Shown here: one piece after another, positions 1-64,000 of the stretch | Numbering within the stretch: position 1 is the first letter of the stretch | Layout: each line of letters starts with the position of its first letter | From: Candidatus Levyibacteriota bacterium | GTDB taxonomy: Bacteria > Patescibacteriota > Microgenomatia > Levybacterales > UBA12049 | NCBI GenBank assembly: GCA_016186645.1 | Contig: JACPLF010000003.1 | Coordinates: forward strand, 4,112 to 68,111 | Direction of reading: 5' to 3' | Length of the DNA stretch: 64,000 bases | Translations under genes and position numbers: made by a program | The notes under the pieces: generated by a model | Databases searched by the model: none | Told to the model about the DNA's origin: nothing | Seen by the model: the letters and a program-made list of their open reading frames with translations, nothing else

Positions 1-27
1 GAAACATTTTTTACCACAATTGGCTGT

Positions 28-393
28 ATGGACGGCAGGGCGCAAGATGTTGTTGCGGAGTTTGGCCAGAAAAAATTTGGCGCAGAATTCCCGGATACAA
101 TAACAGAAGCAGGATTGGTTGGAAAATTGGTTCAAGAGAACATAGATCAAGGCTTGATTGATTCAATTAAAAATAAACTTGATATATCTCTTCAAAAGCA
201 TCATTCAAAAGGAATTATAGTTCACGGCCACCAAGAATGCGCAGGAAATCCAGTTAGCGATGAAAAGCATAAAGACGATATCCGAAAATCTGTTCGAGTG
301 ATTCAATCGCTTGTTAATTTTTCTCCAATTGTTGGGGTCTTTGTAAAACGCTTTTCAAAGAATCCTTCCAAATGGGAAATCGAAGAAGTATAA
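28..393 (+). CDS. hypothetical protein (121 aa) with an HGHQECAGNP motif; function unknown
   Basis: ORF track; lies upstream of folC; no family recognised. Confidence 0.35.
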   Translation: MDGRAQDVVAEFGQKKFGAEFPDTITEAGLVGKLVQENIDQGLIDSIKNKLDISLQKHHSKGIIVHGHQECAGNPVSDEKHKDDIRKSVRVIQSLVNFSPIVGVFVKRFSKNPSKWEIEEV

Positions 394-400
394 TACTCCC

Positions 401-1957
401 ATGAACATTACAAGCTATGAAGAGGCGATAAATTATCTGGAAGGATTTATTGGGAAAGTTGTTTTTAAAATCAACAAAGAGTTTTTGAAAAAGCGTGACC
501 CCTTGCAGAGGATGAGAATTCTGCTTTCACTTCTTGGAAATCCGCAGGAGAAGTTTAGATCAGTTTTGGTTGGGGGGACATCTGGAAAAGGGTCAACTGC
601 TTATTTAATTTCCCATATCCTAACAGTTGCTGGTTACAAAACAGGATTCACGGTTTCTCCGCATCTTCAGAAAGTTAATGAGAGGCTTCAGATAAATAAC
701 AAGTCAATTTCTAACGAGAACTTTTTAATATTGTTCAAAAGTATAATACTACCAAGTATTAGACAAATGTCAAAAATGGAAGTTGGCCCGCCGTCGTATT
801 TTGAAATTTTGGTTGCAATGGGGTTTAAACATTTTGCAGATCAAAAAGTGGATATTGCAGTTGCGGAGGTTGGGATGGGAGGAGAGTTTGACGCAACAAA
901 TACCTTAAATCCATTGATTGCAGTTCTTACAAATGTGGGATTGGATCACACCAATATTTTGGGAAAAACTGTTTCGAAAATCGCGCGAACCAAAGCTGGC
1001 ATAATTAAAACTGGCGCCACCCCTTTGGTAGTTGTGTCGGGGGTAAGGCAGCCGACGGTTATTAAGATTGTTGAAGATAGATGCAGAAAAGTGGGGGCAA
1101 AGCTCAATTTATTGTGGAGGAATTTTGGATATAAAATAAAAAAGATAAACCATGAAGGATCAGTTTTCGATTTAACAGTATCAAGCGGCCGCGGGCTACA
1201 GTTAAATGATTTGAGCTTGTCTTTTTTGGGAGATTATCAAGTTGAGAATGCGTCGCTGGCAATTAAAACAATTCTAGAACTTAGAGAATTAGGATTTTCC
1301 CACAACGCTCGCGCTTCGAGGGACAAGAAAATTTCAGACAGTGCAATTAGAAAAGCCTTAAAAACATCCTTTTTCCCGGGAAGATTCGAGGTGATTCATG
1401 TCGCTCAACAACCGCGCGTTTCAGATGACGCTCGGCAAACTGATTCAAATCCTTCTCCCAACTCGGCCTCGCTAAGTAAAAGTCGGCTCCAATCAAGAAC
1501 CCAGCCGACTTTTAGTTCATCTGAAAGCGGATTGTCTCGCTCCAACCATACGCTCATTTTAGATAGCGCGCATAATCCGACAAAAATGCGTGCGTTTTTG
1601 GCAACGCTTAAAAAACTTTATCCAAAAGAGAAAAAAGTTTTTCTTGTAGGATTTAAATTTGACAAAGACATACAAAAAATGCTCAAGCAAATTATAAAAG
1701 TTGCGGACGAAATTATCATCACAGAGTTTAATAGGGCAACAGATATGAATTTACACGCGTCTGCTGACGCAGAAAGTATTAAGTATCAAGTATTAAGTAT
1801 CAAGTATTCGGGAAAAATAATTGTTGAAAAGGATTCAAAAAAAGCACTGAAAATAGGAATTAAAACAATTCAACAATTTAACAATGAAACAATTTTAGTG
1901 GTTACGGGGTCTTTGTATTTGGTTGGTGAAATTAGAGGGTTATTGACAAAGTTTTAA
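401..1957 (+). CDS. folC: folylpolyglutamate synthase / dihydrofolate synthase (Mur ligase family)
   Basis: VGGTSGKGST P-loop and VGLDHTNILG motifs typical of FolC/Mur ligases. Carries GC-rich low-complexity inserts (1302-1322 and about 1420-1560). Confidence 0.85.
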   Translation: MNITSYEEAINYLEGFIGKVVFKINKEFLKKRDPLQRMRILLSLLGNPQEKFRSVLVGGTSGKGSTAYLISHILTVAGYKTGFTVSPHLQKVNERLQINNKSISNENFLILFKSIILPSIRQMSKMEVGPPSYFEILVAMGFKHFADQKVDIAVAEVGMGGEFDATNTLNPLIAVLTNVGLDHTNILGKTVSKIARTKAGIIKTGATPLVVVSGVRQPTVIKIVEDRCRKVGAKLNLLWRNFGYKIKKINHEGSVFDLTVSSGRGLQLNDLSLSFLGDYQVENASLAIKTILELRELGFSHNARASRDKKISDSAIRKALKTSFFPGRFEVIHVAQQPRVSDDARQTDSNPSPNSASLSKSRLQSRTQPTFSSSESGLSRSNHTLILDSAHNPTKMRAFLATLKKLYPKEKKVFLVGFKFDKDIQKMLKQIIKVADEIIITEFNRATDMNLHASADAESIKYQVLSIKYSGKIIVEKDSKKALKIGIKTIQQFNNETILVVTGSLYLVGEIRGLLTKF

Positions 1958-2691
1958 GAAGTTGGTTTTGGCGGGGAGATTTTAGTAAAGAGAACCTCTC
2001 CAGTTTCTGTAATTCTAAATTCGAATTCGGGAAGGTTAAAAGGAAGAATGATGTCGTCATCTGAATGAAGATTAATAAAAGGAGCAAGAGAGGAATCTGT
2101 TCTTTCTAATAAAGCTCCTTTTTTGATCTCTCCATTTACAGAAAAAGCCCTAATTTCTCGAACATACGCCTTTTCAGAACTCGTGGCAATAGTGGGACTA
2201 AATCGACTCCACTCTTCATTTTGTATTGGGCCGGGTCCTATTGGATCTAAAATCGCAATCCAGTGTGGCCATTTAAAATTTTTGAAATTCGTTCTTTCTT
2301 GTTCTGTAAAAAAACTTGGCAATGACTTATTATGATAAATTCCGCCGTTACCTGGCCGGTGAAAGTGTTGTGCGGTAACTAAGCCATGTCCATATATAAT
2401 TGGAGAGTATTCTTCTTGACACTCATAACAAATACCTTTTTCAGATATTAGTGGAGATATAAAAACAGGGGTTTCAGCCCAAATGCCAAGCCGTTCTGCT
2501 TGTTGTGGAGTTATTAATTTCAGTTGTTTCCAGAAAACAAATTCTCCTTTTTCCGCTTCCTGCTTTATTTGCAATTCTCTTTGTTCTAAATTCTGCTGCA
2601 ATAGTCTTTCCCTAAATGTTTCTCGTAAGCCTCGTTGTTTTTCTCTCCTCGCTAATTTTCTTTTTCTATCGATTCCGCGTTCTGGTGACAT
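1954..2691 (-). CDS. hypothetical protein (about 245 aa); the ORF is open to 2904, but the start is assigned to the ATG at 2691
   Basis: On the minus strand TGCTATAAT (2699-2707) lies 7 nt upstream of the ATG at 2689-2691. That is the same leaderless architecture seen at many genes here. The longer ORF would overlap dcd on the opposite strand. Confidence 0.45.
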   Translation of the reverse strand: MSPERGIDRKRKLARREKQRGLRETFRERLLQQNLEQRELQIKQEAEKGEFVFWKQLKLITPQQAERLGIWAETPVFISPLISEKGICYECQEEYSPIIYGHGLVTAQHFHRPGNGGIYHNKSLPSFFTEQERTNFKNFKWPHWIAILDPIGPGPIQNEEWSRFSPTIATSSEKAYVREIRAFSVNGEIKKGALLERTDSSLAPFINLHSDDDIILPFNLPEFEFRITETGEVLFTKISPPKPTS

Positions 2692-2755
2692 AGGGGGTAT
2701 TATAGCACAATATTGCCCTCTTTTAAAAAATTTTTCTTCGTGATAAACTTGCGAT

Positions 2756-3325
2756 ATGGTTCTTTCGGATCGGGATATTAAGAAGGCTTTAAAATCTAAA
2801 AAAATTGTCATTGCACCTTTTCCTGATCTTGAGACACAGCTTGGTTCCTGTTCCATAGATCTTCGGCTTGGAAATACTTTCAGAGTTTTTGAGTACAGCC
2901 GCAATGCCTACATAGATCCCTCCAAAAAAGATTATACAAAAGAAATCACACGAGAGGTGAGGGTCAAAAAGGGAGAACATTTTGTCATACAGCCCGGAGA
3001 TTTTGTCTTGGCTGTAACTTGGGAAAACGTAAAAATTTCAAGTGATCTCATGGGAAGATTGGAAGGCCGTTCGTCTTTGGGCAGACTTGGACTGGTTGTT
3101 CATTCAACAGCAAGCGTGTTTGAGCCGGGATGGGATGGTAAATGCGTTTTGGAATTGGGTAATTTGGGCAGAATGGCGATATCGCTTACGCCGGGCATGA
3201 GAATTTGCGCAATGACATTTGAGCAGATGTCAACCAAAGTTGAAGTCCCTTATGCTAAGAAAAAAGGAGCCAAATATATTGGGCAAAAAGGTCCGGATGA
3301 GAGCAAAATGCACAAGGAAAATTAG
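2756..3325 (+). CDS. dcd: dCTP deaminase
   Basis: N-terminus MVLSDRDIKKAL...IDLRLGN is the canonical dCTP deaminase/dUTPase-fold signature. Confidence 0.85.
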   Translation: MVLSDRDIKKALKSKKIVIAPFPDLETQLGSCSIDLRLGNTFRVFEYSRNAYIDPSKKDYTKEITREVRVKKGEHFVIQPGDFVLAVTWENVKISSDLMGRLEGRSSLGRLGLVVHSTASVFEPGWDGKCVLELGNLGRMAISLTPGMRICAMTFEQMSTKVEVPYAKKKGAKYIGQKGPDESKMHKEN

Positions 3326-3338
3326 TAATTAGAAATTT

Positions 3339-4010
3339 ATGCTTTATCATGTTGAGCTGGACATTGATTTGAAAAGAAATCCATACAAAGGTTTGTACAT
3401 CGTGTTGGAAGGTATTGATGGGTCTGGCAAGACAACGCAGGTCGAGCGGCTAGCAAAATATTTTGAGAAAAAAGGAAAGAAAGTTGTGAGCACGCGGGAA
3501 CCTCGAAAAGAAGGAATAATTGGCGATATTGTGCAGCAGGTCCTTACGAAGAAAATAAAAATGTCTTCTATTGCACTCCAATATTTATTTTCAACAGATA
3601 GAGTTTTGCATCACGAGGAAGTCATAATCCCAGCTCTTAAGGCTGGAAAAATTGTTATTTCCGATCGGTGTTTCTGGTCCGCAATTGTTTATGGAATTTT
3701 GGACAGGGTGAAGAGTTACGACTCAGAAATTGCAAACTTTTTGTATATCAGCCAATCCATTCTTTCAATGTATCACCAATTTATAGTTCCTGATTTTACT
3801 TTTGCCTTAAGGGTAAAGTTGGAAACAGCATTTGCCAGAATTTCAAAAAAAGATGACAAGATAGAAATTTACGAAGACCGCGAAAAACTAAAACGGGTAA
3901 TTAAAGGCTATGATTGGCTCGCCAAGCAGTTCCCCAAAGAAATTACAGTTGTGGATGGGGAGGGAGAAGTTGAGGAAGTAACTAAGAAAATAATTGAAAA
4001 ATTGACCTAA
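3339..4010 (+). CDS. tmk: thymidylate kinase
   Basis: EGIDGSGKTTQ P-loop characteristic of dTMP kinase. Confidence 0.9.
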   Translation: MLYHVELDIDLKRNPYKGLYIVLEGIDGSGKTTQVERLAKYFEKKGKKVVSTREPRKEGIIGDIVQQVLTKKIKMSSIALQYLFSTDRVLHHEEVIIPALKAGKIVISDRCFWSAIVYGILDRVKSYDSEIANFLYISQSILSMYHQFIVPDFTFALRVKLETAFARISKKDDKIEIYEDREKLKRVIKGYDWLAKQFPKEITVVDGEGEVEEVTKKIIEKLT

Positions 4011-4118
4011 TTAACCTAATTGCTCTAATTCCTAAGTTGGAGTTTGGCCCGTCTTGCCGGCGAGGCAGGGAATTGATTAGGTTAATTAGAGTAATTAGTA
4101 ATTAGTAATTAGAAATTT
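4003..4118. repeat. family 1 MITE-like element, copy 1, between tmk and the dcd paralog
   Basis: cctaattaacctaatt ... aattgattaggttaattag TIRs. GC-rich core ggcccgtcttgccggcgaggcaggg, then (gt)aattag x4. Confidence 0.65.
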
Positions 4119-4125
4119 TAAGAAT

Positions 4126-4701
4126 ATGATTTTGGGGCCGAAAGATTTATTAAAATTAGTCAAAACAAAAAAGCTCGTTGAGGGTTTGTCAGAAAGAGAA
4201 CTGACCAATCCTGAAGGAGCTGGGTTTGATTTGCGCTTGGGGGAAGTTTATTCAATTTCCGGCAACGCTTTTTTGGGCGAAACGCATCGGAAAACCGCGG
4301 ACATAAAATTAGTTGCACAATATAGACATATAAAAAAAATAAGCGATCGCATTAAAAAATCAGATATTAAGACCCAAAAAATTGAGATTAAGCCTGGAGA
4401 TTTTTTCCTGGTCAAGACAATCGAATCGGTAAATATGCCCCAAAATTTAACCGCGAGCATAACTCCAAGGTCTACAACTTACCGCTCGGGTTTGTTTCTT
4501 CGCACGGGAAATGTGCAGCCCGGTTACTGCGGGGGATTGATTTTTGGTTTGAAAAACGAAGGACCAATAACAGTCGAAATCGAAATGGGCGCGAGATTTG
4601 TCCACATCCAGTTTTCGCAAGTCAAAGGCGGGGGAAACATGTACCGCGGCCAATGGCAAGGCGGCCGAGTAACCGCGAGAAAAAAGGAAAAACAGGTTTA
4701 G
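4126..4701 (+). CDS. dCTP deaminase/dUTPase-family paralog
   Basis: MILGPKDL...GFDLRLGEVY N-terminus and C-terminal beta-jellyroll motifs (PGYCGGL). Contains an in-frame copy of the AGCGATCGCAT element at 4342-4352. Confidence 0.7.
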   Translation: MILGPKDLLKLVKTKKLVEGLSERELTNPEGAGFDLRLGEVYSISGNAFLGETHRKTADIKLVAQYRHIKKISDRIKKSDIKTQKIEIKPGDFFLVKTIESVNMPQNLTASITPRSTTYRSGLFLRTGNVQPGYCGGLIFGLKNEGPITVEIEMGARFVHIQFSQVKGGGNMYRGQWQGGRVTARKKEKQV

Positions 4702-4719
4702 TTTTTGCCATTTTGACCA

Positions 4720-4748
4720 TTGACAAAGTTGTAACGGTTGTGTATACT
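4720..4748 (+). promoter_or_regulatory. consensus sigma70 promoter TTGACA-N17-TATACT driving dinJ-yafQ
   Basis: -35 at 4720-4725 (a second TTGACC at 4713-4718). TG then TATACT at 4741-4748. Confidence 0.6.
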
Positions 4749-4827
4749 TCTGTTATCCCAGCAAAATTCTTACTTGCGCCCGAATACTACGTGTTCGCGT
4801 CGCAAGAGCGAACGTGCGGGACAAGCT

Positions 4828-5103
4828 ATGCAGACTGTAATTCATATTAGAGCGGACAAGGAAGTTAAGAAAAATGCGGTTGAGGCTGCCAAGGCACTTG
4901 GTTTGAGCTTGAGTGACGTTATTAATGCCGCGCTTCGCAATTTTATAAGGACCAGAGAGGTAATTTTTTCCAACACTCCGCAAATGACTCCGGAGCTCGA
5001 AAAGTATTTGGGTAAAATAGATAAGGATATTAAGCATAGGAGAAATCTGGTTGGTCCTTTCTATAGCGCCAAGGAAATGGACGAATACCTCGATTCCAAA
5101 TGA
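4828..5103 (+). CDS. dinJ: DinJ/RelB-family antitoxin
   Basis: MQTVIHIRADKEVKKNAVEAAKALGLSLSDVINAALRNFI matches the DinJ N-terminal RHH region. The stop overlaps the downstream toxin start (ATGA). Confidence 0.8.
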   Translation: MQTVIHIRADKEVKKNAVEAAKALGLSLSDVINAALRNFIRTREVIFSNTPQMTPELEKYLGKIDKDIKHRRNLVGPFYSAKEMDEYLDSK

Positions 5104-5357
5104 TAATTCAATTACACAAAACCTTCAAAAAACAATACGAAAAACTAACTAAAGCACAAAAAATAAAATTTAAAGAAAGAAGGAGTATTTTTCTTCAAGA
5201 TGAATTTAATCCTGTTCTTAATAACCACGCTTTGAAAGGCAGGTATCAGGGATACAGGAGTATAAATGTTACAGGAGATATAAGGGTGATTTATGAAAAC
5301 AGCTCAGAAGACGTAGTTTTTGTAAAAATAGGCTCCCACAGCAAGCTGTACGGATAA
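5100..5357 (+). CDS. yafQ: YafQ/RelE-family mRNA interferase toxin
   Basis: 85 aa with LKGRYQGYRSINVTGDIRVIYE...VVFVKIGSHSKLY, a RelE/YafQ fold signature. Translationally coupled to the antitoxin. Confidence 0.8.
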   Translation: MIIQLHKTFKKQYEKLTKAQKIKFKERRSIFLQDEFNPVLNNHALKGRYQGYRSINVTGDIRVIYENSSEDVVFVKIGSHSKLYG

Positions 5358-5457
5358 ATAGTCTTATTGCATCGGGGGAGAAAGTTTGTTACATTAGAAA
5401 AGCAAAATAAAAAACTTAAGCGGAGAATATCAATATCTTGATTTACTGAAAGACGTT

Positions 5458-6366
5458 TTGGAAAACGGAGTTAAGAACGTGGATCGGGGGACTGGTGCAG
5501 TTTCTTTCGGCGTTTTTGGAAGACAAACCCGTTATGATTTGTCAAAAGGTTTTCCTCTTTTGACTACGAAAAAAGTCTATTGGAAAGGAGTTTTGCACGA
5601 GCTTTACTGGTTCATAAAAGGGGATTCAAATATTAAATATCTGGTGGACAACAATGTTCATATTTGGGACGATTACCCATATAAAATTTATAATTCAAAA
5701 TCTAGAATTCAGAATTTACAACCATTAACCAAAGAAGAATTTGTTGAAAAGATTAGGACGGATGATAAATTTGCAAAAAAATGGGGAGAATTGCCAAGAA
5801 TTTATGGAGAAATGTGGCGACGCTGGCCCGCCCGCAATCGAACCATAGACCAATTAGGATGGGTTATTAAAGAGATCAAAGAGGACCAATATGCGCGAAA
5901 TCTGATTGTGACTTCATGGAATCCTGAATATTTATATACAATGGCAATCAACAAAGATGCCTCCCGTTTTCCGATTTGCCACAACATGTACCAAATATCA
6001 GTTAAAGGTGGGAAATTAAATTTGCAGTTATATCAGAGAAGCGCAGATTTGTTTCTCGGCGTGCCTTTTAATATTGCTTCTTATGCCCTTTTGACAATTA
6101 TTCTGGCCCGCGTCACAGGATATAAGCCCGGAGAATTTGTTCATACTTTCGGAGATGCACACATTTACAAAAACCATATAGAGCAGGTTAAAGAGCAGCT
6201 TTCTCGGAAGCCCTATCCTTTTCCAACAGTAAAAATTGATCCAAAAGTCAAAAAACTTTCGGATTTTCAGCCGTCGCTAGTTTATTTAGAGAATTATAGC
6301 TCTCGTCCTCCGATTAAAGGCGAATTAACTGTCGCAGGGGGGCTATATGAAGGAAAGAAAAAATGA
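5458..6366 (+). CDS. thyA: thymidylate synthase (the annotated TTG start is uncertain; see findings)
   Basis: The ThyA N-terminal helix EYQYLDLLKDVLENG lies in-frame upstream of the TTG and after a TAG at 5395-5397. The downstream protein has the ThyA signatures RRWPAR, SWNPE and the catalytic PICH. Confidence 0.85.
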   Translation: MENGVKNVDRGTGAVSFGVFGRQTRYDLSKGFPLLTTKKVYWKGVLHELYWFIKGDSNIKYLVDNNVHIWDDYPYKIYNSKSRIQNLQPLTKEEFVEKIRTDDKFAKKWGELPRIYGEMWRRWPARNRTIDQLGWVIKEIKEDQYARNLIVTSWNPEYLYTMAINKDASRFPICHNMYQISVKGGKLNLQLYQRSADLFLGVPFNIASYALLTIILARVTGYKPGEFVHTFGDAHIYKNHIEQVKEQLSRKPYPFPTVKIDPKVKKLSDFQPSLVYLENYSSRPPIKGELTVAGGLYEGKKK

Positions 6367-6896
6367 AGGTTAGTATCATAGCAGCCATAGGGCAAAATAG
6401 GGAATTGGGGAAAAATAATAAATTAATCTGGCATATTAAAGAGGATTTACAACGATTTAAAAGTCTCACCAAAGGTCACCCAATCATAATGGGGCGAAAA
6501 ACATGGGACTCTTTGCCTTTCAAACCCTTGCCGAGTAGAACAAATATTATTATTACTCGGGATGAAACCTTTGCCCCTCATGAAAATCATCACAAATTTA
6601 GCAATTGCAAAAGTTGTGAGGGTTTAGGATTAGCTGTTGTTTACTCCTTAGTCCAAGCAGTTGAACTTGCAAAAAATTCACCGGGAAGCGAGAATGTTTT
6701 TATTATTGGCGGAGGGCAAATTTATAAAGAAGCGATTGAAAAAGGATTGGCGGATAAACTTTATTTAACTCTTGTTGACAGGACTTTTGATGCAGATACT
6801 TTTTTCCCTGATTATTCGCAGTTTAAGAAAATAGTTTTTGAGGAAGAACACGACAGCGGAGGATGCAAATATAGATTTTTGGAATTGGAACGATAA
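6363..6896 (+). CDS. folA: dihydrofolate reductase
   Basis: MKVSIIAAIGQNRELGKNNKLIWHIKEDLQRFKSLTKGHPIIMGRKTW is the classic DHFR N-terminus. There is a 4-nt overlap with thyA. Confidence 0.85.
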   Translation: MKVSIIAAIGQNRELGKNNKLIWHIKEDLQRFKSLTKGHPIIMGRKTWDSLPFKPLPSRTNIIITRDETFAPHENHHKFSNCKSCEGLGLAVVYSLVQAVELAKNSPGSENVFIIGGGQIYKEAIEKGLADKLYLTLVDRTFDADTFFPDYSQFKKIVFEEEHDSGGCKYRFLELER

Positions 6897-6915
6897 ATAG
6901 TTTATAATTATACCC

Positions 6916-8259
6916 ATGACTGAACTGGGAATCGGGCGAAAAGAAATACTCTCTCAAAGAGAAAGACTATCGGATGAACAGTTGGGCAATTTAATTTCTG
7001 CAGTAGGAAACCTTGAAGGAAAAGCAATTACTCTTCTTTTGATGGAACAAGGAAGAATCTATTCAAAGGGGAACCTTTATCATAAATTTATGGGAGCGCA
7101 AGAAGAAAGAATCGGATGGAAACCTGATCGTGCTATTCCTTTTCAATATTGTCAATTTTCTCTTCTTCCAATTGGTCTTGTTGCACTCGGGGAAAAAGAT
7201 CATGATCTTAAAACCTGGGGATATGGAGTAACTCCCTATGGAGAAGAAGAAGGTATTCCATTGGCAGGACTTCTTCTTGATTTCTCAGAAAAACACCCTG
7301 AATTCTCTTTATCGCAGGTTTTTGGGTCAACGAATTCACCCTCTCAGCCTAAAAATATCCAAACACCTGAAGGTGAGACTGAATTTAAATCTAGATCCCC
7401 TATTCTAAGACTTAAAATCTTCCGGAAGCTTATCGCAGCTAAACTGCCTATAAGAGAATCAGATCTTGCCAGTACAATAGGAGAAAATGCTGGAATGATA
7501 GGTCGACATTTAGCTCTCCTTGCAGATTCGCATATTATTTCCTACGAATCGATAAGAAAAGACCAGCCACAATCCTTCTATGCGCTTTCTTCAGAAAAAC
7601 CAAATGAGAGGCTAACACAGCATAGCGCCTTTTCTTCCCTAACTGAAAAAGTATACAGCTTCTTTCTTAACTTAGGTCCATCAAAACAAATAACTCTTGA
7701 GGATATAACAGACTCTCTTATTGCTGCTAACTCTGAAATGGGAAAATTAAATAAACAGGCTTTAAAGCGCAGGATTAGCACGATCTGTAGTTATCTTGCA
7801 AAACAGCACTATCTTGTACAAGGAAAATTTAAAGAAGGTTTAGAATCAGAAATTACTCTTTCAGATACTCAAAAAGCAACTCTTCTTGAGCTCGTTGCTC
7901 TTATAAATAGATTTCAAGGACAAGAGCCAGAAATTCTTGAAGAGGGAAGAAGAAAAGCTATGAAAATCATTCATAATCCCCACAGGGTATCTCATCTTCT
8001 GAGAAAAGCTAAAGAAAGCTCAGGACGCGCCAATAAGCTATCCCAAGGAGAGGGTGCGGATTTTGTTCTGTCCCTAATAAAAGAGCATCCAGGAGCAAGC
8101 GTTGAAGATATTTTCAAATTCCAGGATAGGAAACCAAGACTTTCAATGGCAAATATAGGCGTTATCGTTCATCGTCTTAGAGGAAACGATAGAGTCTCTG
8201 TTTCAAGAAGAACAGTGAAAAACCGTTTTACAGCAGTGGATTCAGAAAGGGAGAATTGA
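6916..8259 (+). CDS. hypothetical 447-aa protein with several tandem winged-helix (ArsR/MarR-like) modules
   Basis: Repeated segments of the form xxDLASTIGENAGMIGRHLALLADSHIISYE. TATAAT at 6903-6908 lies 7 nt before the ATG. Confidence 0.5.
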   Translation: MTELGIGRKEILSQRERLSDEQLGNLISAVGNLEGKAITLLLMEQGRIYSKGNLYHKFMGAQEERIGWKPDRAIPFQYCQFSLLPIGLVALGEKDHDLKTWGYGVTPYGEEEGIPLAGLLLDFSEKHPEFSLSQVFGSTNSPSQPKNIQTPEGETEFKSRSPILRLKIFRKLIAAKLPIRESDLASTIGENAGMIGRHLALLADSHIISYESIRKDQPQSFYALSSEKPNERLTQHSAFSSLTEKVYSFFLNLGPSKQITLEDITDSLIAANSEMGKLNKQALKRRISTICSYLAKQHYLVQGKFKEGLESEITLSDTQKATLLELVALINRFQGQEPEILEEGRRKAMKIIHNPHRVSHLLRKAKESSGRANKLSQGEGADFVLSLIKEHPGASVEDIFKFQDRKPRLSMANIGVIVHRLRGNDRVSVSRRTVKNRFTAVDSEREN

Positions 8260-8274
8260 TTCTAATTTACATAT

Positions 8275-9591
8275 ATGAAGGCATTGGAAGACATTGATTC
8301 GCAGATTTTTGCACTTATAAAACAGGAAGAAAAACGCACGGCATCCACTTTGGAGATGATTCCTTCCAATAATTATCCAAGTAAAGCAGTTCTTGAGGCG
8401 CTTGGTTCAATATTAAACTACAAATATTCCGAGGGCTATCCGAAAAAACGTTATTATCAAGGGCAAAGAATTGCTGATCAAGTAGAGATTTTGGCTCAAG
8501 AGCGGGCAAAAAAACTTTTTGGTGTACCCCATGCAAATGTACAGCCATATTCAGGAAGTCCTGCAAATACAGCAGTATATTTTGCGCTTTTAGAACCTTT
8601 TAAGGACAAAATTATGGGTTTATCCCTGGCATATGGCGGACACTTAACTCACGGATCTCCTGTTAGTTTTTCCGGAAAATACTTTAAAGTTGTTCCTTAT
8701 CAATTGGGGAAGGATGGACGTTTTGATTATGAAGAGATAGAAAAATTGGCAATTGCGGAGAAACCAAAAATCATTGTTTGCGGGGCAACTGCATACCCAA
8801 GAATTATTGATTTTAAAAGATTTGGGCAAATCGCAGACAAAGTTGGGGCGTATTTGCTCGCGGATATTTCTCACATTGCAGGTTTAATTATTGCTGGAGT
8901 TCACCCATCGCCAGTTGATCACGCCCATATTATCATGACTACAACACACAAAACATTGCGAGGCCCGCGGGGGGCGATGATTATGGTTACAGAAAAAGGA
9001 CTTAAAAAAGACCCGGAATTGGGGAATAAAATTGATAAGGCGGTTTTTCCAGGTTTGCAGGGAGGACCTCATGACAATCAAACAGCGGCAATCGCAGTTG
9101 CCCTTCGGCTGGCTTCGGGTAAACAGTTTAAAGTTTACATTGAGCACGTAGTGCGAAATGCAAAAGTGCTGGCTCAAGAGCTTGTTAAATTCAATTTTAA
9201 ATTAGTAAGCGGTGGAACAGACAATCACTTATTGTTAATTGATTTGTCCAACAAAAAAGTAAATGGCGCAGTTGCGGCTTTGGCTTTGGAAGTTGCGGGC
9301 ATTGTAATTAATAAAAACGCAGTGCCGGGTGACTTAATGCCTCCTTTTTATCCTTCCGGAATTAGATTAGGAACGCCCGCAATCACAACTCGCGGCATGA
9401 AAGAGCGGGAAATGGTAAAAATTGCAAATTGGATAAATGAGACGATTAATGAAGTTTCAAATCGGGTTTTGCCTGCGAATAAAGAACAACGAAAGGAATT
9501 TTTCAAAAATTTCCGTGAAGAAGTTTTCAAAAACAAAAAACTATTACAAATCGCCAAAGAAGTGAGGGAGCTTTGCTCAAAGTTTCCTTAA
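8275..9591 (+). CDS. glyA: serine hydroxymethyltransferase
   Basis: Full-length SHMT; the PLP-lysine region is in THKTLRGPRG. Confidence 0.95.
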   Translation: MKALEDIDSQIFALIKQEEKRTASTLEMIPSNNYPSKAVLEALGSILNYKYSEGYPKKRYYQGQRIADQVEILAQERAKKLFGVPHANVQPYSGSPANTAVYFALLEPFKDKIMGLSLAYGGHLTHGSPVSFSGKYFKVVPYQLGKDGRFDYEEIEKLAIAEKPKIIVCGATAYPRIIDFKRFGQIADKVGAYLLADISHIAGLIIAGVHPSPVDHAHIIMTTTHKTLRGPRGAMIMVTEKGLKKDPELGNKIDKAVFPGLQGGPHDNQTAAIAVALRLASGKQFKVYIEHVVRNAKVLAQELVKFNFKLVSGGTDNHLLLIDLSNKKVNGAVAALALEVAGIVINKNAVPGDLMPPFYPSGIRLGTPAITTRGMKEREMVKIANWINETINEVSNRVLPANKEQRKEFFKNFREEVFKNKKLLQIAKEVRELCSKFP

Positions 9592-9673
9592 GACTTTTAA
9601 TCCGGGCATTTAATCACCAATTTTTAGAATTCAAACTGCTCTCAAAAACAAATTTAGACATCTGATTATTTAC

Positions 9674-9684
9674 AGCGATCGCAT
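9674..9684. repeat. AGCGATCGCAT (HIP1-like 11-mer) copy; five identical copies in the window
   Basis: Copies at 4342-4352, 9674-9684, 23653-23663, 34208-34218 and 40775-40785. Each continues into similar A-rich ATCA(G/T)A context. Confidence 0.7.
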
Positions 9685-9713
9685 AAAAAAATCAGATAAC
9701 TAAATGTAAATTT

Positions 9714-9867
9714 ACCCCGTTACCCAATGTCCCATCCGTTAGGATGCGGGTTTCTAGTGGCGTGAAGCGAAAATTCAATAATGCCCGGACCCGCTTCGCC
9801 CAAGCTCCCGCCTAGACTCGGCGAGGCTGGTCAGCGAGGCGAGCCGTAAGGTCGTGGGTAACGGGGT
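9714..9867. repeat. 154-bp MITE-like element with 13-bp perfect terminal inverted repeats; the interior carries a 57-mer that is also present inside dnaX
   Basis: ACCCCGTTACCCA at 9714-9726 and TGGGTAACGGGGT at 9855-9867. Interior 9788-9844 matches 25870-25926 at 55 of 57 positions. Confidence 0.7.
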
Positions 9868-9978
9868 TTACTGAATTCCTGTTATTGTAAGACTGAGGTG
9901 TCAAGCTAACACACCCCAGGGGTGTACGAGGGGAGTGTTCTGTCAGGAAAAAGTCGAGTTGAAAATGAAATCATCTTA

Positions 9979-9987
9979 TGCTATAAT
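9979..9987 (+). promoter_or_regulatory. extended -10 promoter TGCTATAAT, 8 nt upstream of the ATG at 9996 (leaderless start)
   Basis: Sequence tgctataat ccgatagt ATG. Confidence 0.5.
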
Positions 9988-9995
9988 CCGATAGT

Positions 9996-11522
9996 ATGAT
10001 AGGCACAAAGGAAGCAGTTTCTCGTACATTTCCAGAAACTCTAAGTGGAGAGCAAAACAGCTTCGTAGGTTTTATTGACCAAAATAGAGATCTTTTTGAG
10101 AGACATACTTCTTCGACTTATGAGTTAAGAGATGAACGAGATGGCTGGAGAAATTCTCCCACGATAAGTGAAGTGGCGCATAAGCACGCAGTTCTGTCAC
10201 TGCCTCTTAGGGGGGGGCATAATGCGTCTCCTCCAAACACCAGAGAATGGAAGCGGCATGAAGAGAGGATAAGAGATGCTATCGATAGGGAAATCTTTAG
10301 CAGCCCTGATGGAAAAAATACTTTGCCTGCAAAGCGACCGCCTCTTGATTCAATTTGGGCGAAAACAACTCCTTTACAAAGAGCTGAAATACAAGAATTA
10401 ATGGGCAGGACTGAAGAATTTCAAGCAGACTTCCTTGCGGCAATAGCGCCTTTAGCCGCAGAAGTTGAACAATTAAAAGAGGAATTATTTTCCAATTTCA
10501 AAAATTATCTGTTTTCAGATCCTGACGGCATTTTCGCCGTTAGAGATTTCCTAACAGATAAAAAATTCGCGTCTCAGAGAGAAACCATAAGACCTTTTCT
10601 TGCCAGTTTTGTTCAGAGTGAAGATAAGTTAGCAAAAGACGGCAAGAGAGGAATATTGGGCGAGACAGTTAAAAAGTGGGCAGATGAAATTTCGAAAAGA
10701 GTAACTCCAGTTCTTGTTGACGAATTTGTTGAGTCTATTAGAAATCCTAATGTTCTTGAATGGCTGGAATTTGCAGCAAATATGCCTATAAGCGTTCTGG
10801 GTACAACTGAGGAAAGGGATAAAGATTTGATAAGAGATAGCATTGTCAGTTTTCTTAAGAGCCGTCCGGATGTTTCTTTTTGGCCGCCAGAACTCAAAAA
10901 AGCATTATCCTCTTTTGCTTCATCTAAATATGCTACCGCGCGTTCTTCTGTAGAAAAGGGGTTAGAAGGGTTTAGAAGACCGTTGAGTTCAAAACCGGCA
11001 CCGCAGATCCATCTGGAACCAGAAAAGAAAATAGAAGGGGCGCCTGTTCAGGAAGATGCCAAAAAAGAACCAGATGATAAAAAAGGTGCATCAGAAAAGG
11101 CTGAAAAAAGAAAATATCCGATTGGGATATTGACAAAAGAAAGCGGATCGTCGCATGGGTTTGACATTAGGGTTTTAACAGAAGAGGAACTGAAAGATTT
11201 TTTACGAGAAAAGGCTGATTCTTTTGCTTCTTCGGATTTAAAAATGGCGGGAGATTTTAGAACTATAGTTGCCAGTCTGCGAGAGGATCCTTATGGGTTT
11301 GGCACAAAAAAACTCAACAACATGTCTGTTGGAATTGGTAAAACAAAAAGTTCTCCCATTCGAAGCATGGATCCTGGAAAAAGAATCGGCCTTCATCTTG
11401 AACATCCGGAATCGCAGAAAATTAGAATTGCTTATGTTATTTATGGAAGCGGAGACGATAAAGTAATTGTTATTGAAGGAATTTATAGTCATGATGATTA
11501 TGACAGTAAATTTGGAGCATAG
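9996..11522 (+). CDS. hypothetical 508-aa protein with a C-terminal RelE/ParE-like toxin fold
   Basis: C-terminal about 100 aa (LKDFLRE...DPYGFGTKKLNN...IRIAYVIYGSGDDKVIVIEGIYSHDDY) follows the RelE/ParE pattern. The N-terminal 400 aa are unrecognised. The gene is GC-richer than the flanking sequence. Confidence 0.5.
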   Translation: MIGTKEAVSRTFPETLSGEQNSFVGFIDQNRDLFERHTSSTYELRDERDGWRNSPTISEVAHKHAVLSLPLRGGHNASPPNTREWKRHEERIRDAIDREIFSSPDGKNTLPAKRPPLDSIWAKTTPLQRAEIQELMGRTEEFQADFLAAIAPLAAEVEQLKEELFSNFKNYLFSDPDGIFAVRDFLTDKKFASQRETIRPFLASFVQSEDKLAKDGKRGILGETVKKWADEISKRVTPVLVDEFVESIRNPNVLEWLEFAANMPISVLGTTEERDKDLIRDSIVSFLKSRPDVSFWPPELKKALSSFASSKYATARSSVEKGLEGFRRPLSSKPAPQIHLEPEKKIEGAPVQEDAKKEPDDKKGASEKAEKRKYPIGILTKESGSSHGFDIRVLTEEELKDFLREKADSFASSDLKMAGDFRTIVASLREDPYGFGTKKLNNMSVGIGKTKSSPIRSMDPGKRIGLHLEHPESQKIRIAYVIYGSGDDKVIVIEGIYSHDDYDSKFGA

Positions 11523-11609
11523 GACTCCGGATAGACTTTTAGGACTTCTTCCGCCAACTGGCGGATTTGACTTTCTCGGCTTTAATTGTTATTCTCCGAT
11601 TATAAATTT

Positions 11610-11960
11610 ATGTCAAAAATAGAACGCTTAAGAGAAGAAATAGCTGGCTCAGGCCTATTAAACCATCATACATTAGACGTTATCGGAGTAAAACATAGAC
11701 GTTTTTATGGCGACGAAGAAAGTAAGGGCCATAGAGCAGAACAGCGAAGAGCCCAATTTGCGCAAGGATTCCCAGGGATGCAATTTAATCGTGCATTAGG
11801 AAAAATGCTTGATGGAACCGCAACTCAAGAGGATGTAGAATACGTTTTTAGTAACGTTCATCGATATGAACAAGTGATTGAAAGATGTAAAACGGAAAAA
11901 CGGTCAGTTACAATTACAATTGTTGATTTTACTCCACCCAATTCTGAAAATTTATCCTGA
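11610..11960 (+). CDS. hypothetical protein (116 aa); possible partner of the upstream RelE-fusion gene
   Basis: ORF track (11586 TTG or 11610 ATG). GC-richer than the flanking sequence. Confidence 0.4.
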   Translation: MSKIERLREEIAGSGLLNHHTLDVIGVKHRRFYGDEESKGHRAEQRRAQFAQGFPGMQFNRALGKMLDGTATQEDVEYVFSNVHRYEQVIERCKTEKRSVTITIVDFTPPNSENLS

Positions 11961-11974
11961 CACACTATGTATAT

Positions 11975-12003
11975 TTGTATTATTCTTGGCAATCTATTAT
12001 AAT
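11975..12003 (+). promoter_or_regulatory. sigma70-like promoter TTGTAT-N17-TATAAT upstream of rpsB
   Basis: -35 at 11975-11980, -10 at 11998-12003. Followed by the structured leader 12072-12142. Confidence 0.5.
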
Positions 12004-12071
12004 GCTTATATTCTAACACTCTGATTTTTATCCCTGTCCCGACGAATCGGGAAATAATCAGAGGAGGATAA

Positions 12072-12142
12072 CCCGCCTAAGCTTGCTTTGCAGCTTTTCA
12101 GTATTATTCATACACGCTGCAAAGAGCGCTTTAGCGGCGGGT
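12072..12142. repeat. CCGCCTAAG...CTTTAGCGGCGG palindromic element (family 2), copy in the rpsB 5' leader
   Basis: Arms cccgcctaagc and gctttagcggcggg, with an inner gctttgcagc/gctgcaaagagc hairpin. Homologous copies at 23554-23614 and 23768-23910. Confidence 0.6.
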
Positions 12143-12154
12143 AAAGGGAGAAAT

Positions 12155-12973
12155 ATGAGAGAAATTACACTGGAAGAATTATTGGAGGCAGGCTGTCATT
12201 TTGGCCACCAGGTCACAAGAAGCAATCCCAAGGCTCGTGATTTTATATTTGAAGCCCGCGATAATATCCACATTATTGATTTAGCCAAAACAAAAGAAGG
12301 GCTCGTTGAGGCCGCCGCTTTTGTCAAAGATTTAGCATCCAAAAATGGAACTTTGGTAGTTGTCGGAACAAAAAGACAGGCAAAAGCGATTGTGGAAGAA
12401 GCCCTACGCCTTGCTCAGGATAAAGGAGCAGGGGAAGGACTTTATTATATAACTAACCGTTGGGTTGGAGGACTTTTGACAAATTTCTCCGAGGTTTCCA
12501 AAAACTTTAAAAAATATGCAGATTTCGTAACTGATTTGCAGGATGACGAAGTAAAAGCAAGATATACAAAAAAAGAAATAGGCGGGTGGGAGAAAGAAAG
12601 CCGCAAGTTGGAAAATCTTTACGGCGGAGTTGCGAAAATTACAAAAAAACCTGATGCATTATTTATTATCGACTCCCATTTGGAAGATTTGGCAGTTAGG
12701 GAAGCTTTAGCTACACATATTCCAACTGTCGGAATAGTTGATACAAATGCAGACCCGGCTGTTTTAGACTATCCAATTCCTGCCAACGACGATGCAGTCG
12801 GTTCGATAAAATTAATCGTAAGCTATATAATTGATGCGTGGATAGAAGGCCGCAAGGAAGCCGAACTAAGAATTAAGAATGAAGAATTAAAAGTTAAAAA
12901 AGAAGCTGAAAAGGCAGAAGCAAAAGCATCTAAGGTACAAGTTAAAACCGTTGCAAAAAAGAAAAAGAAATAA
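12155..12973 (+). CDS. rpsB: 30S ribosomal protein S2
   Basis: MREITLEELLEAGCHFGHQ N-terminus. SD AAGGGAG at 12144-12150. Confidence 0.95.
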   Translation: MREITLEELLEAGCHFGHQVTRSNPKARDFIFEARDNIHIIDLAKTKEGLVEAAAFVKDLASKNGTLVVVGTKRQAKAIVEEALRLAQDKGAGEGLYYITNRWVGGLLTNFSEVSKNFKKYADFVTDLQDDEVKARYTKKEIGGWEKESRKLENLYGGVAKITKKPDALFIIDSHLEDLAVREALATHIPTVGIVDTNADPAVLDYPIPANDDAVGSIKLIVSYIIDAWIEGRKEAELRIKNEELKVKKEAEKAEAKASKVQVKTVAKKKKK

Positions 12974-13002
12974 TTGTTAAATTGTTACATTGTTAAATTG
13001 TT
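12973..13002. repeat. tandem 8-bp AAATTGTT-type repeats (about 4 units) between rpsB and tsf
   Basis: taattgttaaattgttacattgttaaattgtt. Similar arrays at 23078-23150 and inside pepP at 62513-62545. Confidence 0.6.
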
Positions 13003-13458
13003 ATGATAGGCTTGGAACTTCTAAGAAAACTTCGAAACGAGACACAGGCGGGGATTGCCGATTGCAGGAGGGCTTTGGAAGAATCGAATAATGATTATAA
13101 AAAAGCACTCGTTTGGCTTAGAGCTCACGGATTGGAAAAAGCCGCCAAAAAGAAAGACCGCCAGACCTCTCAAGGATTAGTAGAATCATACATTCATCAA
13201 AATGGACGGGTTGGAGCGTTGGTGGAAGTTTTGTGCGAGACCGATTTTGTTGCCCGAACAGACGAATTCAAACATTTTGTACACGAAATTTGCATGCAGG
13301 TCGCAGCAATGAAACCAAAAGATGTACCAGCACTTTTGAAACAGGAATACATTAGAGACGGTTCAAAAACTATTGAAAGTTTGATAAAAGAAACAATCGC
13401 AAAGTTAGGTGAAAATATAGTTGTCAAAAGACTCCAAAGATTTGGAATAGGAGAATAA
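13003..13458 (+). CDS. tsf: elongation factor Ts (short form)
   Basis: UBA-like N-terminus (GIADCRRALEESNNDYKKALVWLR) and a dimerisation core. At 151 aa it is the truncated form seen in reduced genomes. Confidence 0.8.
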   Translation: MIGLELLRKLRNETQAGIADCRRALEESNNDYKKALVWLRAHGLEKAAKKKDRQTSQGLVESYIHQNGRVGALVEVLCETDFVARTDEFKHFVHEICMQVAAMKPKDVPALLKQEYIRDGSKTIESLIKETIAKLGENIVVKRLQRFGIGE

Positions 13459-13483
13459 ATTTCTGCCCAAAGGGGGTGAAAAT

Positions 13484-13963
13484 ATGTCTATTAAAGAAGC
13501 ATTACAAAGGAGAGAAACGGAAAGAGTAGGGAGAATCCCGCAAACGGACCTGACCGGGGAAGCTCGTCTATTAAGAGTTGCGGCAGATCGTAGACTTCTT
13601 GACAAGGCGAAAGTTCCCGCACTATTAGATGAATTAATGGAAGTTATTAAGTCAGAGTTTCCAGATGTGGAAAAGATGACAGTCATCAGCCCAGAAGACG
13701 CGTCCCTGTCTATCGTATGGAATCGTAGAGATGAAATACTATCTGGTGCCACACCAGAGATGGTTCCAATCTGTTGGGTAAACAAGATAACGATTATGCC
13801 GGATTCACAGGCTTCTGAACTAGCTATTGAGGGGTATGAGACAGAAATATTGACAAGAAAACAATGGGGCAATCATGGGGTTTTAGAAGGTGCTATTGTT
13901 CGGGCGTACAGGAACCCATCGCATGTTGTTGATATTCCGACTACAACCATGGTCCCACATTGA
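13484..13963 (+). CDS. hypothetical protein (159 aa), GC-richer than its surroundings; sits where pyrH usually lies
   Basis: Strong SD AAGGGGGTG; no family recognised. Confidence 0.5.
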   Translation: MSIKEALQRRETERVGRIPQTDLTGEARLLRVAADRRLLDKAKVPALLDELMEVIKSEFPDVEKMTVISPEDASLSIVWNRRDEILSGATPEMVPICWVNKITIMPDSQASELAIEGYETEILTRKQWGNHGVLEGAIVRAYRNPSHVVDIPTTTMVPH

Positions 13964-14223
13964 AAGTAGGAGGTCGATGTACATTGAGTTCCTACATGGA
14001 AAGTGGAAGCACGAAGGCGTCAACTAGATTGATTAAATAGTCCTTTTTTACTAAATCTAGCAAATCAATTAGTGTTTCGTTGTCTAGACAACGAAACAAC
14101 TGTGTTTGGGTAACCCAGTGTTCAGATACGAAACAACACCGGGTGTTGACTAGGTTTGAACATCGGGATTTCTAATACCCCAATTGCTAATAATTCTTTT
14201 ATTTGTTATTCTATGTAAGAATT

Positions 14224-14784
14224 ATGGATAACACGGTTTCGGAAATGCGGAGTAAGATGCAAAAAGCATTAATGATTTTGCAAGAAGATTTCTCAACAGT
14301 TCGCACAGGACGAGCCATGCCGTCTTTGGTTGAAAACGTTATAGTTAGTGTTTACGCTGGAGCGCAAAGACTTAGAATTAAAGAGCTTACTACAATTTCT
14401 GCGTCCGATCCTCAGACTTTGGTTCTTACGCCATTTGACCCATCAATTGCTTCGGAAATACAAAAAGGAATAATGACAGCCAATATCGGGCTTACTCCAT
14501 CATCGGATGGAAATATCATCAGGATTTCGATTCCGCCTTTGTCTGAGGAGCGAAGACGCGATTTGATAAAACTCATGAAGCAAAAACTTGAAAATGGAAA
14601 AGTCGCGATTCGCCAGATTAGGCAGGACGCAAGAAATATTGTCAGAAAAAAACATAATGACAGAGAAATTTCTGAGGAGCAAATGTATAGAACAGATCAG
14701 GATATACAAAAAATAACAGATGAAATTATTCTTGCAGTTGATGAGATGGGAAGGAAGAAAGAAGCGGAACTTCTTCAGATATAA
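14224..14784 (+). CDS. frr: ribosome recycling factor
   Basis: Full-length RRF signature throughout. Confidence 0.9.
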   Translation: MDNTVSEMRSKMQKALMILQEDFSTVRTGRAMPSLVENVIVSVYAGAQRLRIKELTTISASDPQTLVLTPFDPSIASEIQKGIMTANIGLTPSSDGNIIRISIPPLSEERRRDLIKLMKQKLENGKVAIRQIRQDARNIVRKKHNDREISEEQMYRTDQDIQKITDEIILAVDEMGRKKEAELLQI

Positions 14785-14856
14785 GATTTACGAATTATGA
14801 TTTACGATTCTTAATTCTTAAATCCTAAATCTTAAATCATCTAGAGTATTCCAATT

Positions 14857-16041
14857 ATGTTAATTACAATACTCGTTTTTCTACTTATTTTAAGCATTCT
14901 CGTGTTGATCCATGAAGCCGGGCATTTTTTTGTTGCGAAAAAATTCGGAATAAAAGTTGAGGAGTTTGGCTTTGGTTTTCCGCCAAGAGTGTTTAGTTTT
15001 AAAAAAGGAGAAACCATTTATTCTATAAACTGGCTGCCAATCGGGGGATTTGTAAAATTGTATGGGGAAGATGAAGCCCCCCTTCGCTCAGATTCTCCTC
15101 GTGGTCTACGTCCACGCAGTCGAAACTTCGCTTCGGAGGGGCAAGCATTTTTTGCGAAGAGCGCTTGGCAGAGAGCGACAGTAATTATTGCAGGAGTTGT
15201 AATGAATGCTGTTTTGGCTGCTGTTATTTTCTACATCTTTCTTGGCGTTTCAGGATTCAAAACAGAATTACCCCTTCTTTCTGATTATAAATTCGTAGGG
15301 GTAAATCAGACAAATCTACAGCAGGTAGTAATTTCAGCCATTGCTAAAAACTCACCCGCGGAAAAACAAGGGTTAAAGCCTCTCACTAAAGTTATTTCTG
15401 TAAATGGGCAAGAAATTAAAGATTCAAAAGAATTTATAAGTATTGTTGGTTTGAACAGAGGCAAAGAAATTGAGATTGCGTGGAGCAATTTGCAAACTAA
15501 CGAAACTCATAAGACCAAAGTGACTCCTCGAATAAATCCTCCGAAAAATGAAGGGGCATTGGGTGTCGGACTGTTTTCGCTTTCCACTGCGGTTTTGAAT
15601 TATGAAACTCCAATTCAAAAAACTTTTTCAGGCATAATTCACCCTATAAATTTAATGTCCTACAACCTAAACGTAATGGGGAATTTGGTAAAGTCATCTT
15701 TTGAAAAAAAGACCACAGAGCCAATCAGTCAGGGTATATCCGGACCTGTTGGAATCGCTTCTCTAACCGGAAGTATTTTGGAAATACAAAATTTAAAAGA
15801 AAAATTATTAGGCCTTCTTAACCTGGCAGGCATTTTGTCTATTTCTTTGGCATTTTTCAATGTGTTGCCGATACCGGCCCTTGATGGAGGAAGATTGTTT
15901 TTTATTTTGATTGAAGCTGTAATAGGAAGGAAAGTGAATCAGAGAATCGAATCTTTTACTCATTCAGTCGGAATGGCTCTTCTTCTTGGCCTAATGCTTC
16001 TTATTACGTTTAAAGATATAGGAAAACTATTTATCAAATGA
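14857..16041 (+). CDS. rseP: RseP-like site-2 zinc metalloprotease (M50) with a PDZ domain
   Basis: HEAGHFFVAKKFG motif and the C-terminal LDGG region. Carries a GC-rich in-frame insert at about 15071-15150. Confidence 0.85.
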   Translation: MLITILVFLLILSILVLIHEAGHFFVAKKFGIKVEEFGFGFPPRVFSFKKGETIYSINWLPIGGFVKLYGEDEAPLRSDSPRGLRPRSRNFASEGQAFFAKSAWQRATVIIAGVVMNAVLAAVIFYIFLGVSGFKTELPLLSDYKFVGVNQTNLQQVVISAIAKNSPAEKQGLKPLTKVISVNGQEIKDSKEFISIVGLNRGKEIEIAWSNLQTNETHKTKVTPRINPPKNEGALGVGLFSLSTAVLNYETPIQKTFSGIIHPINLMSYNLNVMGNLVKSSFEKKTTEPISQGISGPVGIASLTGSILEIQNLKEKLLGLLNLAGILSISLAFFNVLPIPALDGGRLFFILIEAVIGRKVNQRIESFTHSVGMALLLGLMLLITFKDIGKLFIK

Positions 16042-16709
16042 AAAAGGTTACCATAATTACAGTAGAAAATCAGCAAGAAGGCTTGGCTGCTGCAAAGTAT
16101 TTGCTATACAAAAAAGTTGACGATCAAACACTGCTTCTTCTCTCGGGGGGATCAACCCCAAAAGATTTGTACGAAACTATAGCGCAGGAAAAAAAGTTAA
16201 CGGCTAAAGCAGTTGGAATGGTTGATGAGAGGAAAGATAGAAGCAATTATAAAATGATAATGTCAACAGGATTATTGGATTATCTTAAGAATCTGAAAAT
16301 AAAATTTTACCCAATGATTTCTGCATCGTATTACGATAGGGACATACATAAACTTATAGGTTCATCTAAAAATAAAGCAGCTGTTATGGGTATTGGAGCA
16401 GATGGACACACAGCCGGCTTGCCAGCCGGAACTCAAATCTCAAATCTTAAATCTCAAAACTACGTAATAGATATAAATAATTTTCCTGGGGAGTTTAGAA
16501 AAAGAGTTACATTAACATTTAGAGCTCTTTTGAAAATGGATTTACTAATTGTCCTAGCTTTTGGCGAAAACAAAAAAGAGGCTTTGGAAAAAATGTTTGA
16601 CCCTTCGGCGGACTCAGGGCAAGAAGCGATTGAAGAAATTCCTGCAAGATTTTATCTTCGTCCCGATATTGCTCCTAAAACCCTTTTAATTACTGATCAG
16701 AAGATATAG
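16038..16709 (+). CDS. pgl: 6-phosphogluconolactonase
   Basis: GIGADGHTAGL motif of the NagB/DevB family. Confidence 0.7.
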   Translation: MKKVTIITVENQQEGLAAAKYLLYKKVDDQTLLLLSGGSTPKDLYETIAQEKKLTAKAVGMVDERKDRSNYKMIMSTGLLDYLKNLKIKFYPMISASYYDRDIHKLIGSSKNKAAVMGIGADGHTAGLPAGTQISNLKSQNYVIDINNFPGEFRKRVTLTFRALLKMDLLIVLAFGENKKEALEKMFDPSADSGQEAIEEIPARFYLRPDIAPKTLLITDQKI

Positions 16710-16718
16710 AATAATATT

Positions 16719-18146
16719 ATGAATTCTCCTTTTGTAATGATAATCTTCGGCGCGACAGGAGATTTGATGCAAAACAAGCTTCTTCCGGCGCTTTTTTCTC
16801 TTTTTTCTCAAAAAAAACTACCAGAAGAATTTCACATAATCGGTTTTTCAAGAAGAGAATTATCGGATAATGAATTCACTAATTTATTTATAGGCCTATC
16901 TTCAAAAGAGGGCTGGGGAGATTTTGCAAAGCACTTACAATATCAACGAGGCTCATTTGAGGATGTGAATGGCTACAGCGAGCTTATAGAAAAATTAAAC
17001 ACATTTGATAAAAAACTTGGTGCATGCATCACTCGCTTTTTCTATCTTGCCACACCTCCACAGCATTATGAATCAATATTAAATTTTCTACAAAAGACTA
17101 AGCTTTCCGAGGGATGCGGGCAAAGAAGCAGTAAGTGGACAAGAATAATTGTTGAAAAACCTTTTGGAAAAGATTTGGAAACTGCAATTGCATTGGATAA
17201 AAAACTATCGGAAATTTTTGAAGAAAAACAGATTTTTAGAGTCGATCATTATTTGGGAAAAGAAACAGTCCAAAATATTCTGGCATTTCGTTTTGCAAAT
17301 GGAATTTTTGATCCGGTCTGGAACAAGCAATATTTGGATCATGTTCAGATAACATTTGCCGAGAAAAAAGGAATTGAAGGACGGGGAAATTTTTTTGACG
17401 GGGTTGGAATTCTTCGGGATGTTGGGCAAAATCATTTAATGCAGTTAGTGGCTAGCGTTGCCATGGAACAGCCAAAGAGCTTCACAAAAGAAGATCTTAG
17501 AGATGAAAGGGCAAAGGTTATAAAAGCCCTTAAGTACATAGAGGAAAAAGATGTAAATAATCAGGTTGTCCGCGGTCAGTACAAGGGTTATTTGTCGGAA
17601 AAAAATATTCCTCCAAATTCAAATACAGAAACATTTGCTGCAATTAAATTTTTTGTAAATACACCTCGCTTTCAAAATGTTCCTTTTTATGTTAGGGCAG
17701 GAAAGAAGATGCCAAGAAATACAGTTGAAATTTCGCTTATCTTTTTACAGACATGTCACATTTTATTTAAAGAATATGGATGTCCGGAAATTGGAAACGT
17801 TCTGACTATAAAAATCCAGCCGGATGAAGGAATTTCTATAAGAATGATTGCGAAAAAGCCCGGAATAAAATTAGCTCTTGAGCCGGTAACTATGGATTTC
17901 ACTTATCAAGAAGCATTTATGACAAAAGGAGTAGAAGCTTATGAGAAAGTTTTGTTGGATATTTTTGCCGGCGATCAAATGCTATTTAACCGGTCGGACG
18001 AATTATCCAGCTCCTGGGAATTTATCACAAAAATTCTCAACGGGTGGAAGGATAATGAATCAGGAATCATGAATTATGAGCAGGGAACTTGGGGACCGCA
18101 AGAAGCAAATGCGCTTATCGAAAAAGACGGCCGCAAATGGCTATGA
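16719..18146 (+). CDS. zwf: glucose-6-phosphate 1-dehydrogenase
   Basis: GATGDL NADP site, RIIVEKPFG and DHYLGKE motifs. Confidence 0.9.
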   Translation: MNSPFVMIIFGATGDLMQNKLLPALFSLFSQKKLPEEFHIIGFSRRELSDNEFTNLFIGLSSKEGWGDFAKHLQYQRGSFEDVNGYSELIEKLNTFDKKLGACITRFFYLATPPQHYESILNFLQKTKLSEGCGQRSSKWTRIIVEKPFGKDLETAIALDKKLSEIFEEKQIFRVDHYLGKETVQNILAFRFANGIFDPVWNKQYLDHVQITFAEKKGIEGRGNFFDGVGILRDVGQNHLMQLVASVAMEQPKSFTKEDLRDERAKVIKALKYIEEKDVNNQVVRGQYKGYLSEKNIPPNSNTETFAAIKFFVNTPRFQNVPFYVRAGKKMPRNTVEISLIFLQTCHILFKEYGCPEIGNVLTIKIQPDEGISIRMIAKKPGIKLALEPVTMDFTYQEAFMTKGVEAYEKVLLDIFAGDQMLFNRSDELSSSWEFITKILNGWKDNESGIMNYEQGTWGPQEANALIEKDGRKWL

Positions 18147-18155
18147 AATAGGATT

Positions 18156-19043
18156 ATGAAATTAGGATTTATAGGGCTTGGCAAGATGGGTGGGCGAATG
18201 GTGCAAAAACTTTTAAGCGAAGACCATGAAGTTGTGGCGTGGAATCGTTCGGAGCACGAATTAAAAAATGTAGAGACCGTTAAGCAATTAATAAAAAGTT
18301 TAAAGGCTCCTAGGATAGTTTGGTCCATGGTGCCCTCAGGGGAAGCGACAGAGGAGATTTTGAAAGAGGTTTCAAAGTTTGTAAGTGAGGGAGACATTGT
18401 GATTGATGGGGGGAATTCTAATTTCAAAGATACGCAAAGGAGATTTGAAGATTTTCAAAAAAGAGGAATTAGGTTTTTGGGGATTGGAGTAAGCGGAGGA
18501 GTAATTGCTGCAACTAAGGGTTATCCGATGATGGTTGGCGGGGACAAAAGCGCTTATGAGCACATTTCTCCAATCCTGGATTCATTATCAAAGCCTCATG
18601 GTGGGCATGAATATTTTGGTATTGGCGGAGCAGGACATTTTGTAAAAATGATTCACAACGGTATGGAATATGGAATTATGCAAAGTCTTGGAGAAGGATT
18701 TGGAGTCTTGGAGAAGTCTTCCTATAATTTGGATTTATTAAAAGTTGCAAAACTTTACCAGAAAGGAACTCTTGTGTCCGGATTTATGCTGGACCGCGCA
18801 GTTGAGGTTTTATCCAATCCCTCAATACTATCTAGTATTGAGGGTAAGATTGCAGAGTCAGGAGAAGCAAAATGGACTATTGAAGAAGCAAAAAAAGAAG
18901 GAGTGGATGTTGAAATTATTGAAAAATCTTTGGAATTTAGACGAAAATCTCAGACAGACAAAAAGATTCAAAACTCATTTTCCGCAAGAATGGTAGCAGC
19001 TCTGCGTAATGCCTTCGGAGGACATGAGGTGAAGAAAAAATAG
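18156..19043 (+). CDS. gnd: 6-phosphogluconate dehydrogenase, short (YqeC-like) form
   Basis: GLGKMGG Rossmann motif and the GGNSNFKDT region. Confidence 0.75.
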   Translation: MKLGFIGLGKMGGRMVQKLLSEDHEVVAWNRSEHELKNVETVKQLIKSLKAPRIVWSMVPSGEATEEILKEVSKFVSEGDIVIDGGNSNFKDTQRRFEDFQKRGIRFLGIGVSGGVIAATKGYPMMVGGDKSAYEHISPILDSLSKPHGGHEYFGIGGAGHFVKMIHNGMEYGIMQSLGEGFGVLEKSSYNLDLLKVAKLYQKGTLVSGFMLDRAVEVLSNPSILSSIEGKIAESGEAKWTIEEAKKEGVDVEIIEKSLEFRRKSQTDKKIQNSFSARMVAALRNAFGGHEVKKK

Positions 19044-19703
19044 TTAAAATTCTGCCTTCATCTCTCCTTCTATAAAATCTCTAAAGACAGAAGCTTGTTC
19101 TTTTGGTGATTCATGAACAGTAATTGTACCAAGCAGTTGCGTAAACGGATCTAAATTTCCTAATTGCTTTAGAACTTGATCTGTTGTTTTTCCATGACCT
19201 ATTATCTCATGTAATGTAGCTCTATTTCTACGCCTTTCAGTAATACAAGTTATTGATATTTCTGGATTTATCTTTTGTATCTCTAGCAGTCTTACTAAGT
19301 CTAGCACAGTAGGCTTTTTAATAGTTACCTGTGCTTTCAAATGCGGCTCTTGTTCAAATATGGGTATATATTTTTCCTCATCCGCTTCTATCAGCAATAC
19401 TTGTTTTGCTTGCTTGATTTGTTCGATAATTCCAGACAAAAAATTATCACGCTCCTCCTCTGACAAACCTTGTACTTGCCTTCGTAAGTTCTCAAACGTT
19501 TTTATTTCACCTCTTCTACCATCAGGACGCCCATCTATGAGAATAAGTGTGCGTTCTCCATCGCTATCTATTTGCCATTGCAAAAGTTCTCTCCAGTAAG
19601 ATTCACCGAACCTATCTGGTTTAGTATGATTAATGCCCATTACTGCATCCCTGTTGTTATTTGCTAATGTAAAAAGAGATTCTGGTGATGGCATAATTTG
19701 CAA
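19044..19703 (-). CDS. hypothetical protein (219 aa)
   Basis: ORF track. A minus-strand TATAAT lies about 5 nt before the ATG (leaderless-type). Confidence 0.45.
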   Translation of the reverse strand: MQIMPSPESLFTLANNNRDAVMGINHTKPDRFGESYWRELLQWQIDSDGERTLILIDGRPDGRRGEIKTFENLRRQVQGLSEEERDNFLSGIIEQIKQAKQVLLIEADEEKYIPIFEQEPHLKAQVTIKKPTVLDLVRLLEIQKINPEISITCITERRRNRATLHEIIGHGKTTDQVLKQLGNLDPFTQLLGTITVHESPKEQASVFRDFIEGEMKAEF

Positions 19704-19743
19704 TTATATAACAACTTTTGAAAATATGCTATACTTTTGTTGA

Positions 19744-20996
19744 ATATGCGTTACTCTAAGCTATTTGGGAAAACCATAAAAAATGCGCCGAATGATGAGG
19801 TCAGTCTAAATTCCAAGCTCTTAACCCGCGCCGGATTCATACGTCGTGAAGTTTCCGGAGTGTACAATTATCTGCCCTTAGGCTTAAGAGTAATTGAAAA
19901 AATTTCCAATATAGTCCGGGAGGAAATGCATGCAATCGGCGGACAGGAATTGTTGTTAAGCGCTCTTCAAAATAAACAGTCTTGGGAGAAAACAGGCAGA
20001 TGGAAAAGTTTTGATGTGCTTTTCAAACTCACAAGTGTTTTGGATCGGGAGTATCCTTTGGGGCCTACACATGAAGAAGTAATTATTCCTTTAGCAAAAC
20101 AATTTATAAGCTCGTACAAAGATTTGCCTTTTAGTGTTTATCAAATTCAGACAAAATTTAGAGATGAAAAAAGAGCCAAAAGCGGAATTTTAAGAGGCCG
20201 TGAGTTCCTGATGAAAGATTTATATTCATTTCATGCAGATGAAAAAGATTTCAAAAAATATTACGAAACTGTAAAAAAAGCATACAAAAAAATTTTTAAA
20301 CGTTTGGGACTTATCGCTATTGAAACAGAAGCAAGCGGAGGATCATTTAGTAAAGTTTCTCATGAATATCAAGTTATTGCCGCGGCGGGAGAGGATGAGA
20401 TTATTTATTGCCCGGGCGGAGATTTTTCTGCAAACAGTGAAATAAGTCCTGTTAAGGAAGGAAAACAGTGTGACTTGGGCCATGGAGCCTTAAAAAAGGT
20501 AAAAGCAATTGAAGTTGGGAATATTTTCCCTCTTGGCACAAAGTTTTCCGATGCTTTTGGATTGACTTATAAAAATAAAGAAGGCAAAGATATTCCTGTT
20601 GTCATGGGATGTTATGGGATTGGCATCTCAAGACTGATGGGTACAATTGCCGAAGTTCATAATGATGAAAAAGGAATTGTCTGGTCAAAAGAGGTTGCGC
20701 CGTATGACGTTCACTTGGTCCACCTCGGAGGAGTCGAGGCCGCTGCCTCGCCACCGTCCGAGGTGATACGTTTTGCGGATGAAGTTTATGAAACACTGAA
20801 GAAGAATGGAGTTGAAGTTTTGTGGGATGATCGGGAAGAGTCTCCAGGAACTAAATTCGCAGACGCAGACCTCATCGGAATTCCAGTTCGGTTGGTTGTT
20901 AGTAAAAGAAATGGCGACAAGGTCGAGTTTAAAAATAGAAATTCAGAAAAATCAGAGCTTTTAAGTTTGGGAGAGACTGCTAAAAAATTAAGGTAA
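19744..20996 (+). CDS. proS: prolyl-tRNA synthetase, minimal form with no editing insertion
   Basis: Class II motifs and MRYSKLFGKTIKNAP N-terminus. ATG at 19744 (the ORF track begins at the TTG at 19737). TGCTATACT at 19725-19733. Carries an in-frame hairpin insert at 20721-20765. Confidence 0.9.
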
Positions 20997-21599
20997 AAAG
21001 GGAACTTTGAAGTTGAAGATTTTTGTCCAGAAAAGCGTGTAGATCACAATGAAAATCAATCCCGCAATTCCAAATAAAATAGGTATCATTATCCCGCTTT
21101 TCTTTTTGATAGCAATAGTTTGAGCTTGAGGCTGGGGCTGGGGAGCTGAAAAATTTGCTGAAGAAGGAGAAGCTGTAACTTCTGAGTTCATTTGAACAAA
21201 GTTAGAAGCTTGCGGCTGCGTGGGGATAGCTAGGTCGGGTGTTGGAATAGGTTCAGGCTGAGGATGAATTGCAGGCTGAGGCTCGGGTATTGAAGGTTGT
21301 GGCTCGGAAATAGGCTCAGGTTCATTCGTAGGGGCTGGAGGCGGCTGAATAGGCTGAGTTGGTATTGGTTCTGGTTGAGGCATTGGTGTTGGAGCAGGAG
21401 TTGGATTGGGCATAGGAGGTGTAGTTCCGCCGGCTGGCGGAGTAAGAGTTTGAGTCTGAATTGGCTCGCCTCGGGGCGAAGCCACGCCAAAGGCGGGCGA
21501 AGGAGGCTGAGTTTGCGGTTGGGGCACAGGTGTTCCCATTACGCGCTGATAGGCTTCTCTTAATTTCGGATCGAGCTGGGACAGTTTTTGCGGATCCAT
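20988..21599 (-). CDS. proline-rich tail-anchored membrane protein
   Basis: PQPEPIPT repeats and a C-terminal TM helix. Contains the 18-mer CTCGCCTCGGGGCGAAGC (21465-21482) on its antisense. Confidence 0.5.
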   Translation of the reverse strand: MDPQKLSQLDPKLREAYQRVMGTPVPQPQTQPPSPAFGVASPRGEPIQTQTLTPPAGGTTPPMPNPTPAPTPMPQPEPIPTQPIQPPPAPTNEPEPISEPQPSIPEPQPAIHPQPEPIPTPDLAIPTQPQASNFVQMNSEVTASPSSANFSAPQPQPQAQTIAIKKKSGIMIPILFGIAGLIFIVIYTLFWTKIFNFKVPFLP

Positions 21600-21639
21600 A
21601 TTTTTATATTTTTATTAGAATCTTTGAAGTTAGATATTA

Positions 21640-21762
21640 TTGATGTCTTTGATTCTGAATCTTTGAATTTTTGATTTTCTTGAATTCAAGATATCAATAA
21701 CTCAAGGTCAAAAACATCTCACTTCTAATTTCAAGAATTCCTTACATAAATATAGTCTTTTA
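21640..21762. repeat. family 3 palindromic intergenic element, copy C
   Basis: Homologous to 27505-27628 and 52480-52596 (tcttgaattc...atcaaa...gtcaagg...atcta...ttcaa). Confidence 0.55.
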
Positions 21763-21809
21763 TTTTGATTAATTTGTCAAGGGGTGCAGTCTGCTGTATA
21801 CTTAAAAGC

Positions 21810-22091
21810 ATGAATCCCGTTAAAGATCGCTTTTATTATGTTTACATTTTACAAAGTTTGAAGAGCAACAAATGGTATACTGGCTACACAAATGAATTAC
21901 GCAAGCGTTTTAATCAACATCAAGAAAATAAATCTACATATACAAAAGGACGAGGACCTTTTAATCTTATATATTATGAAACATCGTTGAGAGAGGAGGA
22001 CGCTATAGCGAGAGAAAGATATCTTAAAAGCGGGATGGGCAAACGATATCTTAAAAATAGATTAAAACGCTCGCTATCTTTAACGGGATGA
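21810..22091 (+). CDS. GIY-YIG family nuclease (small, UPF0213-like)
   Basis: YYVYILQS...WYTGYTNELRKRFNQH. The TATACT -10 lies 7 nt before the ATG. Confidence 0.75.
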   Translation: MNPVKDRFYYVYILQSLKSNKWYTGYTNELRKRFNQHQENKSTYTKGRGPFNLIYYETSLREEDAIARERYLKSGMGKRYLKNRLKRSLSLTG

Positions 22092-23077
22092 AAATCGTTG
22101 TAACTCACAGTTCGCCGGACATGGATGCCATAACTTCTGTCTGGCTTATCAGAAAATTTTTACCAAATTGGAGCGATGCCCTAGTTAGGTTTGTACCAGC
22201 GGGAGAAAGGTTTACTTTTCGGAAAACTCAGAATGCTCAGAGCTCCAGCGTTTCTGACGGTCAGACTATCAGACAATCTGACTCTCCGAGTTCTTCAGAG
22301 TTTTCTGAAGTTGTCGAAAATATTGGCGAGGATGAAGTTATCCATGTTGATACTGGATTGGGACCTCTGGATCATCATCAGACTGCATCGGATGAAGTAT
22401 GCGGAGCAAGCCTGACGTTTGACTTCGTCAAACGAGTTCAAAATTCAAAATTCTCGCCTCGGGGCGAAGCGGGCAAAATTCAAAATTTGGAAAGCAAAAA
22501 GTGGAACGACAGAATGAAGGCAGTAGGGAGGATGGTGAAAGTTGTTGTTGATATAGATCATTTTAAGGAAGTTTTCCGCAAGGACCCTTTGGCTGACTAT
22601 CATGAATTTGACCTTGCAGGTATTTTGGATGGGCTCAAGCTCGAGCTTCCGGGTCAAGATGAATTATATGTTGCAGAAGTTAGCAAATCTTTGGATGCAA
22701 TTTTGCATGGGTTTGAAAATAGGATTTGGGCGGAAAAAGAAATCAGGGAAAAAGGGAAAAAATTTAAAACGCGCTTTGGCCGCGGAATTGGTTTAGAGAC
22801 AATAAATGATTCGGTTGTAAAATTGGCTCAAAAAATGGGATATGTAATTGCTGTGAGAAAAGATCCAAGAAAAGGGTACGTCCGAATAAAAGTGAGGCCG
22901 GATAGTAAAATTGATTTGACTTTAGTCTACGAGAAGTTTAGAAAAATCGACCCGGATGCCACGTGGTTTCTTCATGTTTCCAAAAAAATGCTTCTCAACG
23001 GTTCGGTAAAAAATCCCAAGATGAGGTCTACCAAGCTTTCTTTGAATGACATAATTAGAGTTCTAGAAAAGATATAA
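22088..23077 (+). CDS. DHH-family phosphoesterase (nanoRNase/NrnA-like)
   Basis: HSSPDMDAITS, DTGLGPLDHHQ. Overlaps the GIY-YIG stop. Carries in-frame repeat inserts at 22261-22300 and 22452-22469. Confidence 0.75.
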   Translation: MKIVVTHSSPDMDAITSVWLIRKFLPNWSDALVRFVPAGERFTFRKTQNAQSSSVSDGQTIRQSDSPSSSEFSEVVENIGEDEVIHVDTGLGPLDHHQTASDEVCGASLTFDFVKRVQNSKFSPRGEAGKIQNLESKKWNDRMKAVGRMVKVVVDIDHFKEVFRKDPLADYHEFDLAGILDGLKLELPGQDELYVAEVSKSLDAILHGFENRIWAEKEIREKGKKFKTRFGRGIGLETINDSVVKLAQKMGYVIAVRKDPRKGYVRIKVRPDSKIDLTLVYEKFRKIDPDATWFLHVSKKMLLNGSVKNPKMRSTKLSLNDIIRVLEKI

Positions 23078-23150
23078 TTGTTATATTGCTAAATTGTTAT
23101 ATTGTTAAATTGTTTTTGGTTCCTAGCAATATAGCAATTTAACAATAAGC
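23078..23150. repeat. tandem 8-bp AAATTGTT/ATATTGCT repeats with an inverted partner
   Basis: attgttatattgctaaattgttatattgttaaattg ... caatatagcaatttaacaat. Confidence 0.6.
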
Positions 23151-23171
23151 GAAGCGATAGCGAGCGAAACA

Positions 23172-23537
23172 ATGGAAAACTGTGTTTTTTGCAAAATCAG
23201 AGATAGAATTATCCCGAAAGAATTCACTTACGAAGATGAATCGGTGATGGTTTTTCCGGATATAAATCCAATTAAGCCTGTTCATCTTTTGATTGTTCCC
23301 AAAAAACATATAGAAGACTTTTTAATGATAAATGATCCCTACAACGCTCGCGCTTCGAGGGGCGAGGCAGGTAAATTATTAATTATGAAGTTAATAAAGA
23401 TAACTCAAAAAATGATAAAGAAGTTCGGATTAGAAAATAAGGGATACAGGGTTGGAATAAACGGCGGAGGAGCCCAAATCATAAACCATCTTCACTTCCA
23501 TCTCCTAGGCCCCATGGGTAAAGCTGCTGCGATGTAA
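23172..23537 (+). CDS. HIT-family (histidine triad) nucleotide hydrolase
   Basis: NHLHFHLLG histidine triad. Contains the 21-mer ACAACGCTCGCGCTTCGAGGG (23341-23361), identical to a stretch in folC. Confidence 0.85.
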   Translation: MENCVFCKIRDRIIPKEFTYEDESVMVFPDINPIKPVHLLIVPKKHIEDFLMINDPYNARASRGEAGKLLIMKLIKITQKMIKKFGLENKGYRVGINGGGAQIINHLHFHLLGPMGKAAAM

Positions 23538-23553
23538 GAAGTTCCCGCCTAAG

Positions 23554-23614
23554 CTTACCGTTCGAACACGTCAGACGTGTTTCATGGAGCGCTTTAGCGG
23601 CGGGCAAGTAGTTT
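23554..23614. repeat. family 2 palindromic element, copy b
   Basis: cccgcctaagctt...gcgctttagcggcggg with an inner aacacgtcagacgtgtt hairpin. Confidence 0.6.
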
Positions 23615-23767
23615 TTATTTGATTTCCGATCAAAAGATATATGACTACAATCAGCGATCGCATAGTAATATCATACATTATCTATGATCATAGCTGTAAC
23701 GCTTGAGTGGATTAAATGGGTATTTACTCTATTTTGGGTTTGGAGTAGAATAGAAAGTGGTAACGTG

Positions 23768-23910
23768 TCCGCCTAAGTTCAGTATTCGCCTTTCCCGCCT
23801 GCAACGCTTTGCGAAGCAATGCGGGCAGGTCAATTCTATTCGCGTAAAGCGACGTGGTCGCCACGCGACTTTACGTCGAATACGGCTCATACTTCACTTT
23901 AGCGGCGGAC
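23768..23910. repeat. family 2 palindromic element, copy c (longer, with extra internal hairpins)
   Basis: tccgcctaag...cactttagcggcggac. Internal cgtaaagcgacgtgg/ccacgcgactttacg pair. Confidence 0.55.
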
Positions 23911-23970
23911 GTAAGAAACTGTAATTCCAAATTAAAATTTGGAAACAGTTTCTAACGGAGGTGATTATTT

Positions 23971-24153
23971 ATGGTGGTAGTTAGAAGAATGCCGGGAGAC
24001 AGCGATGATACGCTGATTCGGAAATTTCAAAGAAAAGTCTTAAACGAAGGAATTATTTCCGAGGCAAAAAGACGTGCTTTTTACCTGAAACCTTCTTTGG
24101 CCCGAAAGCAAAAGGTGCAGGATAACCGAAGAGCAAAAAAGATGTGGGCGTAA
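23971..24153 (+). CDS. rpsU: 30S ribosomal protein S21
   Basis: Basic 60-aa protein whose C-terminal ARKQKVQDNRRAKK resembles S21. Confidence 0.85.
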   Translation: MVVVRRMPGDSDDTLIRKFQRKVLNEGIISEAKRRAFYLKPSLARKQKVQDNRRAKKMWA

Positions 24154-24155
24154 TT

Positions 24156-24542
24156 ATGGAGCAGGTTAATATCCCCATTTTTGTAGAAAGCAGATATAGA
24201 GTCAATAGGAAACGCATTAAACAAGCTGTTTCCAAAGTGCTAATGAAGCACGAAATCAAAGGCCCTGTGGAGGTTTCTGTTGCTATTGTTGGAGATCGGA
24301 AAATGCGCGCTTTAAGCAAAAAATATAAAGGTGAGGACAAGACAAGAAATGTTTTATCATTTTCACTGTCCGAAGGTGAATCAGCACATTTGGATAACGA
24401 AGTTTTAAGACTCGGAGACATTGTCCTGTCCTACCCGCAAGTTATAAAAGAAGCATCGGAAGAAGAAATGCTTGTGGATGATAAAATTGATGAACTCATT
24501 GAACACGGAATGCTCCACCTTTTGGGAATCAATCATGAGTGA
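24156..24542 (+). CDS. ybeY: rRNA maturation endoribonuclease YbeY
   Basis: NVLSFSL, LGDIVLSYP and HGMLHLLGINHE motifs. Confidence 0.8.
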   Translation: MEQVNIPIFVESRYRVNRKRIKQAVSKVLMKHEIKGPVEVSVAIVGDRKMRALSKKYKGEDKTRNVLSFSLSEGESAHLDNEVLRLGDIVLSYPQVIKEASEEEMLVDDKIDELIEHGMLHLLGINHE

Positions 24543-24544
24543 AA

Positions 24545-24697
24545 TTGACCTAATTGCCCTAATTAACCACGTCAAACGTGGCAGGCCTAATTTCTAAGCT
24601 GGAACTTGGCCCGCCTTGCCCGTTTCGACTCAACGAGGCGAGCCGGGCGAGGCAGGGATTTGATTAGGTCAATTAGAAATTAGAATAATTAGAAATT
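24545..24697. repeat. family 1 MITE-like element (TTGACCTAAT/ATTAGGTCAA TIRs) followed by AATTAG tandem repeats
   Basis: Homologous to 4003-4118. Confidence 0.65.
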
Positions 24698-24704
24698 TAG
24701 GTGT

Positions 24705-26291
24705 ATGGTTTTTTATCGAAAATATCGTCCGCAAAAAATAGAAGAGCTGGATAGTAAAGAAGTTAGGGACAAACTTCATAGTGTTTTGGGAAGCTCCTCT
24801 GTTTCTCATGCTTTTCTTTTTACAGGCCCCAAAGGTTTGGGAAAAACCTCAGCTGCAAGAATTGTCGCAAAAGTCCTAAACTGTGAAAAGGTGAGAAATG
24901 AGAAAGGAGAAATGAAAAATAAAGATAAAACTTCCCATCTCTCATCTCTCACTTCTCATTTCCGTGCGGTTGAGCCGTGCAATAAATGTGAACAATGCAT
25001 CTCGATTACACGCGGAACAAATCTAGACGTTTTGGAAATAGATGGTGCTTCAAATAGGGGAATAGATGAAATAAGAGATCTTAGGGAAAAAGTAAAACTT
25101 TCTCCAGCCGGGAGCCGCAAAAAAGTTTATATTATCGATGAAGTTCACATGTTAACCGCAGAAGCGTTTAATGCGCTTCTTAAAACTTTGGAAGAACCGC
25201 CAAGTCATGTTGTTTTTATTCTCTGCACAACAGAACCTCACAAAGTGCCAAGCACAATTCTGTCCCGTTGTTTACATATTCAATTTAGAAAAGCAACAGA
25301 GGCAGAACTGGTCAGATCGTTTGAAAGAATAATTAAAGCGGAAAAAATAAAAGCCGACAAAGAAGCCTTAGATTTAATCGCTAGTCTTTCAGACGGTAGC
25401 TTTAGAGACGGATCAAAACTTTTGGAAGAAATAGCTCTTTTGGCAGGACGTAAAAAAATTGCAAAAGAATTGATAGAAGAAAAATATTATGTATCAAGTA
25501 TTAAGTATCATATTAGAGCGATGGTGAAATGTTTGGATGCGAAAGACACAAAAGGAGGACTTGAACTTGTTTCAAAGCTGACAGAACAGGGCATTGACAT
25601 GAAGTTTTTTATTGAAGAATTAATACAGACTCTCCATAGTTTGTTACTTCAAAAAGTAGGGATTAAGAATGATCAAGAATTGGAAGTTCAAATTCTAGAC
25701 TTTGATATCAATGGAATCAAAAGACTGGTAGAATTATTTGCAAAAGCGCACAGCGAATTAAAATATGCGGTTTTGCCCCAGATTCCTTTGGAGCTGGTGA
25801 TTGTGGAATGGGGAATCCAGAAAACTCAGAATACTCAGCAATCCGGCAATTCTGATAATCAGACGATCAGACCCGCTTCACCGAAGCTCCCGCCTAGACT
25901 CGGCGAGGCTGGTCAGCGAGGCGAGCAATCTGATTCTCCGAGTATTCAGAAAATGGTGAAAGCACAAAAAAATGAAATACCGCTTAATGTTGCTCAGCAG
26001 AATATGATGGGGTACAGTGAGAATAATGCGTTGTGGGTCTCTTTGATAGATAGAGTGAAGGCTTACAATCATTCTATTGCCGGGGTATTGCGCGGATGCA
26101 GGATAAAAAGTTATGATGGTAAGAGTTTAATAATAGAAGCAAATTTCAAATTCCATAAAGATAAATTAGGGGAAATAAAAACACAACAGGTTTTGGAAGA
26201 AGCATGCAAAGAAATTACGAAGAAAAATGTTAAAGTAGAAGTGATGATGAAACCCGCCGTCGCTAAAGCTTTGGCGGGCGATGGGAGGTGA
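24705..26291 (+). CDS. dnaX: DNA polymerase III subunits gamma/tau
   Basis: MVFYRKYRPQKIEEL, GPKGLGKTS P-loop, a zinc module with CNKCEQC, and a box VII LSRC sensor. Carries nested GC-rich repeat inserts at 24930-24965 and 25857-25943. Confidence 0.9.
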   Translation: MVFYRKYRPQKIEELDSKEVRDKLHSVLGSSSVSHAFLFTGPKGLGKTSAARIVAKVLNCEKVRNEKGEMKNKDKTSHLSSLTSHFRAVEPCNKCEQCISITRGTNLDVLEIDGASNRGIDEIRDLREKVKLSPAGSRKKVYIIDEVHMLTAEAFNALLKTLEEPPSHVVFILCTTEPHKVPSTILSRCLHIQFRKATEAELVRSFERIIKAEKIKADKEALDLIASLSDGSFRDGSKLLEEIALLAGRKKIAKELIEEKYYVSSIKYHIRAMVKCLDAKDTKGGLELVSKLTEQGIDMKFFIEELIQTLHSLLLQKVGIKNDQELEVQILDFDINGIKRLVELFAKAHSELKYAVLPQIPLELVIVEWGIQKTQNTQQSGNSDNQTIRPASPKLPPRLGEAGQRGEQSDSPSIQKMVKAQKNEIPLNVAQQNMMGYSENNALWVSLIDRVKAYNHSIAGVLRGCRIKSYDGKSLIIEANFKFHKDKLGEIKTQQVLEEACKEITKKNVKVEVMMKPAVAKALAGDGR

Positions 26292-26298
26292 GCGATTT

Positions 26299-26583
26299 AT
26301 GATAAATCCATTCAAACAAATCGGTGAAATTAAAAAAATGCGCGATCAGGCCATGCAAATTCAAAGAGAACTTCAAGGAGAAGAAGTTGATATTGAAAAA
26401 AACGGCGTTCATATTGTTATATCCGGAGACCAAAAAATAAAAGTTTTGGAATCGAATGGCCGTTCCGATGACGATGTAAAAGAAGCGGTTAATGAAGCAA
26501 TCAAAAAATCTCAGGAAGTAGCGGCGCGAAAACTCCAGCAAATGGGCGGAGGTCTTGGTGGACTTTTGGGCGGGGGACAATAA
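26299..26583 (+). CDS. ybaB: YbaB/EbfC nucleoid-associated protein
   Basis: Strong SD GGGAGGTG. MINPFKQIGEIKKMRDQAMQIQ. Confidence 0.8.
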   Translation: MINPFKQIGEIKKMRDQAMQIQRELQGEEVDIEKNGVHIVISGDQKIKVLESNGRSDDDVKEAVNEAIKKSQEVAARKLQQMGGGLGGLLGGGQ

Positions 26584-26599
26584 GTGGTACAATAAGTGG

Positions 26600-27502
26600 A
26601 TGAAGATTTTTTCTGGTACTTCAAATAAGCCGCTTGCGGAAAATTTGGCAAAAGATTTAGGTATTGAGCTTTCTCCTCTTGAGGTTTTTATATTTCCTGA
26701 TGGGGAGAAAAGGATTAGAATTCTTGATAAAGTTTTGGATGAAGATGTTTTCGTCGTGCAATCTACCTCAAAGCCTGCGGATGAAAATTACATGGAATTA
26801 TTTTTTATTATTGATGCTCTCAAAAGATCGGGCGCAAAATCCATAACCGCGATTGTCCCGTATTTTGGCTACCAAAGGCAAGACCATCAATTCCGCGATG
26901 GGGAAGCTGTTTCTGTGAAAGTTGTTGCGGAAATTTTGGAAAAAGTCGGAATCAATAAATTAATTGCCTTGGATCTTCATTCGATCAAAATAGAGCAGGC
27001 TTTTGATATTTCTGTTATTCATCTGTCTGCGCTTTCTATTTTCGCAAAATTCATAAAAGAAAAAGTATGGGATAAAAATTCAACTCTTGTATCGCCTGAC
27101 ATGGGGGGTATAAGAAGAATTAAGATTTTGTCGAAAATGCTTGGTGATATGCCTTATTCTATTATTGAGAAAAACAGAGATTTGGCAACTGGTTTTGTGT
27201 TTGCGAACAAAATTGAGGGGAAAATTGGCAAAAGAGCAATTATAGTTGACGATATGATTTCGACAGGTGAAACTATTGATAAAGCAGCTTCTCTTTTGAA
27301 GAAAAATGAAGCAGAAGATATAGTTGTATTCGCAACTCATCCTGTTTTTTCCGAAATTGCCCCAAAAATTCTTCAGGAATCTGGGGTTAGTTCTGTTTAT
27401 GTAACAGATACAATTTTTGTACCAAAAGAAAAAAGATTCCCAAAACTAAAAATATTGTCAGTAAGCGAACTGATATCAACAGAATTAAAGAAGAATTCTT
27501 GA
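26600..27502 (+). CDS. prs: ribose-phosphate pyrophosphokinase
   Basis: MKIFSGTSNKPLAE N-terminus and the IVDDMISTGET PRPP-binding loop. Confidence 0.9.
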   Translation: MKIFSGTSNKPLAENLAKDLGIELSPLEVFIFPDGEKRIRILDKVLDEDVFVVQSTSKPADENYMELFFIIDALKRSGAKSITAIVPYFGYQRQDHQFRDGEAVSVKVVAEILEKVGINKLIALDLHSIKIEQAFDISVIHLSALSIFAKFIKEKVWDKNSTLVSPDMGGIRRIKILSKMLGDMPYSIIEKNRDLATGFVFANKIEGKIGKRAIIVDDMISTGETIDKAASLLKKNEAEDIVVFATHPVFSEIAPKILQESGVSSVYVTDTIFVPKEKRFPKLKILSVSELISTELKKNS

Positions 27503-27504
27503 AG

Positions 27505-27628
27505 ATGGAAGTGAGAATTTCTTGACTTTGATTTCTTGAATCGTTGATGTTCTTGAAGTCAAGAATTCTAAACATCAAATGTTCAAAATCAAAAATGTCA
27601 AGGACATCTAATTTCAAAAGTTCAGATT
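27505..27628. repeat. family 3 palindromic intergenic element, copy A, directly upstream of recR
   Basis: ttcttgaagtcaagaattc palindrome. Homologous to 52480-52596. Confidence 0.6.
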
Positions 27629-28237
27629 ATGAAAATACCTAAAGCCATACAAAGCCTAATTGAGTCTTTTGAGAAACTGCCGGGCATTGGGCAGAAAACT
27701 GCCCAGCGCCTCACTTTTTATCTATTGCATATTCCGCAAGGCGAGTTAGATAACTTTGCCAATTCAATCCAGAATCTTAAAAAAGGAACAATTATTTGTT
27801 CTATTTGTTTTTCAGTTGATGAGGCCGACCCATGCAGTATTTGTGAGAATCGAGAGCGTGATAAGTCTATTATTTGTGTTGTTGAAGAGCCGTTGGATGT
27901 TTTGGCGCTTGAGAAAAACGGTAAATACCATGGTGTATACCATGTTCTGCATGGGAAAATAGATCCGCTAAACAATATAGGTCCGGACGAAATTTATATA
28001 AAGCAATTATTGGATAGAATTATGAATCAAGAATCAGGAATTAAGGAGGTAATATTAGCTACAAACCCGACAATGGAAGGAGAGGCGACGGCAATGTACA
28101 TAGCAAAACAACTCAAATCTCAAATCTCAAATCTCAAAATTACGAGGATTGGGAGAGGGCTGCCAACAGGCGCGGATATTGAATACGCGGATGAGTTAAC
28201 TCTTCAACGAGCCATGGAAGGCAGGCAAAATTACTGA
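27629..28237 (+). CDS. recR: recombination protein RecR
   Basis: LPGIGQKTAQRL HhH, C4 zinc finger and Toprim. Confidence 0.9.
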   Translation: MKIPKAIQSLIESFEKLPGIGQKTAQRLTFYLLHIPQGELDNFANSIQNLKKGTIICSICFSVDEADPCSICENRERDKSIICVVEEPLDVLALEKNGKYHGVYHVLHGKIDPLNNIGPDEIYIKQLLDRIMNQESGIKEVILATNPTMEGEATAMYIAKQLKSQISNLKITRIGRGLPTGADIEYADELTLQRAMEGRQNY

Positions 28238-28249
28238 TAATATTAAACT

Positions 28250-28580
28250 ATGAATGATGATACGATTTTGGGCGGAGTTTTAAATCAACTGGGACAAACT
28301 GCAAAAAAAAGCTGGACAGCAGATTGTAAAAATACCTGAAGAAATGGCAAATGATGCGGGCGGTCAGATTGGTTCTGCAAAGCATCAGTGGCAGTCAGAT
28401 GAGGAAAGAATAAAATTCTTAAGATACCTTTACGGTTCGGATAAAGACGCAAATCCTTCGGATGGAAAACCTACGGAGTTTGAAGAGAAATTAAAGGAGA
28501 AGGATTTGGCGATTCCTAAGTCGGAACAGGAATTGGATGAGTTTTTGGCAAAGCCTTTGCCCCGAAAAACAGCGGGTTAA
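28250..28580 (+). pseudogene. frameshifted paralog of the 29519-30016 gene; an A8 homopolymer at 28303-28310 breaks the frame
   Basis: The frame from the ATG at 28250 stops at 28337-28339. Removing one A gives a read-through product collinear with the paralog (…KIPEEMA…QWQSDEERIKFLRYLYG…). Confidence 0.55.
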
Positions 28581-29002
28581 GAAAACAAATCTAGTGTCGT
28601 AGCCGCATTTGGATCGTTTACTTTCTGCACCAGCTTCTCGTCCGCCGAAATTAAAATAATCCTATTTTCCGCTGCCAAAGTAACATATGCGCTGTCATAA
28701 GCGGAAATTTTATATTTATGGCAATTTTTCAAAGATTTTAAGAGCAGGTCATGCGTCGCAATCGTTTGCGGACTTGCTTTTAAAACCATTCTCAAAAGCT
28801 TTCTTGATTGAACGTAAGATAATTTATTCTTTAACATTGCTGAAGCAAAACCATTAACGATTTCATATTCCCAAATTTCCGGAGCAAGAAGCAAAATATC
28901 ACCCTTTTCCGATAGGGTGAGCAAATTTCTTGCTTTCTCTGAATCTTTTTCCTCAAAGACCCACTTGAGGCAAACCGAAGCATCAACAACAACCTTTCTC
29001 AT
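28577..29002 (-). CDS. vapC: PIN-domain toxin VapC
   Basis: VVDASV...SAYDSAYVTLA...ILISADEKL PIN acidic residues. Confidence 0.8.
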   Translation of the reverse strand: MRKVVVDASVCLKWVFEEKDSEKARNLLTLSEKGDILLLAPEIWEYEIVNGFASAMLKNKLSYVQSRKLLRMVLKASPQTIATHDLLLKSLKNCHKYKISAYDSAYVTLAAENRIILISADEKLVQKVNDPNAATTLDLFS

Positions 29003-29238
29003 TCAAACTTTCTTCCGCTTTTAATCAAATCCAGAGCGGAAATGTTAATTTTAACCGCAGATTTTTTAAATTTTTCAGCCATATTAATCTGAATAGAACT
29101 AGTTAACTGTTTGTTTTTATATAAGGATACGGCATGTCTAATTAATGCTGCTGTACTTTTTCCTTCAGAGAAAGCCAAGAGTTTAATCTTGTTGTATTCA
29201 TCGGCAGGAAATCTTAAATTGGTTGCAATTGTGTCCAT
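28999..29238 (-). CDS. vapB: RHH (CopG/VapB-like) antitoxin
   Basis: MDTIATNLRFPADEYNKIKLLAFSEGKSTAALIRHAV. The start region contains CCATGGTA direct repeats at 29236-29255. Confidence 0.65.
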   Translation of the reverse strand: MDTIATNLRFPADEYNKIKLLAFSEGKSTAALIRHAVSLYKNKQLTSSIQINMAEKFKKSAVKINISALDLIKSGRKFE

Positions 29239-29518
29239 AGCACCATGGTACCATGGTACCATTTCCCTGTCAAGAGCTAATTTCACTTTGAATTCACTTT
29301 AAGGATTTAGAGTTATTATTCTAAACTTTTTGGAGGGAGGCGGGGATGGAAACTTGTCAAGACATATTATTTGGTTTTTCGGCGTATCTATTGTAAAGCC
29401 AACCATTATCAAGTTACTAGTTTCAAAAAAAATAGAAGGAGATGATATGATTGGGGAGTGAAAAAAGCGCTGAAAAATAATAGTTGGAATTTGACCTAAT
29501 TTTAAGTAAACTTATGTT

Positions 29519-30016
29519 ATGGAGGATACGACGATTTTGGGATCCACACTTGGACAGTTGGGGCAGACGGTTAAGAAGGCGGCAAAGCAGGTTGTAAAAA
29601 TACCTGAGGAGATGGCAAGGGATGTGAGTGAGCAGGTTGGGGCAGTAAAAGAACCTGCAGAAAACAAGGCGCAAGAAAATAAGCCTCAACAGCAATGGTC
29701 TTCGGATGACGAAAGGATAAAATATTTAAGAGGCCTCTATGGCAAATCAGATATGCCTCAAGATAAATCCCCGGAGGAGCAGAAAAAATTATTAGAGCTT
29801 CGTCAGCAACTGCACAAAGAAAATTATTATGATCCGACGTTTAATCGGCCGCAAAATCCGCCAGCTGGCGGAGAAGAGCGTGCTGCGGAGAAAGTAGAAA
29901 ACGAGAAAAAGGAAGAAATACAGGATTTGCAGCAAAAAAAAGCGGAAAAACCGCCTCCTCTGGCTGTTGTCCGAGAGCGAAATAAAGCAGAAATGTTCCG
30001 CGGCGCATCAGGATAA
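29519..30016 (+). CDS. hypothetical charged protein (165 aa), intact paralog of 28250-28580
   Basis: Shared motif QWSSDDERIKYLRGLYG. Confidence 0.5.
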   Translation: MEDTTILGSTLGQLGQTVKKAAKQVVKIPEEMARDVSEQVGAVKEPAENKAQENKPQQQWSSDDERIKYLRGLYGKSDMPQDKSPEEQKKLLELRQQLHKENYYDPTFNRPQNPPAGGEERAAEKVENEKKEEIQDLQQKKAEKPPPLAVVRERNKAEMFRGASG

Positions 30017-30017
30017 A

Positions 30018-30075
30018 TCCTTAGGTGTCTAGCTTGTACATACCTGGTGTGTGCACTGTGTGTGTGCACTCTTGA
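30018..30075. repeat. family 4 element (AGGTGTCTAGC...GTGTGCAC hairpins)
   Basis: Homologous to 41257-41300 and about 9893-9945. Confidence 0.55.
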
Positions 30076-30092
30076 GAAATTAGCCTCAAAAC

Positions 30093-30121
30093 TTGACATA
30101 CAACCAAGGGAATGTTAAACT
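30093..30121 (+). promoter_or_regulatory. TTGACA-N17-TAAACT promoter, 7 nt upstream of the ATG at 30129 (leaderless)
   Basis: -35 at 30093-30098, -10 at 30116-30121. Confidence 0.55.
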
Positions 30122-30128
30122 ATAAGAT

Positions 30129-30506
30129 ATGAGAAGTTTGGAAGTTGGAAGACAAGCTGCAAAATATACATTTAATACCGCAAAAGAAATCTCTGGAATT
30201 GGTAGAGCTCAAAGAGCATATAAGCAAGAATTATCTACAGGCCATGTTGAGTCAGTTCTTTATGGAGCAGTTAACGGTTTAGTTAGTGTTGCTGCGCCTT
30301 TAGCCATGAAATCAGTGGAGAATGGAAAAGGCATTTTTCCAGGATTTTTAATTGACATTCCAGTTAACGCTTTAGCTTTAAGTTTCTTGCGTGCAGGGGA
30401 TATTCAAGCTGCATTTATTACGAAGATTGGTTATAATGTCCTAGTCCAGTTAGCCCCTGACGTAGCTAAATTGGCTAAAGGAAGATTTTTTCAGCGGGCA
30501 AAATAA
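30129..30506 (+). CDS. hypothetical protein (125 aa)
   Basis: ORF track with a leaderless promoter. Confidence 0.45.
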   Translation: MRSLEVGRQAAKYTFNTAKEISGIGRAQRAYKQELSTGHVESVLYGAVNGLVSVAAPLAMKSVENGKGIFPGFLIDIPVNALALSFLRAGDIQAAFITKIGYNVLVQLAPDVAKLAKGRFFQRAK

Positions 30507-30561
30507 TATTTTCCTCAGCTTTCTTCTGGCGAGACCTCTTGTTTAATAGTATAATTACCTC

Positions 30562-31950
30562 ATGTTAAAGATTTACAATACATTAACCCGGAAAGTGGAG
30601 GATTTTAAGCCTCTGAATCCGCCGGTTGTAAATATGTACACTTGCGGGCCCACAGTTTATGATTATCAGCATATTGGCCATATGCGGCGTTATGTTGGCG
30701 ATGACATTCTTGTCCGCACTTTGGACTTTAATAATTTCAAAGTAAAGCAGGTCATGAATATTACGGATGTCGGCCATTTGACATCGGATTCAGATACAGG
30801 AGAAGACAAAATGGAAAAGGGAGCGCGCAAATTTGGGATGAGTGTTTGGGATATCGCCAAAAAATTTGAAAAGCAATTTTTTGATTCCGCCCGCGCATTA
30901 AATATTAGGAAACCAGATATTTTGATGCATGCTACAGATTATATAAAGGAACAAATTGTTTTTATCCAGACTTTGGAAAAGAAGGGCTTCACTTACAAAA
31001 TTGATGATGGAGTATATTTTGACGCATCTAAGTTTCCGGATTACGGAATTCTGACAGGTCAGAGGTCGGAAGAGTTAAAAAAAGGAGCACGAGTAGAATT
31101 TGTTAAGGGTAAGAGAAATGTTACAGATTTTGCTCTTTGGAAGTTTTCTCCAAAAGGCGAAAAAAGACAAATGGAATGGGAGAGTCCGTTTGGCTTAGGT
31201 TTTCCGGGATGGCATATTGAATGTTCTACAATGGCAATAAAAGGCTTGGATACAGAGACTTTGGATATTCACACAGGCGGAATTGACCATATTGCAATTC
31301 ATCACACCAATGAAATTGCGCAATCAGAGGGAGCAACCGGCAGGCAATTCGTAAAATATTGGGTGCATCATAATTTTCTGCATGTTGATGGAGCGAAAAT
31401 GAGCAAGAGTATTGGTAATATTTTTACAGTTGAGGAAGTTGTCAGAAGGGGATTTGATCCATTGGCTTTAAGATATTTGTATTTGCAGACTCATTACAGG
31501 CAGGAAATGAATTTTACCTGGGATGCTTTGGAGGGAGCGCAAATTGCGTACAAAAGGTTGATTGATGAAGTTTCTAAGTTTAAAAATCCAAAAATCGGCT
31601 GCGCAGAATTTGAAGGGAAATTCTTGGACGCGATAAATGATGATTTGAATATGGCCAAAGCCTTATCTGTTGTTTGGGATTTGATCAAATCCGATTATCC
31701 GGATAGCGCCAAAGCAGAAAGCATTTTGAAAATGAATCAGGTTTTGGGTCTTGATTTGGAAAAAGCGAAAGAAAAGAAAAAGAAAATAAAAATCGTTGTT
31801 CCGCAAGAAGTGCAAATACTTATTGAAGAACGTAACAAGTTGAGAAAACAGGGGAGTTATACTCAGGCAGATCACATCCGCAACAAGATTAAAAAATTAG
31901 GTTTCAATATAAAGGATACAAAAAAGGGAGTGATAGTTGAGAAGATTTAG
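30562..31950 (+). CDS. cysS: cysteinyl-tRNA synthetase
   Basis: CGPTVYDYQHIGH HIGH motif and KMSKS. Confidence 0.95.
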   Translation: MLKIYNTLTRKVEDFKPLNPPVVNMYTCGPTVYDYQHIGHMRRYVGDDILVRTLDFNNFKVKQVMNITDVGHLTSDSDTGEDKMEKGARKFGMSVWDIAKKFEKQFFDSARALNIRKPDILMHATDYIKEQIVFIQTLEKKGFTYKIDDGVYFDASKFPDYGILTGQRSEELKKGARVEFVKGKRNVTDFALWKFSPKGEKRQMEWESPFGLGFPGWHIECSTMAIKGLDTETLDIHTGGIDHIAIHHTNEIAQSEGATGRQFVKYWVHHNFLHVDGAKMSKSIGNIFTVEEVVRRGFDPLALRYLYLQTHYRQEMNFTWDALEGAQIAYKRLIDEVSKFKNPKIGCAEFEGKFLDAINDDLNMAKALSVVWDLIKSDYPDSAKAESILKMNQVLGLDLEKAKEKKKKIKIVVPQEVQILIEERNKLRKQGSYTQADHIRNKIKKLGFNIKDTKKGVIVEKI

Positions 31951-32930
31951 TTTTTTGTTTTTAGAAATTCTAATGTTTCCTTCGCATTTTGAAACTTCAT
32001 AAGTTCTGTTCTCACATTACTTGCGTTTGGCATGCTCGCCTCGCTGAAGCTTTGGCGAAGCGGGCCGGAGATGTAGATTTTGTAGAACTTTTTCATAATG
32101 GAGAAGTTTTTAGTTTTGCCCCAAGTTTTGTCAAAAAGCGTAATGTGCGTAATTAATAATTTTAATTTTTCTTGATAAGAAATGCTTGCTGGGTTTATGG
32201 ATTTATTATAAATCCAAAGGTTGTCAAAAATTCCCCGTCCTATCATAATTCCATCAACTTTATATCTCTTGTATTTTTCCATTGCATCGTCAAGACTTTT
32301 TACATCGCCATTTCCGATAATTAGGGTTTTGACTTTCATAGCATCTCTCAATTTAACAACTTTTCCGATTTCATCCCAGTGGGCCGGAACATCTGACATT
32401 TCCGCAGCTGTCCGGCCATGAATTATAAGGCAATCAAGATTTAATCCCAGCAAAAATCTTGCCCATTTTTCTGTTTGAATATTTTTAATTCCGATTCTGG
32501 TTTTAACGCTTACAGGGAGACCACTGGCGCCCTCCCGTGTTGCCAAAATAATTTCTTTGGCAAGTGCATGGTTGTTTATTAAAGCAGCACATGAGCCTTT
32601 TTTTACAACTGATTTTTCCGGACACCCCATGTTGATGTCAATCCCATCAAAACCTCTGAGTCTTATTAATTTTGCAGTTTCAAAATAATTTTTGGGATTG
32701 TTTCCCCAAATCTGCGCAACAATCGGGTGTTCAATATCTGTAAATTTTAATCTTTTCCCAACTTTGTCCCGGCCTTTTGAACACATGCCTTCGACATTTG
32801 TGAACTCTGTAAAAAAGACATCGGGTTTTCCACATCTTGCAATTATTTGTCGGAAAACCGTATCAGTCACATCTTCCATTGGGGCCTGAATCAAAATCGG
32901 TTTTTTAAGACTAGTCCAAAAGTTCTTCAT
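31947..32930 (-). CDS. dus: tRNA-dihydrouridine synthase
   Basis: APMEDVTD..., INMGCPEKSVVKKGSCAAL motif. Confidence 0.85.
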   Translation of the reverse strand: MKNFWTSLKKPILIQAPMEDVTDTVFRQIIARCGKPDVFFTEFTNVEGMCSKGRDKVGKRLKFTDIEHPIVAQIWGNNPKNYFETAKLIRLRGFDGIDINMGCPEKSVVKKGSCAALINNHALAKEIILATREGASGLPVSVKTRIGIKNIQTEKWARFLLGLNLDCLIIHGRTAAEMSDVPAHWDEIGKVVKLRDAMKVKTLIIGNGDVKSLDDAMEKYKRYKVDGIMIGRGIFDNLWIYNKSINPASISYQEKLKLLITHITLFDKTWGKTKNFSIMKKFYKIYISGPLRQSFSEASMPNASNVRTELMKFQNAKETLEFLKTKN

Positions 32931-32948
32931 AAAATTTAGGAGTACAAA

Positions 32949-34046
32949 TTAGAGCTTGGCAGGATTTATGCGAATTATTTTGTCATCCGCCCCATCGGGA
33001 ATTCCGCGGCCGTCCCGATTGGAAGTTGTAATATAAAGTAAATTGTCAAGACCAGCAACAACCTCCCTAATTCTTCCAATTTCGCCTTTGAGATAAGGGG
33101 TAAGGGTTTTACTTTCAATATTATATTCATACAGCGCTTGCCCTCTTAATCCCGCAAAAAATATCGAACCATCATAGTAAGCTGCGCCGCTTGGAGCCCA
33201 AGTATCTGGGCCGCTGTTAATTACTGGAGTTTTCATTCCGTTTTTTGTTTGATCTCCGGCAATTTCCGGCCATCCATAATTTTTGCCATTCTCAATTATG
33301 TTTAATTCATCGGTTGCACTGGCGCCGTGTTCTGTTTCCCACAATCTGCCAGTTTCATCCCAAGTAATTCCCTGCGGATTTCTGTGCCCGTAACTAAAAA
33401 CTTCAGTACCCTCATCTGTTACTCTTAGAATTTTTCCGGCTAAAGAATTTTTATTTTGCGCCAAAGATGGGTTTTGGGAATCCCCGGTTGTGATGTACAA
33501 AAATCCATCAGGACCAAATTTTATCCGTCCTCCATTATGAAAAACGTTGCCTGGAATTTTGTCTACTATTATAGTTTTGTCCGAAAAAGAATTATTGTCA
33601 AACTTAAATCTTACAACTCGGTTAAGAGTTTGATTCCCATTTGCTCCATAAGTATAATATAAATAAACAAAATGATTGTTGGAAAAATTGGGATGAATTG
33701 TTATTCCCAAAAGTCCGCCTTCACCAAACTGTTTGACGTCATCAATAGTCGCTATCGGGTCGGGGAGTAACTCTCCCATTTTGTCGATCAATCTTACCCG
33801 TCCAGGCCTTTCTGTAAGAATAATACTTCTGTCTGGGAGGAAAGTTAAAGCCCATGGAACTTCAAGATTATCTGCGACTGTTGAAAGGCGAGGCGCTTTG
33901 GTTGCATCAACTACTGATATTGTCTGCATCTCGCCAGTTTTTATAAAAGGAATTTTAGCATGTTTCTGAAGGTACTGAGAATAAAAGACAGCACCAATAA
34001 GACCTAGAGCCAAAACAATCAATAAAATCAATTTAGCTTTTGACAT
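32949..34046 (-). CDS. PQQ-dependent soluble glucose/sorbosone dehydrogenase-family beta-propeller (secreted or membrane-anchored)
   Basis: N-terminal TM/signal, GGLLGI, HNGGRIKFGPDGFLYITTGD and YGHRNPQGITWD motifs. Confidence 0.7.
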   Translation of the reverse strand: MSKAKLILLIVLALGLIGAVFYSQYLQKHAKIPFIKTGEMQTISVVDATKAPRLSTVADNLEVPWALTFLPDRSIILTERPGRVRLIDKMGELLPDPIATIDDVKQFGEGGLLGITIHPNFSNNHFVYLYYTYGANGNQTLNRVVRFKFDNNSFSDKTIIVDKIPGNVFHNGGRIKFGPDGFLYITTGDSQNPSLAQNKNSLAGKILRVTDEGTEVFSYGHRNPQGITWDETGRLWETEHGASATDELNIIENGKNYGWPEIAGDQTKNGMKTPVINSGPDTWAPSGAAYYDGSIFFAGLRGQALYEYNIESKTLTPYLKGEIGRIREVVAGLDNLLYITTSNRDGRGIPDGADDKIIRINPAKL

Positions 34047-34244
34047 ATTAAATATTATATTTATTCTAAGTTTAAACTGCAATCATAAGAAAAAATAAAA
34101 ATTGCACATAAAAAAATAAGAGTTTTATACTTTTTCAGCGCGCAAGTAATACCTGCAAAGTGTTTATTAAAAGCACCAAAGACAAAATTAGGTATATAAC
34201 TACTTAAAGCGATCGCATCAAATTATTATATACGTAAATGTTAG

Positions 34245-37200
34245 ATGGTCTGTAGGATTTTCCCCATTGCAGACTATACCTTCTTGCACTACAGTTTAAT
34301 AGTGAGATTATTTGCTCGTAATCTTTTATTCATCATTTCTTTCATTTTCCTTTTGTTATTTCCCTCAAATGTAAGCGCGGCAGAATTGCAGCCGGGAAGC
34401 GTTTGGCAGTGGAATGATGCATCCGCCTCTGCAGTTACTCAAAAACAAGGTTTAAGCAATGTAGCTTCTGTTAGTATAGGTCGTGATCATAGTCTTGCTT
34501 TGGAAAGTGACGGTACTGTGTGGGCATGGGGAAATAACCAATACGGGCAGTTGGGTAATGGAGAGAGCGGAGGAAGCCTTGTTGATCCGGTTCAAGTAAA
34601 ACTTTTGGGAGGTGGTTATCTGACGGATGTTAAAGGTATTTCCGCAGGATACAAATGGAGCATTGCCATTAGAAATGATGGGACAGTTTGGGTGTGGGGC
34701 TACGATGGATATGGAGCAAGAGGAGCAGGAGTAGGAAATAATGACAGTGACAGCAAGCTTCTCGTAGCAACGCAGGTTAAAGGTCCAAGCAACTTTCTGC
34801 AAATTGTTGCAATAGCCGCAGGAGATAATCACAGCATTGCGCTAAAAGCCGACGGAAGTGTCTTTGCATGGGGATTAAATAATAATGGGCAAGTGGGTAT
34901 CGGCTGTTATTTATATAATTGTAGTCGAATCGATAGTCCAGTTAAAGTTCTCGACAATGCTATTGCAATTGCCGCAGGCGGACATCATACCCTTGCGGTG
35001 AAAGCAGATCAAACGGTTTGGGGATGGGGAAGAACAAGTGAAGGACAGTTGGGATCTATCACCGGTAGTTTTGGAGTTCAGGGGTCTCCTATCCAAATTC
35101 CAGGAATTTCCGGAATAAAAAATGTTTGGGCAAAAACAAACTGGAATGTCGCTTTGTCTAATAATGGAAGCCTATTCGGTTGGGGACATGGGAGTTATAC
35201 ATATTCTGGCGATAGAAATCCGAAACAAGTATCTGGTTTAGGCGAGGTAACGTTGGCGGCTGTTGGACAAACGATTTTTGCTCCAGTTGGTATTGCTGTA
35301 AAAGGCGATGGGACGTTATGGTGGTGGAATGCCGAAAATAATAGTAATCCAACACAGATTTCAACCCTTTCAAACATCGGCTCTGTTGCAGTCGGTTTGT
35401 TTACTCCTAGTCTTGCTTCGGTTTTCCTTCCAGCTCCAACCCCAACTCCGACACCAACACCTACTCCCAAAACTCCTTTAATCTTAATTCCCGGCATCGG
35501 AGGGTCAGAGTTGAAAGTTGTCGAGGAAACATATTGGTTAGAAAAAGATGATGGGCATGGAGGAAATTTTAATTATATTTATCCTACGGACGAAACAGTT
35601 TGGCTAAATGAAGACAAAGCAAAGGATTTTGGTGAAGATGACTATTTTGATGTTTTGAGAATGAAAAATGATGGTATAACTTCCGAAGCAAATATAGGGA
35701 TTACTGAAAACTTGCTAGGTAGAGCTTACCAGGGGACAATAGATTTTTTTATTTCCAACGGTTACGAATTAAATAAAAATTTTTTTGTTTTTCCTTATTA
35801 TTGGAGAAAAGATATTGCATTAACAGCATTACTTCTTAATGAAAAAATAAATGAAATAAAAACACAAACGGGGAGTCAAAAAGTGGATATTGTTGCTCAT
35901 AGTATGGGAGGACTGGTGGCTAGAAATTATATATCCGATGTGACAAAAGCTCAAAATGTCAGAAAATTATTTACTTTAGGAACCCCGCATCTGGGGTCAG
36001 TGGATTCGTTAAAGAATTTGAGATACGGCGCTTGCCTAACTCCTTTGCCTATATCATTAGGCCCATTGTGCCTAGGAATAGCAGATACAGAAACAAATGA
36101 TGTTGTTCAGAATATGGTTAGTGTATTTCAATTAGTACCAAGTCAAGCTTATTTTAATTTTTATTCCGGAGAAGATAATCAGCACCCATTTCCCTATAGA
36201 ACAGAATCAGGAACTTTGAACTATATGCAAATTAAAAATTTATTAACCGGTCTTAATTTTAACACGCCTCTTTTTAATCCCTCTGAAGCTTTTCATACTC
36301 TGGATAATTCGTTATTCAGTACGAATGGCGTTGATGTAACGTTAATTGCAGGTTCCGGCCAAAAAACTTTGGGGCAAATTGTTGAAGAAAAAAGGACTTC
36401 CTTGTTGGGAATTCCATATATTCATAAAGACACAATTAATATCAATGGCGATGGGACAGTTTCGCTTTTTAGCGCTTCTCTTAACGACTCCGATAATGGT
36501 ATTTCTTTTTTGGGTAATGCAAAAGTTTTTTATACGAAGCAGGATCATGGTAATCTGGTTTCTTCGGGGTCAGCATTAAATCTCATAAAAAATATTTTAA
36601 ACGATGATAATCAGTTGCCTGTTGGAGTTTCTGCCCAACCCTATTTTTTCAGTGGAAGTCAAATTTCCGTGCATTCTCCTGTTAACATTCATGTTTATGA
36701 TTCATTGGGAAACCATACTGGCCCAACAAGCAATGGAGATTTTGAAGCGAATATTCCAGGAAGTTCTTACGATACTTTGGATGATGCTAAATTTATTTGG
36801 CTTCCGGATAACGGACAGTATGATATTAAATTTGAAGCAACTGATCAGGGTAGTTTTGATTTCAAAATCAGAAAATATGAAGATGATGAAAATACGGAAA
36901 CTATACTCTATAAAGAAATTCCATTAGCCAATAATACAAAAGCGGAAACTTCATTTGATACTCAATCTTCAGAAGTTCCCATTATTAGAATTGATGAGGA
37001 TGGAAATGGCAATTTTGACTTTAATATAGAGCACTTCAGTATTTTGGAAGGAGATGCAAATTATGATTATACTCCTCCAACTATCTCCTCAGCTGTTAAT
37101 CCAAAATCTATCTGGCCGCCAAACAATAAGATGGTTAATGTAAATATTACAGGCGCTATAACTGATGAGAATCCATATTTAGTAACAATCTTGGTTGATG

Positions 37201-37400
37201 ATGAATATGACTTAATTGAACCTTCAATAACTATCCAGAATCAGACAAATATTAATGAAACTATAAAGTTGGAAGCTTCAAGAAAAGGTGGCGATAAAGA
37301 TGGGAGGAAATATACAATAAAAATATTGGCTACGGATCTGGCTGGAAATACTTCGCTTTCTATTGCAGAAGTAATTGTTCCGCATGACCAGAGGAAATAA
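34245..37400 (+). CDS. 1051-aa secreted multidomain protein: RCC1-like repeats, PT linker, alpha/beta-hydrolase lipase domain (GHSMGG), C-terminal Ig-like region
   Basis: Signal peptide. GRDHSLALESDGTVWAWGNNQYGQLG repeats x6-7. PTPTPTPTPTP at about 35437-35470. VAHSMGGLVARNY. C-terminal KYTIKILATDLAGNTS. Confidence 0.75.
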   Translation: MVCRIFPIADYTFLHYSLIVRLFARNLLFIISFIFLLLFPSNVSAAELQPGSVWQWNDASASAVTQKQGLSNVASVSIGRDHSLALESDGTVWAWGNNQYGQLGNGESGGSLVDPVQVKLLGGGYLTDVKGISAGYKWSIAIRNDGTVWVWGYDGYGARGAGVGNNDSDSKLLVATQVKGPSNFLQIVAIAAGDNHSIALKADGSVFAWGLNNNGQVGIGCYLYNCSRIDSPVKVLDNAIAIAAGGHHTLAVKADQTVWGWGRTSEGQLGSITGSFGVQGSPIQIPGISGIKNVWAKTNWNVALSNNGSLFGWGHGSYTYSGDRNPKQVSGLGEVTLAAVGQTIFAPVGIAVKGDGTLWWWNAENNSNPTQISTLSNIGSVAVGLFTPSLASVFLPAPTPTPTPTPTPKTPLILIPGIGGSELKVVEETYWLEKDDGHGGNFNYIYPTDETVWLNEDKAKDFGEDDYFDVLRMKNDGITSEANIGITENLLGRAYQGTIDFFISNGYELNKNFFVFPYYWRKDIALTALLLNEKINEIKTQTGSQKVDIVAHSMGGLVARNYISDVTKAQNVRKLFTLGTPHLGSVDSLKNLRYGACLTPLPISLGPLCLGIADTETNDVVQNMVSVFQLVPSQAYFNFYSGEDNQHPFPYRTESGTLNYMQIKNLLTGLNFNTPLFNPSEAFHTLDNSLFSTNGVDVTLIAGSGQKTLGQIVEEKRTSLLGIPYIHKDTININGDGTVSLFSASLNDSDNGISFLGNAKVFYTKQDHGNLVSSGSALNLIKNILNDDNQLPVGVSAQPYFFSGSQISVHSPVNIHVYDSLGNHTGPTSNGDFEANIPGSSYDTLDDAKFIWLPDNGQYDIKFEATDQGSFDFKIRKYEDDENTETILYKEIPLANNTKAETSFDTQSSEVPIIRIDEDGNGNFDFNIEHFSILEGDANYDYTPPTISSAVNPKSIWPPNNKMVNVNITGAITDENPYLVTILVDDEYDLIEPSITIQNQTNINETIKLEASRKGGDKDGRKYTIKILATDLAGNTSLSIAEVIVPHDQRK

Positions 37401-37405
37401 AGCAA

Positions 37406-37654
37406 TTATTTTTTCGACTTTGATTTATTGAGGAATATTTTCCAAATTCCCCAAATAACAACAAACCAGAAAGCGATATCTAGAACCAAAACTGAATAGT
37501 TTGTGCTTGCAGTGCCGAATAAAGCATAGGAACCAAATTTAAATGGTAATCCGGATTGATTTGCGGAAGGATTAGCTAAAGCATCTATAATGGCAAATCC
37601 ATAAGTCGCAACTATACTTAATATCGAAATAACCACGAGTGATTTTTTGGTCAT
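37406..37654 (-). CDS. small membrane protein (82 aa)
   Basis: Two predicted TM helices; convergent with the large gene. Confidence 0.4.
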   Translation of the reverse strand: MTKKSLVVISILSIVATYGFAIIDALANPSANQSGLPFKFGSYALFGTASTNYSVLVLDIAFWFVVIWGIWKIFLNKSKSKK

Positions 37655-37840
37655 AACTTTTCTTGATAATTTACTCTACACATTTACCATATCACAAAAT
37701 CCATTTGTCAACAACTGGTCGTTGCTCATTTAACTAAATACAGCGGCCGCTGTCTATATTTAAATGCCTAATTTTGCAAGAAAAATCTCTGTTGACATAT
37801 GAAGTTGGAGAGACTACTATAATTAATATGGAGAATTCAG

Positions 37841-38533
37841 ATGGCTGCTGCTAAAAAAACTGCAAGTACCACGTCAAACGCGGCTCATGCAGAAGCACAG
37901 AAAAAAACTGAAGCACAGAGCGAGAAAAAGGAACCAGTGGTTGTTGCAGATACTGTGATAGAAACCACAGAAAGAGTTGAAGTAATCGAAGAGACAACCC
38001 CAGAGCCCAAATCAGATCCTTTAACTGATTTTAAAGCAAAAATGAGCGAGGAAGAAAAGCAGCCGGCCGGGAGCAGCCCGCCTCAAAAAAATTTCATGTG
38101 GCCGATACTTTTTGTTTTTGCAGTCGCTCTTCTAATGTTAGGGGGAATTTTTCTTTATAAAAATAATATAAAAGTCGAGAAGATTAATGTTGTCACACTA
38201 ACTCCTACTCCAACAGTCATGCCCGAACCAACCAAGGCGGTCGATCTGACAAAATATGAAATTGAAATTCAAAATGGAAGCGGAATCAGCGGAGAAGCAT
38301 CAAGACAGCAGGAGAATCTGGAATCAGAAGGATTTACGGTATCTTCTATAGGTAATGCGGATAATTCAGATTATACAGAGACAATTATTCAGGCAAAGGA
38401 AACAGTAGAGGCAGCTTTTCTTGATAAATTAAAAAGCGTTCTTGAGGAGTCGTTTGTTGTTGGTGAGACGGAAGAATTGCCGCAGGACGCAGACTCTGAT
38501 GTAATTGTAATCTTGGGCAGTGAAACAAATTAA
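37841..38533 (+). CDS. membrane protein with a LytR_C-like C-terminal domain
   Basis: Single TM. EIEIQNGSGISGEASRQQENLESEGFTV...VIVILGSE. Confidence 0.6.
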   Translation: MAAAKKTASTTSNAAHAEAQKKTEAQSEKKEPVVVADTVIETTERVEVIEETTPEPKSDPLTDFKAKMSEEEKQPAGSSPPQKNFMWPILFVFAVALLMLGGIFLYKNNIKVEKINVVTLTPTPTVMPEPTKAVDLTKYEIEIQNGSGISGEASRQQENLESEGFTVSSIGNADNSDYTETIIQAKETVEAAFLDKLKSVLEESFVVGETEELPQDADSDVIVILGSETN

Positions 38534-38542
38534 TACCCCTCC

Positions 38543-39559
38543 ATGAAGAAATTGGGAATCGGTCTTCTTATAATTTTAATAATCTTGGGATTATTTTTTA
38601 TTTTAAAAGATGTTGATCGCCAAAAAGAAAGAGTAAAAGAAAAACCCCTTGCCAAATATACTTTTGAAAACCTAAAGAAGAAACAGTTTCTGTCACTTCC
38701 TGTTGCTCTTGGACATGTTTTAGACGAAGATGAAAATATTATTTCTCAAATGTTTTATTTCAATATTCGCGAAACGATAGATGGAAAAAGCATGCATAGA
38801 AAAGTGAGCGGGCTTATAAATGTTCCAAAGCTTGAAGGCACGTATCCTGTTATTGTCATGATGCGGGGATTTGTCCCAAAGGAAATTTATACAACAGGAA
38901 TTGGTACGCAAAGAGCAGGAGAATTTTTCGCGCAAAATGGTTTTATAACTATAGCGCAGGATTTTTTAGGTTACGGACAGTCAGAGAATCCGTCAGGGAA
39001 TTCAATAGAGGAAAGATTTCAAACACATACAACAACTCTTACCCTTCTGTCTTCTCTGGTTAATTTAAATAATGGGCTTGATGCAAGTTATTCGGGAAAA
39101 ATTAAAGCAGATACTTCAAAAGTTGGGATTTGGGGACATAGCAACGGAGGACAGATTGCATTATCAGTCCTTGAGATAACCGGGAAAAATTATCCAACAG
39201 TTCTTTGGGCGCCTGTTTCAAAACCTTTTCCATATTCTATATTTTTCTTTATGGATGACTTTGATGATCATGGAAAGGCGTTAAGAAAGGTAGTTGCAAA
39301 TTTTGAAAATGATTACGATATTGAGCTGTATTCACCAAGTAATTTTTATTCTTGGATTAATGCCCCAATCCAAATTCACCAAGGGACAGCAGATGATTCA
39401 GTGCCTCCTAAATGGTCGGATCAGCTGAATAAAGATTTGGAAAAATTGGGAAAATATATAGAATATTTTGTTTATCCGGGAGCAGATCATAATTTATTGC
39501 CTGGTTGGGAAACAGCAGTGCAGAGGAGTTTGGATTTTTACAAACAGAAACTGCTATAA
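38543..39559 (+). CDS. secreted alpha/beta hydrolase (S9/dienelactone-hydrolase-like)
   Basis: GHSNGG nucleophile elbow and a GADHNL histidine motif. Confidence 0.65.
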   Translation: MKKLGIGLLIILIILGLFFILKDVDRQKERVKEKPLAKYTFENLKKKQFLSLPVALGHVLDEDENIISQMFYFNIRETIDGKSMHRKVSGLINVPKLEGTYPVIVMMRGFVPKEIYTTGIGTQRAGEFFAQNGFITIAQDFLGYGQSENPSGNSIEERFQTHTTTLTLLSSLVNLNNGLDASYSGKIKADTSKVGIWGHSNGGQIALSVLEITGKNYPTVLWAPVSKPFPYSIFFFMDDFDDHGKALRKVVANFENDYDIELYSPSNFYSWINAPIQIHQGTADDSVPPKWSDQLNKDLEKLGKYIEYFVYPGADHNLLPGWETAVQRSLDFYKQKLL

Positions 39560-39567
39560 TCCACAAT

Positions 39568-40221
39568 ATGTTTAAGATACAAAAATTCGATCTTTTGGTT
39601 TCTGTTTACATATTCTGCATATGCGTTGCAGAGCTGATGGGTGGAAAAACATTTCCTCTTTTGACAATTGGAACATTCAAGCTAAATGCCAGTGTAGCAA
39701 TTTTTGTCTTGCCTCTTATTTTTACGATTAATGATGTGATTACGGAAGTTTATGGAAAAGAAAGAACAAGAAGCGTTATTAGATCAGGATTATTTATTAT
39801 TTTTTTAATTTTTGCATTTTCTATATTTGCCACAAGTCTTCCTCCATCAATGAGATTTGTTGCTTCCGAAAAAGCATACGATACAATCTTTGGTTTGTCT
39901 GCCAGAATTGCAGCCGCATCCTTAACAGCTTTTACATTGGCTGAATTTATGGATGTTTTTATATTCGCAAAAATAAGAGAGATATTGGGAAAAAAAGCGT
40001 TGTGGCTTAGAAACAATGCATCTAATTTTGTTTCGCAATTTGTAGACACGTCTGTTTTTATGTTCTTGGCATTTTATGCATTTGACAAAGGTTTTGGCGA
40101 TAATTTTGCTTTTTTAGTTAGTTTAATTCTTCCATATTGGTTATTAAAATGTTTCATGTCAATTATAGAAACACCTCTTGTTTATCTGGGAGTTAATTGG
40201 CTTAAGAAAGAGAAAAAATGA
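39568..40221 (+). CDS. yhhQ: queuosine-precursor transporter YhhQ (VUT/DUF165 family)
   Basis: FTINDVITEVYG motif. TGCTATAAT at 39552-39560, 7 nt before the ATG. Confidence 0.75.
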   Translation: MFKIQKFDLLVSVYIFCICVAELMGGKTFPLLTIGTFKLNASVAIFVLPLIFTINDVITEVYGKERTRSVIRSGLFIIFLIFAFSIFATSLPPSMRFVASEKAYDTIFGLSARIAAASLTAFTLAEFMDVFIFAKIREILGKKALWLRNNASNFVSQFVDTSVFMFLAFYAFDKGFGDNFAFLVSLILPYWLLKCFMSIIETPLVYLGVNWLKKEKK

Positions 40222-40766
40222 AAGTCATAATGGTTGCGGTCTCCTCAATAAATGGCAAAATTACAAGAGGTTTGGATCCCAATATTTACTCCTGGACTTC
40301 CAAGGAAGACACGAAGTTCTTCTTCTCTTTAATAAAAAAACACAGTCTTATCGTAATGGGCTCAAAGACTTACGAAACAGTAAGAAAAGTTATTAAACAC
40401 GAAAAGGATAAATTAAGAATAGTTCTAACAAGAGAACCTAAAAAATATTCAGAAGAGGCAAAAAAGGGAATGTTGGAATTTACCAATGAAAATCCCTCAA
40501 AACTTATAAAAAAAATGGAAAGCAGGGGATATAAAAAATTGTTAATTGTTGGCGGTGGAACGATTAATACTTTATTTTTAAAATCAAAACTTGTGAATGA
40601 AATATATTTAACCTTCGAACCAAAAATCTTCGGCTCAGGAAAAAATTTAATAAAAGAAGAAAACCTTGATATTACATTAAAATTAATTAGCGCCAAAAAA
40701 CTCAATCGCCAGGGCACTACGCTTTTGAAATACAGAGTGAGTAAAATGAAAGGCTATGACATATGA
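40218..40766 (+). CDS. dihydrofolate-reductase-like (RibD C-terminal domain) protein
   Basis: MKVIMVAVSSINGKI...LIVMGSKTYE...LLIVGGGTINT. 4-nt overlap with yhhQ. Confidence 0.7.
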   Translation: MKVIMVAVSSINGKITRGLDPNIYSWTSKEDTKFFFSLIKKHSLIVMGSKTYETVRKVIKHEKDKLRIVLTREPKKYSEEAKKGMLEFTNENPSKLIKKMESRGYKKLLIVGGGTINTLFLKSKLVNEIYLTFEPKIFGSGKNLIKEENLDITLKLISAKKLNRQGTTLLKYRVSKMKGYDI

Positions 40767-40839
40767 TTATTTTAAGCGATCGCATGATAAAATCATACAT
40801 CAGAAATGTTAGATGTGACATAATTAGCTTTATTAATTT

Positions 40840-41247
40840 ATGAAAGATAATAAAGATTTGAAAAACGTAACGGAAGGGGAATGGAAGAAAAGGTTAACGC
40901 CGGAGCAATTTAATATTTTAAGAGAGAAGGGAACAGAAGCGCCATTCTCAGGCCGATTTTATAAAAATTTTGAAAAAGGAATGTATGAATGCGCTGCCTG
41001 TGGGCAGGAACTTTTTGCGTCAAGTACCAAATTTGATTCTGATTGCGGGTGGCCGAGTTTTGACAGAAGTTTGGAAGGAAATATAGAGCTTAAAAATGAC
41101 AATAGTCTTGGGATTCAAAGAACGGAAGCCTTATGCAGTAATTGCGGGTCGCATTTGGGCCATGTATTTGACGATGGGCCCAAAGAAACCACGGGTAAAC
41201 GCTTCTGTATAAACTCAATCTCTCTTAACTTCACGTCTTATAAATAA
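40840..41247 (+). CDS. msrB: peptide-methionine (R)-S-oxide reductase
   Basis: Two CxxC pairs and GHVFDDGP. Confidence 0.9.
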   Translation: MKDNKDLKNVTEGEWKKRLTPEQFNILREKGTEAPFSGRFYKNFEKGMYECAACGQELFASSTKFDSDCGWPSFDRSLEGNIELKNDNSLGIQRTEALCSNCGSHLGHVFDDGPKETTGKRFCINSISLNFTSYK

Positions 41248-41256
41248 TCAACAATG

Positions 41257-41300
41257 AGTCGTTTTCCTAGGTGTCTAGCCTGTACAAACCTGGTGTGTAC
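41257..41300. repeat. family 4 element, copy 2
   Basis: cctaggtgtctagcctgtacaaacctggtgtgtacagg. Confidence 0.55.
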
Positions 41301-41400
41301 AGGAGTGTACAATAAAACCGACATTTGCCGTTTTTCCTACTTCTGTCCTGACCATAGCATTGCATTATAACACGGTCAATTTTTTGGTACAATACAGCTT

Positions 41401-42336
41401 ATGGATTTAGGAGCAATTATTTTAACAATCCTCGGGCTTTCACTTTTTGAAATCATCACGAGTGTTGATAATGCGATTATCAATGCGGAAGTGCTAAGGG
41501 GCATGTCTCAAAAGGCCAGGCGCTGGTTTCTCCTGTGGGGTTTTCTTTTTGCCGTTTTTGTGGTTAGGGGACTTCTGCCTCTTCTTATTGTATGGATAGC
41601 AAATCCAGGGCTTGGTCTAATTGGTATTTTCTTTGCGGCATTTTCTCAAGATCCTAAAATTGCAGAGGCAATTGAAGCAACTTCACCCCTTCTCCTTTTG
41701 GGAGGAGGAGTATTCATGGTTTTTCTATTTTTCAATTGGCTATTCTTAGAGCCTAAAAATTATGGTTTGAGAGGGGAAAGGTTTTTCCATTCTCAAGGAG
41801 CTTGGTTTTTCGCTATTGTTTCTATTCTTCTTATGATCATAGTTTGGTTTGCTCTCAAAATTGACCCTATGCTTGCTTTTGCGGCAGTTGGCGGATCAAC
41901 AGCATTTTTTATTATTCATGGGTTTAGGCAATATGCAGAGGAACAGGAAAGAAAACTTATCGCGGGCAACATGTCAGACGTAAGTAAAATTGCTTATCTT
42001 GAAGTATTGGATTCGACATTTTCTATAGACGGAGTAATAGGAGCTTTTGCTTTTACTTTTTCAATACCGTTGATTCTTTTGGGAAACGGTCTTGGAGCAT
42101 TGGTTCTTAGAAAGCTCACAATCAGCAATATCGAAAGAATAAAAAAATATAAATACTTGAAAAATGGAGCGATGTATTCGATATTGTTTTTGGGTGCAAT
42201 TATGATATTGGATAGTTTTGGATTCTATATTCCTCACTACATTTCACCAGCGATAACTTTTGGGACAGTCGGATATTTCTTCTTCAAATCCAAAGCCGAG
42301 TATCAGACGGTACCCGGCAAAACAGAAATTAGTTAA
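41401..42336 (+). CDS. TerC/DUF475-family integral membrane protein
   Basis: EIITSVDNAII motif. TGGTACAAT at 41385-41393, 7 nt before the ATG. Confidence 0.7.
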   Translation: MDLGAIILTILGLSLFEIITSVDNAIINAEVLRGMSQKARRWFLLWGFLFAVFVVRGLLPLLIVWIANPGLGLIGIFFAAFSQDPKIAEAIEATSPLLLLGGGVFMVFLFFNWLFLEPKNYGLRGERFFHSQGAWFFAIVSILLMIIVWFALKIDPMLAFAAVGGSTAFFIIHGFRQYAEEQERKLIAGNMSDVSKIAYLEVLDSTFSIDGVIGAFAFTFSIPLILLGNGLGALVLRKLTISNIERIKKYKYLKNGAMYSILFLGAIMILDSFGFYIPHYISPAITFGTVGYFFFKSKAEYQTVPGKTEIS

Positions 42337-42401
42337 TATAATTTCGGGATTGACATTTGTAAATCTTTAAATGTAATATAAATTTAGGAGGTGAAATAAA
42401 A

Positions 42402-42521
42402 ATGGCAAAGGCAAAAAATGATTCGGTCATTCTTTCAAAGAATGCATTTATCGGATTAATACTTTTCGTCGTAGCATGCACAATTTTCGCGGTCTACGCT
42501 TATACAGGATACGTTAGGTGA
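42402..42521 (+). CDS. small membrane protein (39 aa), not in the ORF track
   Basis: Strong SD AGGAGGTG at 42386-42393. MAKAKNDSVILSKNAFIGLILFVVACTIFAVYAYTGYVR. Confidence 0.5.
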   Translation: MAKAKNDSVILSKNAFIGLILFVVACTIFAVYAYTGYVR

Positions 42522-42626
42522 AATGACCAAATCGTCATGATTTTGTCCAACACGTGTCAAGCCCCTCAATGAATTCTCCATTACTATGAGCGTTATTAAT
42601 ATTACTGTGATATAATCAATAAATAG

Positions 42627-45278
42627 ATGACACCTGAAGCACAACCTGCAATTTTAAATGGTGAGGCAATACATCAAGAGTTTCCTCTGACTGTTTTCCT
42701 GGAAGACAAAAGAGCAAAAAGCGTAGATATTGTAGGCGGAAAAGCAGCAAGCCTTGCAGAGCTTGGTACGATCCCCGGTATAAAAGTCCCCGAAGCTTTT
42801 GTCATAACGACTTCTCTGTCAGCTGAGATTCTAGTACAAAACCCCGACATAAAAGCAGGAATTGAGGGTTTGGATGAAATGTCTGCTAGGTGGTTAAAAG
42901 CCACATTAACTGAAGATAACGAAGGAGCAGAAGCTTTGGAAAAGCAGATAACAGCTGCGGGCGACGCGTTGAAAAAAAAGATGGGAATTGCAAAAATCCC
43001 GGATTCAGCCCAACGCCAAATTGAAGAAGAATACGATCAATTATGCAAAAGGGTTGGGAAAGAAAATGTAGCTGTTGCAGTCCGCAGTTCAGGCATATCT
43101 GAAGATAGTAGAGATAATAGCTTTGCCGGACAATATGATTCTTTTCTTCATCAACAGGGGAAAGAAGAAGTTTTAGATGCTATTAAAAAATGCTTAGCTT
43201 CTCAATTTACAGATAGAGCAATCGAATATAGAAATGGAGGAAGACTTAAAATCTCCCAGGAGGAATTGGCGGACAATAAAGATATTGATACTGCAATTAA
43301 AGCAAGCGAAAGACTTTCTCACGCGGAGTCAAAATTAGCAGTTATTGTTCAAGAAATGGTAAATGCATCTAGCGCAGGAGTAGGTTTTTCAGTTGACTCA
43401 AAAAGCGGCGCTCCATTTATACATATTGATATAAATTATGGTTTGGGCGAATCGGTCGTAAGCGGGAGTGTAAGTCCGGATTCTTACGACATTGATCCCG
43501 AGACAGGTGCAATAGTTGGCCGTAATCTAGGAGGTAAAGAAGTAAGAACATCATATGTGCGGAGAGGAACAGAAGAGGTTAAAGTTGCGGAGCAAGACAG
43601 AAATAGATTTGTTCTTACAGACGAACAAGCTAAAAAATTAGCGGGCAAAATTGCAGCCATAAGAGAGGTTTATGGCAGAGAAGTTGATACTGAATTCGCA
43701 ATAGATTCCCAAGGAGAAATTTATTTTCTTCAAGCAAGACCCGAAACTATTGCATCAAACAAAGACGATAGGATAGTGGAAATGCGAAGAAAAATCGTTC
43801 CCGAAGAAGTCGCTGAAAAGGAAGAACCGATTTTTAAAGGAGGTATAACTGGATGTCCGGGAGTTGCAACGGGAATTGTTGTTGTTGCTAATACCATGGA
43901 TGAGGCAAAAATGGTAATTGAAGCACGTGAAAATAGAAATAGGAAGATTATTTTGGTGACTGAAAGAACAGATCCTGATTGGGTTTCTCTGATGAGAGAC
44001 CTTGGAGGTATTGTTACTAGAGTTGGAGGAGCAACATGTCATGCGGCAATTGTAAGCCGAGAACTTGAACTTCCATGCATCGTAGGTGCAGGCGACACAA
44101 CTGAACTTGCTAAACATAAAGGTCAGTTAATTACGTTAGACGCGAACGAACGGAGAATTTATAAAGGTGAGCTTTCTCTTAAGGAAGTAGGGGAAGATAT
44201 TGACGTTGCCGAGCTTTTAGGAAGTCCAACTAAAACTCCGATAGGACTTATTATTTCCAATCCGGACATGGCAAGAAAAATGCACGCGTTATCAGAACTT
44301 GGGCCAAATTTTATGATTTCACTTTTGCGCATAGAATTTCTGTTGGAGGATATTGGCGTACATGTCAACGCATTGGTTGATTTTGACAAAGGAAAAATTT
44401 CACCAGATTCTGATCTATTTAAAAGAATTGCAGAAAAGATTGCCGGATATGGCAGCGGAGAAGAATATTTCAAAACAAAACTTACAGAAGGCATAGCAGC
44501 TTTTGCCGCGTTGTTTCCCAATAGTCCTATAACTTTAAGAACTACTGATTTTAAGACCAATGAATATGGGAGTTTAATTGGCGGAAATGAATATGAGTCT
44601 GAAGAAGCCAATCCTATGATGGGATGGAGAGGTTTGGTCCGATCCTTGTCTCCTGAAAATAGAGAAGCATTTAAATGGGAATTGAAGGCAATTAAGAAAG
44701 CTCGTGAAATGGGGTATAAAAATATTAAATTAATGTTCCCGGTAGTCCGCGATCCCAAAGAATTAACAGGAGATCCGGAACTTGATGCAATAGGTTTTAA
44801 GGGAGCTTTTGAAATTATGCAAGAGGTTGGGATGGGCAAAGGCGTAGATGGCTTGAAAGTTGGAATAATGGTAGAAGTTCCAACTAACGCCGTAAGAATA
44901 CGTGACTTTATTGATGCAGGTATTGATTTTGTTTCTTTTGGAACAAATGACCTTACTCAGTTTACTTTGGCAGCAGACAGAGATAATGAGAAAATTCAAA
45001 GTCTTTCTTGGTACGGAGAAACAAATCCCGCTGTAGTTAGTTTGGTCAAGGAAGTAATAAGGGTATGTAAAGAGCGCGGGATAGAAACAGGAATTTGCGG
45101 CCAAGCTCCATCCAACAAACCTGAATTTGCCAAAATGCTAATTGAAGAGGGCATAGGATCAATCGGAGTAATGCCCGATATGTTCCTGCCAACACATAGA
45201 CTTACAGGGGAAGTGGAGCAGAGTCGGAAAGTTCAGGCCACCTCAACCCCCACGAGAGTTGAGTTTATGAACCGCTGA
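42627..45278 (+). CDS. ppsA: PEP-utilising enzyme: phosphoenolpyruvate synthase / pyruvate phosphate dikinase-like
   Basis: ATP-grasp N-terminus (VGGKAASLAEL), phospho-His GGATCHAAIVSRELELPCIVG, C-terminal GTNDLTQFTLAADRDN. Confidence 0.6.
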   Translation: MTPEAQPAILNGEAIHQEFPLTVFLEDKRAKSVDIVGGKAASLAELGTIPGIKVPEAFVITTSLSAEILVQNPDIKAGIEGLDEMSARWLKATLTEDNEGAEALEKQITAAGDALKKKMGIAKIPDSAQRQIEEEYDQLCKRVGKENVAVAVRSSGISEDSRDNSFAGQYDSFLHQQGKEEVLDAIKKCLASQFTDRAIEYRNGGRLKISQEELADNKDIDTAIKASERLSHAESKLAVIVQEMVNASSAGVGFSVDSKSGAPFIHIDINYGLGESVVSGSVSPDSYDIDPETGAIVGRNLGGKEVRTSYVRRGTEEVKVAEQDRNRFVLTDEQAKKLAGKIAAIREVYGREVDTEFAIDSQGEIYFLQARPETIASNKDDRIVEMRRKIVPEEVAEKEEPIFKGGITGCPGVATGIVVVANTMDEAKMVIEARENRNRKIILVTERTDPDWVSLMRDLGGIVTRVGGATCHAAIVSRELELPCIVGAGDTTELAKHKGQLITLDANERRIYKGELSLKEVGEDIDVAELLGSPTKTPIGLIISNPDMARKMHALSELGPNFMISLLRIEFLLEDIGVHVNALVDFDKGKISPDSDLFKRIAEKIAGYGSGEEYFKTKLTEGIAAFAALFPNSPITLRTTDFKTNEYGSLIGGNEYESEEANPMMGWRGLVRSLSPENREAFKWELKAIKKAREMGYKNIKLMFPVVRDPKELTGDPELDAIGFKGAFEIMQEVGMGKGVDGLKVGIMVEVPTNAVRIRDFIDAGIDFVSFGTNDLTQFTLAADRDNEKIQSLSWYGETNPAVVSLVKEVIRVCKERGIETGICGQAPSNKPEFAKMLIEEGIGSIGVMPDMFLPTHRLTGEVEQSRKVQATSTPTRVEFMNR

Positions 45279-45557
45279 TTTTTGGCAAAACCTTTAGACT
45301 TTTTGAAGCAGGGAGTTTTGGAGGAGTTGGTCTGTTTTTGTTTGCACCTGAGTTAGAATCTCAACCATCTTTTCAAAAATCTCAAAACTCGGTCTCATCT
45401 TTGCTGTTGACCTTAAATATTTTCTGTCTTCTTCGCTCATATTAAAAACATTTTATATTATATTTTCTCGTCCGGCTTGACACGATTCGGACATTTCCAA
45501 GACAGCTTTTATTTTTTAATTATTTTTGGTATACTTTCTCTAGAAGTAGGTGAGAAA

Positions 45558-45941
45558 ATGAAAAAACAGCGGACAATAGAATGGATTTTACGGCTTGCTG
45601 TTGCCGGCGAATTTATTGGACATGGAGTTTTTGCTATTCAAGGAAAAAAGCAATGGATCGGCTGGTTTTCAAATTTTGGAATTTCTGACGTAGGAATCGC
45701 GACACAACTTTTGTTTTTGATTGGCGTAATGGATGTATTTCTTGCAATTCTTATTTTGATAAAGCCAATTCGCGGCGCACTCCTCTGGATGACATTTTGG
45801 GGGTTTTGGACCGCTCTCATAAGACCACTGGTGGGTGAGCCAATATGGGATTTTATTGAGAGATGGGCAAACTGGGGAGCGCCATTGGCACTGCTCTATA
45901 TTGTAGGATTTCCAAAGTCTATAAAGGACTTGATAAGCTAA
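45558..45941 (+). CDS. small integral membrane protein (DoxX-like)
   Basis: SD AGGTGAG; three or four TM helices. Confidence 0.5.
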   Translation: MKKQRTIEWILRLAVAGEFIGHGVFAIQGKKQWIGWFSNFGISDVGIATQLLFLIGVMDVFLAILILIKPIRGALLWMTFWGFWTALIRPLVGEPIWDFIERWANWGAPLALLYIVGFPKSIKDLIS

Positions 45942-46038
45942 GATGAAAATTTACACTTGCCCGATACTCCCATAAATCCAAATTGCTTTTGAGATAAAAT
46001 TCCCCAACTCCACATTTGAATTTGATAGAATAAGGTAA

Positions 46039-46761
46039 ATGGGGATTTTATTTTTTGCATCAGCTTTTATTTCAGAAATAATAGGGACAGTAGCGGGATT
46101 TGGATCTTCAACTGTTTTTTTACCTTTAGCGCTTTTGTTTTTTGATTTCAAAACCGCATTGATTCTGGTTGCTTTATTTCATGTTTTTGGAAATTTTGGA
46201 AGAATCAGTTTTTTTAGACATGGATTAGGTAAACGCACGCTCCTAATTTTTGGAATTCCCAGTGTGGTTCTTACTTTTCTAGGCGCATTATTAGTTAACT
46301 ATACCCCTCAAGATTTCTTAAAAGGCATTCTTGGAGTTTTTCTTGCAATTTATTCGATATTGTTTTTGTACAAAGATGATTTGAAAATAAAACAATCTCT
46401 TTCAAGCTCCATAATTGGAGGGGGACTATCGGGTTTTTTGGCTGGTCTTATAGGAACAGGGGGAGCCTTAAGAGGAGCATTTTTAACAGCTTTTGGATTA
46501 TCTAAAGAAAAATATATTGCAACAGCCGCGGCAATAGCGCTGGCAGTGGATTTTACAAGAATTCCTGTATATTTTGCACAGGGATTTTTGAACAGGGAAT
46601 TTTATGCGTACATTCCATTCTTGTTTGCAGTTGCGCTTGCAGGATCATTTACGGGGAAACAGATAATTAAAAAAGTTCCTCAAAAAAAGTTCAAGAAGAT
46701 AGTTCTAGTCGCAATTTTAATAGTCGGAATTAAATTCGTATACGATTTTCTGTCCCACTGA
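46039..46761 (+). CDS. TauE/SafE (DUF81) family anion exporter
   Basis: Duplicated 4-TM repeats with GAGGGxL motifs. Preceded by AAATTCCCCAAC and a TGATAGAAT -10. Confidence 0.75.
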   Translation: MGILFFASAFISEIIGTVAGFGSSTVFLPLALLFFDFKTALILVALFHVFGNFGRISFFRHGLGKRTLLIFGIPSVVLTFLGALLVNYTPQDFLKGILGVFLAIYSILFLYKDDLKIKQSLSSSIIGGGLSGFLAGLIGTGGALRGAFLTAFGLSKEKYIATAAAIALAVDFTRIPVYFAQGFLNREFYAYIPFLFAVALAGSFTGKQIIKKVPQKKFKKIVLVAILIVGIKFVYDFLSH

Positions 46762-46793
46762 AGGCGGTGAAATTCCCCAACCCATCCAGATTT

Positions 46794-46802
46794 TGCTATA
46801 AT
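46794..46802 (+). promoter_or_regulatory. extended -10 TGCTATAAT, 6 nt upstream of the ATG at 46809 (leaderless NYN transcript)
   Basis: The same architecture occurs at 2699-2707(-), 9979-9987, 39552-39560, 47452-47460, 48927-48935 and 41385-41393. Confidence 0.55.
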
Positions 46803-46808
46803 TTTATT

Positions 46809-47309
46809 ATGAGTTTTAAAACTTACGCTTTTATTGATGCTTCAAATATAATTTACGGAACCCGTGATGAAGGATGGAAAGTAGATTTTAAAAAAATGAT
46901 AAAGTACCTTAAGGAACGTTTCAAATGCCGAAAAGTTTACTATTTTGCAGGTTTTGAGAAAAATAATATTAAACAAAGGAATTTTTATAAAATTTTGGAA
47001 AAGTTAGGATACGAATTGATACTCAAAAAAGTTAAAATTTATCGTCAGCCGGATGGGGGAACAACTAGAAAAGCGAATTGTGATGTTGACTTGACTTTTT
47101 ACGCCATGAGAGACATTGACCTGTTTGATAGAGCGATATTCTTTTCCGGGGATGGGGATTTTGAAATACTTCTTAAGCACTTCATTAAAATGAAGAAAGA
47201 TGTACGCGTATTTGCCAATGCAAAAAGAACAGCACGGGGAATAAAAAAGCTAAAAGGAATTCAGTTTAATGACCTTGGCGTTTTAAAGGAGACAATCAAA
47301 AGGAAATAA
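46809..47309 (+). CDS. NYN-domain (LabA-like) protein
   Basis: YAFIDASNI...CDVDLTFYAMRD...FFSGDGDFEIL. AAATTCCCCAAC at 46770-46781 and TGCTATAAT at 46794-46802. Confidence 0.7.
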   Translation: MSFKTYAFIDASNIIYGTRDEGWKVDFKKMIKYLKERFKCRKVYYFAGFEKNNIKQRNFYKILEKLGYELILKKVKIYRQPDGGTTRKANCDVDLTFYAMRDIDLFDRAIFFSGDGDFEILLKHFIKMKKDVRVFANAKRTARGIKKLKGIQFNDLGVLKETIKRK

Positions 47310-47316
47310 AAAAAGG

Positions 47317-47346
47317 CGGAGATTACGAACATCGCCGCCTTACGTT
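47317..47346 (+). terminator. probable intrinsic terminator after the NYN gene
   Basis: aaggcgg...ccgcctt stem followed by ACGTTTT. Confidence 0.4.
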
Positions 47347-47466
47347 TTATAAACCTATATTAACATAGTAGTACTTAAAAATCAATAGGTGAAAACTTCC
47401 AGGTGAGAGATAAAATTCCCAACCCAATCCCATCTCTTAAATCCAAAATTCTGCTATAATCTTTTT

Positions 47467-48195
47467 ATGAATTTGTCTGTGAGTTGGAAAAGTAATTACA
47501 AGCTACCCCTGAGTTTTATAGTATTTTTTGTGCTGATGTTTTTCTTCATAGGAGAGCAGCTTGTGGCATTACCAATTTATTTAATTGGTCCGGGAATTGG
47601 TGGGGAAGGTCCCGATAAGCTTCATATACTGGATTTGGCTCTACGTGACGGGTTGCTGCATCGTCCGTTTGCCTACCTTATTATTGGCACAGTAATTTGG
47701 ATTCTGTATAGAATATTTACGTGGCCACTGGCTTGGTTTATAGGTGCGGCTCTTTGGATATTGGAACAACAGACATTAACCCCGCTTGATCAGCGCCCGA
47801 CACTTATTAATGCAATAGTCTTTACATCTACTTTCTGGGTTCTCCTTACATTAGCTCCATATTTTGTTTTTAGGTGGGTGGATAAAAAATGGGAAAGAGT
47901 AGGCAGGAAAAATATCATCTTAATTATGTTTTTAATAAATCTTTTGCTTTTTGGATTTTTTGCATATCAAATTTATGTTCTGCATAACTCATATCGTGGT
48001 TTCCATAAAGATAAAGGCCAGCAAGGCTCATCAGATTCTGTGCGAGTGCTGCCTCCAAATACCTGTCCTGACCGTTTGATTACAAAAAAAGGCAAACAAA
48101 CAGTTATCTATTGGGATGAAAGGACTCTTCCGGTATCTGCCGATGAACAAAAATGGGTGGAGCAAAATTGCCCGGGAGCGATAGAAAGTAATTAA
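47467..48195 (+). CDS. hypothetical polytopic membrane protein with a Cys-containing C-terminal domain
   Basis: AAAATTCCCAACCC at 47412-47425. TGCTATAAT at 47452-47460, 6 nt before the ATG. Confidence 0.5.
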   Translation: MNLSVSWKSNYKLPLSFIVFFVLMFFFIGEQLVALPIYLIGPGIGGEGPDKLHILDLALRDGLLHRPFAYLIIGTVIWILYRIFTWPLAWFIGAALWILEQQTLTPLDQRPTLINAIVFTSTFWVLLTLAPYFVFRWVDKKWERVGRKNIILIMFLINLLLFGFFAYQIYVLHNSYRGFHKDKGQQGSSDSVRVLPPNTCPDRLITKKGKQTVIYWDERTLPVSADEQKWVEQNCPGAIESN

Positions 48196-48198
48196 TTC

Positions 48199-48207
48199 TG
48201 CTATAAT
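48199..48207 (+). promoter_or_regulatory. orphan TGCTATAAT promoter copy with no + strand ORF downstream; would read antisense into the PIN toxin gene
   Basis: ctgctataatcttct is identical to the ychF promoter core at 48927-48941. Confidence 0.35.
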
Positions 48208-48211
48208 CTTC

Positions 48212-48607
48212 TCACAACAGTTTCAAAAAGTTTTTTGGGGAGATGATTTTTGTTTTTTTATAATTTCCAAGTTTCAATACCAGTTTGTCTCCGCTTATTA
48301 AATAATCTGCTGTGGATTCCTCTGCCAGCTCCAAAAGAAAATTGTCCTGGGGATCTTTGCATATGGAAATCTTCTTTTTGGGAATAAATTTTTCGGTATT
48401 GATATCTAATGCTTCTTCAATGATTTTCAACGATTGATTTGATAAGAAAAATTTATTTTTTAGTTTGCTGATAATCTCTGTTTTCAACTCCGGTGATAGG
48501 CAGAATATGTATTTTTTATTTATCCATGCTTCAATTATTTTCCGGGGATTTCCGCCAAATAAAAAACCCGAAATAAATACATTCGTATCTACGACAACTT
48601 TATGCAT
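48212..48607 (-). CDS. PIN-domain protein (toxin of a Phd/PIN pair)
   Basis: VVVDTNVFISG...LISGDKLVL. Confidence 0.75.
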   Translation of the reverse strand: MHKVVVDTNVFISGFLFGGNPRKIIEAWINKKYIFCLSPELKTEIISKLKNKFFLSNQSLKIIEEALDINTEKFIPKKKISICKDPQDNFLLELAEESTADYLISGDKLVLKLGNYKKTKIISPKNFLKLL

Positions 48608-48863
48608 TTTTTATGATCGAGTAGGCATCCTTTTCAAAGCGGGGAGTACGTAGTGATTTTTTTCTAAGATATTGTTTAAATTTTTTCTCTCCTTCACGGA
48701 AAATTTCTTTGAATTTGAGTTGAAAAAGCTGGTCGTAGGGATAGACAACTACAGAAGGATTGCTGTCTTGTACTATAACAACAGGTTCTTTTGTAGCTTT
48801 TATTTGCTCAATAAGCTTTGCCAGGCTATTCCTCGCATCGGTAATACTTATGATCTGTAACAT
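48600..48863 (-). CDS. Phd/YefM-family antitoxin
   Basis: ISITDARNSLAKLIEQIKATKEPVVIV. Minus-strand TTGACA-N17-TATAAT promoter (48896-48901 and 48873-48878) 9 nt before this ATG. Confidence 0.7.
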   Translation of the reverse strand: MLQIISITDARNSLAKLIEQIKATKEPVVIVQDSNPSVVVYPYDQLFQLKFKEIFREGEKKFKQYLRKKSLRTPRFEKDAYSIIKNA

Positions 48864-48943
48864 ACATAGTACATTATATGGTACATTATGCGTTTTGTCA
48901 AGCGGCATTTTTAAATTCCAAAATTTTGCTATAATCTTCTGAT

Positions 48944-50059
48944 ATGAATTTGAGCGTTGGAATTATAGGGTTACCTAACGTTGGGAAAAGTACTTTGTTT
49001 AATGCGCTGCTGAAAAAACAGCAAGCATTTGTTGCGAATTATCCTTTTGCAACAATTGAGCCAAATGTTGGGATAGTGCCGGTGCCGGATGAACGTCTAA
49101 ATAAATTAGCGGAAATTACAAAAATTGAGGCAAAAATGTCAGAACTTCCGCCCATTAAACCCGCGACAGTGAATTTTGTAGATATTGCAGGTTTGGTAAA
49201 AGGCGCTAGTGAAGGCGCGGGGTTGGGAAATAAATTTTTGTCCCACATCAGGGAGGTTTCGATAATCGCTCATGTAGTCCGTGCGTTTGAGGATCCTAAT
49301 ATTATTCGGGAAGGAAGTGTTGGTCCAAAGGAAGATTATGAAGCGATCGAAACGGAGCTCATTCTGGCGGATCTACAAACTATCGAAGCCGCGCAAAGCC
49401 GCGTTAAAAGATTTGCAAGAGAAACGGAAAAATCAGCAATTGAAAAATTGTTTAAAGGTCTTAATGAAGGAAAACCGGCAAGAGAAATTATTTTAACACC
49501 GGAGGAGCAAGAATTTGCCAAAACATTTTTTCTTCTTTCTGGTAAACTCGAATTAATTGTATTAAACGTCGAGGAAAAAGATTATAACGAAAAATCAATC
49601 GAAGCGATTACTCAAAAATATAAGGAGATGCTGAAACAAGTTCAGCATGACAACGAAGAAAATATAGTTGTAATTTGCGCAAAGATCGAGTCGGACCTAT
49701 CGGAATTGTCAGAGGCAGAGCAGAAAGAATATCTGCAAGGATTGGGATTAAAAACTTCGGGGCTTGAAAGACTTATTCAAAAAGCATATCAGACATTGGG
49801 ATTAATTTCGTTTTTAACAGCAGGTGAAAAAGAAGTGCGTGCTTGGACCATTGAAAAAGGCATTAAAGCAGTTGATGCGGCCGGCGTAATTCACACGGAT
49901 TTTACAAAAAACTTTATAAAAGCAGAAGTTGTTGCATGCGAAGACTTTATAGGTTTAGGGGGTTGGAAAAAATCAAGAGAGTTAGGAAAAGCGTGCCTTG
50001 AAGGCCGGGATTACATCATGCAAGACGGAGATGTGGTTGAATTTAAAATTGGATCTTAA
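48944..50059 (+). CDS. ychF: ribosome-binding ATPase YchF
   Basis: GLPNVGKSTLFNAL..., TGS domain at the C-terminus. TGCTATAAT at 48927-48935. Confidence 0.9.
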   Translation: MNLSVGIIGLPNVGKSTLFNALLKKQQAFVANYPFATIEPNVGIVPVPDERLNKLAEITKIEAKMSELPPIKPATVNFVDIAGLVKGASEGAGLGNKFLSHIREVSIIAHVVRAFEDPNIIREGSVGPKEDYEAIETELILADLQTIEAAQSRVKRFARETEKSAIEKLFKGLNEGKPAREIILTPEEQEFAKTFFLLSGKLELIVLNVEEKDYNEKSIEAITQKYKEMLKQVQHDNEENIVVICAKIESDLSELSEAEQKEYLQGLGLKTSGLERLIQKAYQTLGLISFLTAGEKEVRAWTIEKGIKAVDAAGVIHTDFTKNFIKAEVVACEDFIGLGGWKKSRELGKACLEGRDYIMQDGDVVEFKIGS

Positions 50060-50071
50060 GCTTTACTGCAG

Positions 50072-50530
50072 TTAGCTTTCGCGAGGAATTTCTCGAACAG
50101 CTCTTCCTTGTAGCGAAGAGGGTGAGGGATTAAGTTTTGCACCAACTGGTGCAAATTCTTGTGGAGGCGCATCATCATTTTCAACTCTGAAAGTTACTTC
50201 TCTTTTTCCATTTTTAGCTTTGAACGTAACTGAATTATCTCCATTTGGGAATATCGGAAAGCTACGCATCTGGTTGGGAACAACTTGTATCTTTTCACCG
50301 GATGCGTTGTATATTTCTATTGGCTTTTTTCCTATCCATACTACTACAACTGCTGAGTGGCCGACTTCTTCGACTTGGACGTCTGCGACTTGTATCTCGC
50401 CGAACATAGGGTCATTGATGATTACTCTGCTTTTGTCAAACACTACGTTTCCCCTTTTAATAATAATGGGTTCTTTCGTCTTTTGCCAAAAGTGTCCTGT
50501 TGGTCTTTCAATTGTTTCAGATACCACCAT
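50072..50530 (-). CDS. hypothetical protein (152 aa) inside a small insertion at the ychF 3' end
   Basis: ORF track. Flanked by ychF terminus copies at 50015-50059 and 50565-50608. Confidence 0.45.
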   Translation of the reverse strand: MVVSETIERPTGHFWQKTKEPIIIKRGNVVFDKSRVIINDPMFGEIQVADVQVEEVGHSAVVVVWIGKKPIEIYNASGEKIQVVPNQMRSFPIFPNGDNSVTFKAKNGKREVTFRVENDDAPPQEFAPVGAKLNPSPSSLQGRAVREIPRES

Positions 50531-50564
50531 ATCCCATACTTGGATTGTAGATCAAAAAAATTCT

Positions 50565-50608
50565 TAATGCAAGATGGGGAAGTAGTTGAGTTTAAAATCG
50601 GGCGCTAA
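50565..50608 (+). other. diverged duplicate of the ychF 3' terminus (encodes LMQDGEVVEFKIGR-stop)
   Basis: About 70% nucleotide and 11/13 aa identity to the ychF end at 50015-50059. Confidence 0.6.
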
Positions 50609-50673
50609 TTATCTATAAATTTCTACCTTTGGACTATTGACAAAATTACCCGATCGGAGGAAAATGTCTGTAG

Positions 50674-51306
50674 ATGGACAATGACAAAATAGACCAATTA
50701 GCAAAAATATTAGTTCGTAAAATAGATAAAGAAGTTTTTGAGAGAAAATATGCGCCCGTTAAAACAATCCTGAAGCTCGTTGGCGCCGGAGCGTTTTTAA
50801 TGGCTGCTATGATTATGCCAGGTTTGCCTTTGGCGCTCAAGCCATTTATGGATGAAAAAAGAAAAGAAGAGTATGAAGTCTGGAAGAGATTTAATATACC
50901 TTATCTAAAAAGAACGCTATTGAGATTGGAAAAGCAAAAGTTAGTTGAAATAGCAGATGAAGACAGTAGGCAAGTTGTTAAGATTACCAATCAAGGAAAA
51001 CAAAAAATTATTAAGATGGCACTGGATGAACTTACTGTTGAAAAACCGAAAATATGGGACGGAAAATGGAGACTTGTTAGTTTTGATTTACCTGAAACTA
51101 AGGCTCAACAAAGAAAAAGATTCGTAGAGTATTTGAGCGTGTGGGGGTTTTACCCCCTACATAAAAGTGTTTATTTACATGCTTATCCTTGTTTTAAGCA
51201 AGTAGAGTTTCTGAGAGAATATATGAATGTTGGAGAGTACGTCAGGAATTTTACCGTATCTAAAATAGAAAACGATAAATTATTCAAAGATTTTTTTGGA
51301 GTCTAG
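50674..51306 (+). CDS. hypothetical 210-aa protein with a Cas2/VapD-like (PaaX-like) segment; flanked by about 30-bp direct repeats
   Basis: WRLVSFDLPETKAQQRKRFVEYLSVWGFYPLHKSVY follows the Cas2 beta-alpha-beta pattern. Repeats at 50637-50668 and 51310-51342 share AATTACCCGATCGG. Confidence 0.4.
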   Translation: MDNDKIDQLAKILVRKIDKEVFERKYAPVKTILKLVGAGAFLMAAMIMPGLPLALKPFMDEKRKEEYEVWKRFNIPYLKRTLLRLEKQKLVEIADEDSRQVVKITNQGKQKIIKMALDELTVEKPKIWDGKWRLVSFDLPETKAQQRKRFVEYLSVWGFYPLHKSVYLHAYPCFKQVEFLREYMNVGEYVRNFTVSKIENDKLFKDFFGV

Positions 51307-51444
51307 CTCTGGACAGAATTACCCGATCGGCGAAATTTGTCCAGATTGAAGATATTTAATTTAATTAAAGATATTTGTAAAATATAAATATAGCTGTATG
51401 AATATAAGCGTAAGTGTAAAATGTGATTTGGGAAAATATAAACT

Positions 51445-52149
51445 GTGAATATGATAGATAAACTTAGAAAAGAGATTAAGAAAGCGGCAGATCCTAAGAA
51501 GGCGGAAGTTTCGCAGAGGTTTTTCAAGACAGGGAGGGGAGAATATGCGGAAGGGGATGTATTTTTAGGAATCACAGTTCCGGAGTCTCGCAAAATTGCA
51601 ATTAAGTTTAAAGATATTTCTTTTACCGAAATTGTTAAGCTTCTCAGATCAAAAATTCATGAAGAAAGATTAATTGCGCTTCTGGTCCTCGTTAATAATT
51701 TTAATATGGGTGATGAAAAGATGCAGGAAAAGATTTATAAATTTTATCTGAAAAATATAAAATATATAAATAACTGGGATTTTGTTGATTTGTCCGCGGA
51801 TAAAATAGTAGGCGGCTATTTGATTAGAAAACAAAAGGATATATTATTTAGACTAGCAAAATCGAAAAATATTTGGAAAAGAAGAATTTCAATAATTGCA
51901 ACTTATTATTTCATTAAAAACAATAAGTTTGAGGAAACCTTAAAAATTTCAGAGATTTTACTTTTTGATAACCATGATTTAATCCAAAAAGCAGTTGGAT
52001 GGATGCTTAGAGAAGTCGGCAATAGGGATTTGAAAATGGAAATTGGGTTTTTGAATAAACATTACAAAAAAATGCCCCGCACCATGCTTCGCTACGCCAT
52101 CGAAAAATTCCCTAAGAAGCATAGAATGTTATATTTGAAGAGAAATTGA
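51445..52149 (+). CDS. alkD: DNA alkylation repair enzyme (AlkD/HEAT-repeat family)
   Basis: Tandem HEAT-like helical repeats consistent with the AlkD family fold. Confidence 0.7.
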   Translation: MNMIDKLRKEIKKAADPKKAEVSQRFFKTGRGEYAEGDVFLGITVPESRKIAIKFKDISFTEIVKLLRSKIHEERLIALLVLVNNFNMGDEKMQEKIYKFYLKNIKYINNWDFVDLSADKIVGGYLIRKQKDILFRLAKSKNIWKRRISIIATYYFIKNNKFEETLKISEILLFDNHDLIQKAVGWMLREVGNRDLKMEIGFLNKHYKKMPRTMLRYAIEKFPKKHRMLYLKRN

Positions 52150-52197
52150 GCTTTTAAGCCTTGCTTTTTGGGCTGAAAATGTGCTAGGATTGTTTCG

Positions 52198-52473
52198 ATG
52201 AGATCATACGAATTGATTTTGGTCACAAAAACGTCTTTAACTGATACTTTGAGGAAAAAACTAATTGCAGGAGTAAAAATCTTGTTAAAAGACTTAAAAA
52301 TTGTAAAAGAGAATGAAATAGGGCAAAAAACCTTGGCTTACAAGATAAAAAGAGAAGCGAACGGATTTTATTGGGATTTTGCAATGGAGGGGGAAAAAAT
52401 CCCAGCGGATTTTGAGAAAAAACTTTTGGAAAACGACAATATTTTAAGACACTTATTGCTGAGAACTAAATAA
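52198..52473 (+). CDS. rpsF: 30S ribosomal protein S6
   Basis: MRSYELILV...; conserved gene order with ssb and rpsR. Confidence 0.8.
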   Translation: MRSYELILVTKTSLTDTLRKKLIAGVKILLKDLKIVKENEIGQKTLAYKIKREANGFYWDFAMEGEKIPADFEKKLLENDNILRHLLLRTK

Positions 52474-52479
52474 GATATA

Positions 52480-52596
52480 TTGAAGTTGGATAGTCGGATA
52501 TTCTTGATCTTGAACTCTTGAATTCTTGAGATCAAGACATCAAAGATTCAAAATCAAAGACGTCAGGAATATCTAGCATCAAAAATTCTAAATTTT
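52480..52596. repeat. family 3 palindromic intergenic element, copy B, directly upstream of ssb
   Basis: tcttgaattcttgagatcaaga...ttcaaaatcaaagacgtcaggaatatcta. Confidence 0.6.
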
Positions 52597-53121
52597 ATGG
52601 CGCGAAGTCTGAATAAGGTACAATTGATTGGAAATTTGACACGAGATCCGGAACTCCGATATACACCAAACGGCACAGCTGTTTGTAGCTTTGGTTTGGC
52701 TACCAACAGAAGCTGGAAGACAGACAGCGGAGAGAAGCACGATGAAGCAGAGTTTCACAATATTGTTTCATGGAACAAATTAGCCGAGTTGTGCAGTCAA
52801 TTTTTGGTTAAGGGCAGAAAAATATATGTTGAAGGAAGGCTTGCAACAAGAACTTGGACGGGGCAGGATGGAGCACAAAGAAACAAAACCGAAATTGTGA
52901 TCTCAGACATGATACTTTTGGATTCAAGAAGACCGGAAGGGGAAATTGAGAGTCAGCCGGCTGTTCCGGTCAAAAGTGAGGAGACAAAGGAGACAAAAGT
53001 GACAGAGGAGCCAGAGAAAGAAACGAAAAAAGTTTTAGCGGGAGAAGAAAAGAAACCAAAAGTAGAAAAAGTTGCGGAGGCGCCTGCGGAAGAGGTTGTT
53101 CCGGATGATATACCTTTCTAA
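52597..53121 (+). CDS. ssb: single-stranded DNA-binding protein
   Basis: OB fold and the C-terminal DDIPF tail. Confidence 0.9.
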   Translation: MARSLNKVQLIGNLTRDPELRYTPNGTAVCSFGLATNRSWKTDSGEKHDEAEFHNIVSWNKLAELCSQFLVKGRKIYVEGRLATRTWTGQDGAQRNKTEIVISDMILLDSRRPEGEIESQPAVPVKSEETKETKVTEEPEKETKKVLAGEEKKPKVEKVAEAPAEEVVPDDIPF

Positions 53122-53139
53122 CAATTAACAATTGACAAT

Positions 53140-53364
53140 ATGAAGAAAACAATTAGAAAGCCAAGAAGAAAATTTTCAGTTCCAAAGGTCTGTTATTTCT
53201 GTGAGTCGAAAAAAGAGCCCTCTTTCTGGGAAATGGGAACCCTTCAGAAATTTTTAACAGAAAGAGGAAAGATTATTCCAGGATCACGAAATGGACTTTG
53301 TATCAAGCACCAAAAAAGAATGGGCTCCAGCATAAAACACTCAAGGCACTTAGCGCTGATGTGA
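53140..53364 (+). CDS. rpsR: 30S ribosomal protein S18
   Basis: CYFCESKKEPSFWEMGTLQKFLTERGKIIP. Confidence 0.85.
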   Translation: MKKTIRKPRRKFSVPKVCYFCESKKEPSFWEMGTLQKFLTERGKIIPGSRNGLCIKHQKRMGSSIKHSRHLALM

Positions 53365-53384
53365 TAAGATAAAAGGGTCCTCTT

Positions 53385-54665
53385 ATGAAGATTAAATCCT
53401 TACAGCTTATTGTAATAATTTTAATTGCAGGTTTGATAGGCTACTATGTCGGCACCAACAATGTAAAAGTCTCCTGGAAAAATTTCAAACCGTCAGCTTC
53501 TGTAATAAATAAAGAAGCACCAGCGTCTCTCTCAAATGCTGACTTTTCTATTTTTTGGAACGTTTGGGGAAAATTAGAGACGAATTACTATGATAAAACA
53601 AAACTTGATCCTCAAAAAATGTTAAATGGCGCGATCGAAGGGTTGACGGCAAGCCTTGGTGATCCTTACACAATGTATCTTCCTCCAGTGCAAAATACCA
53701 ATTTTAAAGACGGTTTGGCTGGACAATTCTCTGGGATTGGCGCAGAATTGGGAACTAAGGAAAAACAAATTATTGTAATAGCTCCCCTAGCTAGTTCTCC
53801 TGCTGAGAGAGCAGGATTAAAAGCAGGAGATTTCATACTCAAAGTCGATGGGGAATCAACCCTTGATTGGACCTTGCCCTTTACAGTTAGCAAAATTAGG
53901 GGCCCTAAAGGAACAAGCGTTACTTTGTCAATCCTGCACAAAGATTCAAGCAAGCCCTTAGATGTAAAAATCATAAGAGATACGATCACTGTAAAAAGTG
54001 TTACTGGATGGATAAAACAAATAAAGGAAATCGAAAGTATCTCAAATAAAAGTCTTAAGGATCATGAAAATGACAAAGTTGCGTATATCAAGCTTTCTCA
54101 GTTTGGTGATTCGACAAATAATGATTGGACAGCCATCGTAAATGATATTAGCCTCAAGATGCAGACAGACAAAGCAATAAAAGGTTTAATAATTGATCTT
54201 AGAAATAACCCCGGGGGATATCTTGCCGACGCAGTTTATATTTCATCTGAGTTCCTAAAACAGGGGACACCTGTTGCACTGGAGGAGAACTCTCAAGGAC
54301 AAAGACATACGCTTCCCGTAAAACGAAAAGGCCTCATGTATGATGCTCAAATTGTTGTTCTGATAAACAAAGGAAGTGCTTCCGCCAGCGAAATTGTATC
54401 AGGCGCATTGAGAGATAATAAAGTCAACGGTAAAAGCAGAGCAATTCTTGTTGGAGAAACAACATTTGGAAAAGGTACAATACAACAGGCAGATGATTTG
54501 GGAAATGGAGCAGGTCTTCATACGACTATTGCTAAATGGCTGACTCCAAATGGCATCTGGGTTAACGGCGCAGGACTTAAGCCGGATATGGAAGTTAAAT
54601 TGGATGAAAAAGACCTAAGCCGCGATTCACAGCTTGAAAAAGCAGTTCTAGAGTTGCTAGAATGA
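53385..54665 (+). CDS. ctpA: carboxyl-terminal processing protease (S41)
   Basis: PDZ domain, then DLRNNPGGYL and the S41 catalytic region. Confidence 0.85.
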   Translation: MKIKSLQLIVIILIAGLIGYYVGTNNVKVSWKNFKPSASVINKEAPASLSNADFSIFWNVWGKLETNYYDKTKLDPQKMLNGAIEGLTASLGDPYTMYLPPVQNTNFKDGLAGQFSGIGAELGTKEKQIIVIAPLASSPAERAGLKAGDFILKVDGESTLDWTLPFTVSKIRGPKGTSVTLSILHKDSSKPLDVKIIRDTITVKSVTGWIKQIKEIESISNKSLKDHENDKVAYIKLSQFGDSTNNDWTAIVNDISLKMQTDKAIKGLIIDLRNNPGGYLADAVYISSEFLKQGTPVALEENSQGQRHTLPVKRKGLMYDAQIVVLINKGSASASEIVSGALRDNKVNGKSRAILVGETTFGKGTIQQADDLGNGAGLHTTIAKWLTPNGIWVNGAGLKPDMEVKLDEKDLSRDSQLEKAVLELLE

Positions 54666-54671
54666 TAATCT

Positions 54672-55781
54672 ATGAGGAAGTTAATTTTAATTGTCGTTGT
54701 TCTGATTGCAGCATTAGCATTTTCCAATGGACTTTCTGCCTCGCTTCCTACTCTTTCTAAAATTTTCCTAAATAAAGAGATAGTTTTGCCTCCGGAGAAA
54801 GTTAAAATAGTTTCGGAAGAATCGGTGGTAATTGATATAGTTGAAAAAATCTCCCCGTCGGTTGTAACAGTTGGCGTAGAGCAGAGAATTATTAACTTCG
54901 ATCCGTTCGATCTTTTTGCGCGTCCCCAAAGTAGGCAGGAAGAACAAGATATAGGGTCTGGGTTTATTGTTTCTTCAGATGGATTGATTGTTACTAATAA
55001 GCACGTGGTTAGTGTTCCGGGAAAGTATAAAGTAATCACGCATGATGGTCAAAAATACGACGTTGAAAGCATTTATAGAGATCCTATAAATGATATAGCT
55101 ATTGTAAAAATTAATGCAACAGGATTAAAGCCGGTTGAGATGGGAGACTCGTCAAAAATAAAAGTGGGGCAGCTAGTGGTTGCGGTGGGTACTCCTTTGG
55201 GAGAATTTAGAGGCAGTGTTACACAAGGAATAGTAAGCGGAATCGGACGAGGCATAACAACAGGATCTCCCTACGGCTCCTTTGCAGAAAAACTTGACGA
55301 TGTAATACAAACAGATGCTGCTATAAATCCCGGCAACAGCGGAGGTCCGCTGGTTAACTCATCAGCTCAGGTAATTGGGGTTAATACCGCAGTTGCAAGT
55401 GGGGCGGAAAATATCGGATTTGCTCTCCCAATAAATATCATAAAGGAGAGCATTGAAAACTTCAATAAAAATGGACAGTTCAATAGGCCTTATCTTGGAA
55501 TAGCATACAAAATTTTGACTCGCGATGTGGCCGTGCTCAACGATGTCCCTCAAGGCGCATATGTTCAGGATGTTGTTAGCGATTCTCCGGCAGAAAAAGC
55601 AGGAATACAAGAAGGGGATATTATAATTGATATTGACGGAAAGAAGATAACTGAAGGTGTCAATGAAGTTGCGACTGTAATTGCAGGACACAAAATAGGT
55701 GATGTCATAAATATCAATATTTGGAGAAATGGCAAAACATCCAAAGTCAAGGCCACTTTAGTTGCAGCTCCCAATCAATAA
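54672..55781 (+). CDS. htrA: HtrA/DegP-family serine protease with a PDZ domain
   Basis: TNKHVV, NPGNSGGPL catalytic triad context, C-terminal PDZ. Confidence 0.9.
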   Translation: MRKLILIVVVLIAALAFSNGLSASLPTLSKIFLNKEIVLPPEKVKIVSEESVVIDIVEKISPSVVTVGVEQRIINFDPFDLFARPQSRQEEQDIGSGFIVSSDGLIVTNKHVVSVPGKYKVITHDGQKYDVESIYRDPINDIAIVKINATGLKPVEMGDSSKIKVGQLVVAVGTPLGEFRGSVTQGIVSGIGRGITTGSPYGSFAEKLDDVIQTDAAINPGNSGGPLVNSSAQVIGVNTAVASGAENIGFALPINIIKESIENFNKNGQFNRPYLGIAYKILTRDVAVLNDVPQGAYVQDVVSDSPAEKAGIQEGDIIIDIDGKKITEGVNEVATVIAGHKIGDVININIWRNGKTSKVKATLVAAPNQ

Positions 55782-56710
55782 TGAATTTTCAAAAGAATGT
55801 TTCACTTTCGGATTTCAGCAATTACAAAATAGGCGGACCTGCTAAGTTATTTGTTGAAGTTGGAGCCACGGAAGAATTAAAAGAAGTCCTAAAACAAATT
55901 GAGGGCAATGAGAAAATTTTTATTTTAGGCGGGGGAACAAATATTCTGATAGGAGATAAAGGTTTTGATGGGTTAGTGATTCACAATAAAGTTGAAGGCA
56001 TAAATTTATTGGAGAATGGTTTGGAAGTAGGAAGCGGAGTGGTGGTTAAAGACCTTATGAATTTTTGTATAGAAAATTCTTTGTCCGGTCTTGAATGGGC
56101 GGGAGGACTTCCGGGAACAATTGGAGGAGCTATTCGAGGTAATGCCGGGGCTTTTAAAGGCGAAACAAAAGATAGTGTCGTGCAAGTTAAGAGCTTGGAT
56201 CTAAAAACTTTAAACGAAAAAGAAAGAAACAACGAGGAGTGTAGTTTTGGCTATCGGGATAGCATATTTAAGTCAGGAATAGCAGCTGCGGAATTTATTA
56301 CATCCGTAGTTTTAGAATTAACGCAGGGAAACAAAGAGGAAATAAAACAAAGTATTCAGCAAAAAATAGATTATAGAATTAATCGTCACCCCATAGACCT
56401 TCCCAATATTGGAAGTACTTTTAAAAATATTCCTTTAGACCTATTGTCTTCGGAGCTGCAAAAAGAATTTGCGCCATTTGTAAAAACAGATCCTTTTCCT
56501 GTAGTTCCTACTACAAAGCTCTTAGCCTTAGCTGGTTTAAAAGGAAAAAGAATAGGGGATGCAATGATATCCGACAAACACCCGAATTTTATTGTCAATC
56601 TGGGTAATGCAAAATCAGAGGATGTAAAAATCCTTATTGAAATTGCAAAAGAAGCGTTAAAAGAAAAATACGGAATACTTCTTGAGGAGGAAATTCAATA
56701 TCTGGATTAG
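55781..56710 (+). CDS. murB: UDP-N-acetylenolpyruvoylglucosamine reductase
   Basis: FAD-binding GGGTNIL. ATG at 55781 overlaps the htrA stop. Confidence 0.8.
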   Translation: MNFQKNVSLSDFSNYKIGGPAKLFVEVGATEELKEVLKQIEGNEKIFILGGGTNILIGDKGFDGLVIHNKVEGINLLENGLEVGSGVVVKDLMNFCIENSLSGLEWAGGLPGTIGGAIRGNAGAFKGETKDSVVQVKSLDLKTLNEKERNNEECSFGYRDSIFKSGIAAAEFITSVVLELTQGNKEEIKQSIQQKIDYRINRHPIDLPNIGSTFKNIPLDLLSSELQKEFAPFVKTDPFPVVPTTKLLALAGLKGKRIGDAMISDKHPNFIVNLGNAKSEDVKILIEIAKEALKEKYGILLEEEIQYLD

Positions 56711-56721
56711 GCGTTCTGCTT

Positions 56722-57660
56722 TTATCGCGTCAGTTCAATAATCACGAAGATAACGTAAAATCCCAATAACACAAGCCCATTTGTTCTTGAGATATAATTT
56801 TTGGTACGGAAGAAAAAATAGAATGATCCAAGAGCGGTAAGAATAAATAGAAAAGTAATAATAAAGTTGTCTACTGTCAATATTTCTCCGCCATGTAAAA
56901 GCGTAAAAATACCAAACAAAAGGGTATTTGCTGCCGCAGATCCCATATAATCTCCCATTGCTATCTCTCTTTTTCTGGAAATAACGCTTCTTACAGCTAG
57001 GGATAATTCCGGCAAGTTCGTTCCAAGAGCTATTACAAAAAGGCTGATGTAAAATGCAGAAATATTAAAAATGCCTGCAAAATAAGTTGTCTTATCTACA
57101 ATTATACTGCTTGATGCAAAAACAATGCCTATACCTAAAAGTATTTTGAGAATGTCTTTGTAGGAATAAGCTTTTACATTAAAAAGTTGCCCATTACTCC
57201 TGTCAAAAATTCCATTTTTTCTTTCCACAAAAAAAAGCAAAACAACATACAAGAAGACAAGCATGAAGCCTTCTAAGGTACTCACTTTTTTATCCAATAT
57301 AAATAATGAGGGCGTTAGAATGACTACCAGGCTTATCAAGAGAGTTTTGTTGTCAAGCTCATTTTTTAGGCTTATTCCATTTCCCAAGACTGCCAGTAAA
57401 GGAATAATAACTAGAAATATCACAACAATTCCGCCAAGTAAATTTCCGACAAAGATTTCAGGGCGATTGCCCGCTACTGCCTGAAGGCCAACTGAGAATT
57501 CAGGTATTGAAGTCAATATTCCCAAAAAAACAAAAGAAAAAGCAAAAGGAGACAATCTTAATTTGCTGGAAAATTTACTAGTCGAGGAAACAACCAGGCC
57601 TGCGCCAAGCCAAATGAAAATGAAAGCAAGAAAATAGAGAATTAGATTTAAACCAAACAC
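56722..57660 (-). CDS. CaCA-family cation/Ca2+ antiporter (YrbG-like)
   Basis: GTNLPEL alpha-repeat motif. Confidence 0.75.
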   Translation of the reverse strand: MFGLNLILYFLAFIFIWLGAGLVVSSTSKFSSKLRLSPFAFSFVFLGILTSIPEFSVGLQAVAGNRPEIFVGNLLGGIVVIFLVIIPLLAVLGNGISLKNELDNKTLLISLVVILTPSLFILDKKVSTLEGFMLVFLYVVLLFFVERKNGIFDRSNGQLFNVKAYSYKDILKILLGIGIVFASSSIIVDKTTYFAGIFNISAFYISLFVIALGTNLPELSLAVRSVISRKREIAMGDYMGSAAANTLLFGIFTLLHGGEILTVDNFIITFLFILTALGSFYFFFRTKNYISRTNGLVLLGFYVIFVIIELTR

Positions 57661-57667
57661 AAATCTA

Positions 57668-58558
57668 TTATATAAAGGAGTTGATTACTTCGTCAATCTT
57701 TCCCCCCATAAGAACGGGAAGGTTGTGCCAAGATTTATTAATTCTGTGATCTGTTAATCTGTCTTGGGGGAAATTGTAGGTTCTGATTTTCTCAGCTCTC
57801 ATGCCGCGTCCCACTTGTGTAGATTTCAAAGAAGAAATTTCTTTGTTTTGTTTTTCAACTTCTGCCTCCCAAAGTTTGGAGCGAAGAAGTTCCATTGCAA
57901 TTTCTCTATTTTGCGCCTGAAATCTTTCTGTTTGGGCAGTAACAATAATTCCGGATGGTTTATGTTTCAATCTTACCGCAGTTGAGACTTTGTTAACATT
58001 TTGCCCTCCATGTCCTCCGCTTCTATATGCTTCAAATTCTATATCGTCAGGATTTATATGCAGGTCAATATCGTGAAATTCGGGCAAAACATACACAGTT
58101 GCGGTAGATGTATGAATTCGGCCGCGTTTCTCAGTTAACGGAGTTCTTTGTACTCTATGAACTCCTGCCTCAAATTTGAAAGTTTTAAAAGGCCGGGAAG
58201 TTGAATGTCCGCCAGATGGCGGAGCGGAAATTTTAATAACTCCTTCATCAATTTGCTCTGCTCTAAATCCTTTAAGTTGCGCAAATCGCAAATACATCCG
58301 GAGCAATTCTTCTTTCCACAATTTTGCTTCCTCGCCGCCGGCAGCGCCTTTTACTTCCATGATGACATTTCGGCTGTCCAAAGATTCTCCTGAATCAGCG
58401 TCTTTATTAACTGCTTCAACAAGCGCTTTTTTTTGAGATTCCAACTCTACAATTTCTTTTTCTGCCATTTCTTGCAAAGCGGGATCAGAGAGAAGGCTGC
58501 GTGTTTCTTCAATTTTTTTTCCGAGCATCTCTATTTGGACAATTCTGTAATCGTACAT
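57668..58558 (-). CDS. prfA: peptide chain release factor 1 (N-terminally shortened)
   Basis: PLT (PxT) anticodon motif and GGQ. Confidence 0.85.
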   Translation of the reverse strand: MYDYRIVQIEMLGKKIEETRSLLSDPALQEMAEKEIVELESQKKALVEAVNKDADSGESLDSRNVIMEVKGAAGGEEAKLWKEELLRMYLRFAQLKGFRAEQIDEGVIKISAPPSGGHSTSRPFKTFKFEAGVHRVQRTPLTEKRGRIHTSTATVYVLPEFHDIDLHINPDDIEFEAYRSGGHGGQNVNKVSTAVRLKHKPSGIIVTAQTERFQAQNREIAMELLRSKLWEAEVEKQNKEISSLKSTQVGRGMRAEKIRTYNFPQDRLTDHRINKSWHNLPVLMGGKIDEVINSFI

Positions 58559-58567
58559 GGGGTTTAT

Positions 58568-58867
58568 CTATTTTATTGCCATGAGCATTTCGCGCAAGGT
58601 TTTAGGCTCGGTATCTTTTTGTTTTTGTTCGGCCTCTTTTTTGACTTTTTTTGTAAGATATTGTTTGGCAATATTTTGTTTGTTTTGGAATTTCTGAATT
58701 CGGGACGCGCTGTCTACAAATTTTTGCTCACCCGTATAAAAAGGATGGCATTTGTTGCACAATTCAACCTTGATAATCTCAAGCGTTGAGCCTGTTGTAA
58801 ATCTGTTGCCGCAGGCACAAATAACCTGCGCATTGTCAAAATATTGCGGATGAATATTTGCTTGCAT
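58568..58867 (-). CDS. rpmE: 50S ribosomal protein L31 with a C-terminal extension
   Basis: IHPQYF...CxC...CNKCHPFYTG zinc ribbon. The start is taken at MQANIHP. Confidence 0.75.
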   Translation of the reverse strand: MQANIHPQYFDNAQVICACGNRFTTGSTLEIIKVELCNKCHPFYTGEQKFVDSASRIQKFQNKQNIAKQYLTKKVKKEAEQKQKDTEPKTLREMLMAIK

Positions 58868-58915
58868 AGTGCTATAATTATACCCTGTTTTTGCCAAATT
58901 GGCAAGATCAAAATT

Positions 58916-60256
58916 ATGGTTAACTTAGAGATGCAACCTAGATCGGGAGAATTCTATATAGTTCGCTTGGCTGCAATAAAAAAATTTGCCAACATGGGAC
59001 TAAGCGGAAGGGAAATATCCTTTGCTGTAGAGATTGAAACAGGAATAAGGGTTGATCCGCACGACGTAGCAAGGCTAGTCTTTGCAGCAAGAAAAAGGGG
59101 AACATTGCGTTGGTTAACAAAGGAGGAAAAGAAAGATATAGCCAAAACTACGGCTAACCCCTGGTATCATATAGATGAGGTAATACGTAAAGATGTGGAA
59201 GCAATCATTAGTAACATAACCGCTTTGCAAAGAGAAGGCAAGCCCCTTCCCAATGATAGGTTGGCATTAGTAGAATTTAGACCTTCAAAAAAGAATCCAC
59301 TACTTAGGGAAGAAGAGGAAGGGGTTCTTGTAGGCAATAAAAGAGTTTTTTCAGACGGTAGACATCTTCCTACATTTAAGGGTCTGCATGTGACAGAGAG
59401 GCAAAGACAGGGTCTTATAGAAAGAAATAAGTTACCAAGACCCAGGGAGCAGGTCATCAAACAAAGTACTGTATGGCCTAAAGTTAAACCCCTACGCGAG
59501 AGATTGGGTTTGCCTGGCGAAATAGCAGAAATAACGGGATTCACAAAACAACAAGTGAGAACGGCAATTAGCTGGAATAGATTTAGGCCTGAGTGGAATA
59601 GGATACCCCCATTGACATCCGAGCAGGTGGCAGAATTGATGAGCAAATCAGGAAAAACTAAGAAGCCAAGAAATCCAGAAGACAGAGAATTACCGACCCA
59701 GGATGAGAAAAACAGCCTAGAATTCGCACGGATAGTTTTTGACTCTGGATGGATCACGGAAGATCTCAAAGATTGGCGCAAATTAAATTTTTTATATAAT
59801 GAAAGCAAAAGAGATTTGCCGGAGAGTTTCGCAAAACGTCTCAGGCTTGAAGTTTTTTTAAGAGCTCAATTAAATGCAGATAATGGAAATAAGGAGTTAA
59901 TGAATAAGTATGTCGAATACGGATTGGAAATAGATGAGAATTGGTTTAATGAATTGGCTGCCGAAGAGGAATTTATTACAAGAATAGTTAGAGGAAAAGA
60001 AGATAGAGACAGATTATTTTTAGATTTATTTGCTAGGGTTAGAAGAGAATTTGCAAGAACAGGAGATATACGATCTCTTAATAATAGTGAGTTGACATCA
60101 ATCATGAAGCAGGATCCGACCATTAAAACCAGATTAGCCCCAGAAATGGCTAAAATTGTTCAAGCTACACCAGGAATTAAGAAAGAGACTTCTGCAATTT
60201 GTCCTCCTAATGGAGAGATGAGTATGGCTGATATCATGGGGTGGGATTCTAGATAG
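58916..60256 (+). CDS. hypothetical 447-aa protein with two HTH-like segments; GC-richer than neighbours
   Basis: EIAEITGFTKQQVRTAISWNRF. A palindrome TTGCCAAATTGGCAA (58893-58907) lies in the leader. The upstream TATAATTATACCC 13-mer is shared with 6903-6915. Confidence 0.45.
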   Translation: MVNLEMQPRSGEFYIVRLAAIKKFANMGLSGREISFAVEIETGIRVDPHDVARLVFAARKRGTLRWLTKEEKKDIAKTTANPWYHIDEVIRKDVEAIISNITALQREGKPLPNDRLALVEFRPSKKNPLLREEEEGVLVGNKRVFSDGRHLPTFKGLHVTERQRQGLIERNKLPRPREQVIKQSTVWPKVKPLRERLGLPGEIAEITGFTKQQVRTAISWNRFRPEWNRIPPLTSEQVAELMSKSGKTKKPRNPEDRELPTQDEKNSLEFARIVFDSGWITEDLKDWRKLNFLYNESKRDLPESFAKRLRLEVFLRAQLNADNGNKELMNKYVEYGLEIDENWFNELAAEEEFITRIVRGKEDRDRLFLDLFARVRREFARTGDIRSLNNSELTSIMKQDPTIKTRLAPEMAKIVQATPGIKKETSAICPPNGEMSMADIMGWDSR

Positions 60257-61466
60257 TAATTTCATTAAAAATGTTTTTTTCAGCTATAGTTTTTTGTGAG
60301 CGGGTTTTCATGTTTTTTAAAGTTACCATATTTTTTGCCGCTTCGTCCGGGCCAATGATTACAACAAACGGAATTCCTTTTTGATCAGCATATTTTAATT
60401 GTTTTTCCATTTTAGAATTTGGGTCGAGCCAAAGTTCGCAGGGAATTTTATTTTCATCCAAAAAATTAATAATTTCTAAAGATTTTTGAATTAAGTTTTC
60501 ACTAAAGACAGTAACCAAAACTTTTACAGGAGCTTTTAAATCGGGCAGTAGTCCATTTTCTTCCAGCAGTTCGATAGTTCGGTCAAATCCCAATCCAAAT
60601 CCAATGGCAGGCTGATTATTTCCAAACATGCCAATCAAATTATCATAACGTCCACCGCTGCAAATGGATCCGGCTGAATTTTTTACAACTGTTTCAAAAA
60701 TTATTCCCGTGTAATAATCCAAGCCCCGTGCCAACGTTGGCTCGTATTTTACTTTTGAAACATCTTGACCCATCATTTTCAAATACTTAAGGATTGGTTT
60801 TATATTTTCTGTTATTGGTTTTTCCTGTAATGTTGTTAATGCAAGTTTTGCATCATCTGATGTCATTCCTTTTTCTACCATTTCAGAAAGCACAGTGCTT
60901 TCGCCAACTTTTTCTAATTTATCTATTGCAGCGATTATTTTCTTATTCAAATTTTCAAAATTTGTTCTATCATTAATTTTAATAGTGACATCGAGTTTCA
61001 AATTTTTGTAAATTTCCAAAACCAAACTTAATATTTCTGCATCTGCAAGGGAAGTGGACATACCCACAATATCCGCATCACATTGTAAAAATTCTCTATA
61101 TCTTCCTTTTTGTGTATTTTCCGCTCGCCAGACATTTTGGATTTGATATCTTTTGAAAGGCATCGGCAGGACTTGTGGTGAGCTTGCCGAACCATATTGG
61201 GCTACAACACGGGCTAAAGGAACAGTCTGATCGTATCTCAAAGCTACTTTTCGCTTGCCATTATCAACAAAACGATACATTAATTTATCGCCCTCATCTC
61301 CGTATTTGCCCAGCAAAATCTCCTCGTATTCAAGGCTTGGCGTTTCCAAAGGCTCAAAACCATAGGACTCAAATACCTTTTTCAAGGTATTTATTACAAA
61401 TTGCCGTTTTCTCGCCTCTTGAGGCAAGAAATCCCGAAAGCCTTTTAGTGTTTGCGGTTTAATCAT
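60249..61466 (-). CDS. hisS: histidyl-tRNA synthetase
   Basis: Class II HisRS motifs (…RYDQTVPLAR…; GGRYDNL). Confidence 0.9.
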   Translation of the reverse strand: MIKPQTLKGFRDFLPQEARKRQFVINTLKKVFESYGFEPLETPSLEYEEILLGKYGDEGDKLMYRFVDNGKRKVALRYDQTVPLARVVAQYGSASSPQVLPMPFKRYQIQNVWRAENTQKGRYREFLQCDADIVGMSTSLADAEILSLVLEIYKNLKLDVTIKINDRTNFENLNKKIIAAIDKLEKVGESTVLSEMVEKGMTSDDAKLALTTLQEKPITENIKPILKYLKMMGQDVSKVKYEPTLARGLDYYTGIIFETVVKNSAGSICSGGRYDNLIGMFGNNQPAIGFGLGFDRTIELLEENGLLPDLKAPVKVLVTVFSENLIQKSLEIINFLDENKIPCELWLDPNSKMEKQLKYADQKGIPFVVIIGPDEAAKNMVTLKNMKTRSQKTIAEKNIFNEITI

Positions 61467-61519
61467 AGTTTTATCTTATCATTTTTGTCTTTTGAAGTAA
61501 AAGCCTAAAAAACGGGAAA

Positions 61520-61945
61520 TTAATTGTGGTTTTGGAGAAACGGGTTAATAAGTTTAATTTCTTTGAATTTTTTAAAGTCGCGGATGTTATCTGTGGCAAT
61601 TACGGCAATTCCATTGGAAAGAGCGGTTGCGGCAAGGTAAGCATCAAATATCTGGTCAGAAACAAGCGCATTTTTCTTAATTAAAAATAATGTTATTGAA
61701 TAGGTTTTCTCATCAGGGAATATGACACGGCAAGTTTTTGTAATATTATTAATTGCATTTAGCGCATCTTGAATTTTCATAGAAGAGGGAAATTTAGGAT
61801 GGGTAAGTACACGTAGGGTTTCGAAGATATTCTGATGAGCAACTTCTAAATCGCCTATATTATTTTGCAGAAAATTTTGAGCAGTTACATGTTTGGAGGA
61901 ACGGCGATTGATTGCGTAAATCAAGATATTTGAGTCAACAAGCAT
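61520..61945 (-). CDS. vapC: PIN-domain toxin VapC
   Basis: MLVDSNILIYA...ATDNIRDF. Confidence 0.8.
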   Translation of the reverse strand: MLVDSNILIYAINRRSSKHVTAQNFLQNNIGDLEVAHQNIFETLRVLTHPKFPSSMKIQDALNAINNITKTCRVIFPDEKTYSITLFLIKKNALVSDQIFDAYLAATALSNGIAVIATDNIRDFKKFKEIKLINPFLQNHN

Positions 61946-61950
61946 ACAAT

Positions 61951-62178
61951 TTAAGGCTCGGGGTAAAAATCTTCTCTTCTCAAATTATCAAGATTGACGC
62001 CCAAATCATGAGTTTTAAATACTATCCTTTTTGCTTGTTTTTTAGCATCCTTTTCAAGATATTGCTCCAAAGCACTGTTAAAAATAGCTTGCAAGCTTGT
62101 ATTTTCATCAAACGCTTTTTTTTCTGCGCGTTTTTTTAAATTCTCTTTTAATCTTAGTGTGGTTCTAATAAGCTGCAT
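61951..62178 (-). CDS. vapB: RHH antitoxin VapB
   Basis: TTLRLKENLKKRAEKKAFDENTSLQAIFNSALEQYL. Confidence 0.7.
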   Translation of the reverse strand: MQLIRTTLRLKENLKKRAEKKAFDENTSLQAIFNSALEQYLEKDAKKQAKRIVFKTHDLGVNLDNLRREDFYPEP

Positions 62179-62222
62179 ATCTAATTAGTATAGCATAAAT
62201 ATGACAATATGTCAAGAGCTTT

Positions 62223-63341
62223 CTAAAGTTCGATAAGATTCTTTGGGGAATGGGTGAGAAGACGAGGGCCTTTCTTTTCTAAGACTACCAAATCCTCAAT
62301 CCTAACACCGCCAAGGTTTGGAATGTAAATTCCCGGTTCAATTGAAAAAACCATCCCAACTTTTAAAATATCTTTGGATTTTGGAGAGAGACGGGGCGCT
62401 TCATGAACATCGATCCCGATTCCATGACCGAGAGAATGGGGAATAGTTTTGTATCCTTTGGATATGATGTGTTCTCGGGCAATTTTATCAATTTTAGATG
62501 CCTTAATGCCTTTATCCAATTGCTTTATTGTTAAATTGCTAAATTGTTGAATTGCTTTTTTTTGCGATTCCAAAACTGTTTGGTACATCCTTTTTTGTTC
62601 GGCTGTTGGTTTTCCGAAGAAAATTGTGCGGGTCATGTCAGAACAATAATTATTTAATTTAACCCCGAAATCCAACAAAACAAACTGACCACTAGACGCT
62701 AGACGCTGATTGCTGGTTTGGTGGTGGGGGATGGCGGAGTTTTTTCCAAACGCAACAATGGGCTTAAAAGAAATATCGCCGCCTTGTTTTTTTATGAAAA
62801 ATTCTATTTCATTCGCTATTTCTTTTTCCGAGACTCCTAGTTTAATCTTCTTTAAGATATAATCAAAAGTTTTGTCGGAAAGCACGCACGCTTTTTCTAT
62901 TTTTGAAACTTCTTCTTTATTCTTTATTGCACGTAAGTTATTTAAACTAAAATGATTTAAATCATTAAAGCGAGAAGATAATTTTTTATGTTCCAAAAAG
63001 GTAAGATTATTTCCCTCAAAGCCCATGCGTTTGACGCGATATTTTTTGATAAGCTGTTTAAGCGCTTTTTCAAAAGATAGTTTTGAAGAAATCTCAATCG
63101 ATTTAAAATTATGTACCAATTTTTTTATGGCTTGAGAATATCTCCCGTCAGTCAAAATATATTGTTGATTTTTGGCCCGCTTCGCCGCGAGGCGAGTAAT
63201 AAATAAATATGCTTCGCGTTCTTCTTTGGAAAACCCTGAATAATTTGTCAGATATACTATATTGGAAAAAGATGAAATTAAAACTGCATCCAATTTCTTT
63301 TTTGCAAATTCCTGTTTAAGTTTTGCAAGAGGAGTACTCAT
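62223..63341 (-). CDS. pepP: Xaa-Pro aminopeptidase (M24B)
   Basis: Pita-bread HSLGHGIGIDVHE and metal ligands. Contains in-frame AAATTGTT repeats (62513-62545) and a GC-rich CGCTTCGCCGCGAGGCGAG insert (about 63176-63200). Confidence 0.85.
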   Translation of the reverse strand: MSTPLAKLKQEFAKKKLDAVLISSFSNIVYLTNYSGFSKEEREAYLFITRLAAKRAKNQQYILTDGRYSQAIKKLVHNFKSIEISSKLSFEKALKQLIKKYRVKRMGFEGNNLTFLEHKKLSSRFNDLNHFSLNNLRAIKNKEEVSKIEKACVLSDKTFDYILKKIKLGVSEKEIANEIEFFIKKQGGDISFKPIVAFGKNSAIPHHQTSNQRLASSGQFVLLDFGVKLNNYCSDMTRTIFFGKPTAEQKRMYQTVLESQKKAIQQFSNLTIKQLDKGIKASKIDKIAREHIISKGYKTIPHSLGHGIGIDVHEAPRLSPKSKDILKVGMVFSIEPGIYIPNLGGVRIEDLVVLEKKGPRLLTHSPKNLIEL

Positions 63342-63342
63342 T

Positions 63343-63984
63343 TTATTGCTTTGAACGTTCTAAAGAAGAATTTACTTTTGGACTCACTGGAATTTCAGGG
63401 AAAAATATAACACGAGTTGCTGTCATACGATTTTCATCTTCCAAGTCTTTCACTCCCGAAACAACAATATTATAGTTTTCTTTGATCTTTGAAAATCCAG
63501 AGCGAATATAGCCTTCTTCTAGAGTATAGGAAGATGTTCTTGTTATATTTTCTATGTCAACAGTCATTTGTGCACCAGTCTCAGTTGTAATGCTTAAGGA
63601 AAAATTCTCACTGTCAATTGCTGCAACTCCTCCGTGGATTATGAAAGGAGTAGTTACTACGTTGACGAACCTTGCCAAGATTCTGCGGGACTCTTTGTTG
63701 TAGAGCCCGAGTACTCCGATGATTGAGTCTTTTGTAATATCTGAAATACCAAAAGTTCCTTTAAAAGCAGGATTTGAGAATTTGGTTAGCTCGTCAACAT
63801 CTACGAATCGAGTATTGTTTTGTAAATCAGTAACAGAGATTTGGGTATTTGTAACATCGCTAACTGTGCCGATTATTCCGCGTTTTTCAACCAGTTTTAA
63901 TTGCGCAACGCGGGATGCAATATTGGTGATTAGTTGATCTCTTATTTCCTGAAGCTTATCAGCGGATGTAGGGTTTGGAGTCAC
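63343..63984 (-). CDS. hypothetical protein (213 aa)
   Basis: ORF track; near the window edge. Confidence 0.4.
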   Translation of the reverse strand: MTPNPTSADKLQEIRDQLITNIASRVAQLKLVEKRGIIGTVSDVTNTQISVTDLQNNTRFVDVDELTKFSNPAFKGTFGISDITKDSIIGVLGLYNKESRRILARFVNVVTTPFIIHGGVAAIDSENFSLSITTETGAQMTVDIENITRTSSYTLEEGYIRSGFSKIKENYNIVVSGVKDLEDENRMTATRVIFFPEIPVSPKVNSSLERSKQ

Positions 63985-64000
63985 AGCATGCGCCGAAGGC

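Follow-up and report, generated by a model that had tools for sequence, protein, structure and literature searches.

A conserved four-winged-helix protein of Microgenomates and Saccharibacteria, a probable general DNA-binding factor rather than a folate regulator

We find that the gene lying between folA and glyA in the DNA analysed here (64,000 nt of a Candidatus Levyibacteriota contig, hereafter the window) encodes a protein with four winged-helix (WH) modules in a single chain. It belongs to an unnamed family that comprises 588 or more clusters at 50% identity, nearly all with proteins 425–470 aa long, and is confined to two CPR groups, the Microgenomates and the Saccharibacteria. A general DNA-binding function is the probable role of the protein, and folate regulation is not. 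We put a probability of roughly one half on the reading that it is a lineage-specific, single-chain four-WH DNA-binding factor with a genome-wide role, in which the first module, WH1, does not read DNA. CPR bacteria have tiny genomes and few recognisable regulators, and to our knowledge almost nothing is known about gene control and DNA organisation in these organisms. The conserved four-WH protein is a concrete candidate for a regulatory or DNA-organising role in both groups, and homologues are carried by cultivable Saccharibacteria.

The open reading frame is a genuine, well-conserved protein. Its product (pI 9.2; family median 8.8) matches NCBI 'hypothetical protein HYW62_00445 [Candidatus Levybacteria bacterium]' with 100% identity. 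Upstream, after a 19-nt gap, lies the dihydrofolate reductase (DHFR) gene folA (6363–6896; PF00186, E 6e-46), which overlaps the thymidylate synthase gene thyA (5458–6366) by 4 nt; downstream, after a 15-nt gap, lies glyA, encoding SHMT (8275–9591; PF00464, E 4e-154). Farther 5′ of thyA are a RelB/YafQ toxin-antitoxin pair, two dCTP-deaminase-like genes (dcd), tmk and folC, so that the local order is dcd-tmk-dcd-thyA-folA-X-glyA, where X is the four-WH gene, and the first-pass annotation had described the folate/thymidylate setting accurately for this genome. It had also reported no enzymatic motifs, which agrees with our searches of Pfam, NCBIfam, PADLOC and PHROGs, where the window protein matched nothing above threshold; catalytic, sensor, defence or phage domains were found neither in it nor in the extensions of longer family members. 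No paralogue within the window was detected by tblastn or hmmsearch, and a weak match at 51721–51975 (E 0.011) was set aside as chance. The features of the gene and its protein are collected in Table 1.

Table 1. Features of the four-WH gene and its product, in window positions (aa, residues of the protein)
Feature	Position	Strand	Basis
Sigma-70-type promoter-like site, TTGGAA-18 nt-TATAAT	6879..6908	+	10/12 match, conserved in L031
Coding sequence of the 447-aa four-WH protein, ATG start, stop codon included	6916..8259	+	ORF list, homologues, AlphaFold2
WH1, aa 20-105 (helix 20-31 and winged helix 34-105)	6973..7230	+	AlphaFold2, conservation, Foldseek
Long and short helix after WH1, aa 107-136, motif 'G.PLAGLLLDFS'	7234..7323	+	Alignment, AlphaFold2, Foldseek
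Beta-hairpin (146-157) and basic motif 'EFKKR', aa 146-160, entering WH2; R160 invariant	7351..7395	+	Alignment, AlphaFold2
WH2, aa 161-224, ArsR/SmtB-like, motifs 'APxTRLKIF' and 'HLxxLxxxGxIxY'	7396..7587	+	NCBIfam, PDB profile, Pfam
WH3, aa 240-314, basic H3 'KQALKRRISTICSYLAK'	7633..7857	+	AlphaFold2, hhalign, charge
Three-helix linker, aa 317-368, motifs 'QSEIxLTDxQ' and 'RFQxQDxExLxxG'	7864..8019	+	Alignment, AlphaFold2
WH4, aa 377-440, minimal winged helix	8044..8235	+	PDB profile, Foldseek, charge/conservation

An AlphaFold2 model built with a 59-sequence alignment (pLDDT 90.3, pTM 0.77) contains four helix-helix-helix-beta-hairpin modules connected by helical linkers, which bears out the earlier proposal of tandem ArsR/MarR-type winged helices. 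Structure prediction had been suggested at that stage as a check, and it returned a winged-helix fold without clear homology to a characterised family. Among the segments then quoted as recognition helices, residues 183–211 and 396–423 do correspond to H2-H3(-wing) of WH2 and WH4, whereas residues 259–278 cover the second helix of WH3, whose recognition-type helix is 280–296. No segment had been quoted for WH1, the most conserved module. Invariant or near-invariant positions include W68, Y78-C79, G87-L88, G109, R160, P162 and S369, the last, which is invariant, in the conserved loop 'KAKExSxxAN' that ends the three-helix linker. By hhalign, WH3 and WH4 match each other with a probability of 94% (E 1.5e-7) and are homologous; the N- and C-terminal halves of the protein align collinearly, though weakly, which is compatible with an ancient duplication of a WH-linker-WH unit. 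For the chain as a whole, Foldseek found no analogue in the PDB (best E 0.013, TM≤0.15), and no solved or viral structure matching the entire chain was found. Single winged helices, on the other hand, were matched at a probability of 1.0 by PerR, Hop2, PKZ Zalpha, BlaI/MecI, Rpc34, ArsR and MexR. Searching the PDB with the single sequence gave no match and searching by profile gave weak single-WH matches only, among them HlyU, LrpA, ArsR, SmtB, MarR and BlaI; in Pfam, members matched HTH_24 (18/59), MarR (12/59) and HTH_5 (9/59).

The four modules differ in charge and in conservation, and the two run in opposite directions along the chain. Column conservation is 0.62–0.63 in WH1 and the following linker, 0.50 in WH2, 0.42 in WH3 and 0.39 in WH4, while the mean charge is −1.1, +1.5, +2.4 and +3.5 for WH1 to WH4. 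WH1 and its linker are neutral to acidic, H3 and the wings of WH2–WH4 are basic, and WH4 is at once the least conserved and the most basic module. The recognition-helix positions are poorly conserved. By type, WH1 resembles MarR/PadR proteins and carries a long helix, WH2 resembles ArsR and WH4 resembles BlaI/Zalpha, the last from PDB profile matches of residues 372–448 to BlaI, PKZ Zalpha, Hop2 and MCM WH.

When residues 1–149 were modelled alone (pLDDT 84), Foldseek returned the MarR protein HcaR (probability 0.97) and also PadR/LmrR, RTP, Roquin ROQ and the Orc/Cdc6 WH, in all of which a long helix comes after the winged helix. WH1 with helices 20–31 and 107–126 matched HcaR, MexR and ZitR at probabilities of 0.8–0.97, and WH1 with helix 107–126 matched HcaR (4rgx), LmrR (4zzd) and B. 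subtilis RTP (1bm9) over about 110–137 columns at probabilities of 0.9–0.99; by other measures both sets of matches are weak (E≥0.027, TM 0.4–0.5). The helix after WH1 appears to occupy the place of the C-terminal dimerisation-type helix of these proteins, and the WH1 sequence carries the MarR 'GLV...wing...T..G' pattern, its 'SLxPIGLVAKE..D..TYGY.IT.YG' paralleling the MarR 'sLekrGLVvRe.d..DrRty.v.LTekG'. Three things set it apart from the MarR/PadR/RTP proteins: a 13-residue loop stands between H2 and H3 in place of a tight turn; H3 ('PFxYCxxSLxPIGLV') is hydrophobic and almost devoid of basic residues (0.4 K/R on average); and the long helix runs into further modules, whereas theirs ends the protein. 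The window protein has no hit to the MarR models PF01047/PF12802, which 12 of 59 members match below threshold (best E 3e-4).

WH2 shares fold and sequence pattern with the ArsR/SmtB proteins (HTH_5/HTH_20; HlyU 4k2e, SmtB 1r22, ArsR 6j05), namely a 'PxTRLxIx' helix, an 'HLxxLxxxGxI' recognition helix and a 'Y.L' wing; in the window protein the motifs read 'SPILRLKIF' and 'GRHLALLADSHIISY'. The PDB profile of region 152–236 matched HlyU, LrpA, ArsR and SmtB (E 0.003–0.02 for HlyU, ArsR and SmtB), and the NCBIfam ArsR model NF033788 matched residues 165–228 with E 0.016, at 15 bits against a cut-off of 55. Only one distant member, P0173, passes Pfam HTH_5 in WH2 (24.6 against 22) and the gathering score of Penicillinase_R in WH4. 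ArsR proteins are single-domain homodimers of about 100–120 aa with metal or effector sites, whereas WH2 shares its 447-aa chain with three other modules, and their C-terminal α5 dimer helix has no counterpart after the WH2 wing, where AlphaFold2 places a loop without a helix (residues 225–239). The window protein thus has the WH fold and motifs of the ArsR family ('PxRLxIL' and 'HL..L...GL'), with a score below the HTH_5 PF01022/NF033788 thresholds and without the family's size or dimer architecture. The two-domain SarA homologue SarS (1p4x) is alike in concept, holding several MarR-type heads in one polypeptide that mimic a dimer; it is staphylococcal, has two domains instead of four, showed no sequence similarity and matched the whole chain with a probability of 0.41 (TM 0.14/0.23). 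The modules, then, are ordinary MarR/ArsR/BlaI-type winged helices, and the fixed layout of four in a single chain is less ordinary.

From these observations we favor a single-chain DNA-binding factor of the following kind. The protein would be cytoplasmic, its four modules descended from MarR/ArsR-type bacterial regulators and grouped into a pair of 'WH - helical linker - WH' units. The basic, fast-evolving WH2–WH4 would bind nucleic acid, most likely double-stranded DNA, which we infer because the sole sequence-level affinities of the protein are to DNA-binding regulator families and because these modules are basic. One polypeptide would in this way supply several DNA-reading heads, which ordinary MarR/ArsR regulators obtain by dimerising, and the uncharged, conserved WH1 with its long helix may serve in protein contact, self-association or ligand sensing instead of DNA reading. 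Since the gene mostly forms a transcription unit by itself, with housekeeping genes of no related function around it, the targets are probably genome-wide, and a protein with targets spread across the genome would be a global regulator or a chromosome-architectural factor. The sequence-level affinities, the polarity of charge and conservation, the internal duplication, the fixed architecture, the fusions that add only WH units, the variable gene context and the gene's own promoter speak for this reading; the poorly conserved recognition-helix positions, the only moderately positive net charge and the failure of the window protein itself to reach any curated HTH threshold speak against it, and a single-copy protein of 450 aa is atypical of abundant nucleoid proteins. 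A further counterpoint is the high pTM: it points to a compact fold, and part of the 'recognition' helices might be hidden in inter-domain contacts, as happens in Rpc82 or ESCRT-II. Upstream of the family genes, inspection by eye for a shared operator revealed promoter boxes only. A bolder version, in which the four heads form a 'built-in oligomer' that acts as master chromosome organiser or as one of a very small number of global transcription regulators in these reduced genomes, with WH1 docking onto RNA polymerase or SMC or sensing a host metabolite, seems to us rather unlikely.

Alternatively, the winged helices could serve protein contacts throughout, the protein being a scaffold or subunit of an SMC, replisome or RNA polymerase machine. 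The best, if weak, whole-chain Foldseek matches were the multi-WH scaffolds Rpc82/RPC62, TFIIIC tauB, UFL1-DDRGK1, ESCRT-II and ScpB, together with SelB and SarS; the domains, to judge from the pTM of 0.77, keep a fixed arrangement; and the most conserved surface is WH1 with its hydrophobic, non-basic H3. The (WH-linker-WH)x2 layout moreover looks like two subunits of a two-WH protein joined into one chain, and some members are fused to another copy, full or half. Like the four-WH protein, Rpc82/RPC62, SelB, UFL1-DDRGK1 and ScpB/MukE hold tandem winged helices in one fixed assembly, but none is a stand-alone bacterial protein of about 450 aa with the four-WH layout and none shows sequence similarity to it. 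TM-scores to the multi-WH scaffolds do not exceed 0.15 over the query (rmsd 25–31 Å), and Rpc82/RPC62 (7z1l_O, 7a6h_O, 5afq, 2xub) did not superpose (rmsd 24–31 Å, probability 0.07–0.30). ScpB (6juv) reached a probability of 0.63 with a TMt of 0.28, which does not place the protein in the KITE/ScpB group, and the 25 Pfam families that members match most often do not include ScpB or its relatives. A scpA or smc neighbour was seen in none of the loci examined, and the idea that the protein replaces ScpB found no supporting signal. There is no conserved partner gene nearby, the sequence similarity favors DNA-binding regulators, and the four-WH protein evolves faster than its core-enzyme neighbours ThyA and GlyA: between the window and its 70%-identical relative it is 70% identical, against 92% for ThyA and 78% for GlyA. 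We consider a scaffold an unlikely alternative to the DNA-binding factor.

Lower still we would place an RNA-binding factor whose tandem winged helices read structured RNA in the manner of SelB WH1-4, Roquin ROQ or the La motif; mRNAs would be one conceivable target, given a reliance on leaderless translation. Roquin ROQ ranks high among the matches to the N-terminal module (probability 0.85–0.92), SelB WH1-4 appears in the whole-chain Foldseek list, WH4 matches Zalpha, and leaderless-type starts are common in this genome. However, the ROQ, SelB and Zalpha matches are no better than those to the DNA-binding MarR, PadR and ArsR proteins, the sole sequence-level signals are to DNA-binding HTH families, and WH1, the module that matches ROQ, is uncharged. 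SelB itself (1lva) matched with a probability of 0.20 (TM 0.12/0.19), and the four-WH protein has no GTPase or translation-factor domain and is not a SelB. We regard RNA binding as distinctly unlikely.

The family is large and its length is well kept. A word-indexed search recovered 61 full-length homologues of 430–470 aa, and an exhaustive profile search of 1.84 billion cluster representatives recovered 1417 at E≤1e-3, 1084 at E≤1e-10 and 588 at E≤1e-30; the newly returned proteins were mostly of 425–470 aa and, among the best 150 matches listed, nearly all aligned end to end. A scan of species-representative genomes found 18 loci labelled Patescibacteria, Microgenomates, Levybacteria or Saccharibacteria/Saccharimonadales, with some MAGs under an unconfirmed 'Gammaproteobacteria' label. 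The Saccharibacteria homologues span the entire profile. Three members of about 1000 aa consist of two full copies and three of about 700 aa of a full copy and a second, shorter one limited to WH1-WH2. In P0067, P0080 and P0116 a short two-WH paralogue is seen fused. Such a paralogue was not found as a stand-alone protein, either in the homology search or adjoining family members, and a 429-aa gene next to P0006 was ruled out as a paralogue (hhalign probability 0.7%). Conversely, L021 and L025 lack profile positions of about 218–305, the WH3 module. Fusions thus contribute only additional WH units, and the extensions of longer members held no informative domains.

The first-pass annotation had been unable to name the family. 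Indeed, no Pfam or NCBIfam model covers it, the window protein passes no cut-off, we found no names or annotation for the Saccharibacteria branch, and a literature search returned no paper on the family or linking winged-helix proteins with CPR. Members are at present annotated as 'hypothetical' or given arbitrary ArsR/HxlR/Lrp labels, which is why the family merits a model of its own.

The gene appears to have its own promoter. The −10 box TATAAT ends 7 nt 5′ of the ATG, which predicts a leaderless or near-leaderless mRNA, and the promoter-like site is the second-best promoter match in 5200–10200. The folA-X spacer including the −10 box is 100% identical in L031, a 70%-identical relative, though the flanking proteins are only 66–70% identical. 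In 17 of 25 loci with a homologue, a TATAAT-like box lies 4–14 nt 5′ of the start, in many cases with an extended TG, and without a Shine-Dalgarno sequence; within the window the same arrangement is found at 18 of 62 genes, and a Shine-Dalgarno-like sequence at 7 of 62. Leaderless-type starts seem to mark the starts of transcription units in this Levybacteria genome, in which case the four-WH gene would begin a unit of its own. We found no + strand terminator between it and glyA, so X and glyA are probably co-transcribed, in this clade only.

The gene's neighbours change quickly with distance. The order thyA-folA-X-glyA is shared by the 70%-identical relative (L031/L032) alone and is lost in homologues of 60% (L033), 57% (L030) and 55% identity (L028): the first has different neighbours, the second adjoins an M16 peptidase gene and the third follows comEA-comEC-MBL. 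At all other homologue loci examined (about 24 non-redundant) the order is absent, and tblastn with the window ThyA, FolA and GlyA located none of them within 6–8 kb on either side of any homologue (27 loci, about 22 non-redundant). Housekeeping genes of unrelated function surround the gene there, and it is often monocistronic, as it must be in L003, L008 and L009, where the flanking genes lie on the opposite strand. All-against-all clustering of neighbouring ORFs yielded no partner recurring beyond close relatives. PaaX_M-like genes adjoin the gene in two lineages and GroES/EL genes lie within about 5 kb in two, both of which look like chance.

The placement among folate and thymidylate genes is therefore a local accident of gene order, and the link to one-carbon/thymidylate metabolism that had been drawn from it is not supported, with thyA, folA or glyA at none of about 22 non-redundant loci and a promoter of the gene's own. 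A dedicated local regulator that responds to a one-carbon or nucleotide metabolite and governs thyA-folA-glyA is accordingly very unlikely and largely refuted by this comparison: its case is the tight insertion between folA and glyA in a cluster of related genes, the order kept in the closest relative, the probable co-transcription with glyA and a conserved aromatic/Cys-rich WH1 core that could in principle bind a ligand, but the context is already lost at 60% identity and no partner gene recurs. Adjacency itself says little, since nearly all genes of the window share the + strand and are closely spaced, and we point out that in co-oriented, packed genomes it is poor functional evidence in general. 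The co-transcription of X and glyA, here and in the closest relative, is probably mere local gene order.

A TATAAT-like box, often TG-extended, ends 4–14 nt upstream of the start codon in 18 of the 62 genes of the window, whereas an SD-like sequence precedes only 7 of the 62 (example starts are listed in the table). Judged from these sequence counts, a gene that opens a transcription unit in this Levybacteria genome usually seems to be read from a leaderless mRNA. The best promoter-like site of the region belongs to the 508-aa gene directly past glyA, and reads TTGAAA-17-TGnTATAAT, ending 8 nt upstream of the ATG. A Pfam search with this ORF and the neighboring 124-aa ORF, both 3′ of glyA, gave no match for either. 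The gene of the four-WH family, encoding proteins built of four winged-helix modules (WH1–WH4), has the same leaderless-type start arrangement in Microgenomates and Saccharibacteria loci.

Coordinates of features in the window and, where named, in loci carrying four-WH homologues
Feature	Position	Strand	Remarks
Example starts with TATAAT-like box	401, 6916, 9996, 30562, 42627, 47467, 48944	+	box near start codon
Example start with TATAAT-like box	57660 (ORF 56722-57660)	-	box near start codon
FolC/Mur-ligase-like protein	401-1957	+	low-complexity insert ~aa 335-385
dCTP-deaminase/dUTPase-like, first	2756-3325	+	PF22769, E 3.5e-47
dCTP-deaminase/dUTPase-like, second	4126-4701	+	PF22769, E 8.6e-25
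RelB-antitoxin/YafQ(ParE)-toxin type II pair	4738-5103 and 5100-5357	+	genes overlap by 4 nt
508-aa ORF	9996-11522	+	directly past glyA
124-aa ORF	11586-11960	+	past glyA, next to 508-aa ORF
1051-aa two-domain protein	34245-37400	+	RCC1-like beta-propeller (PF25390, E 9e-55) and lipase/LCAT-type alpha/beta-hydrolase domain
Small PaaX_M (Cas2-like) domain protein, window	50674-51306	+	
Small PaaX_M (Cas2-like) domain protein, locus L001	9431-9949		directly adjoins four-WH gene
Small PaaX_M (Cas2-like) domain protein, locus L005	7392-7859		directly adjoins four-WH gene

Some genomes hold two copies of the four-WH family, in three forms: head-to-tail fusions of ~1000 aa (P0062, P0063 and P0070), a copy joined to a shorter WH1-WH2 paralogue in proteins of ~700 aa (P0067, P0080 and P0116), and two separate genes on a single contig (locus L009, 3472-4761 and 12396-12761(-)). 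As two copies occur together in this way, fused or on one contig, the sequences hint that the copies may cooperate. The family is restricted to Patescibacteria apart from five MAGs titled ‘uncultured Gammaproteobacteria bacterium’ (L014, L016, L017, L019 and L020), which are probably mislabelled assemblies.

In two unrelated lineages (L001 and L005) a PaaX_M gene immediately adjoins the four-WH gene, an adjacency that may be due to chance if the PaaX_M family is multi-copy in CPR genomes.

Within the nucleotide/folate cluster, the thymidylate kinase gene is flanked on both sides by dCTP-deaminase/dUTPase-like genes, and as these two are mutually divergent, the arrangement suggests two separate dCTP/dUTP-processing activities that would supply dTMP synthesis. 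The RelB/YafQ(ParE) pair is inserted between the second of them and thyA. In the FolC/Mur-ligase-like protein a Ser/Pro/Gln-rich low-complexity insert, QTDSNPSPNSASLSKSRLQSRTQPTFSSSESGLSRS, separates the middle and C-terminal domains. The pairing of beta-propeller and hydrolase in the 1051-aa protein is an uncommon combination for a reduced-genome bacterium.

Follow-up and report, generated by a model that had tools for sequence, protein, structure and literature searches.

A perfect inverted repeat downstream of glyA in a Levybacteria (CPR) genome bounds a 154-bp GC-rich segment that is real but shows no sign of being a multi-copy MITE; the right half of its interior is instead a short hairpin repeat carrying a 24-nt mini-element, CCCGCCTAGACTCGGCGAGGCTGG, that recurs unchanged in genes and spacers of many CPR-type metagenome contigs. 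The sequence analysed, hereafter the window, is a 64,000-nt stretch of contig JACPLF010000003.1 (assembly GCA_016186645.1), and loci retrieved for comparison are designated by L numbers. In the window, glyA occupies positions 8275-9591 (Pfam SHMT), a 508-aa ORF follows at 9996-11522, and rpsB and tsf start at 12083 and 13003, respectively.

We first aimed to verify the inverted repeat and to evaluate its sequence context. The left arm ACCCCGTTACCCA (9714-9726) and the right arm TGGGTAACGGGGT (9855-9867) are exact reverse complements separated by 128 nt, and the bounded segment has 60.4% GC compared to 38.0% for the window. A perfect 13-nt inverted repeat with at least 8 G/C and arms no more than 300 nt apart appeared in 1 of 100 first-order Markov simulations of the window, indicating that it is more than chance. 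The 57-mer at 9788-9844 matches 25870-25926 at 55/57 positions, where it lies in-frame in the linker of the dnaX ORF (24705-26291) and encodes RPASPKLPPRLGEAGQRGE. The observation made in an earlier note, of a 154-bp unit with perfect 13-bp ends and an interior shared with dnaX, is therefore confirmed. The 404-bp gap between the glyA stop codon and the ATG at 9996 also contains, as the note had listed, an AT-rich palindrome centred on AGCGATCGCAT (9651-9698) and a copy of a hairpin repeat termed family 4 (9895-9928, + strand; three copies in the window and one in the relative L010 at 4242-4273). The palindrome occurs in five copies in the window (4319-4366, 9651-9698, 23630-23677, 34185-34232 and 40752-40799) and may be an operator or a bidirectional terminator; just upstream of the segment, over 9651-9705, it is centred on GCGATCGC, and the copy at 9652-9705 forms 27-nt arms. 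Two side statements of the note, that the downstream 508-aa gene is GC-richer and a RelE fusion, were not confirmed. The gene is barely GC-richer (38-45%) and its product has no RelE/ParE hit, or any other match, in Pfam. The protein belongs to a small family (124 representatives at E up to 0.001) whose C-terminal domain of about 110 aa also occurs alone and fused to other N-termini, and a sub-threshold HigB hint appeared in only one stand-alone homologue of this domain.

Next, we asked whether the segment is a MITE, as the note had proposed on the understanding that an absence of further copies and of empty sites in relatives would count against it. Overall, this interpretation was only partly supported: the inverted repeat, the shared 57-mer and the variability of the locus hold, whereas the MITE reading is not supported. 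The arms have no other copy or solo end in the window at up to 2 mismatches. A scan of 185,579 GTDB species genomes with an 11+11-nt arm pattern returned three hits, in Chitinophagaceae, a proteobacterium and Verrucomicrobiales, where about one is expected by chance; their interiors are unrelated and look like arrays of a CCCGTTACCCA-like site. IMG/VR yielded no hit for the arm pair or for the 22-nt core of the 57-mer, and neither the arms nor the left half of the segment matched anything in 0.8 Mb of related CPR-type contigs. The remainder of the source genome was not searched, and we thus consider MITE status unlikely rather than excluded. With regard to empty sites, four relatives with 79-84% identical GlyA retain glyA and rpsB-tsf, but each carries different genes in between (a desaturase with a thioesterase, a ketoacyl synthase, or unrelated ORFs) that begin within about 25 nt of the glyA stop codon. 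None carries the segment and none offers a comparable site, such that the comparison does not settle the question, although it does support the suggestion that the glyA-rpsB interval is a variable spot. TTTA occurs at both ends (9711-9714 and 9867-9870), but it overlaps the arm ends and lies in AT-rich DNA, which is weak evidence for a target duplication and leaves this point undecided. The size of the segment, its lack of a transposase gene (five of six reading frames contain stops) and its terminal inverted repeats are those of a MITE, and the perfect GC-rich 13-nt repeat, which is unusual (window-wide p about 0.01), fits a transposon end equally well; the nested repeats would then be passengers of an element mobilised by an IS elsewhere in the genome. 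No IS was seen near the segment, although the ORFs of the window were not screened for transposases.

We also considered whether the segment could be a structured RNA or a terminator. Both strands fold better than shuffled sequences (+ strand, -70.9 kcal/mol, z -3.7; - strand, -73.8 kcal/mol, z -4.5), the 97 nt that remain after removal of the 57-mer still fold well (z -4.1), and GC-rich islands in AT-rich genomes are typical of structural RNAs, in line with an sRNA or a glyA 3'-UTR element closed by a 13-bp helix and later invaded by the 57-mer. However, Rfam scans of the whole window at gathering thresholds and of 9590-10000 at E up to 10 gave nothing usable, with only a junk RNA-OUT hit at E 9.7 outside the segment, ARAGORN found no tRNA or tmRNA, and inspection by eye revealed no SRP, 6S or Y-RNA signature motifs. 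No homologue exists in the relatives examined, so covariation was not assessed, and more than a third of the segment is a repeat that also occurs inside genes. The only promoter-like site (9959-9987, + strand; TTGAAA-17-TATAAT, 11/12, with a TG extension) lies downstream, ending 8 nt before the ATG of the 508-aa gene, which suggests a leaderless mRNA; this stretch is 77% conserved upstream of an unrelated gene in L010 (3463-3528). An RNA gene appears improbable to us. We regard a selected terminator or mRNA-stabilising hairpin for glyA, with incidental repeats, as similarly doubtful. The segment starts 122 nt after the glyA stop codon, upstream of the next gene's promoter, and other genes in the window end in GC-rich hairpin elements (4000-4096 and 24542-24680). 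On the other hand, a consensus scan of 9400-10100 found no terminator-like site, the stem is followed by GGGGTTTACTG rather than a U-tract, a 128-nt loop is not a terminator geometry, and relatives have no such element after glyA. A retron msr/msd with a1/a2 repeats was rejected because the 508-aa protein has no reverse-transcriptase domain, and an integron attC site was rejected by eye because the arms read GTTACCC...GGGTAAC, the wrong order for the R''(RYYYAAC)...R'(GTTRRRY) core sites.

To define what the interior is, we scanned metagenomes with the 22-nt core of the 57-mer, which returned at least 120 stretches. Across 119 unique contexts only the 24 nt of CCCGCCTAGACTCGGCGAGGCTGG (9807-9830 in the segment, + strand) are shared, with a weak G/A preference before the unit and C/T after it and otherwise unrelated flanks. 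Host contigs have 31-59% GC, and the taxonomy of most of them is not known. The scan detects exact matches only and overstates uniformity; among unselected extra copies in the same loci, diverged variants predominate. An adapter or assembly artefact was rejected because the 24-mer lies in-frame between contiguous halves of the same genes, occurs in assemblies from JGI, ENA, NCBI and Logan, and is confirmed for the window copy in five independent runs. The Logan contigs from these runs carry the identical sequence and stop at 9831 or start at 9815, exactly where a 31-mer graph branches at the 43-nt stretch shared with dnaX.

The rest of the 57-mer belongs to a second family, a hairpin repeat of roughly 33 nt that we term H1 (CCGCTTCGC-loop-GCGAGGCGA; arms at about 9790-9800 and 9833-9844), the loop of which carries the 24-mer. 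H1 occurs alone in 19- or 28-nt forms and with the 24-mer in 43- or 52-nt forms, the 57-mer being the 28-nt form plus the 24-mer, with 52 nt between anchors. The 24-mer sits at different loop positions and in both orientations, so it entered H1 several times independently. As DNA, the predicted hairpins have -3.5 kcal/mol (24-mer) and -7.5 kcal/mol (H1). Of the five H1 copies in the window, four are in-frame in ORFs: the dnaX copy (25870-25926, + strand; 24-mer at 25889-25912), a 28-nt form without the 24-mer at 32036-32063 (- strand; ORF 31947-32930, peptide PLRQSFSEAS), a 19-nt form at 63177-63195 (+ strand; ORF 62223-63341, peptide TRLAAKRAK) and a short form at 22454-22472 (- strand; ORF 22088-23077). 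The ORFs at 31947-32930 and 62223-63341 were read by eye, without a family search, as dus-like and as an aminopeptidase. The DnaX linker of Levybacteria is itself hypervariable, and in the aligned homologues (window 25780-25990) different lineages carry different peptides that look repeat-derived (INADxKADEHG, FARASADKP, SFPPASAPS).

Flanks of the 24-mer form stems about three times more often than in shuffled controls (15 vs. about 5, and 15 vs. 4.7 in a second analysis), and the order of outer inverted repeat, H1 and 24-mer recurs with different outer repeats in L017 (12 nt) and L024 (11 nt), which points to local hairpins rather than a transposon family; the 154-bp segment fits this pattern. 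The 24-mer is also nested in the loop of a different hairpin repeat, GTCATTCCCGC...GCGGGAATGAC, in L045, L072, L074, L130 and L132. Other palindromic structures in the window include units of the form AATTGACCTAATT...AATTAGGTCAATT that start right at stop codons and enclose GC-rich hairpins (4000-4096 and 24542-24680), the second being about 60 nt longer because of an extra GC-rich insert, another example of nesting. A further hairpin family begins with CCGCCTAAG and ends with CTTTAGCGGCGG (12073-12137, 23545-23606 and 23770-23910); one member lies across the annotated start of rpsB and may be a leader, and another is a 146-nt GC-rich unit with its own terminal repeat. In the spacer before ORF 22088-23077, nested long-range inverted repeats (17 nt at 94% and 15 nt at 93%) span about 276 nt (21814-22089) next to a 123-nt long hairpin (21618-21740), which could be a structured RNA or another palindrome pile; Rfam gave only junk miRNA-type hits.

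We then examined whether the 24-mer moves and is translated. Of 121 copies, 62 lie inside open stretches of at least 150 codons, in all four stop-free frames, adding eight amino acids in the form of PPRLGEAG, ARLDSARLA, PASPSLGG or SLAESRR(A). Where both flanks are open for at least 60 codons, 46 copies are in open frames and 3 in stop frames, against a 2:1 expectation without selection, which indicates translation and disfavours ribosomal bypass or RNA removal of the insert. Ten tested hosts are bona fide TypA, Def, TrpRS, a tyrosine recombinase (Xer), iPGM, RNase III, TIM, a P-type ATPase, prepilin peptidase and a release factor (RF), and in eight of the ten (TypA, Def, TrpRS, Xer, iPGM, TIM, RF and the P-type ATPase) the insert falls within the Pfam match.

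FolD provides a clean empty site. The FolD of L020 carries the insert, while relatives 86-88% identical outside the insert (85-86% overall) lack exactly eight residues, and at the DNA level ..TTGAAAGA|CAAAAAGATA.. compares with ..TTGAAAGA|24-mer|CAAAAAGATA.., with no duplication and at most 1 nt of ambiguity. Among 120 FolDs, 96 are empty at this position and five, from four lineages, carry the insert, mostly with empty nearest neighbours. About a dozen carry a related 21-nt GC-rich unit at the same site (YCCRCGCCAKGGCGGGGCRAG; peptides such as PRHGGAS or PRQGGAS; L138 at 960-979, and L140), including one that is 93% identical to a 24-mer carrier. The 24-mer is identical over 24/24 nt in the three sequenced lineages (L020, L057 and L139), whose flanks are about 70% identical, which requires repeated insertion, gene conversion or nucleotide-level constraint; recurrent filling of this site could also reflect ancestral presence plus precise loss. 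An AlphaFold model of the filled FolD (mean pLDDT 91.8) places the insert in a low-confidence coil (pLDDT 62) between helix 135-147 and strand 164-167.

Together, these data lead us to favour, with moderate confidence, a reading of the 154-bp segment as a nested pile of GC-rich palindromic repeats that built up in the glyA 3' spacer, with a local 13-bp stem as the outermost layer, H1 within its right half and the 24-mer in the H1 loop. A pile of repeats is demonstrated for the right half only, as the arms and the left half (9727-9787), which includes a predicted inner hairpin CCCATCC-GTTA-GGATGCGGG at 9731-9750, match no repeat family; the left half has no match in the window or in the loci retrieved, and it and the origin of the arms are unexplained. 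What moves is much smaller than 154 bp, a 24-nt unit nested in a hairpin repeat of roughly 33 nt. We regard it as established by the analysis that the 24-mer is a discrete unit gained or lost as exactly 24 nt without target duplication, that it sits in unrelated places in many distant, CPR-type genomes, that it prefers, though not exclusively, the loops of other hairpins, and that copies in genes are kept in-frame and translated. That it is selfish DNA moved in trans by an unidentified enzyme recognising the small hairpin, probably on single-stranded DNA as in REP/RAYT or IS200/IS605 peel-and-paste, is our inference. No mobilising gene was found: a rough tblastn search with an IS608 TnpA query not drawn from a database record, a weak test, returned nothing in 0.95 Mb, and as whole genomes were not covered, association with a RAYT (Y1 HUH) gene is neither supported nor ruled out. 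The only larger element carrying the 24-mer, a 2.1-kb insert between rplU and recR in L016 (764-2869) with 100-nt inverted repeats at 98% identity that each end in the 24-mer, was considered as an autonomous parent, but its two ORFs, which look paralogous by eye, have no recognisable domain. For the 154-bp segment itself, no function beyond a stable hairpin at the 3' end of glyA is indicated.

More tentatively, the 24-mer may be an undescribed mobile element, among the smallest known to us, that spreads across CPR-type lineages, is inserted and possibly excised precisely, without target duplication, in hairpin loops and AT-rich DNA by an enzyme not yet recognised, is tolerated in essential genes as an 8-residue loop and repeatedly hits the same site, as in FolD; the 154-bp segment would then be a fossil record of successive nestings. 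Full-text literature searches for the sequence, its reverse complement, the four peptides and CPR/Patescibacteria palindromic elements found no description. CPR bacteria are thought to have streamlined genomes that are poor in mobile elements, and a 24-nt unit that writes itself into essential genes across lineages would be a new example of selfish DNA shaping proteins, as well as a handle for finding an unknown activity that makes precise, scar-free, hairpin-directed insertions. In practice, these repeats break short-read assemblies, as seen for the Logan contigs, and create recurrent 'low-complexity' peptides in CPR protein databases that could mislead homology searches and alignments.

Compared to known systems, the 154-bp unit shares its size, terminal inverted repeats and spacer location with bacterial MITEs (Correia, ERIC, Chunjie and others), but we found no family of copies, no clear target duplication and no related IS, and its interior is built from other dispersed repeats. 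Mitochondrial GC clusters, double-hairpin elements and byp elements of fungi are likewise ultra-short (about 25-50 nt) GC-rich palindromic mobile units in AT-rich genomes that also land in coding regions, but they are organellar, and byp elements are bypassed by the ribosome, whereas the frame statistics here indicate translation. Like REP/REPIN elements mobilised by RAYT (IS200/IS605-like Y1 HUH transposases), the 24-mer and H1 are short, dispersed, GC-rich imperfect hairpins that lack terminal inverted repeats, with no target duplication at the FolD site; a single-stranded hairpin is the presumed substrate. However, REPs (20-40 nt) are extragenic, species-specific and tied to a RAYT gene, whereas half of the 24-mer copies are inside ORFs, the sequence is shared across distant genomes, there is no GTAG head, and no Y1 transposase was detected in the contigs searched. 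Functionally, the 24-mer behaves most like the Rickettsia palindromic elements (RPEs; PMC10969869), palindromic selfish repeats in a small AT-rich genome of a host-dependent bacterium that are inserted in-frame into unrelated housekeeping genes, translated as a conserved extra peptide and also found in spacers, with no transposase known for either. RPEs are about 100-150 bp and confined to Rickettsia; sequence homology to their families was not compared, but the unit here, at 24 nt (33 or 57 nt when nested), is about six times shorter, occurs in CPR-type hosts, is identical across genomes whose orthologous flanks are only about 70% identical, and nests in other hairpins.

Follow-up and report, generated by a model that had tools for sequence, protein, structure and literature searches.

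The locus and its promoter

The window (the whole 64,000-nt stretch of DNA analysed here) encodes a 508-aa protein at 9996..11522 (+), listed in GenBank as hypothetical protein HYW62_00455 of Candidatus Levybacteria. The first-pass annotation had called this ORF a gene, and its reality is borne out by 20 full-length homologues (39–59% identity) and by a profile search that enlarged the family to 186 clusters at 50% identity. The gene upstream is glyA, and we found no recognisable antitoxin ahead of the 508-aa gene by Pfam, as the first reading of the locus had also stated.

Transcription would start from a sigma-70-type promoter at 9959..9987 (+), made up of TTGAAA (9959–9964), 17 nt, and the extended −10 element TGcTATAAT (9979–9987), with 11 of 12 consensus positions matched. 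A Shine-Dalgarno sequence is absent ahead of the gene, and because the −10 element ends 8 nt 5′ of the ATG, the mRNA should be leaderless or nearly so; the leaderless-type promoter proposed earlier is therefore upheld. The motif TATAATccgatagtATG was kept at homologous loci L004, L005 and L015–L019 and nearly kept at L001, its spacing to the family gene was also kept in relatives, and a −10-like box 6–9 nt 5′ of the ATG was further seen at L009, L018 and L022. In a loose scan, 19 of 62 window ORFs carried a −10-like box close to a possible ATG start. The leaderless layout is a weak distinguishing feature, and its conservation across species is the better evidence. Just 3′ of the stop codon, at 11550..11565 (+), a GC hairpin with a T-rich run after it resembles a terminator, by consensus match only. 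The family gene is predicted to be monocistronic. An Rfam search over 9000–12500 gave no match.

The gene and a 116-aa ORF downstream of it had been described as GC-richer than their flanks, but the composition does not bear this out. GC was 0.402 (z +0.57) for the 508-aa gene and 0.382 (z −0.05) for the 116-aa ORF, where 63 window ORFs averaged 0.383 (sd 0.033), and GC3 of both fell under the window average. On these values, horizontally acquired cargo marked by GC or codon deviation was rejected. A GC-rich stretch was noted nearby, an intergenic element at 9715–9866 (61% GC).

Family and chromosomal position

Pfam, NCBIfam, PADLOC and PHROG hold no model for this family, and our search of the literature on RelE fusions in CPR bacteria found nothing relevant. 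Few clusters carried a taxonomic label; the labels among cluster names were Levybacteria, Roizmanbacteria (QQG44238.1) and a single "Micrarchaeota" record. Some members were found in archaeal contexts. We describe these proteins as a new two-domain family of CPR bacteria (Levybacteria and other Microgenomates) and DPANN-type archaea.

The family gene, present in one copy per locus, lies between glyA and rpsB-tsf-frr(-rseP) even in relatives as distant as 25% identity. Upstream, glyA or thyA-folA was found in the window and at L001, L004, L005, L008, L009, L013, L014, L018 and L022; rpsB-tsf follows directly 3′ at L001/L002/L012, L004, L011, L013 and L018. The first-pass annotation had itself named syntenic conservation as a housekeeping gene as evidence that would count against its reading, and conserved synteny is what the relatives display. 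Searches with the family protein of phage records, plasmid records and viral contigs gave no match; together with the syntenic position, this differs from the patchy, mobile distribution in islands, plasmids and prophages that is typical of type II toxin-antitoxin (TA) systems. Inheritance of the gene is vertical, and its place on the chromosome is fixed. Its proximity to translation genes may reflect no more than gene order being conserved in small genomes. Members of Roizmanbacteria type, and some others, were located elsewhere, and a PIN-MazE pair adjoins one long-form locus.

Sequence divergence is rapid. At L018 the family protein shows 25% identity, against 70% for rpsB, and it evolves 3–4 times faster than its neighbours, a rate unusual for a housekeeping factor.

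Domain architecture

The N-terminal domain (residues 1–331; 9996..10988, +) is all-helical, and no relative of it was detected beyond the family; it matched nothing in the PDB and has no recognisable fold. Its own N-terminal part carries a conserved motif, E14..N21-x-F23..F26 and E47..W51..S54. A Lys/Glu-rich linker follows (residues 332–375; 10989..11120, +), predicted to be disordered (pLDDT 25–36) and with a mean identity of 34% versus 50–56% for the two domains. The C-terminal domain of RelE/ParE/YoeB fold occupies residues 376–508 (11121..11519, +), and its core starts near residue 394. The C-domain has a median pI of 9.5, compared with 5.8 in the N-domain. No Pfam domain was found in the 508-aa protein, and no secretion or trafficking domain; maximum 19-residue hydropathy was 0.94, so neither a transmembrane nor a signal segment is present. 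Fusion of such a C-terminal domain to a large N-terminal region without recognisable fold had been flagged as unusual, and we agree. At L025 the gene looks split (379 aa + 121 aa). We rejected this as a true fission; the break is a frameshift inside the linker and is thus not Rosetta-stone evidence.

Across the family the same C-terminal domain recurs with N-terminal regions of at least three unrelated kinds, so that the C-terminus is constant and the N-terminus variable. A common effector on non-homologous N-terminal regions is what might be expected of single-chain sensor-effector defence by abortive infection. As in the CARF-RelE protein Cami1, which offers a precedent, the N-domain would sense a phage or host cue and free the RelE-like RNase, stopping translation. 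The fast evolution of the protein relative to its neighbours and the PIN-MazE pair adjoining one long-form locus are consistent with this. However, the position between core operons has been stable over deep divergence, most loci have no defence-island neighbours, and PADLOC gave no match. Cas genes were missing from every locus gene list, no CRISPR association was seen, and the conservation of a near-consensus promoter between relatives suggests steady expression. On balance we consider a defence role unlikely.

The C-terminal domain and its active-site-like residues

The RelE/ParE pattern that had been read from the last part of the protein proved real at the level of fold. The structure model of the C-domain (pLDDT 94.3) is a compact alpha/beta RelE/ParE fold in which an alpha1-alpha2 hairpin is followed by an antiparallel beta-sheet, with overall topology beta-alpha-alpha-beta-beta-beta-beta-alpha. 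Foldseek gave a match to the YoeB/ParE structure 6n90_A (TM 0.58), and the fold search also matched 8phb_A (Cami1). At the sequence level, a profile of 73 C-domains against the PDB placed YoeB at the top with borderline significance (E 0.011 and 0.013), with a collinear alignment across helix 2 and the strands R-V-V-Y ... H. Pfam searches of the 73 C-domains gave ParE, YoeB or HigB matches in eight, all sub-threshold; these were the sole recurring families. Aligning the C-domain profile with single E. coli YoeB and RelE sequences in hhalign yielded only short collinear segments at a probability of <10%, which lend weak support to the mapping of the Arg. A word-indexed homologue search with a diverse C-domain alignment gave no match. 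The sequence similarity to RelE and YoeB lies in the twilight zone, and at the level of fold the 508-aa protein ends in a divergent form of the toxin-type RelE/ParE/YoeB (BECR) fold.

Conservation was counted over the 73 diverse C-domains. Conserved positions included R477 (99%), H499 (97%), P432 (96%) and G436 (95%). Arg477 (codon 11424..11426, +) aligns, at borderline significance, with the Arg in the "HRVVY" strand of YoeB or in "YRLVY", a position that we take to be that of E. coli YoeB Arg65 and RelE Arg61. His499 (codon 11490..11492, +) is the His of S-H-D-D-Y, and its counterpart in the alignment is the YoeB His near the C-terminus, His83 in E. coli. In E. coli YoeB, Arg65 and His83 are catalytic, and His83 is the general acid (PMC3814384). 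The first-pass annotation had taken the catalytic positions to be degenerate and the domain to be possibly inactive; the near-invariance of these two residues, both aligned with the YoeB pair, therefore gives no sign of inactivation. Going by these alignments, the C-domain appears to retain the Arg and the His with which YoeB carries out ribosome-dependent mRNA cleavage.

Other elements of the YoeB and RelE sites are harder to place. The general base of YoeB is Glu46, YoeB His83 is followed directly by Tyr84, and RelE has the pair Lys52/Lys54 in the alpha2-beta2 region. In the C-domain the alpha2-beta2 region reads G-x-G-T-x-K-L, with K439 60% conserved, and the PDB profile alignment of the 73 C-domains identified no acidic residue aligned to Glu46. 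The residue after H499 is D, E or N rather than Tyr, with an aromatic at +3 in 86% of members. The failure to find counterparts of Glu46 and of Tyr84 is consistent with a domesticated, catalytically silent fold, tethered to a structural helical domain and serving as a binding module for the ribosome, RNA or, as in ParE, gyrase. The strong conserved promoter of a gene without an antitoxin suggests low toxicity and would also suit a silent module. Against it, Arg477 and His499 are near-invariant and occupy the catalytic Arg and His positions of YoeB, and we regard this reading as improbable.

The 116-aa ORF

The downstream ORF (HYW62_00460) exists as first annotated, from an ATG at 11610 to 11960 (+), or as 124 aa from a TTG at 11586. 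The proposal that it encodes a partner, with the two genes forming a polymorphic-toxin cargo/immunity pair or a higBA-like type II TA module in which the 116-aa protein is the antitoxin or immunity protein, fared poorly. The order of the two genes, toxin first, does resemble higBA. Of about 17 loci, three have the ORF linked to the family gene, and the order is not the same in all: in the window and at L005 (52% identity) it lies downstream, at L015 (44% identity) upstream. Its product has weak ArpU-like matches in two libraries (E 0.036 and 0.045), as might suit an ArpU-type regulator.

Against this, most loci with a readable neighbourhood lack the ORF. At L001, L004, L011, L013 and L018 rpsB comes directly after the family gene, with no such ORF in between, and no co-directional partner was found at L007, L008, L021, L023, L024 or L026; most loci have no conserved adjacent antitoxin or immunity gene. 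The ORF also sits after the terminator-like hairpin and has a promoter-like site of its own at 11567..11595 (+; TTGACT, 17 nt, TATTCT), with the same layout at L005. A polymorphic toxin is further contradicted by the missing trafficking, signal and transmembrane segments and by a C-domain that is constant while the N-terminus varies. A database search with the 116-aa protein recovered itself alone, and it matched nothing in phage, plasmid or viral searches, as was the case for the family protein. The partner reading is largely refuted, and we give it very little credence. The 116-aa ORF is an incidental, lineage-specific accessory insertion between the family gene and rpsB, not a conserved partner.

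A partner-less RelE/YoeB-like protein in small genomes

To our knowledge, RelE/ParE-fold domains are nearly confined to small toxins encoded in mobile two-gene modules, apart from a few fusions such as Cami1 and CdiA tips. The family described here is unusual in that the fold ends a protein of about 500 aa whose gene occupies a constant place in the core genome without a neutralising partner, in that the Arg/His pair of active YoeB is preserved, and in that its members are found in CPR bacteria and archaea, both with tiny genomes.

The explanation that we favour, held tentatively and at somewhat less than an even chance, is a vertically inherited, partner-less, cytoplasmic and probably regulated nuclease that targets RNA or the ribosome, with a helical N-domain and a YoeB-like C-domain. 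The strong promoter would produce a leaderless mRNA. By analogy with RelE and YoeB, the basic C-domain would act on RNA, most likely ribosome-bound mRNA in the A site, while the N-domain would control or target it in cis, taking the place of a separate antitoxin. The suggestion that the protein is a ribosome-associated factor, also raised in the first-pass annotation, is plausible.

A bolder version goes further, and we think it rather doubtful as a whole: that CPR bacteria and DPANN archaea share, probably by cross-domain transfer, a vertically kept, antitoxin-less, ribosome-dependent RNase of RelE/YoeB type, regulated in cis by its N-domain, the toxin fold having been recruited for routine control of translation or mRNA turnover in ultra-small symbiotic cells. 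Should the C-domain be an active ribosome-dependent nuclease, the family would represent either a domesticated, cis-regulated "toxin" in normal physiology or single-gene immunity. The gene would then also offer a concrete target, one that can be cloned, for work on how uncultivated lineages control translation.

Comparison with known systems

YoeB is the closest known relative by PDB profile, with a helix 2 ending in D-P-Y/F, an R-V-V-Y strand and a near-C-terminal His that are collinear with the C-domain. It differs in being a protein of 84–90 aa, whereas here the protein has 508 aa with a 330-aa N-domain and a linker. YoeB is paired with a YefM-type antitoxin in the type II TA system YefM-YoeB, and no such antitoxin is present here; the family protein does not reach the Pfam YoeB_toxin threshold, and its gene is a syntenic chromosomal gene of CPR bacteria and archaea. 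RelE, HigB, YafQ and ParE are likewise small stand-alone toxins with adjacent antitoxins. Sequence identity to them is 4–20%, and their catalytic sets differ: RelE catalysis uses Lys/Arg/Tyr, and ParE is not an RNase.

Cami1, a CARF-RelE effector of type III CRISPR, is a precedent for the fusion of RelE to a regulatory domain (PMC11229360). Like the 508-aa protein, it has its RelE-fold domain at the C-terminus, attached to a larger regulatory domain within one chain, and lacks an antitoxin. Its CARF domain and CRISPR neighbourhood are missing here: Pfam, NCBIfam and PADLOC gave no CARF match in the 508-aa protein, whose N-domain is an unrelated helical domain and whose gene has a fixed position beside rpsB. 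CdiA-CT and other polymorphic toxins can also end in a RelE-like (BECR) domain, but they have delivery domains and an immunity gene, which are absent here. Their C-terminus is the variable part, whereas in the 508-aa family it is the C-terminus that stays constant.

RelE/YoeB-type fold of the C-terminal domain

The 508-aa ORF (9996..11522, + strand) was thought in the first-pass annotation to end in a RelE/ParE-type domain, and at the level of fold this was borne out. Its product matches exactly the GenBank entry 'hypothetical protein HYW62_00455 [Candidatus Levybacteria bacterium]', which places the window in a CPR (Microgenomates) genome. No Pfam, NCBIfam, PADLOC or PHROG model matched either the whole protein or its final 109-138 residues. 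In the AF2 model of the whole protein (pLDDT 77.7), residues 17-326 are helical, residues 332-370 form a disordered linker and residues 376-506 an alpha/beta domain; the model's single meaningful Foldseek match in the PDB was a YoeB/ParE toxin, 6n90_A (probability 0.66, target TM 0.58). Modelled alone, the C-domain gave a pLDDT of 94.3 and a pTM of 0.87, with the topology beta-alpha-alpha-beta-beta-beta-beta-alpha. We aligned 73 diverse C-domain sequences; the top match of this profile to PDB sequences was again YoeB (E 0.011 and 0.013), collinear across helix 2 (...L..DPY) and the strand-turn-strand RvvY...H. When the 73 domains were scanned singly with Pfam, the sole recurring families were ParE_toxin (4), YoeB_toxin (2), HigB_toxin (1) and ParE-like_toxin (1), all below threshold. 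Sequence similarity to RelE/YoeB therefore lies in the twilight zone; the structural assignment, made on predicted models, is nonetheless consistent. In hhalign comparisons with individual YoeB and RelE sequences, the C-domain profile reached probabilities of <10%.

The motif S-H-D-D-Y had been read as a loss of catalytic residues. Conservation over the 73 domains indicates the opposite: R477 is conserved at 99%, H499 at 97%, P432 at 96% and G436 at 95%, so that the RelE/ParE/YoeB fold carries a near-invariant Arg/His pair. R477 coincides with the Arg of 'HRVVY' in the alignment to YoeB, and H499 with the terminal His. When E. coli YoeB cleaves mRNA in the A site, its Arg65 stabilises the transition state and its His83 serves as general acid (PMC3814384); R477 and H499 are their probable counterparts, by way of the S. 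aureus YoeB alignment. The residue following H499 is not Tyr, and an aromatic stands at +3 in 86% of members. Conservation across the 73 domains identified no counterpart of the YoeB general base Glu46. Median pI is 9.5 for the C-domain, which is basic, and 5.8 for the mildly acidic N-domain; neither signal peptide nor transmembrane segment was found in family proteins. We infer that RNA is the target of the C-domain, most likely mRNA on the ribosome, as for YoeB and RelE; that the domain is a silent binding module, possibly ParE-like, we consider improbable.

Occurrence and architectures of the family

A word-indexed search found 20 full-length homologues at 39-59% identity, and 186 clusters (50% identity) reached E <= 1e-3 in an exhaustive profile search, 127 of them with E <= 1e-10. 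The family gene is real and conserved. Most members are two-domain proteins of 450-560 aa, always with the C-domain at the extreme C-terminus. The N-domain, helical and novel, had no match by any method used; its conserved positions are mainly hydrophobic or aromatic, joined by an N-terminal motif (E14, N21, F23, F26) that lies where disorder is predicted.

Archaeal settings were seen for only two members, both in one clade of 27 representatives. P0062 (L021 7001-8503) adjoins genes for Spt4, Rpb7/RpoE, ribosomal S10 and a class Ic aminoacyl-tRNA synthetase, and P0074 (L006 5917-7407) is on a record labelled Candidatus Micrarchaeota. Because both match the family profile over nearly its full length, the whole two-domain architecture is common to CPR bacteria and archaea. 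Their settings imply that CPR bacteria and DPANN-type archaea have shared genes.

In proteins of 600-800 aa, such as QQG44238.1 (complete Roizmanbacteria genome), the same C-domain is joined to two further types of N-terminal region. No relationship was detected between these two, or between either and the 330-aa domain (hmmsearch; hhalign probability <1%), so three unrelated kinds of N-terminal region carry the C-domain. The Roizmanbacteria-type long forms lie in a different conserved neighbourhood, with transaldolase and glutaredoxin genes. At L023 a PIN-domain and MazE/PrlF-type antitoxin pair (9200-9878) lies on the opposite strand immediately downstream of a 702-aa long-form gene. At least one stand-alone C-domain of 107 aa exists, with both flanking genes on the opposite strand; member P0145 is monocistronic, also between opposite-strand genes. 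The L025 member (1288-2858) is called as separate 379-aa and 121-aa genes owing to a frameshift inside the linker, either an assembly error or a pseudogene, and we rejected it as a true split member.

A fixed place in a core gene neighbourhood

The neighbourhood in the window is entirely on the + strand. Upstream are dcd, tmk, dcd, thyA, folA, a 447-aa ORF and glyA (8275-9591); the family gene is followed by the 116-aa ORF, rpsB (start 12155), tsf, a 159-aa ORF, frr and rseP. Directly 3' of the family gene, rpsB-tsf recurs in L001/L002/L012 (39% identity), L004 (41%), L011 (46%), L013 (37%) and L018 (25%), followed by frr-rseP where the contig extends far enough. Within a few kb upstream, glyA, often with thyA-folA, is found in the window, L001, L004, L005, L008, L009, L013, L014, L018 and L022. 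At L018 the family protein is 25% identical, versus 70% for rpsB, 72% for tsf, 61% for rseP and 49% for glyA; the gene has been inherited in place, yet is evolving three to four times faster than its neighbours. Each locus has one family gene, and no match to the protein was found among viral contigs, phage records or plasmid records.

A compact single-strand dTMP-cycle cluster (2756-9591: dcd, tmk, a second dcd paralogue, thyA, folA, glyA) also stands ahead of the family gene in L008 and L022, both distant relatives. The 447-aa ORF (6916-8259, between folA and glyA) and the 159-aa ORF (13484-13963, between tsf and frr) lack significant family matches, each within an operon that is conserved in other respects; L001 has a 64-aa ORF in place of the latter.

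This context is decisive against the proposal that the gene and the 116-aa ORF form a cargo/immunity pair, and largely excludes a TA module or polymorphic toxin. The 116-aa ORF (ATG 11610 to 11960, + strand; 124 aa if the start is TTG 11586) is not a conserved neighbour: homologues lie downstream in the closest relative (L005, 52% identity) and, as 138 aa, upstream of the family gene in L015 (44%), and none at any other readable locus. A database search returned only itself, Pfam gave nothing at curated cut-off (best DPBB_1, E 0.16), and two libraries gave weak similarity to ArpU-type regulators (E 0.036 and 0.045). Between it and the family gene lie a terminator-like hairpin (11550-11565) and, at 11567-11595, a second promoter-like site, so it has a promoter-like site of its own. 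Nor is the pair GC-enriched, as had been claimed: among 63 window ORFs, GC is 0.402 for the family gene (z +0.57) and 0.382 for the 116-aa ORF (z -0.05), and GC3 is below average in both. The rpsB promoter/leader start motif TATTCTAACACTCTG lies 3' of the ORF in the window and of its homologue in L015, and all this is consistent with a small insertion separating the family gene from rpsB. This motif (-10 and transcript start; 12009-12023 in the window) also stands ahead of the family gene in L016 and L019, which suggests that promoter and small ORF were locally rearranged or duplicated together. The family gene is without partner and vertically inherited in a core neighbourhood.

Promoter and structured elements

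A near-consensus promoter (TTGAAA 9959-9964, 17 nt, TGcTATAAT 9979-9987, + strand) stops 8 nt short of the ATG, and no Shine-Dalgarno sequence intervenes. Promoter and spacing are conserved: TATAATccgatagtATG is present in L004, L005 and L015-L019, and nearly so in L001, and a -10-like box lies 6-9 nt ahead of the ATG even in L009 and L018 (25-30% identity). The layout supports function but is not distinctive, since it may be common in the genome (19/62 ORFs in a loose scan).

Between glyA and this promoter is a 152-nt element (9715-9866; 61% GC versus 38% for the genome), bounded by an inverted repeat of 12-13 bp (CCCCGTTACCCA/TGGGTAACGGGG). Its predicted RNA fold is -70.9 kcal/mol (z -3.5), and Rfam gave no match. 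A second copy of the 57-nt core (9788-9844), 96% identical, lies at 25870-25926, inside a 528-aa ORF (24705-26291), whereas the homologues in L004 and L005 lack the element upstream. A small mobile repeat or an unclassified RNA could each account for it. The rpsB leader (12018-12154) is also strongly structured (-50.2 kcal/mol, z -4.4), its 5' end pairing with sequence right before GGAGG. Among L001, L004, L011, L013 and L018 this outer stem is kept with differing sequences (CUCUGAUU/AAUCAGAG, CAUUCAG/CUGAAUG, CAUCC/GGAUG), which look like compensatory changes. The leader, with no Rfam match at E <= 1, is a candidate S2 autoregulatory leader.

Relation to known systems

In Cami1, a CARF domain controls or targets a RelE domain in cis (PMC11229360), and by analogy the N-terminal region here may control or target the C-domain in the same way. 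The modular N-termini and fast evolution would suit a single-chain defence effector, but synteny is fixed and defence neighbours are absent at most loci, and we think this doubtful beside a cis-controlled domain acting on RNA. The case for a previously unannotated family is solid, and with its function inferred it presents a toxin fold put to unusual use in poorly understood organisms. None of the libraries searched (Pfam, NCBIfam, PADLOC, PHROG) covers the family or its architecture. The family stands apart from type II TA modules, polymorphic toxins and Cami1, and its C-domain from YoeB sensu stricto, belonging at the level of fold only to a superfamily that is itself known.

What the first reader, a model, noticed from the sequence alone, without database searches (positions are those of the whole stretch)
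20721..20765. Perfect 11/12-bp inverted repeat hairpin inserted in-frame in proS, with similar inserts in rseP and folC
CACCTCGGAGG...CCGTCCGAGGTG (20721-20765) encodes LGGVEAAASPPSEV inside ProRS. rseP carries a GC-rich 80-bp segment (about 15071-15150; EDEAPLRSDSPRGLRPRSRNFASEGQAFFAKS) between conserved M50 blocks. folC has a 140-bp Ser/Pro-rich segment (about 1420-1560) containing AAAAGTCGGCTCC / CAGCCGACTTTTAG inverted repeats. All are locally GC-rich against about 37% GC.
Basis: partly seen in the sequence, partly recalled or inferred. Interest (0 to 1): 0.6.

Follow-up and report, generated by a model that had tools for sequence, protein, structure and literature searches.

The report
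In-frame palindromic repeats in Levybacteria genes
The GC-rich hairpin inside the prolyl-tRNA synthetase gene is one copy of a dispersed family of tiny palindromic DNA repeats that sit in frame in loops of many essential genes of these ultra-small bacteria, much as in Rickettsia but not previously described in this group.

Summary
All three segments are lineage-specific in-frame insertions, absent from close or distant orthologues, and the ProRS insert maps to a low-confidence coil in the model.

The window is from a Candidatus Levybacteria MAG. The proS hairpin has fixed arms (CACCTCGGAGGAGTC…CCACCNTCCGAGGTG) around a variable core. The same arms occur in more than 120 groundwater metagenome contigs. 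57 of 118 unique copies lie inside ORFs, in 37 host-gene clusters, in both orientations; 21 hosts were identified (19 by Pfam).

The rseP, folC, DHH, HIT, DnaX, Dus, M24 and dCTP-deaminase inserts belong to other short palindromic families. They show clean empty sites (21, 30, 36 or 54 nt, no target duplication), compensatory stem changes, nesting at hairpin apices and genome-specific variants.

The element's 3′ arm is a 15-nt palindrome, 14/15 identical to the one bracketing a conserved RAYT-like Y1 transposase gene in related genomes. This suggests REPIN-like elements moved in trans. That step is inferred: no such gene lies in the window.

Verdict: a new family of a known kind (intragenic REP/RPE-type repeats). 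Interest is moderate to high.

The parts
20719..20765 (+). F2 (REPIN-like) element in proS. It comprises a TC tag, the 5' arm CACCTCGGAGGAGTC, the core GAGGCCGCTGCCTCG and the 3' arm CCACCGTCCGAGGTG. It encodes HLGGVEAAASPPSEV.
   Evidence: Sequence. Fold z = -4.5. The same arms occur in L001, L012 and L011 and in more than 120 metagenome contigs. Coil position in the model.
15076..15142 (+). Long, partly decayed hairpin element in rseP (GCCCCCCTTCGC...GGAGGGGC), in the loop after the GGFVKLYGEDE block.
   Evidence: About 17 aa extra relative to Aquifex RseP. Shared with L001, replaced in L002 and L003. An 86% identical relative lies in L011 in a gene leader, with compensatory arms.
1397..1537 (+). 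folC site B: a nested double-hairpin element of about 140 nt, encoding about 46 aa at the interdomain junction.
   Evidence: The W versus L205 comparison gives 34 pairs, 7 compensatory and 0 broken. The site is empty in L206.
1298..1327 (+). folC site A: a 30-nt insert (SHNARASRDK). It shares a 21-nt core with the HIT insert.
4324..4359 (+). 36-nt in-frame copy of an AT-rich palindrome centred on GCGATCGC, in a dCTP-deaminase-like gene (RHIKKISDRIKK).
   Evidence: Repeat families D1/D2. Absent from the L206 orthologue.
4031..4070 (.). Intergenic GC-rich palindromic unit (GGCCCGTCTTGCC/GGCGAGGCAGGG).
9788..9844 (.). Intergenic copy of the 57-nt GC-rich unit, 96% identical to the DnaX copy.
   Evidence: D11. 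Folds only on the minus strand.
21454..21533 (-). GC-rich element (CTCGCCTCGGGGCGAAGCC...) in a Pro-rich membrane-protein gene. Absent from L002 and L003.
22219..22312 (+). AT-richer palindromic element (D17 type) in the DHH-family gene.
   Evidence: Fold z = -2.3.
22453..22473 (+). 21-nt element (E21, TCGCCTCGGGGCGAAGCGGGC) in the DHH gene, encoding SPRGEAG.
   Evidence: Exact 21-nt insertion relative to L002, with no target duplication. Other copies are listed.
23334..23372 (+). 36-nt insert in the HIT gene (DPYNARASRGEAG).
   Evidence: Empty in L003, 30 nt in L002. Genome-specific core.
24601..24660 (.). Intergenic GC-rich hairpin.
   Evidence: RNA fold z = -3.3 and -3.5 on the two strands.
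25817..25964 (+). Composite element in dnaX: a D17-type palindrome with a 54-nt GC-rich unit (25873-25926) nested exactly at its apex.
32033..32065 (-). 33-nt element (TGCTCGCCTCGCTGAAGCTTTGGCGAAGCGGGC on the + strand) near the 3' end of the dus gene.
   Evidence: Copies 94-100% identical occur in L120, L184 and L085.
63175..63196 (-). E21 copy in the M24 aminopeptidase gene (RLAAKRA).
   Evidence: (I25). The site is empty in three orthologues.

Best explanation
The proS hairpin is one copy of a dispersed, non-coding-origin palindromic repeat, here called F2. F2 has REPIN architecture: two inverted copies of a roughly 15-nt REP-like palindrome around a short variable spacer. The rseP, folC and other inserts are copies of sister families of short palindromic repeats.

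These elements spread through Levybacteria-type genomes and persist inside essential genes only where three conditions hold. They add a multiple of three bases, they contain no stop codon, and they land in a tolerant surface loop or linker. There they are simply translated as extra loop residues.

New copies appear to enter preferentially at hairpin apices or AT-rich repeats of earlier insertions. This turns certain loops into nested, hypervariable hot spots, such as the ProRS site after strand 1 of the anticodon-binding domain, the RecR loop and FolC site B.

The likely engine is a conserved RAYT-like Y1 (HUH) transposase acting in trans on single-stranded hairpins.

**Shown:** family membership, presence/absence polymorphism, in-frame lengths, loop position, nesting, stem covariation, and the near-identity of the arm to the palindrome that flanks the transposase gene.

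**Inferred:** the transposase actually moves these elements, and they are neutral or selfish rather than useful.

The confidence of 0.72 applies to the dispersed in-frame repeat reading as a whole. The transposase step alone I would put at about 0.55.
For: **Dispersal**
- Identical 15-nt arms occur in proS (W, L001, L012) and recR (L011).
- The same arms occur in more than 120 metagenome contigs. This gives 118 unique copies, 80 distinct sequences, and one 45-mer found in 11 different contexts.
- 57 copies lie in ORFs open for at least 60 codons on both sides. They fall into 37 host clusters, in both orientations.
- 19 hosts were identified by Pfam as PurL, ArgRS, MiaA, FolD, UvrB, UvrD, RecG, MurB and others.

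**Insertion character**
- Clean filled and empty sites exist: 21 nt in DHH and M24, 30 and 36 nt in folC-A, HIT and DCD, and 54 nt nested in DnaX.
- Where the junction is resolvable there is no target duplication.
- All three reported segments are absent from close or distant orthologues.

**Structure**
- Hairpins are significant: z = -4.5 for proS and -4.4 for folC.
- folC site B shows 7 compensatory pairs and none broken.
- The rseP arms differ compensatorily between W and L011.
- The 57-mer folds on one strand only, through G.T pairs.

**Protein tolerance**
- In the model the ProRS insert is a coil with block pLDDT 66, between E322-327 and H339-353.

**Transposase link**
- Nine Y1 genes in eight loci are each bracketed by a cognate palindrome.
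- For five members of the L003 family (L003, L209, L210, L211, and L208 with a co-varying variant) the palindrome is CCACCTTCGAGGTGG. This is 14/15 identical to the F2 3' arm CCACCTCCGAGGTGG.
- The family has more than 5,000 members and is rare per cluster. Its best NCBIfam match is REP-associated tyrosine transposase.
- An asymmetric 5' tag is conserved: T at position -2 in 102 of 116 copies.

**Precedent**
- Intragenic REPs and RPEs are documented (PMC3733652, PMC10969869). REPIN/RAYT features are described in PMC3116915.
Against: - No Y1 gene lies in the 64-kb window, and the rest of the source genome could not be read.
- No Y1 gene was found flanked by the exact F2 arm. The match is 14/15.
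- The L003 genome shows no F2 copy in the 42 kb read.
- The Y1 protein scores below the curated RAYT cut-off, 42 against 80 bits.
- Exact F2 boundaries and target-site behaviour could not be resolved, because the flanking loop residues also differ.
- Arm-to-arm lengths of intragenic copies are not enriched for multiples of three: 24/19/14.
- The window's rseP copy, the 21-mer and several cores are not significant hairpins.
- Some of the 57 intragenic calls may be spurious ORFs, since many copies lack stops in all frames.
- The patchy distribution at the proS site rests on an unbootstrapped NJ tree.
Confidence: 0.72

Rival explanations
1. The elements are host-beneficial structures rather than selfish DNA. 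For example, they could be mRNA hairpins that pause ribosomes at domain boundaries, stabilise transcripts or serve as processing sites. Alternatively the encoded loops could have a protein-level role. On this view selection on the host explains the conserved stems.
For: - Stems are maintained by compensatory changes.
- Several inserts sit at domain boundaries: folC site B, the start of the ProRS anticodon-binding domain, and after DnaX domain III.
- Intergenic copies lie just downstream of genes.
Against: - Close orthologues lack the inserts or carry unrelated ones at the same site.
- The same element is read in many frames and in both orientations, in 37 unrelated host clusters.
- One family folds only on the antisense strand of its host mRNA.
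- Stem covariation is equally expected if a transposase recognises the hairpin.
Confidence: 0.1
2. The copies spread and are homogenised by homologous recombination or gene conversion, for instance after natural DNA uptake, or by template switching between existing copies. No dedicated transposase is involved. The hypervariable loops are recombination cassettes.
For: - The core of the folC-A/HIT element is genome-specific at 5 positions while its edges are locus-specific.
- A few recurrent alleles are distributed patchily at the proS site.
- The two 57-mers within W are 96% identical although the orthologues lack them.
Against: - Conversion cannot create the first copy at a new site. Yet clean insertions exist into sequences with no prior copy, such as the DHH AAAATTC repeat and M24.
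- Nesting occurs exactly at hairpin apices.
- A conserved asymmetric 5' tag is present.
- Cognate Y1 genes exist.

This process may well act in addition to transposition.
Confidence: 0.15
3. The inserts arose locally and independently at each site, by slippage, quasi-palindrome correction or low-complexity expansion in unconstrained loops. There is no shared origin.
For: - The sites are loops with variable length in many lineages.
- The neighbouring DNA contains short tandem oligonucleotide repeats.
- One suspected repeat-derived segment (FolC SIKYQVLSIKY) proved to be an ordinary constant-length region.
Against: - Identical 45-mers occur in 11 unrelated contexts, and identical 15-nt arms in more than 120 contigs.
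- The same 21-mer is found in proS, DHH, M24 and inside an F2 core.
- Copies 94-100% identical occur in different genes of different samples.
Confidence: 0.03
4. The conserved arms are DNA-uptake or other protein-binding signal sequences enriched genome-wide, as USS/DUS are. These also occur in coding regions.
For: - The arm sequence is fixed.
- USS are tolerated in coding regions (own knowledge).
- CPR bacteria are thought to depend on DNA uptake (own knowledge).
Against: In 1.4 Mb of unbiased genome loci every arm occurs as part of an inverted pair, never alone. Only 4 loci carry it. Uptake signals are mostly single and far more frequent.
Confidence: 0.02

Closest known systems
REP / REPIN elements with RAYT (REP-associated tyrosine transposase), including intragenic REPs (PMC3116915, PMC2817692, PMC3733652)
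   Same: - The unit is a short GC-rich imperfect palindrome.
- Inverted doublets with a spacer form a long hairpin.
- Stems use G.T pairs and are strand-asymmetric.
- Y1 genes are bracketed by cognate palindromes that co-vary with the gene.
- Elements nest and form composites.
- Intragenic, translated copies in tRNA synthetases and in replication and repair genes have been reported in a few species.
   Different: - About half of the sampled copies are inside genes, rather than a small minority.
- There is no GTAG or CGTC tag. A T-Y dinucleotide precedes the arm instead.
- The unit is only 15 nt.
- The transposase link is 14/15, seen in related genomes and not in this window.
- The Y1 protein is below the curated RAYT score.
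- The host is a CPR bacterium with a genome of about 1 Mb (own knowledge).
Rickettsia palindromic elements (RPE) (Ogata et al. 2000, cited in PMC10969869 and PMC3733652)
   Same: - They are palindromic repeats inserted in frame into many unrelated housekeeping genes of a reduced genome.
- They are free of stop codons.
- They are located where the protein fold tolerates them.
- Copies also occur in non-coding DNA.
   Different: - RPEs are about 100-150 bp and restricted to Rickettsia. Here most units are 21-58 nt (the folC element is about 140 nt).
- The sequences are unrelated.
- No transposase has been linked to RPEs.
IS200/IS605-derived palindrome-associated elements and MITEs
   Same: - They are non-autonomous, hairpin-bearing small elements.
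- Insertion occurs without target duplication next to a short conserved flank, as in IS200/IS605 (own knowledge).
   Different: - Classical MITEs have terminal inverted repeats plus target-site duplications and are 100-300 bp.
- No duplication is seen here.
- No parent insertion sequence with these ends was found.

Membership tests
REP/REPIN-RAYT system | Short imperfect palindromic unit (REP) | tested here: met
   The F2 3' arm CCACCTCCGAGGTGG is itself a 15-nt palindrome. Other families have GC-rich palindromic cores.
REP/REPIN-RAYT system | Inverted doublet plus spacer forming a hairpin (REPIN) | tested here: met
   All 118 unique F2 copies are inverted arm pairs around a 5-35-nt core. The proS copy has z = -4.5. 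No solitary arms occur in the unbiased loci.
REP/REPIN-RAYT system | Cognate RAYT gene flanked by the same REP | tested here: inconclusive
   Y1 genes in L003, L209, L210 and L211 are bracketed by CCACCTTCGAGGTGG and its reverse complement. This is 14/15 identical to the F2 arm. L208 has a co-varying variant. None lies in the window, and none has the exact F2 arm.
REP/REPIN-RAYT system | Transposase recognised as RAYT by a curated model | tested here: not met
   NCBIfam NF047646 is the best and only hit, but it scores 42.2 bits against a cut-off of 80. Pfam Y1_Tnp passes, 31.6 against 23.
REP/REPIN-RAYT system | Extragenic location | tested here: not met
   57 of 118 unique copies are inside ORFs. 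21 hosts were identified: 19 by Pfam, plus ProRS and RecR.
REP/REPIN-RAYT system | Conserved GTAG or CGTC tetranucleotide at one end (the super-families of PMC3733652) | tested here: not met
   The upstream flank is T (102/116) followed by C or T. No GTAG or CGTC is present.
REP/REPIN-RAYT system | High copy number within one genome | not testable with these tools
   Only 64 kb of the source genome is available. It holds 1 F2 copy, 3 copies of the 21-mer type, 2 of the 57-mer and 5 of the GCGATCGC type.
Rickettsia palindromic elements | In-frame insertion into unrelated housekeeping genes, with copies also in non-coding DNA | tested here: met
Rickettsia palindromic elements | Position compatible with the protein fold (surface loops) | tested here: met
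   ProRS: coil 328-338 with reduced pLDDT. RseP and FolC: gaps in alignments to solved structures at a loop or linker.
Rickettsia palindromic elements | Membership of the RPE-1 to RPE-10 sequence families, about 100-150 bp, genus Rickettsia | tested here: not met
   The host is Candidatus Levybacteria. Units are 21-58 nt apart from folC site B. No sequence comparison with RPE consensus sequences was possible.
MITE | Target-site duplication flanking terminal inverted repeats | tested here: not met
   The DHH insertion adds exactly 21 nt, and the number of flanking AAAATTC units is unchanged. F2 junctions could not be resolved.
DNA uptake signal sequences | Frequent solitary copies of a fixed short motif | tested here: not met
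   Arms are found only as inverted pairs, in 4 of 85 unbiased sources (the window plus 84 loci).

The most novel reading that the evidence does not exclude
Levybacteria-type CPR genomes host a REPIN population with an intragenic lifestyle. The elements home into the apices of earlier hairpin copies. Specific loops of essential enzymes therefore act as nested landing pads that are continually rewritten and homogenised within each genome (concerted evolution). Possible consequences include effects on protein-loop diversity or RNA-level control. This would be a mode of REPIN-host coexistence not described for classical, extragenic REPINs.
Probability: 0.2. Interest if true: 0.78.

Novelty: new member of a known kind. 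Interest (0 to 1): 0.6.

Why it matters
CPR bacteria have very small, streamlined genomes and are usually regarded as poor in mobile DNA. This finding points the other way. Several families of tiny palindromic repeats are tolerated inside aminoacyl-tRNA synthetases, replication and repair proteins and biosynthetic enzymes, and a plausible RAYT-type driver exists.

Four consequences follow if this holds:

- It gives a second, independent natural system besides Rickettsia for asking how selfish hairpin DNA shapes the proteins of reduced genomes.
- It explains many length differences and odd low-complexity stretches in CPR protein alignments. That matters for annotation, phylogenomics and structure prediction.
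- It offers markers for strain-level population genetics in groundwater metagenomes.
- It extends the REPIN-RAYT relationship to a phylum and a genomic niche (coding sequence) where it had not been described in the literature I could search.

Tried and rejected
- **Perfect GC-rich hairpin count.** Only the proS copy was found. The other elements are imperfect, so the method undercounts.
- **Census of GC-rich islands across loci.** It was not discriminating, because conserved coding motifs also score. It was useful only after clustering.
- **AT-rich oligonucleotide repeats as mobile inserts.** I suspected FolC SIKYQVLSIKY (repeat D12). I rejected this because the region has constant length in all orthologues.
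- **Window repeat D9 and the L002 CysRS insert as copies of the transposase-flanking unit.** The shared part overlaps a promoter-like TTGACA box next to the hairpin. The relation is left unresolved.
- **Self-complementary F2 cores as a general rule.** Core shuffling gives a mean z of only -0.9, and 21% of cores are below -1.65. This holds for some cores, not all.
- **Length mod 3 of arm-to-arm spans.** This gave no signal, so the arms do not delimit the whole inserted unit.
- **tRNA and Rfam searches of the window.** Nothing was found.
- **Reading the unseen ends of the 79.5-kb source contig for a Y1 gene.** This failed.
- **Peptide-string literature search.** It returned only noise.
- **Alternative identities.** Uptake-signal, intron/intein and assembly-artefact readings were considered. 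I rejected them for three reasons: the arms occur only as pairs, the element is far too small, and the same sequence recurs in many independent assemblies with intact reading frames.
Full report
**1. The observation**

The window is 38% GC, gene-dense and mostly coded on the + strand. It has no tRNA genes and no Rfam matches. Its ProRS is 100% identical to a protein of a Candidatus Levybacteria MAG, which belongs to the Microgenomates within the CPR.

*proS.* At 20721-20765, inside proS (19737..20996), lies CACCTCGGAGGAGTCGAGGCCGCTGCCTCGCCACCGTCCGAGGTG, encoding HLGGVEAAASPPSEV.
- It is 73% GC.
- As DNA it folds at -17.7 kcal/mol with z = -4.5, and 0 of 200 shuffles fold as well.
- As RNA on either strand the z-score is about -4.

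*rseP.* The segment at 15071-15150 is 56% GC.

*folC.* The segment at 1420-1560 is 47.5% GC. Two nested inverted repeats were found there, and the fold has z = -4.4.

Both segments are as described. The window's rseP copy is not a significant hairpin on its own (z = -0.9).

A single 9-bp GC-rich hairpin in 64 kb is not improbable by itself: shuffles give 0.55 per window. The case rests on what follows.

**2. The three segments are insertions**

Relative to solved structures:

| Protein | Extra residues | Position |
|---|---|---|
| ProRS | about 6 | between strand 1 and helix 1 of the anticodon-binding domain |
| RseP | about 17 | after the conserved GGFVKLYGE block |
| FolC | about 46 | at the junction of its two domains |

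Among 120 ProRS orthologues of 67-83% identity, this one site ranges from 'HLVGLS-DDAEAVY' to inserts of more than 40 residues. It carries a handful of recurrent alleles.

Syntenic loci from relatives were fetched (L001-L004). The query-type insert is shared with L001, whose hairpin has identical arms and three substitutions in the core. It is absent from L002 and L003.

FolC site B is empty in the closest orthologue and hypervariable across the family.

An AlphaFold model of ProRS has mean pLDDT 84.5. It places the insert in a coil (residues 328-338) between E322-327 and H339-353. Block pLDDT there is 66, against 84-96 on either side.

**3. The proS hairpin belongs to a dispersed family**

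The same 15-nt arms occur in three further places:
- the proS genes of L001 and L012, the latter at 63% protein identity and with a 7-nt core;
- inside recR of L011, in the opposite orientation, at a loop where L002 carries a different insert and W and L003 carry none.

Including the window and the genome-derived loci, the results were:
- 118 unique copies and 80 distinct sequences, 34-58 nt long;
- the commonest 45-mer is identical to the L001 proS copy and occurs in 11 different contexts;
- 57 copies lie in ORFs open for at least 60 codons on both sides;
- these fall into 37 host clusters, in both orientations and several phases.

Pfam confirmed 19 hosts: PurL, PurQ, ArgRS, an M24 peptidase, CCA-adding enzyme, MiaA, FolD, UvrB, UvrD, RecG, MurB, TatD, CarA, a polyprenyl synthase, a PBP transpeptidase, prepilin peptidase, a carbamoyltransferase and two glycosyltransferases. 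ProRS and RecR bring the total to 21 identified hosts.

In 1.4 Mb of unbiased proS loci from species-representative Patescibacteria genomes, the element occurs only in W, L001, L011 and L012, and always as a pair of arms. The family is therefore restricted to a Levybacteria-like clade.

**4. Sister families in the same window**

Alignments with the syntenic relatives show lineage-specific in-frame inserts in most genes compared. The junctions are clean.

- **DHH.** The W gene equals L002 plus exactly 21 nt (TCGCCTCGGGGCGAAGCGGGC). The insert sits inside an AAAATTC tandem repeat whose unit number is unchanged, so there is no target duplication.
- **The same 21-mer elsewhere.** It sits in proS of L004, in the window's M24 peptidase (site empty in three orthologues), in L182 and L102, and inside the core of an F2 copy: L176 equals L202 plus the 21-mer.
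- **HIT.** W carries a 36-nt insert and L002 a 30-nt one, while L003 has none.
- **folC site A.** This is a 30-nt insert of the same family as the HIT insert.
- **DnaX.** It carries an AT-richer palindrome also present in DHH. A 54-nt GC-rich unit is nested exactly at its apex. That unit is 96% identical to an intergenic copy at 9788-9844.
- **Dus.** Its 33-mer has copies 94-100% identical in three other contigs.
- **rseP.** The insert has an 86% identical relative in L011, in the leader of an unrelated gene. That copy folds well (z = -3.3), and its arms differ from W's in a compensatory way.
- **dCTP-deaminase-like gene.** An AT-rich palindrome centred on GCGATCGC has four intergenic copies and one 36-nt in-frame copy in this gene. 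The in-frame copy is absent from the L206 orthologue.

All resolvable inserts are multiples of three.

**5. Structure rather than peptide is conserved**

FolC site B in W and in L205 (57% protein identity) has the same length and the same nested-hairpin layout, but different stem sequences. Of 34 predicted pairs, 7 changed on both sides, 1 on one side and none is broken.

The 57-nt unit folds well only on one strand, through G.U/G.T pairs: -35.5 kcal/mol and z = -3.1, against -22.6 and z = -0.3.

The core of the folC-A/HIT element is genome-specific, while its edges are locus-specific:
- W has AACGCTCGC in both genes;
- the L002/L206 genome has TTCGCTAAA in both genes.

This indicates either concerted evolution or repeated re-insertion.

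An NJ tree of ProRS built without the loop scatters the F2 allele over at least eight places. The tree is unbootstrapped. Even so, among orthologues at least 80% identical to the query, four or more different alleles occur.

**6. A candidate driver**

L003 carries a Y1_Tnp gene. Its only NCBIfam hit is REP-associated tyrosine transposase, although the score is below the cut-off.

The gene and eight further Y1 genes (eight loci in all) are each bracketed by a cognate palindrome. In most cases the downstream copy is the reverse complement of the upstream one.

| Y1 gene(s) | Flanking palindrome |
|---|---|
| L003, L209, L210, L211 | CCACCTTCGAGGTGG |
| L208, first gene (76% paralogue) | co-varying CACCCTTCGGGTG upstream, CCACCCGAAGGGTGG downstream |
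| L208, second (divergent) gene | TCCCACATTCCATGTGGGA on its outer side |
| More distant paralogues (L133/L134, L042, L087) | unrelated palindromes |

The F2 3' arm, CCACCTCCGAGGTGG, is itself a palindrome. It has the same 6-bp stem and differs by one loop base, so it is 14/15 identical. F2 thus has the architecture defined for REPINs: inverted REP doublets with a spacer that form a hairpin, associated with RAYTs (PMC3116915).

The Y1 family is large, with more than 5,000 proteins at E ≤ 1e-30. Each cluster is seen on few contigs. In two genomes the gene sits at the same chromosomal position, between recO and a class II tRNA-synthetase gene.

A conserved asymmetric tag precedes the 5' arm: T at position -2 in 102 of 116 copies, then C or T. 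This recalls REP tags and IS200/IS605 target sites (own knowledge).

Four caveats apply:
- no Y1 gene lies in the window;
- none was found with the exact F2 arm;
- the L003 genome shows no F2 copy in the 42 kb read;
- the source genome beyond the window could not be read.

**7. Interpretation**

The best-supported reading is that these are REP/REPIN- or RPE-like selfish or neutral palindromic repeats. They survive in coding DNA where they are in frame, free of stops and located in tolerant loops. They tend to accumulate by nesting at earlier copies, which produces hypervariable hot spots.

Mobilisation by the RAYT-like Y1 transposase is plausible but inferred. Gene conversion between copies probably acts as well.

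The other readings fit the data poorly:
- **Host-beneficial RNA or protein role.** The inserts are absent from or replaced in close orthologues. They are read in many frames and both orientations, and one family folds only on the antisense strand.
- **Purely local origin.** Identical copies occur in unrelated genes and samples.
- **Uptake-signal reading.** No solitary arms are found.

**8. Comparison with what is known, and novelty**

Intragenic REPs (in Opitutus terrae, Thauera, Rickettsia and some tRNA synthetases) and Rickettsia RPEs are documented (PMC3733652, PMC10969869). The kind is therefore known.

The searchable literature held no description of such elements in CPR/Patescibacteria.

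The system differs from classical REPINs in three respects: a high intragenic share, no GTAG or CGTC tag, and very short units. It differs from RPEs in size, sequence and host.

I rate it a new member of a known kind, with interest 0.6. It is a robust and extensive case in a lineage thought to be poor in mobile DNA. It has practical consequences for CPR protein alignments, and it offers a testable link to a RAYT.

Noticed in passing
window 21810-22090 (ORF 21765..22091): A GIY-YIG nuclease gene is inserted exactly between the DHH promoter plus start codon and the DHH coding sequence. W reads AAAGCATGAA|...|GGGATGAAAAT where L002 reads AAAGCATGAAAAT. The cassette borrows the host's promoter and ATG, regenerates an ATG for DHH, and is absent from L002 and L003. 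L206 carries two more small GIY-YIG ORFs. It looks like a mobile gene cassette.
   Followed up: partly
window 4311-4375, 9643-9707, 23635-23680, 34177-34241, 40744-40808: This is a family of 46-65-nt AT-rich palindromes centred on GCGATCGC, the same octamer as the cyanobacterial HIP1 palindrome (own knowledge). Four copies lie just downstream of genes. One is a 36-nt in-frame insert in a dCTP-deaminase-like gene.
   Followed up: partly
L003:1615-1660; L209, L210, L211 just upstream of position 10001 or 2903; window 30023-30055, 41269-41301, 9895-9928: The palindrome upstream of each Y1 gene abuts a conserved CTAGCTTGACAC... sequence that looks like a -35 box about 45 nt before the start codon. 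Degenerate versions (window repeat D9) lie about 100 nt upstream of three window genes. An L002 CysRS insert also resembles them. Whether hairpin-plus-promoter modules disperse was not resolved.
   Followed up: partly
FolC orthologues P0131, P0134, P0140, P0146, P0148, P0151, P0153, P0160, P0164 (site B); also L010, L012, L017, L033: Other recurrent repeat-derived peptides fill the same loops in relatives. Examples are CHPEFISGS...MLKQVQHDK, ACLPAGR, and PFDKLR/RQAQGK from CCCGTTCGACAGGCTCAGGGCAAG. This suggests many more palindromic families across Microgenomates.
   Followed up: no
window 12955-13003, 23067-23115, 62517-62557, 16430-16464, 28110-28144: Intergenic and some coding DNA contains short tandem 7-8-nt AT-rich oligonucleotide repeats (AAATTGTT, AAATCTCA, AAAATTC). 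The 21-nt element in DHH inserted into one of them. Similar repeat-like peptides (IEIRNSKFEIRNKSKNQN) fill the ProRS loop in some orthologues.
   Followed up: no
window 25817-25964 (dnaX, after domain III): The composite hairpin insert lies roughly where E. coli dnaX has its frameshift site and stimulatory stem-loop (own knowledge). No slippery heptamer was obvious upstream. The position is probably coincidental.
   Followed up: no
L208:9376-10678 and L003:1671-2351 (same assembly, GCA_964603935.1): One Levybacteria genome carries at least three Y1_Tnp genes. Two are adjacent and divergent, and each has a different flanking palindrome. This resembles genomes that hold several RAYT-REPIN pairs.
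   Followed up: partly
L006, L008, L011 and other loci: Several MAG records titled 'uncultured Gammaproteobacteria bacterium' or 'Candidatus Saccharibacteria' encode ProRS 52-68% identical to the Levybacteria protein (65-68% in L006, L008 and L011). At least L011 carries genes syntenic with the window's (PRPP synthetase next to recR). The record titles look unreliable.
   Followed up: no
window 4738-5103, 28577-29286 and 34245-37400: The window also holds a RelB-like antitoxin gene and a PIN-domain toxin gene with a small upstream partner. A 1051-aa protein combines RCC1 repeats with a lipase/alpha-beta hydrolase domain. None of these is related to the finding.
   Followed up: no
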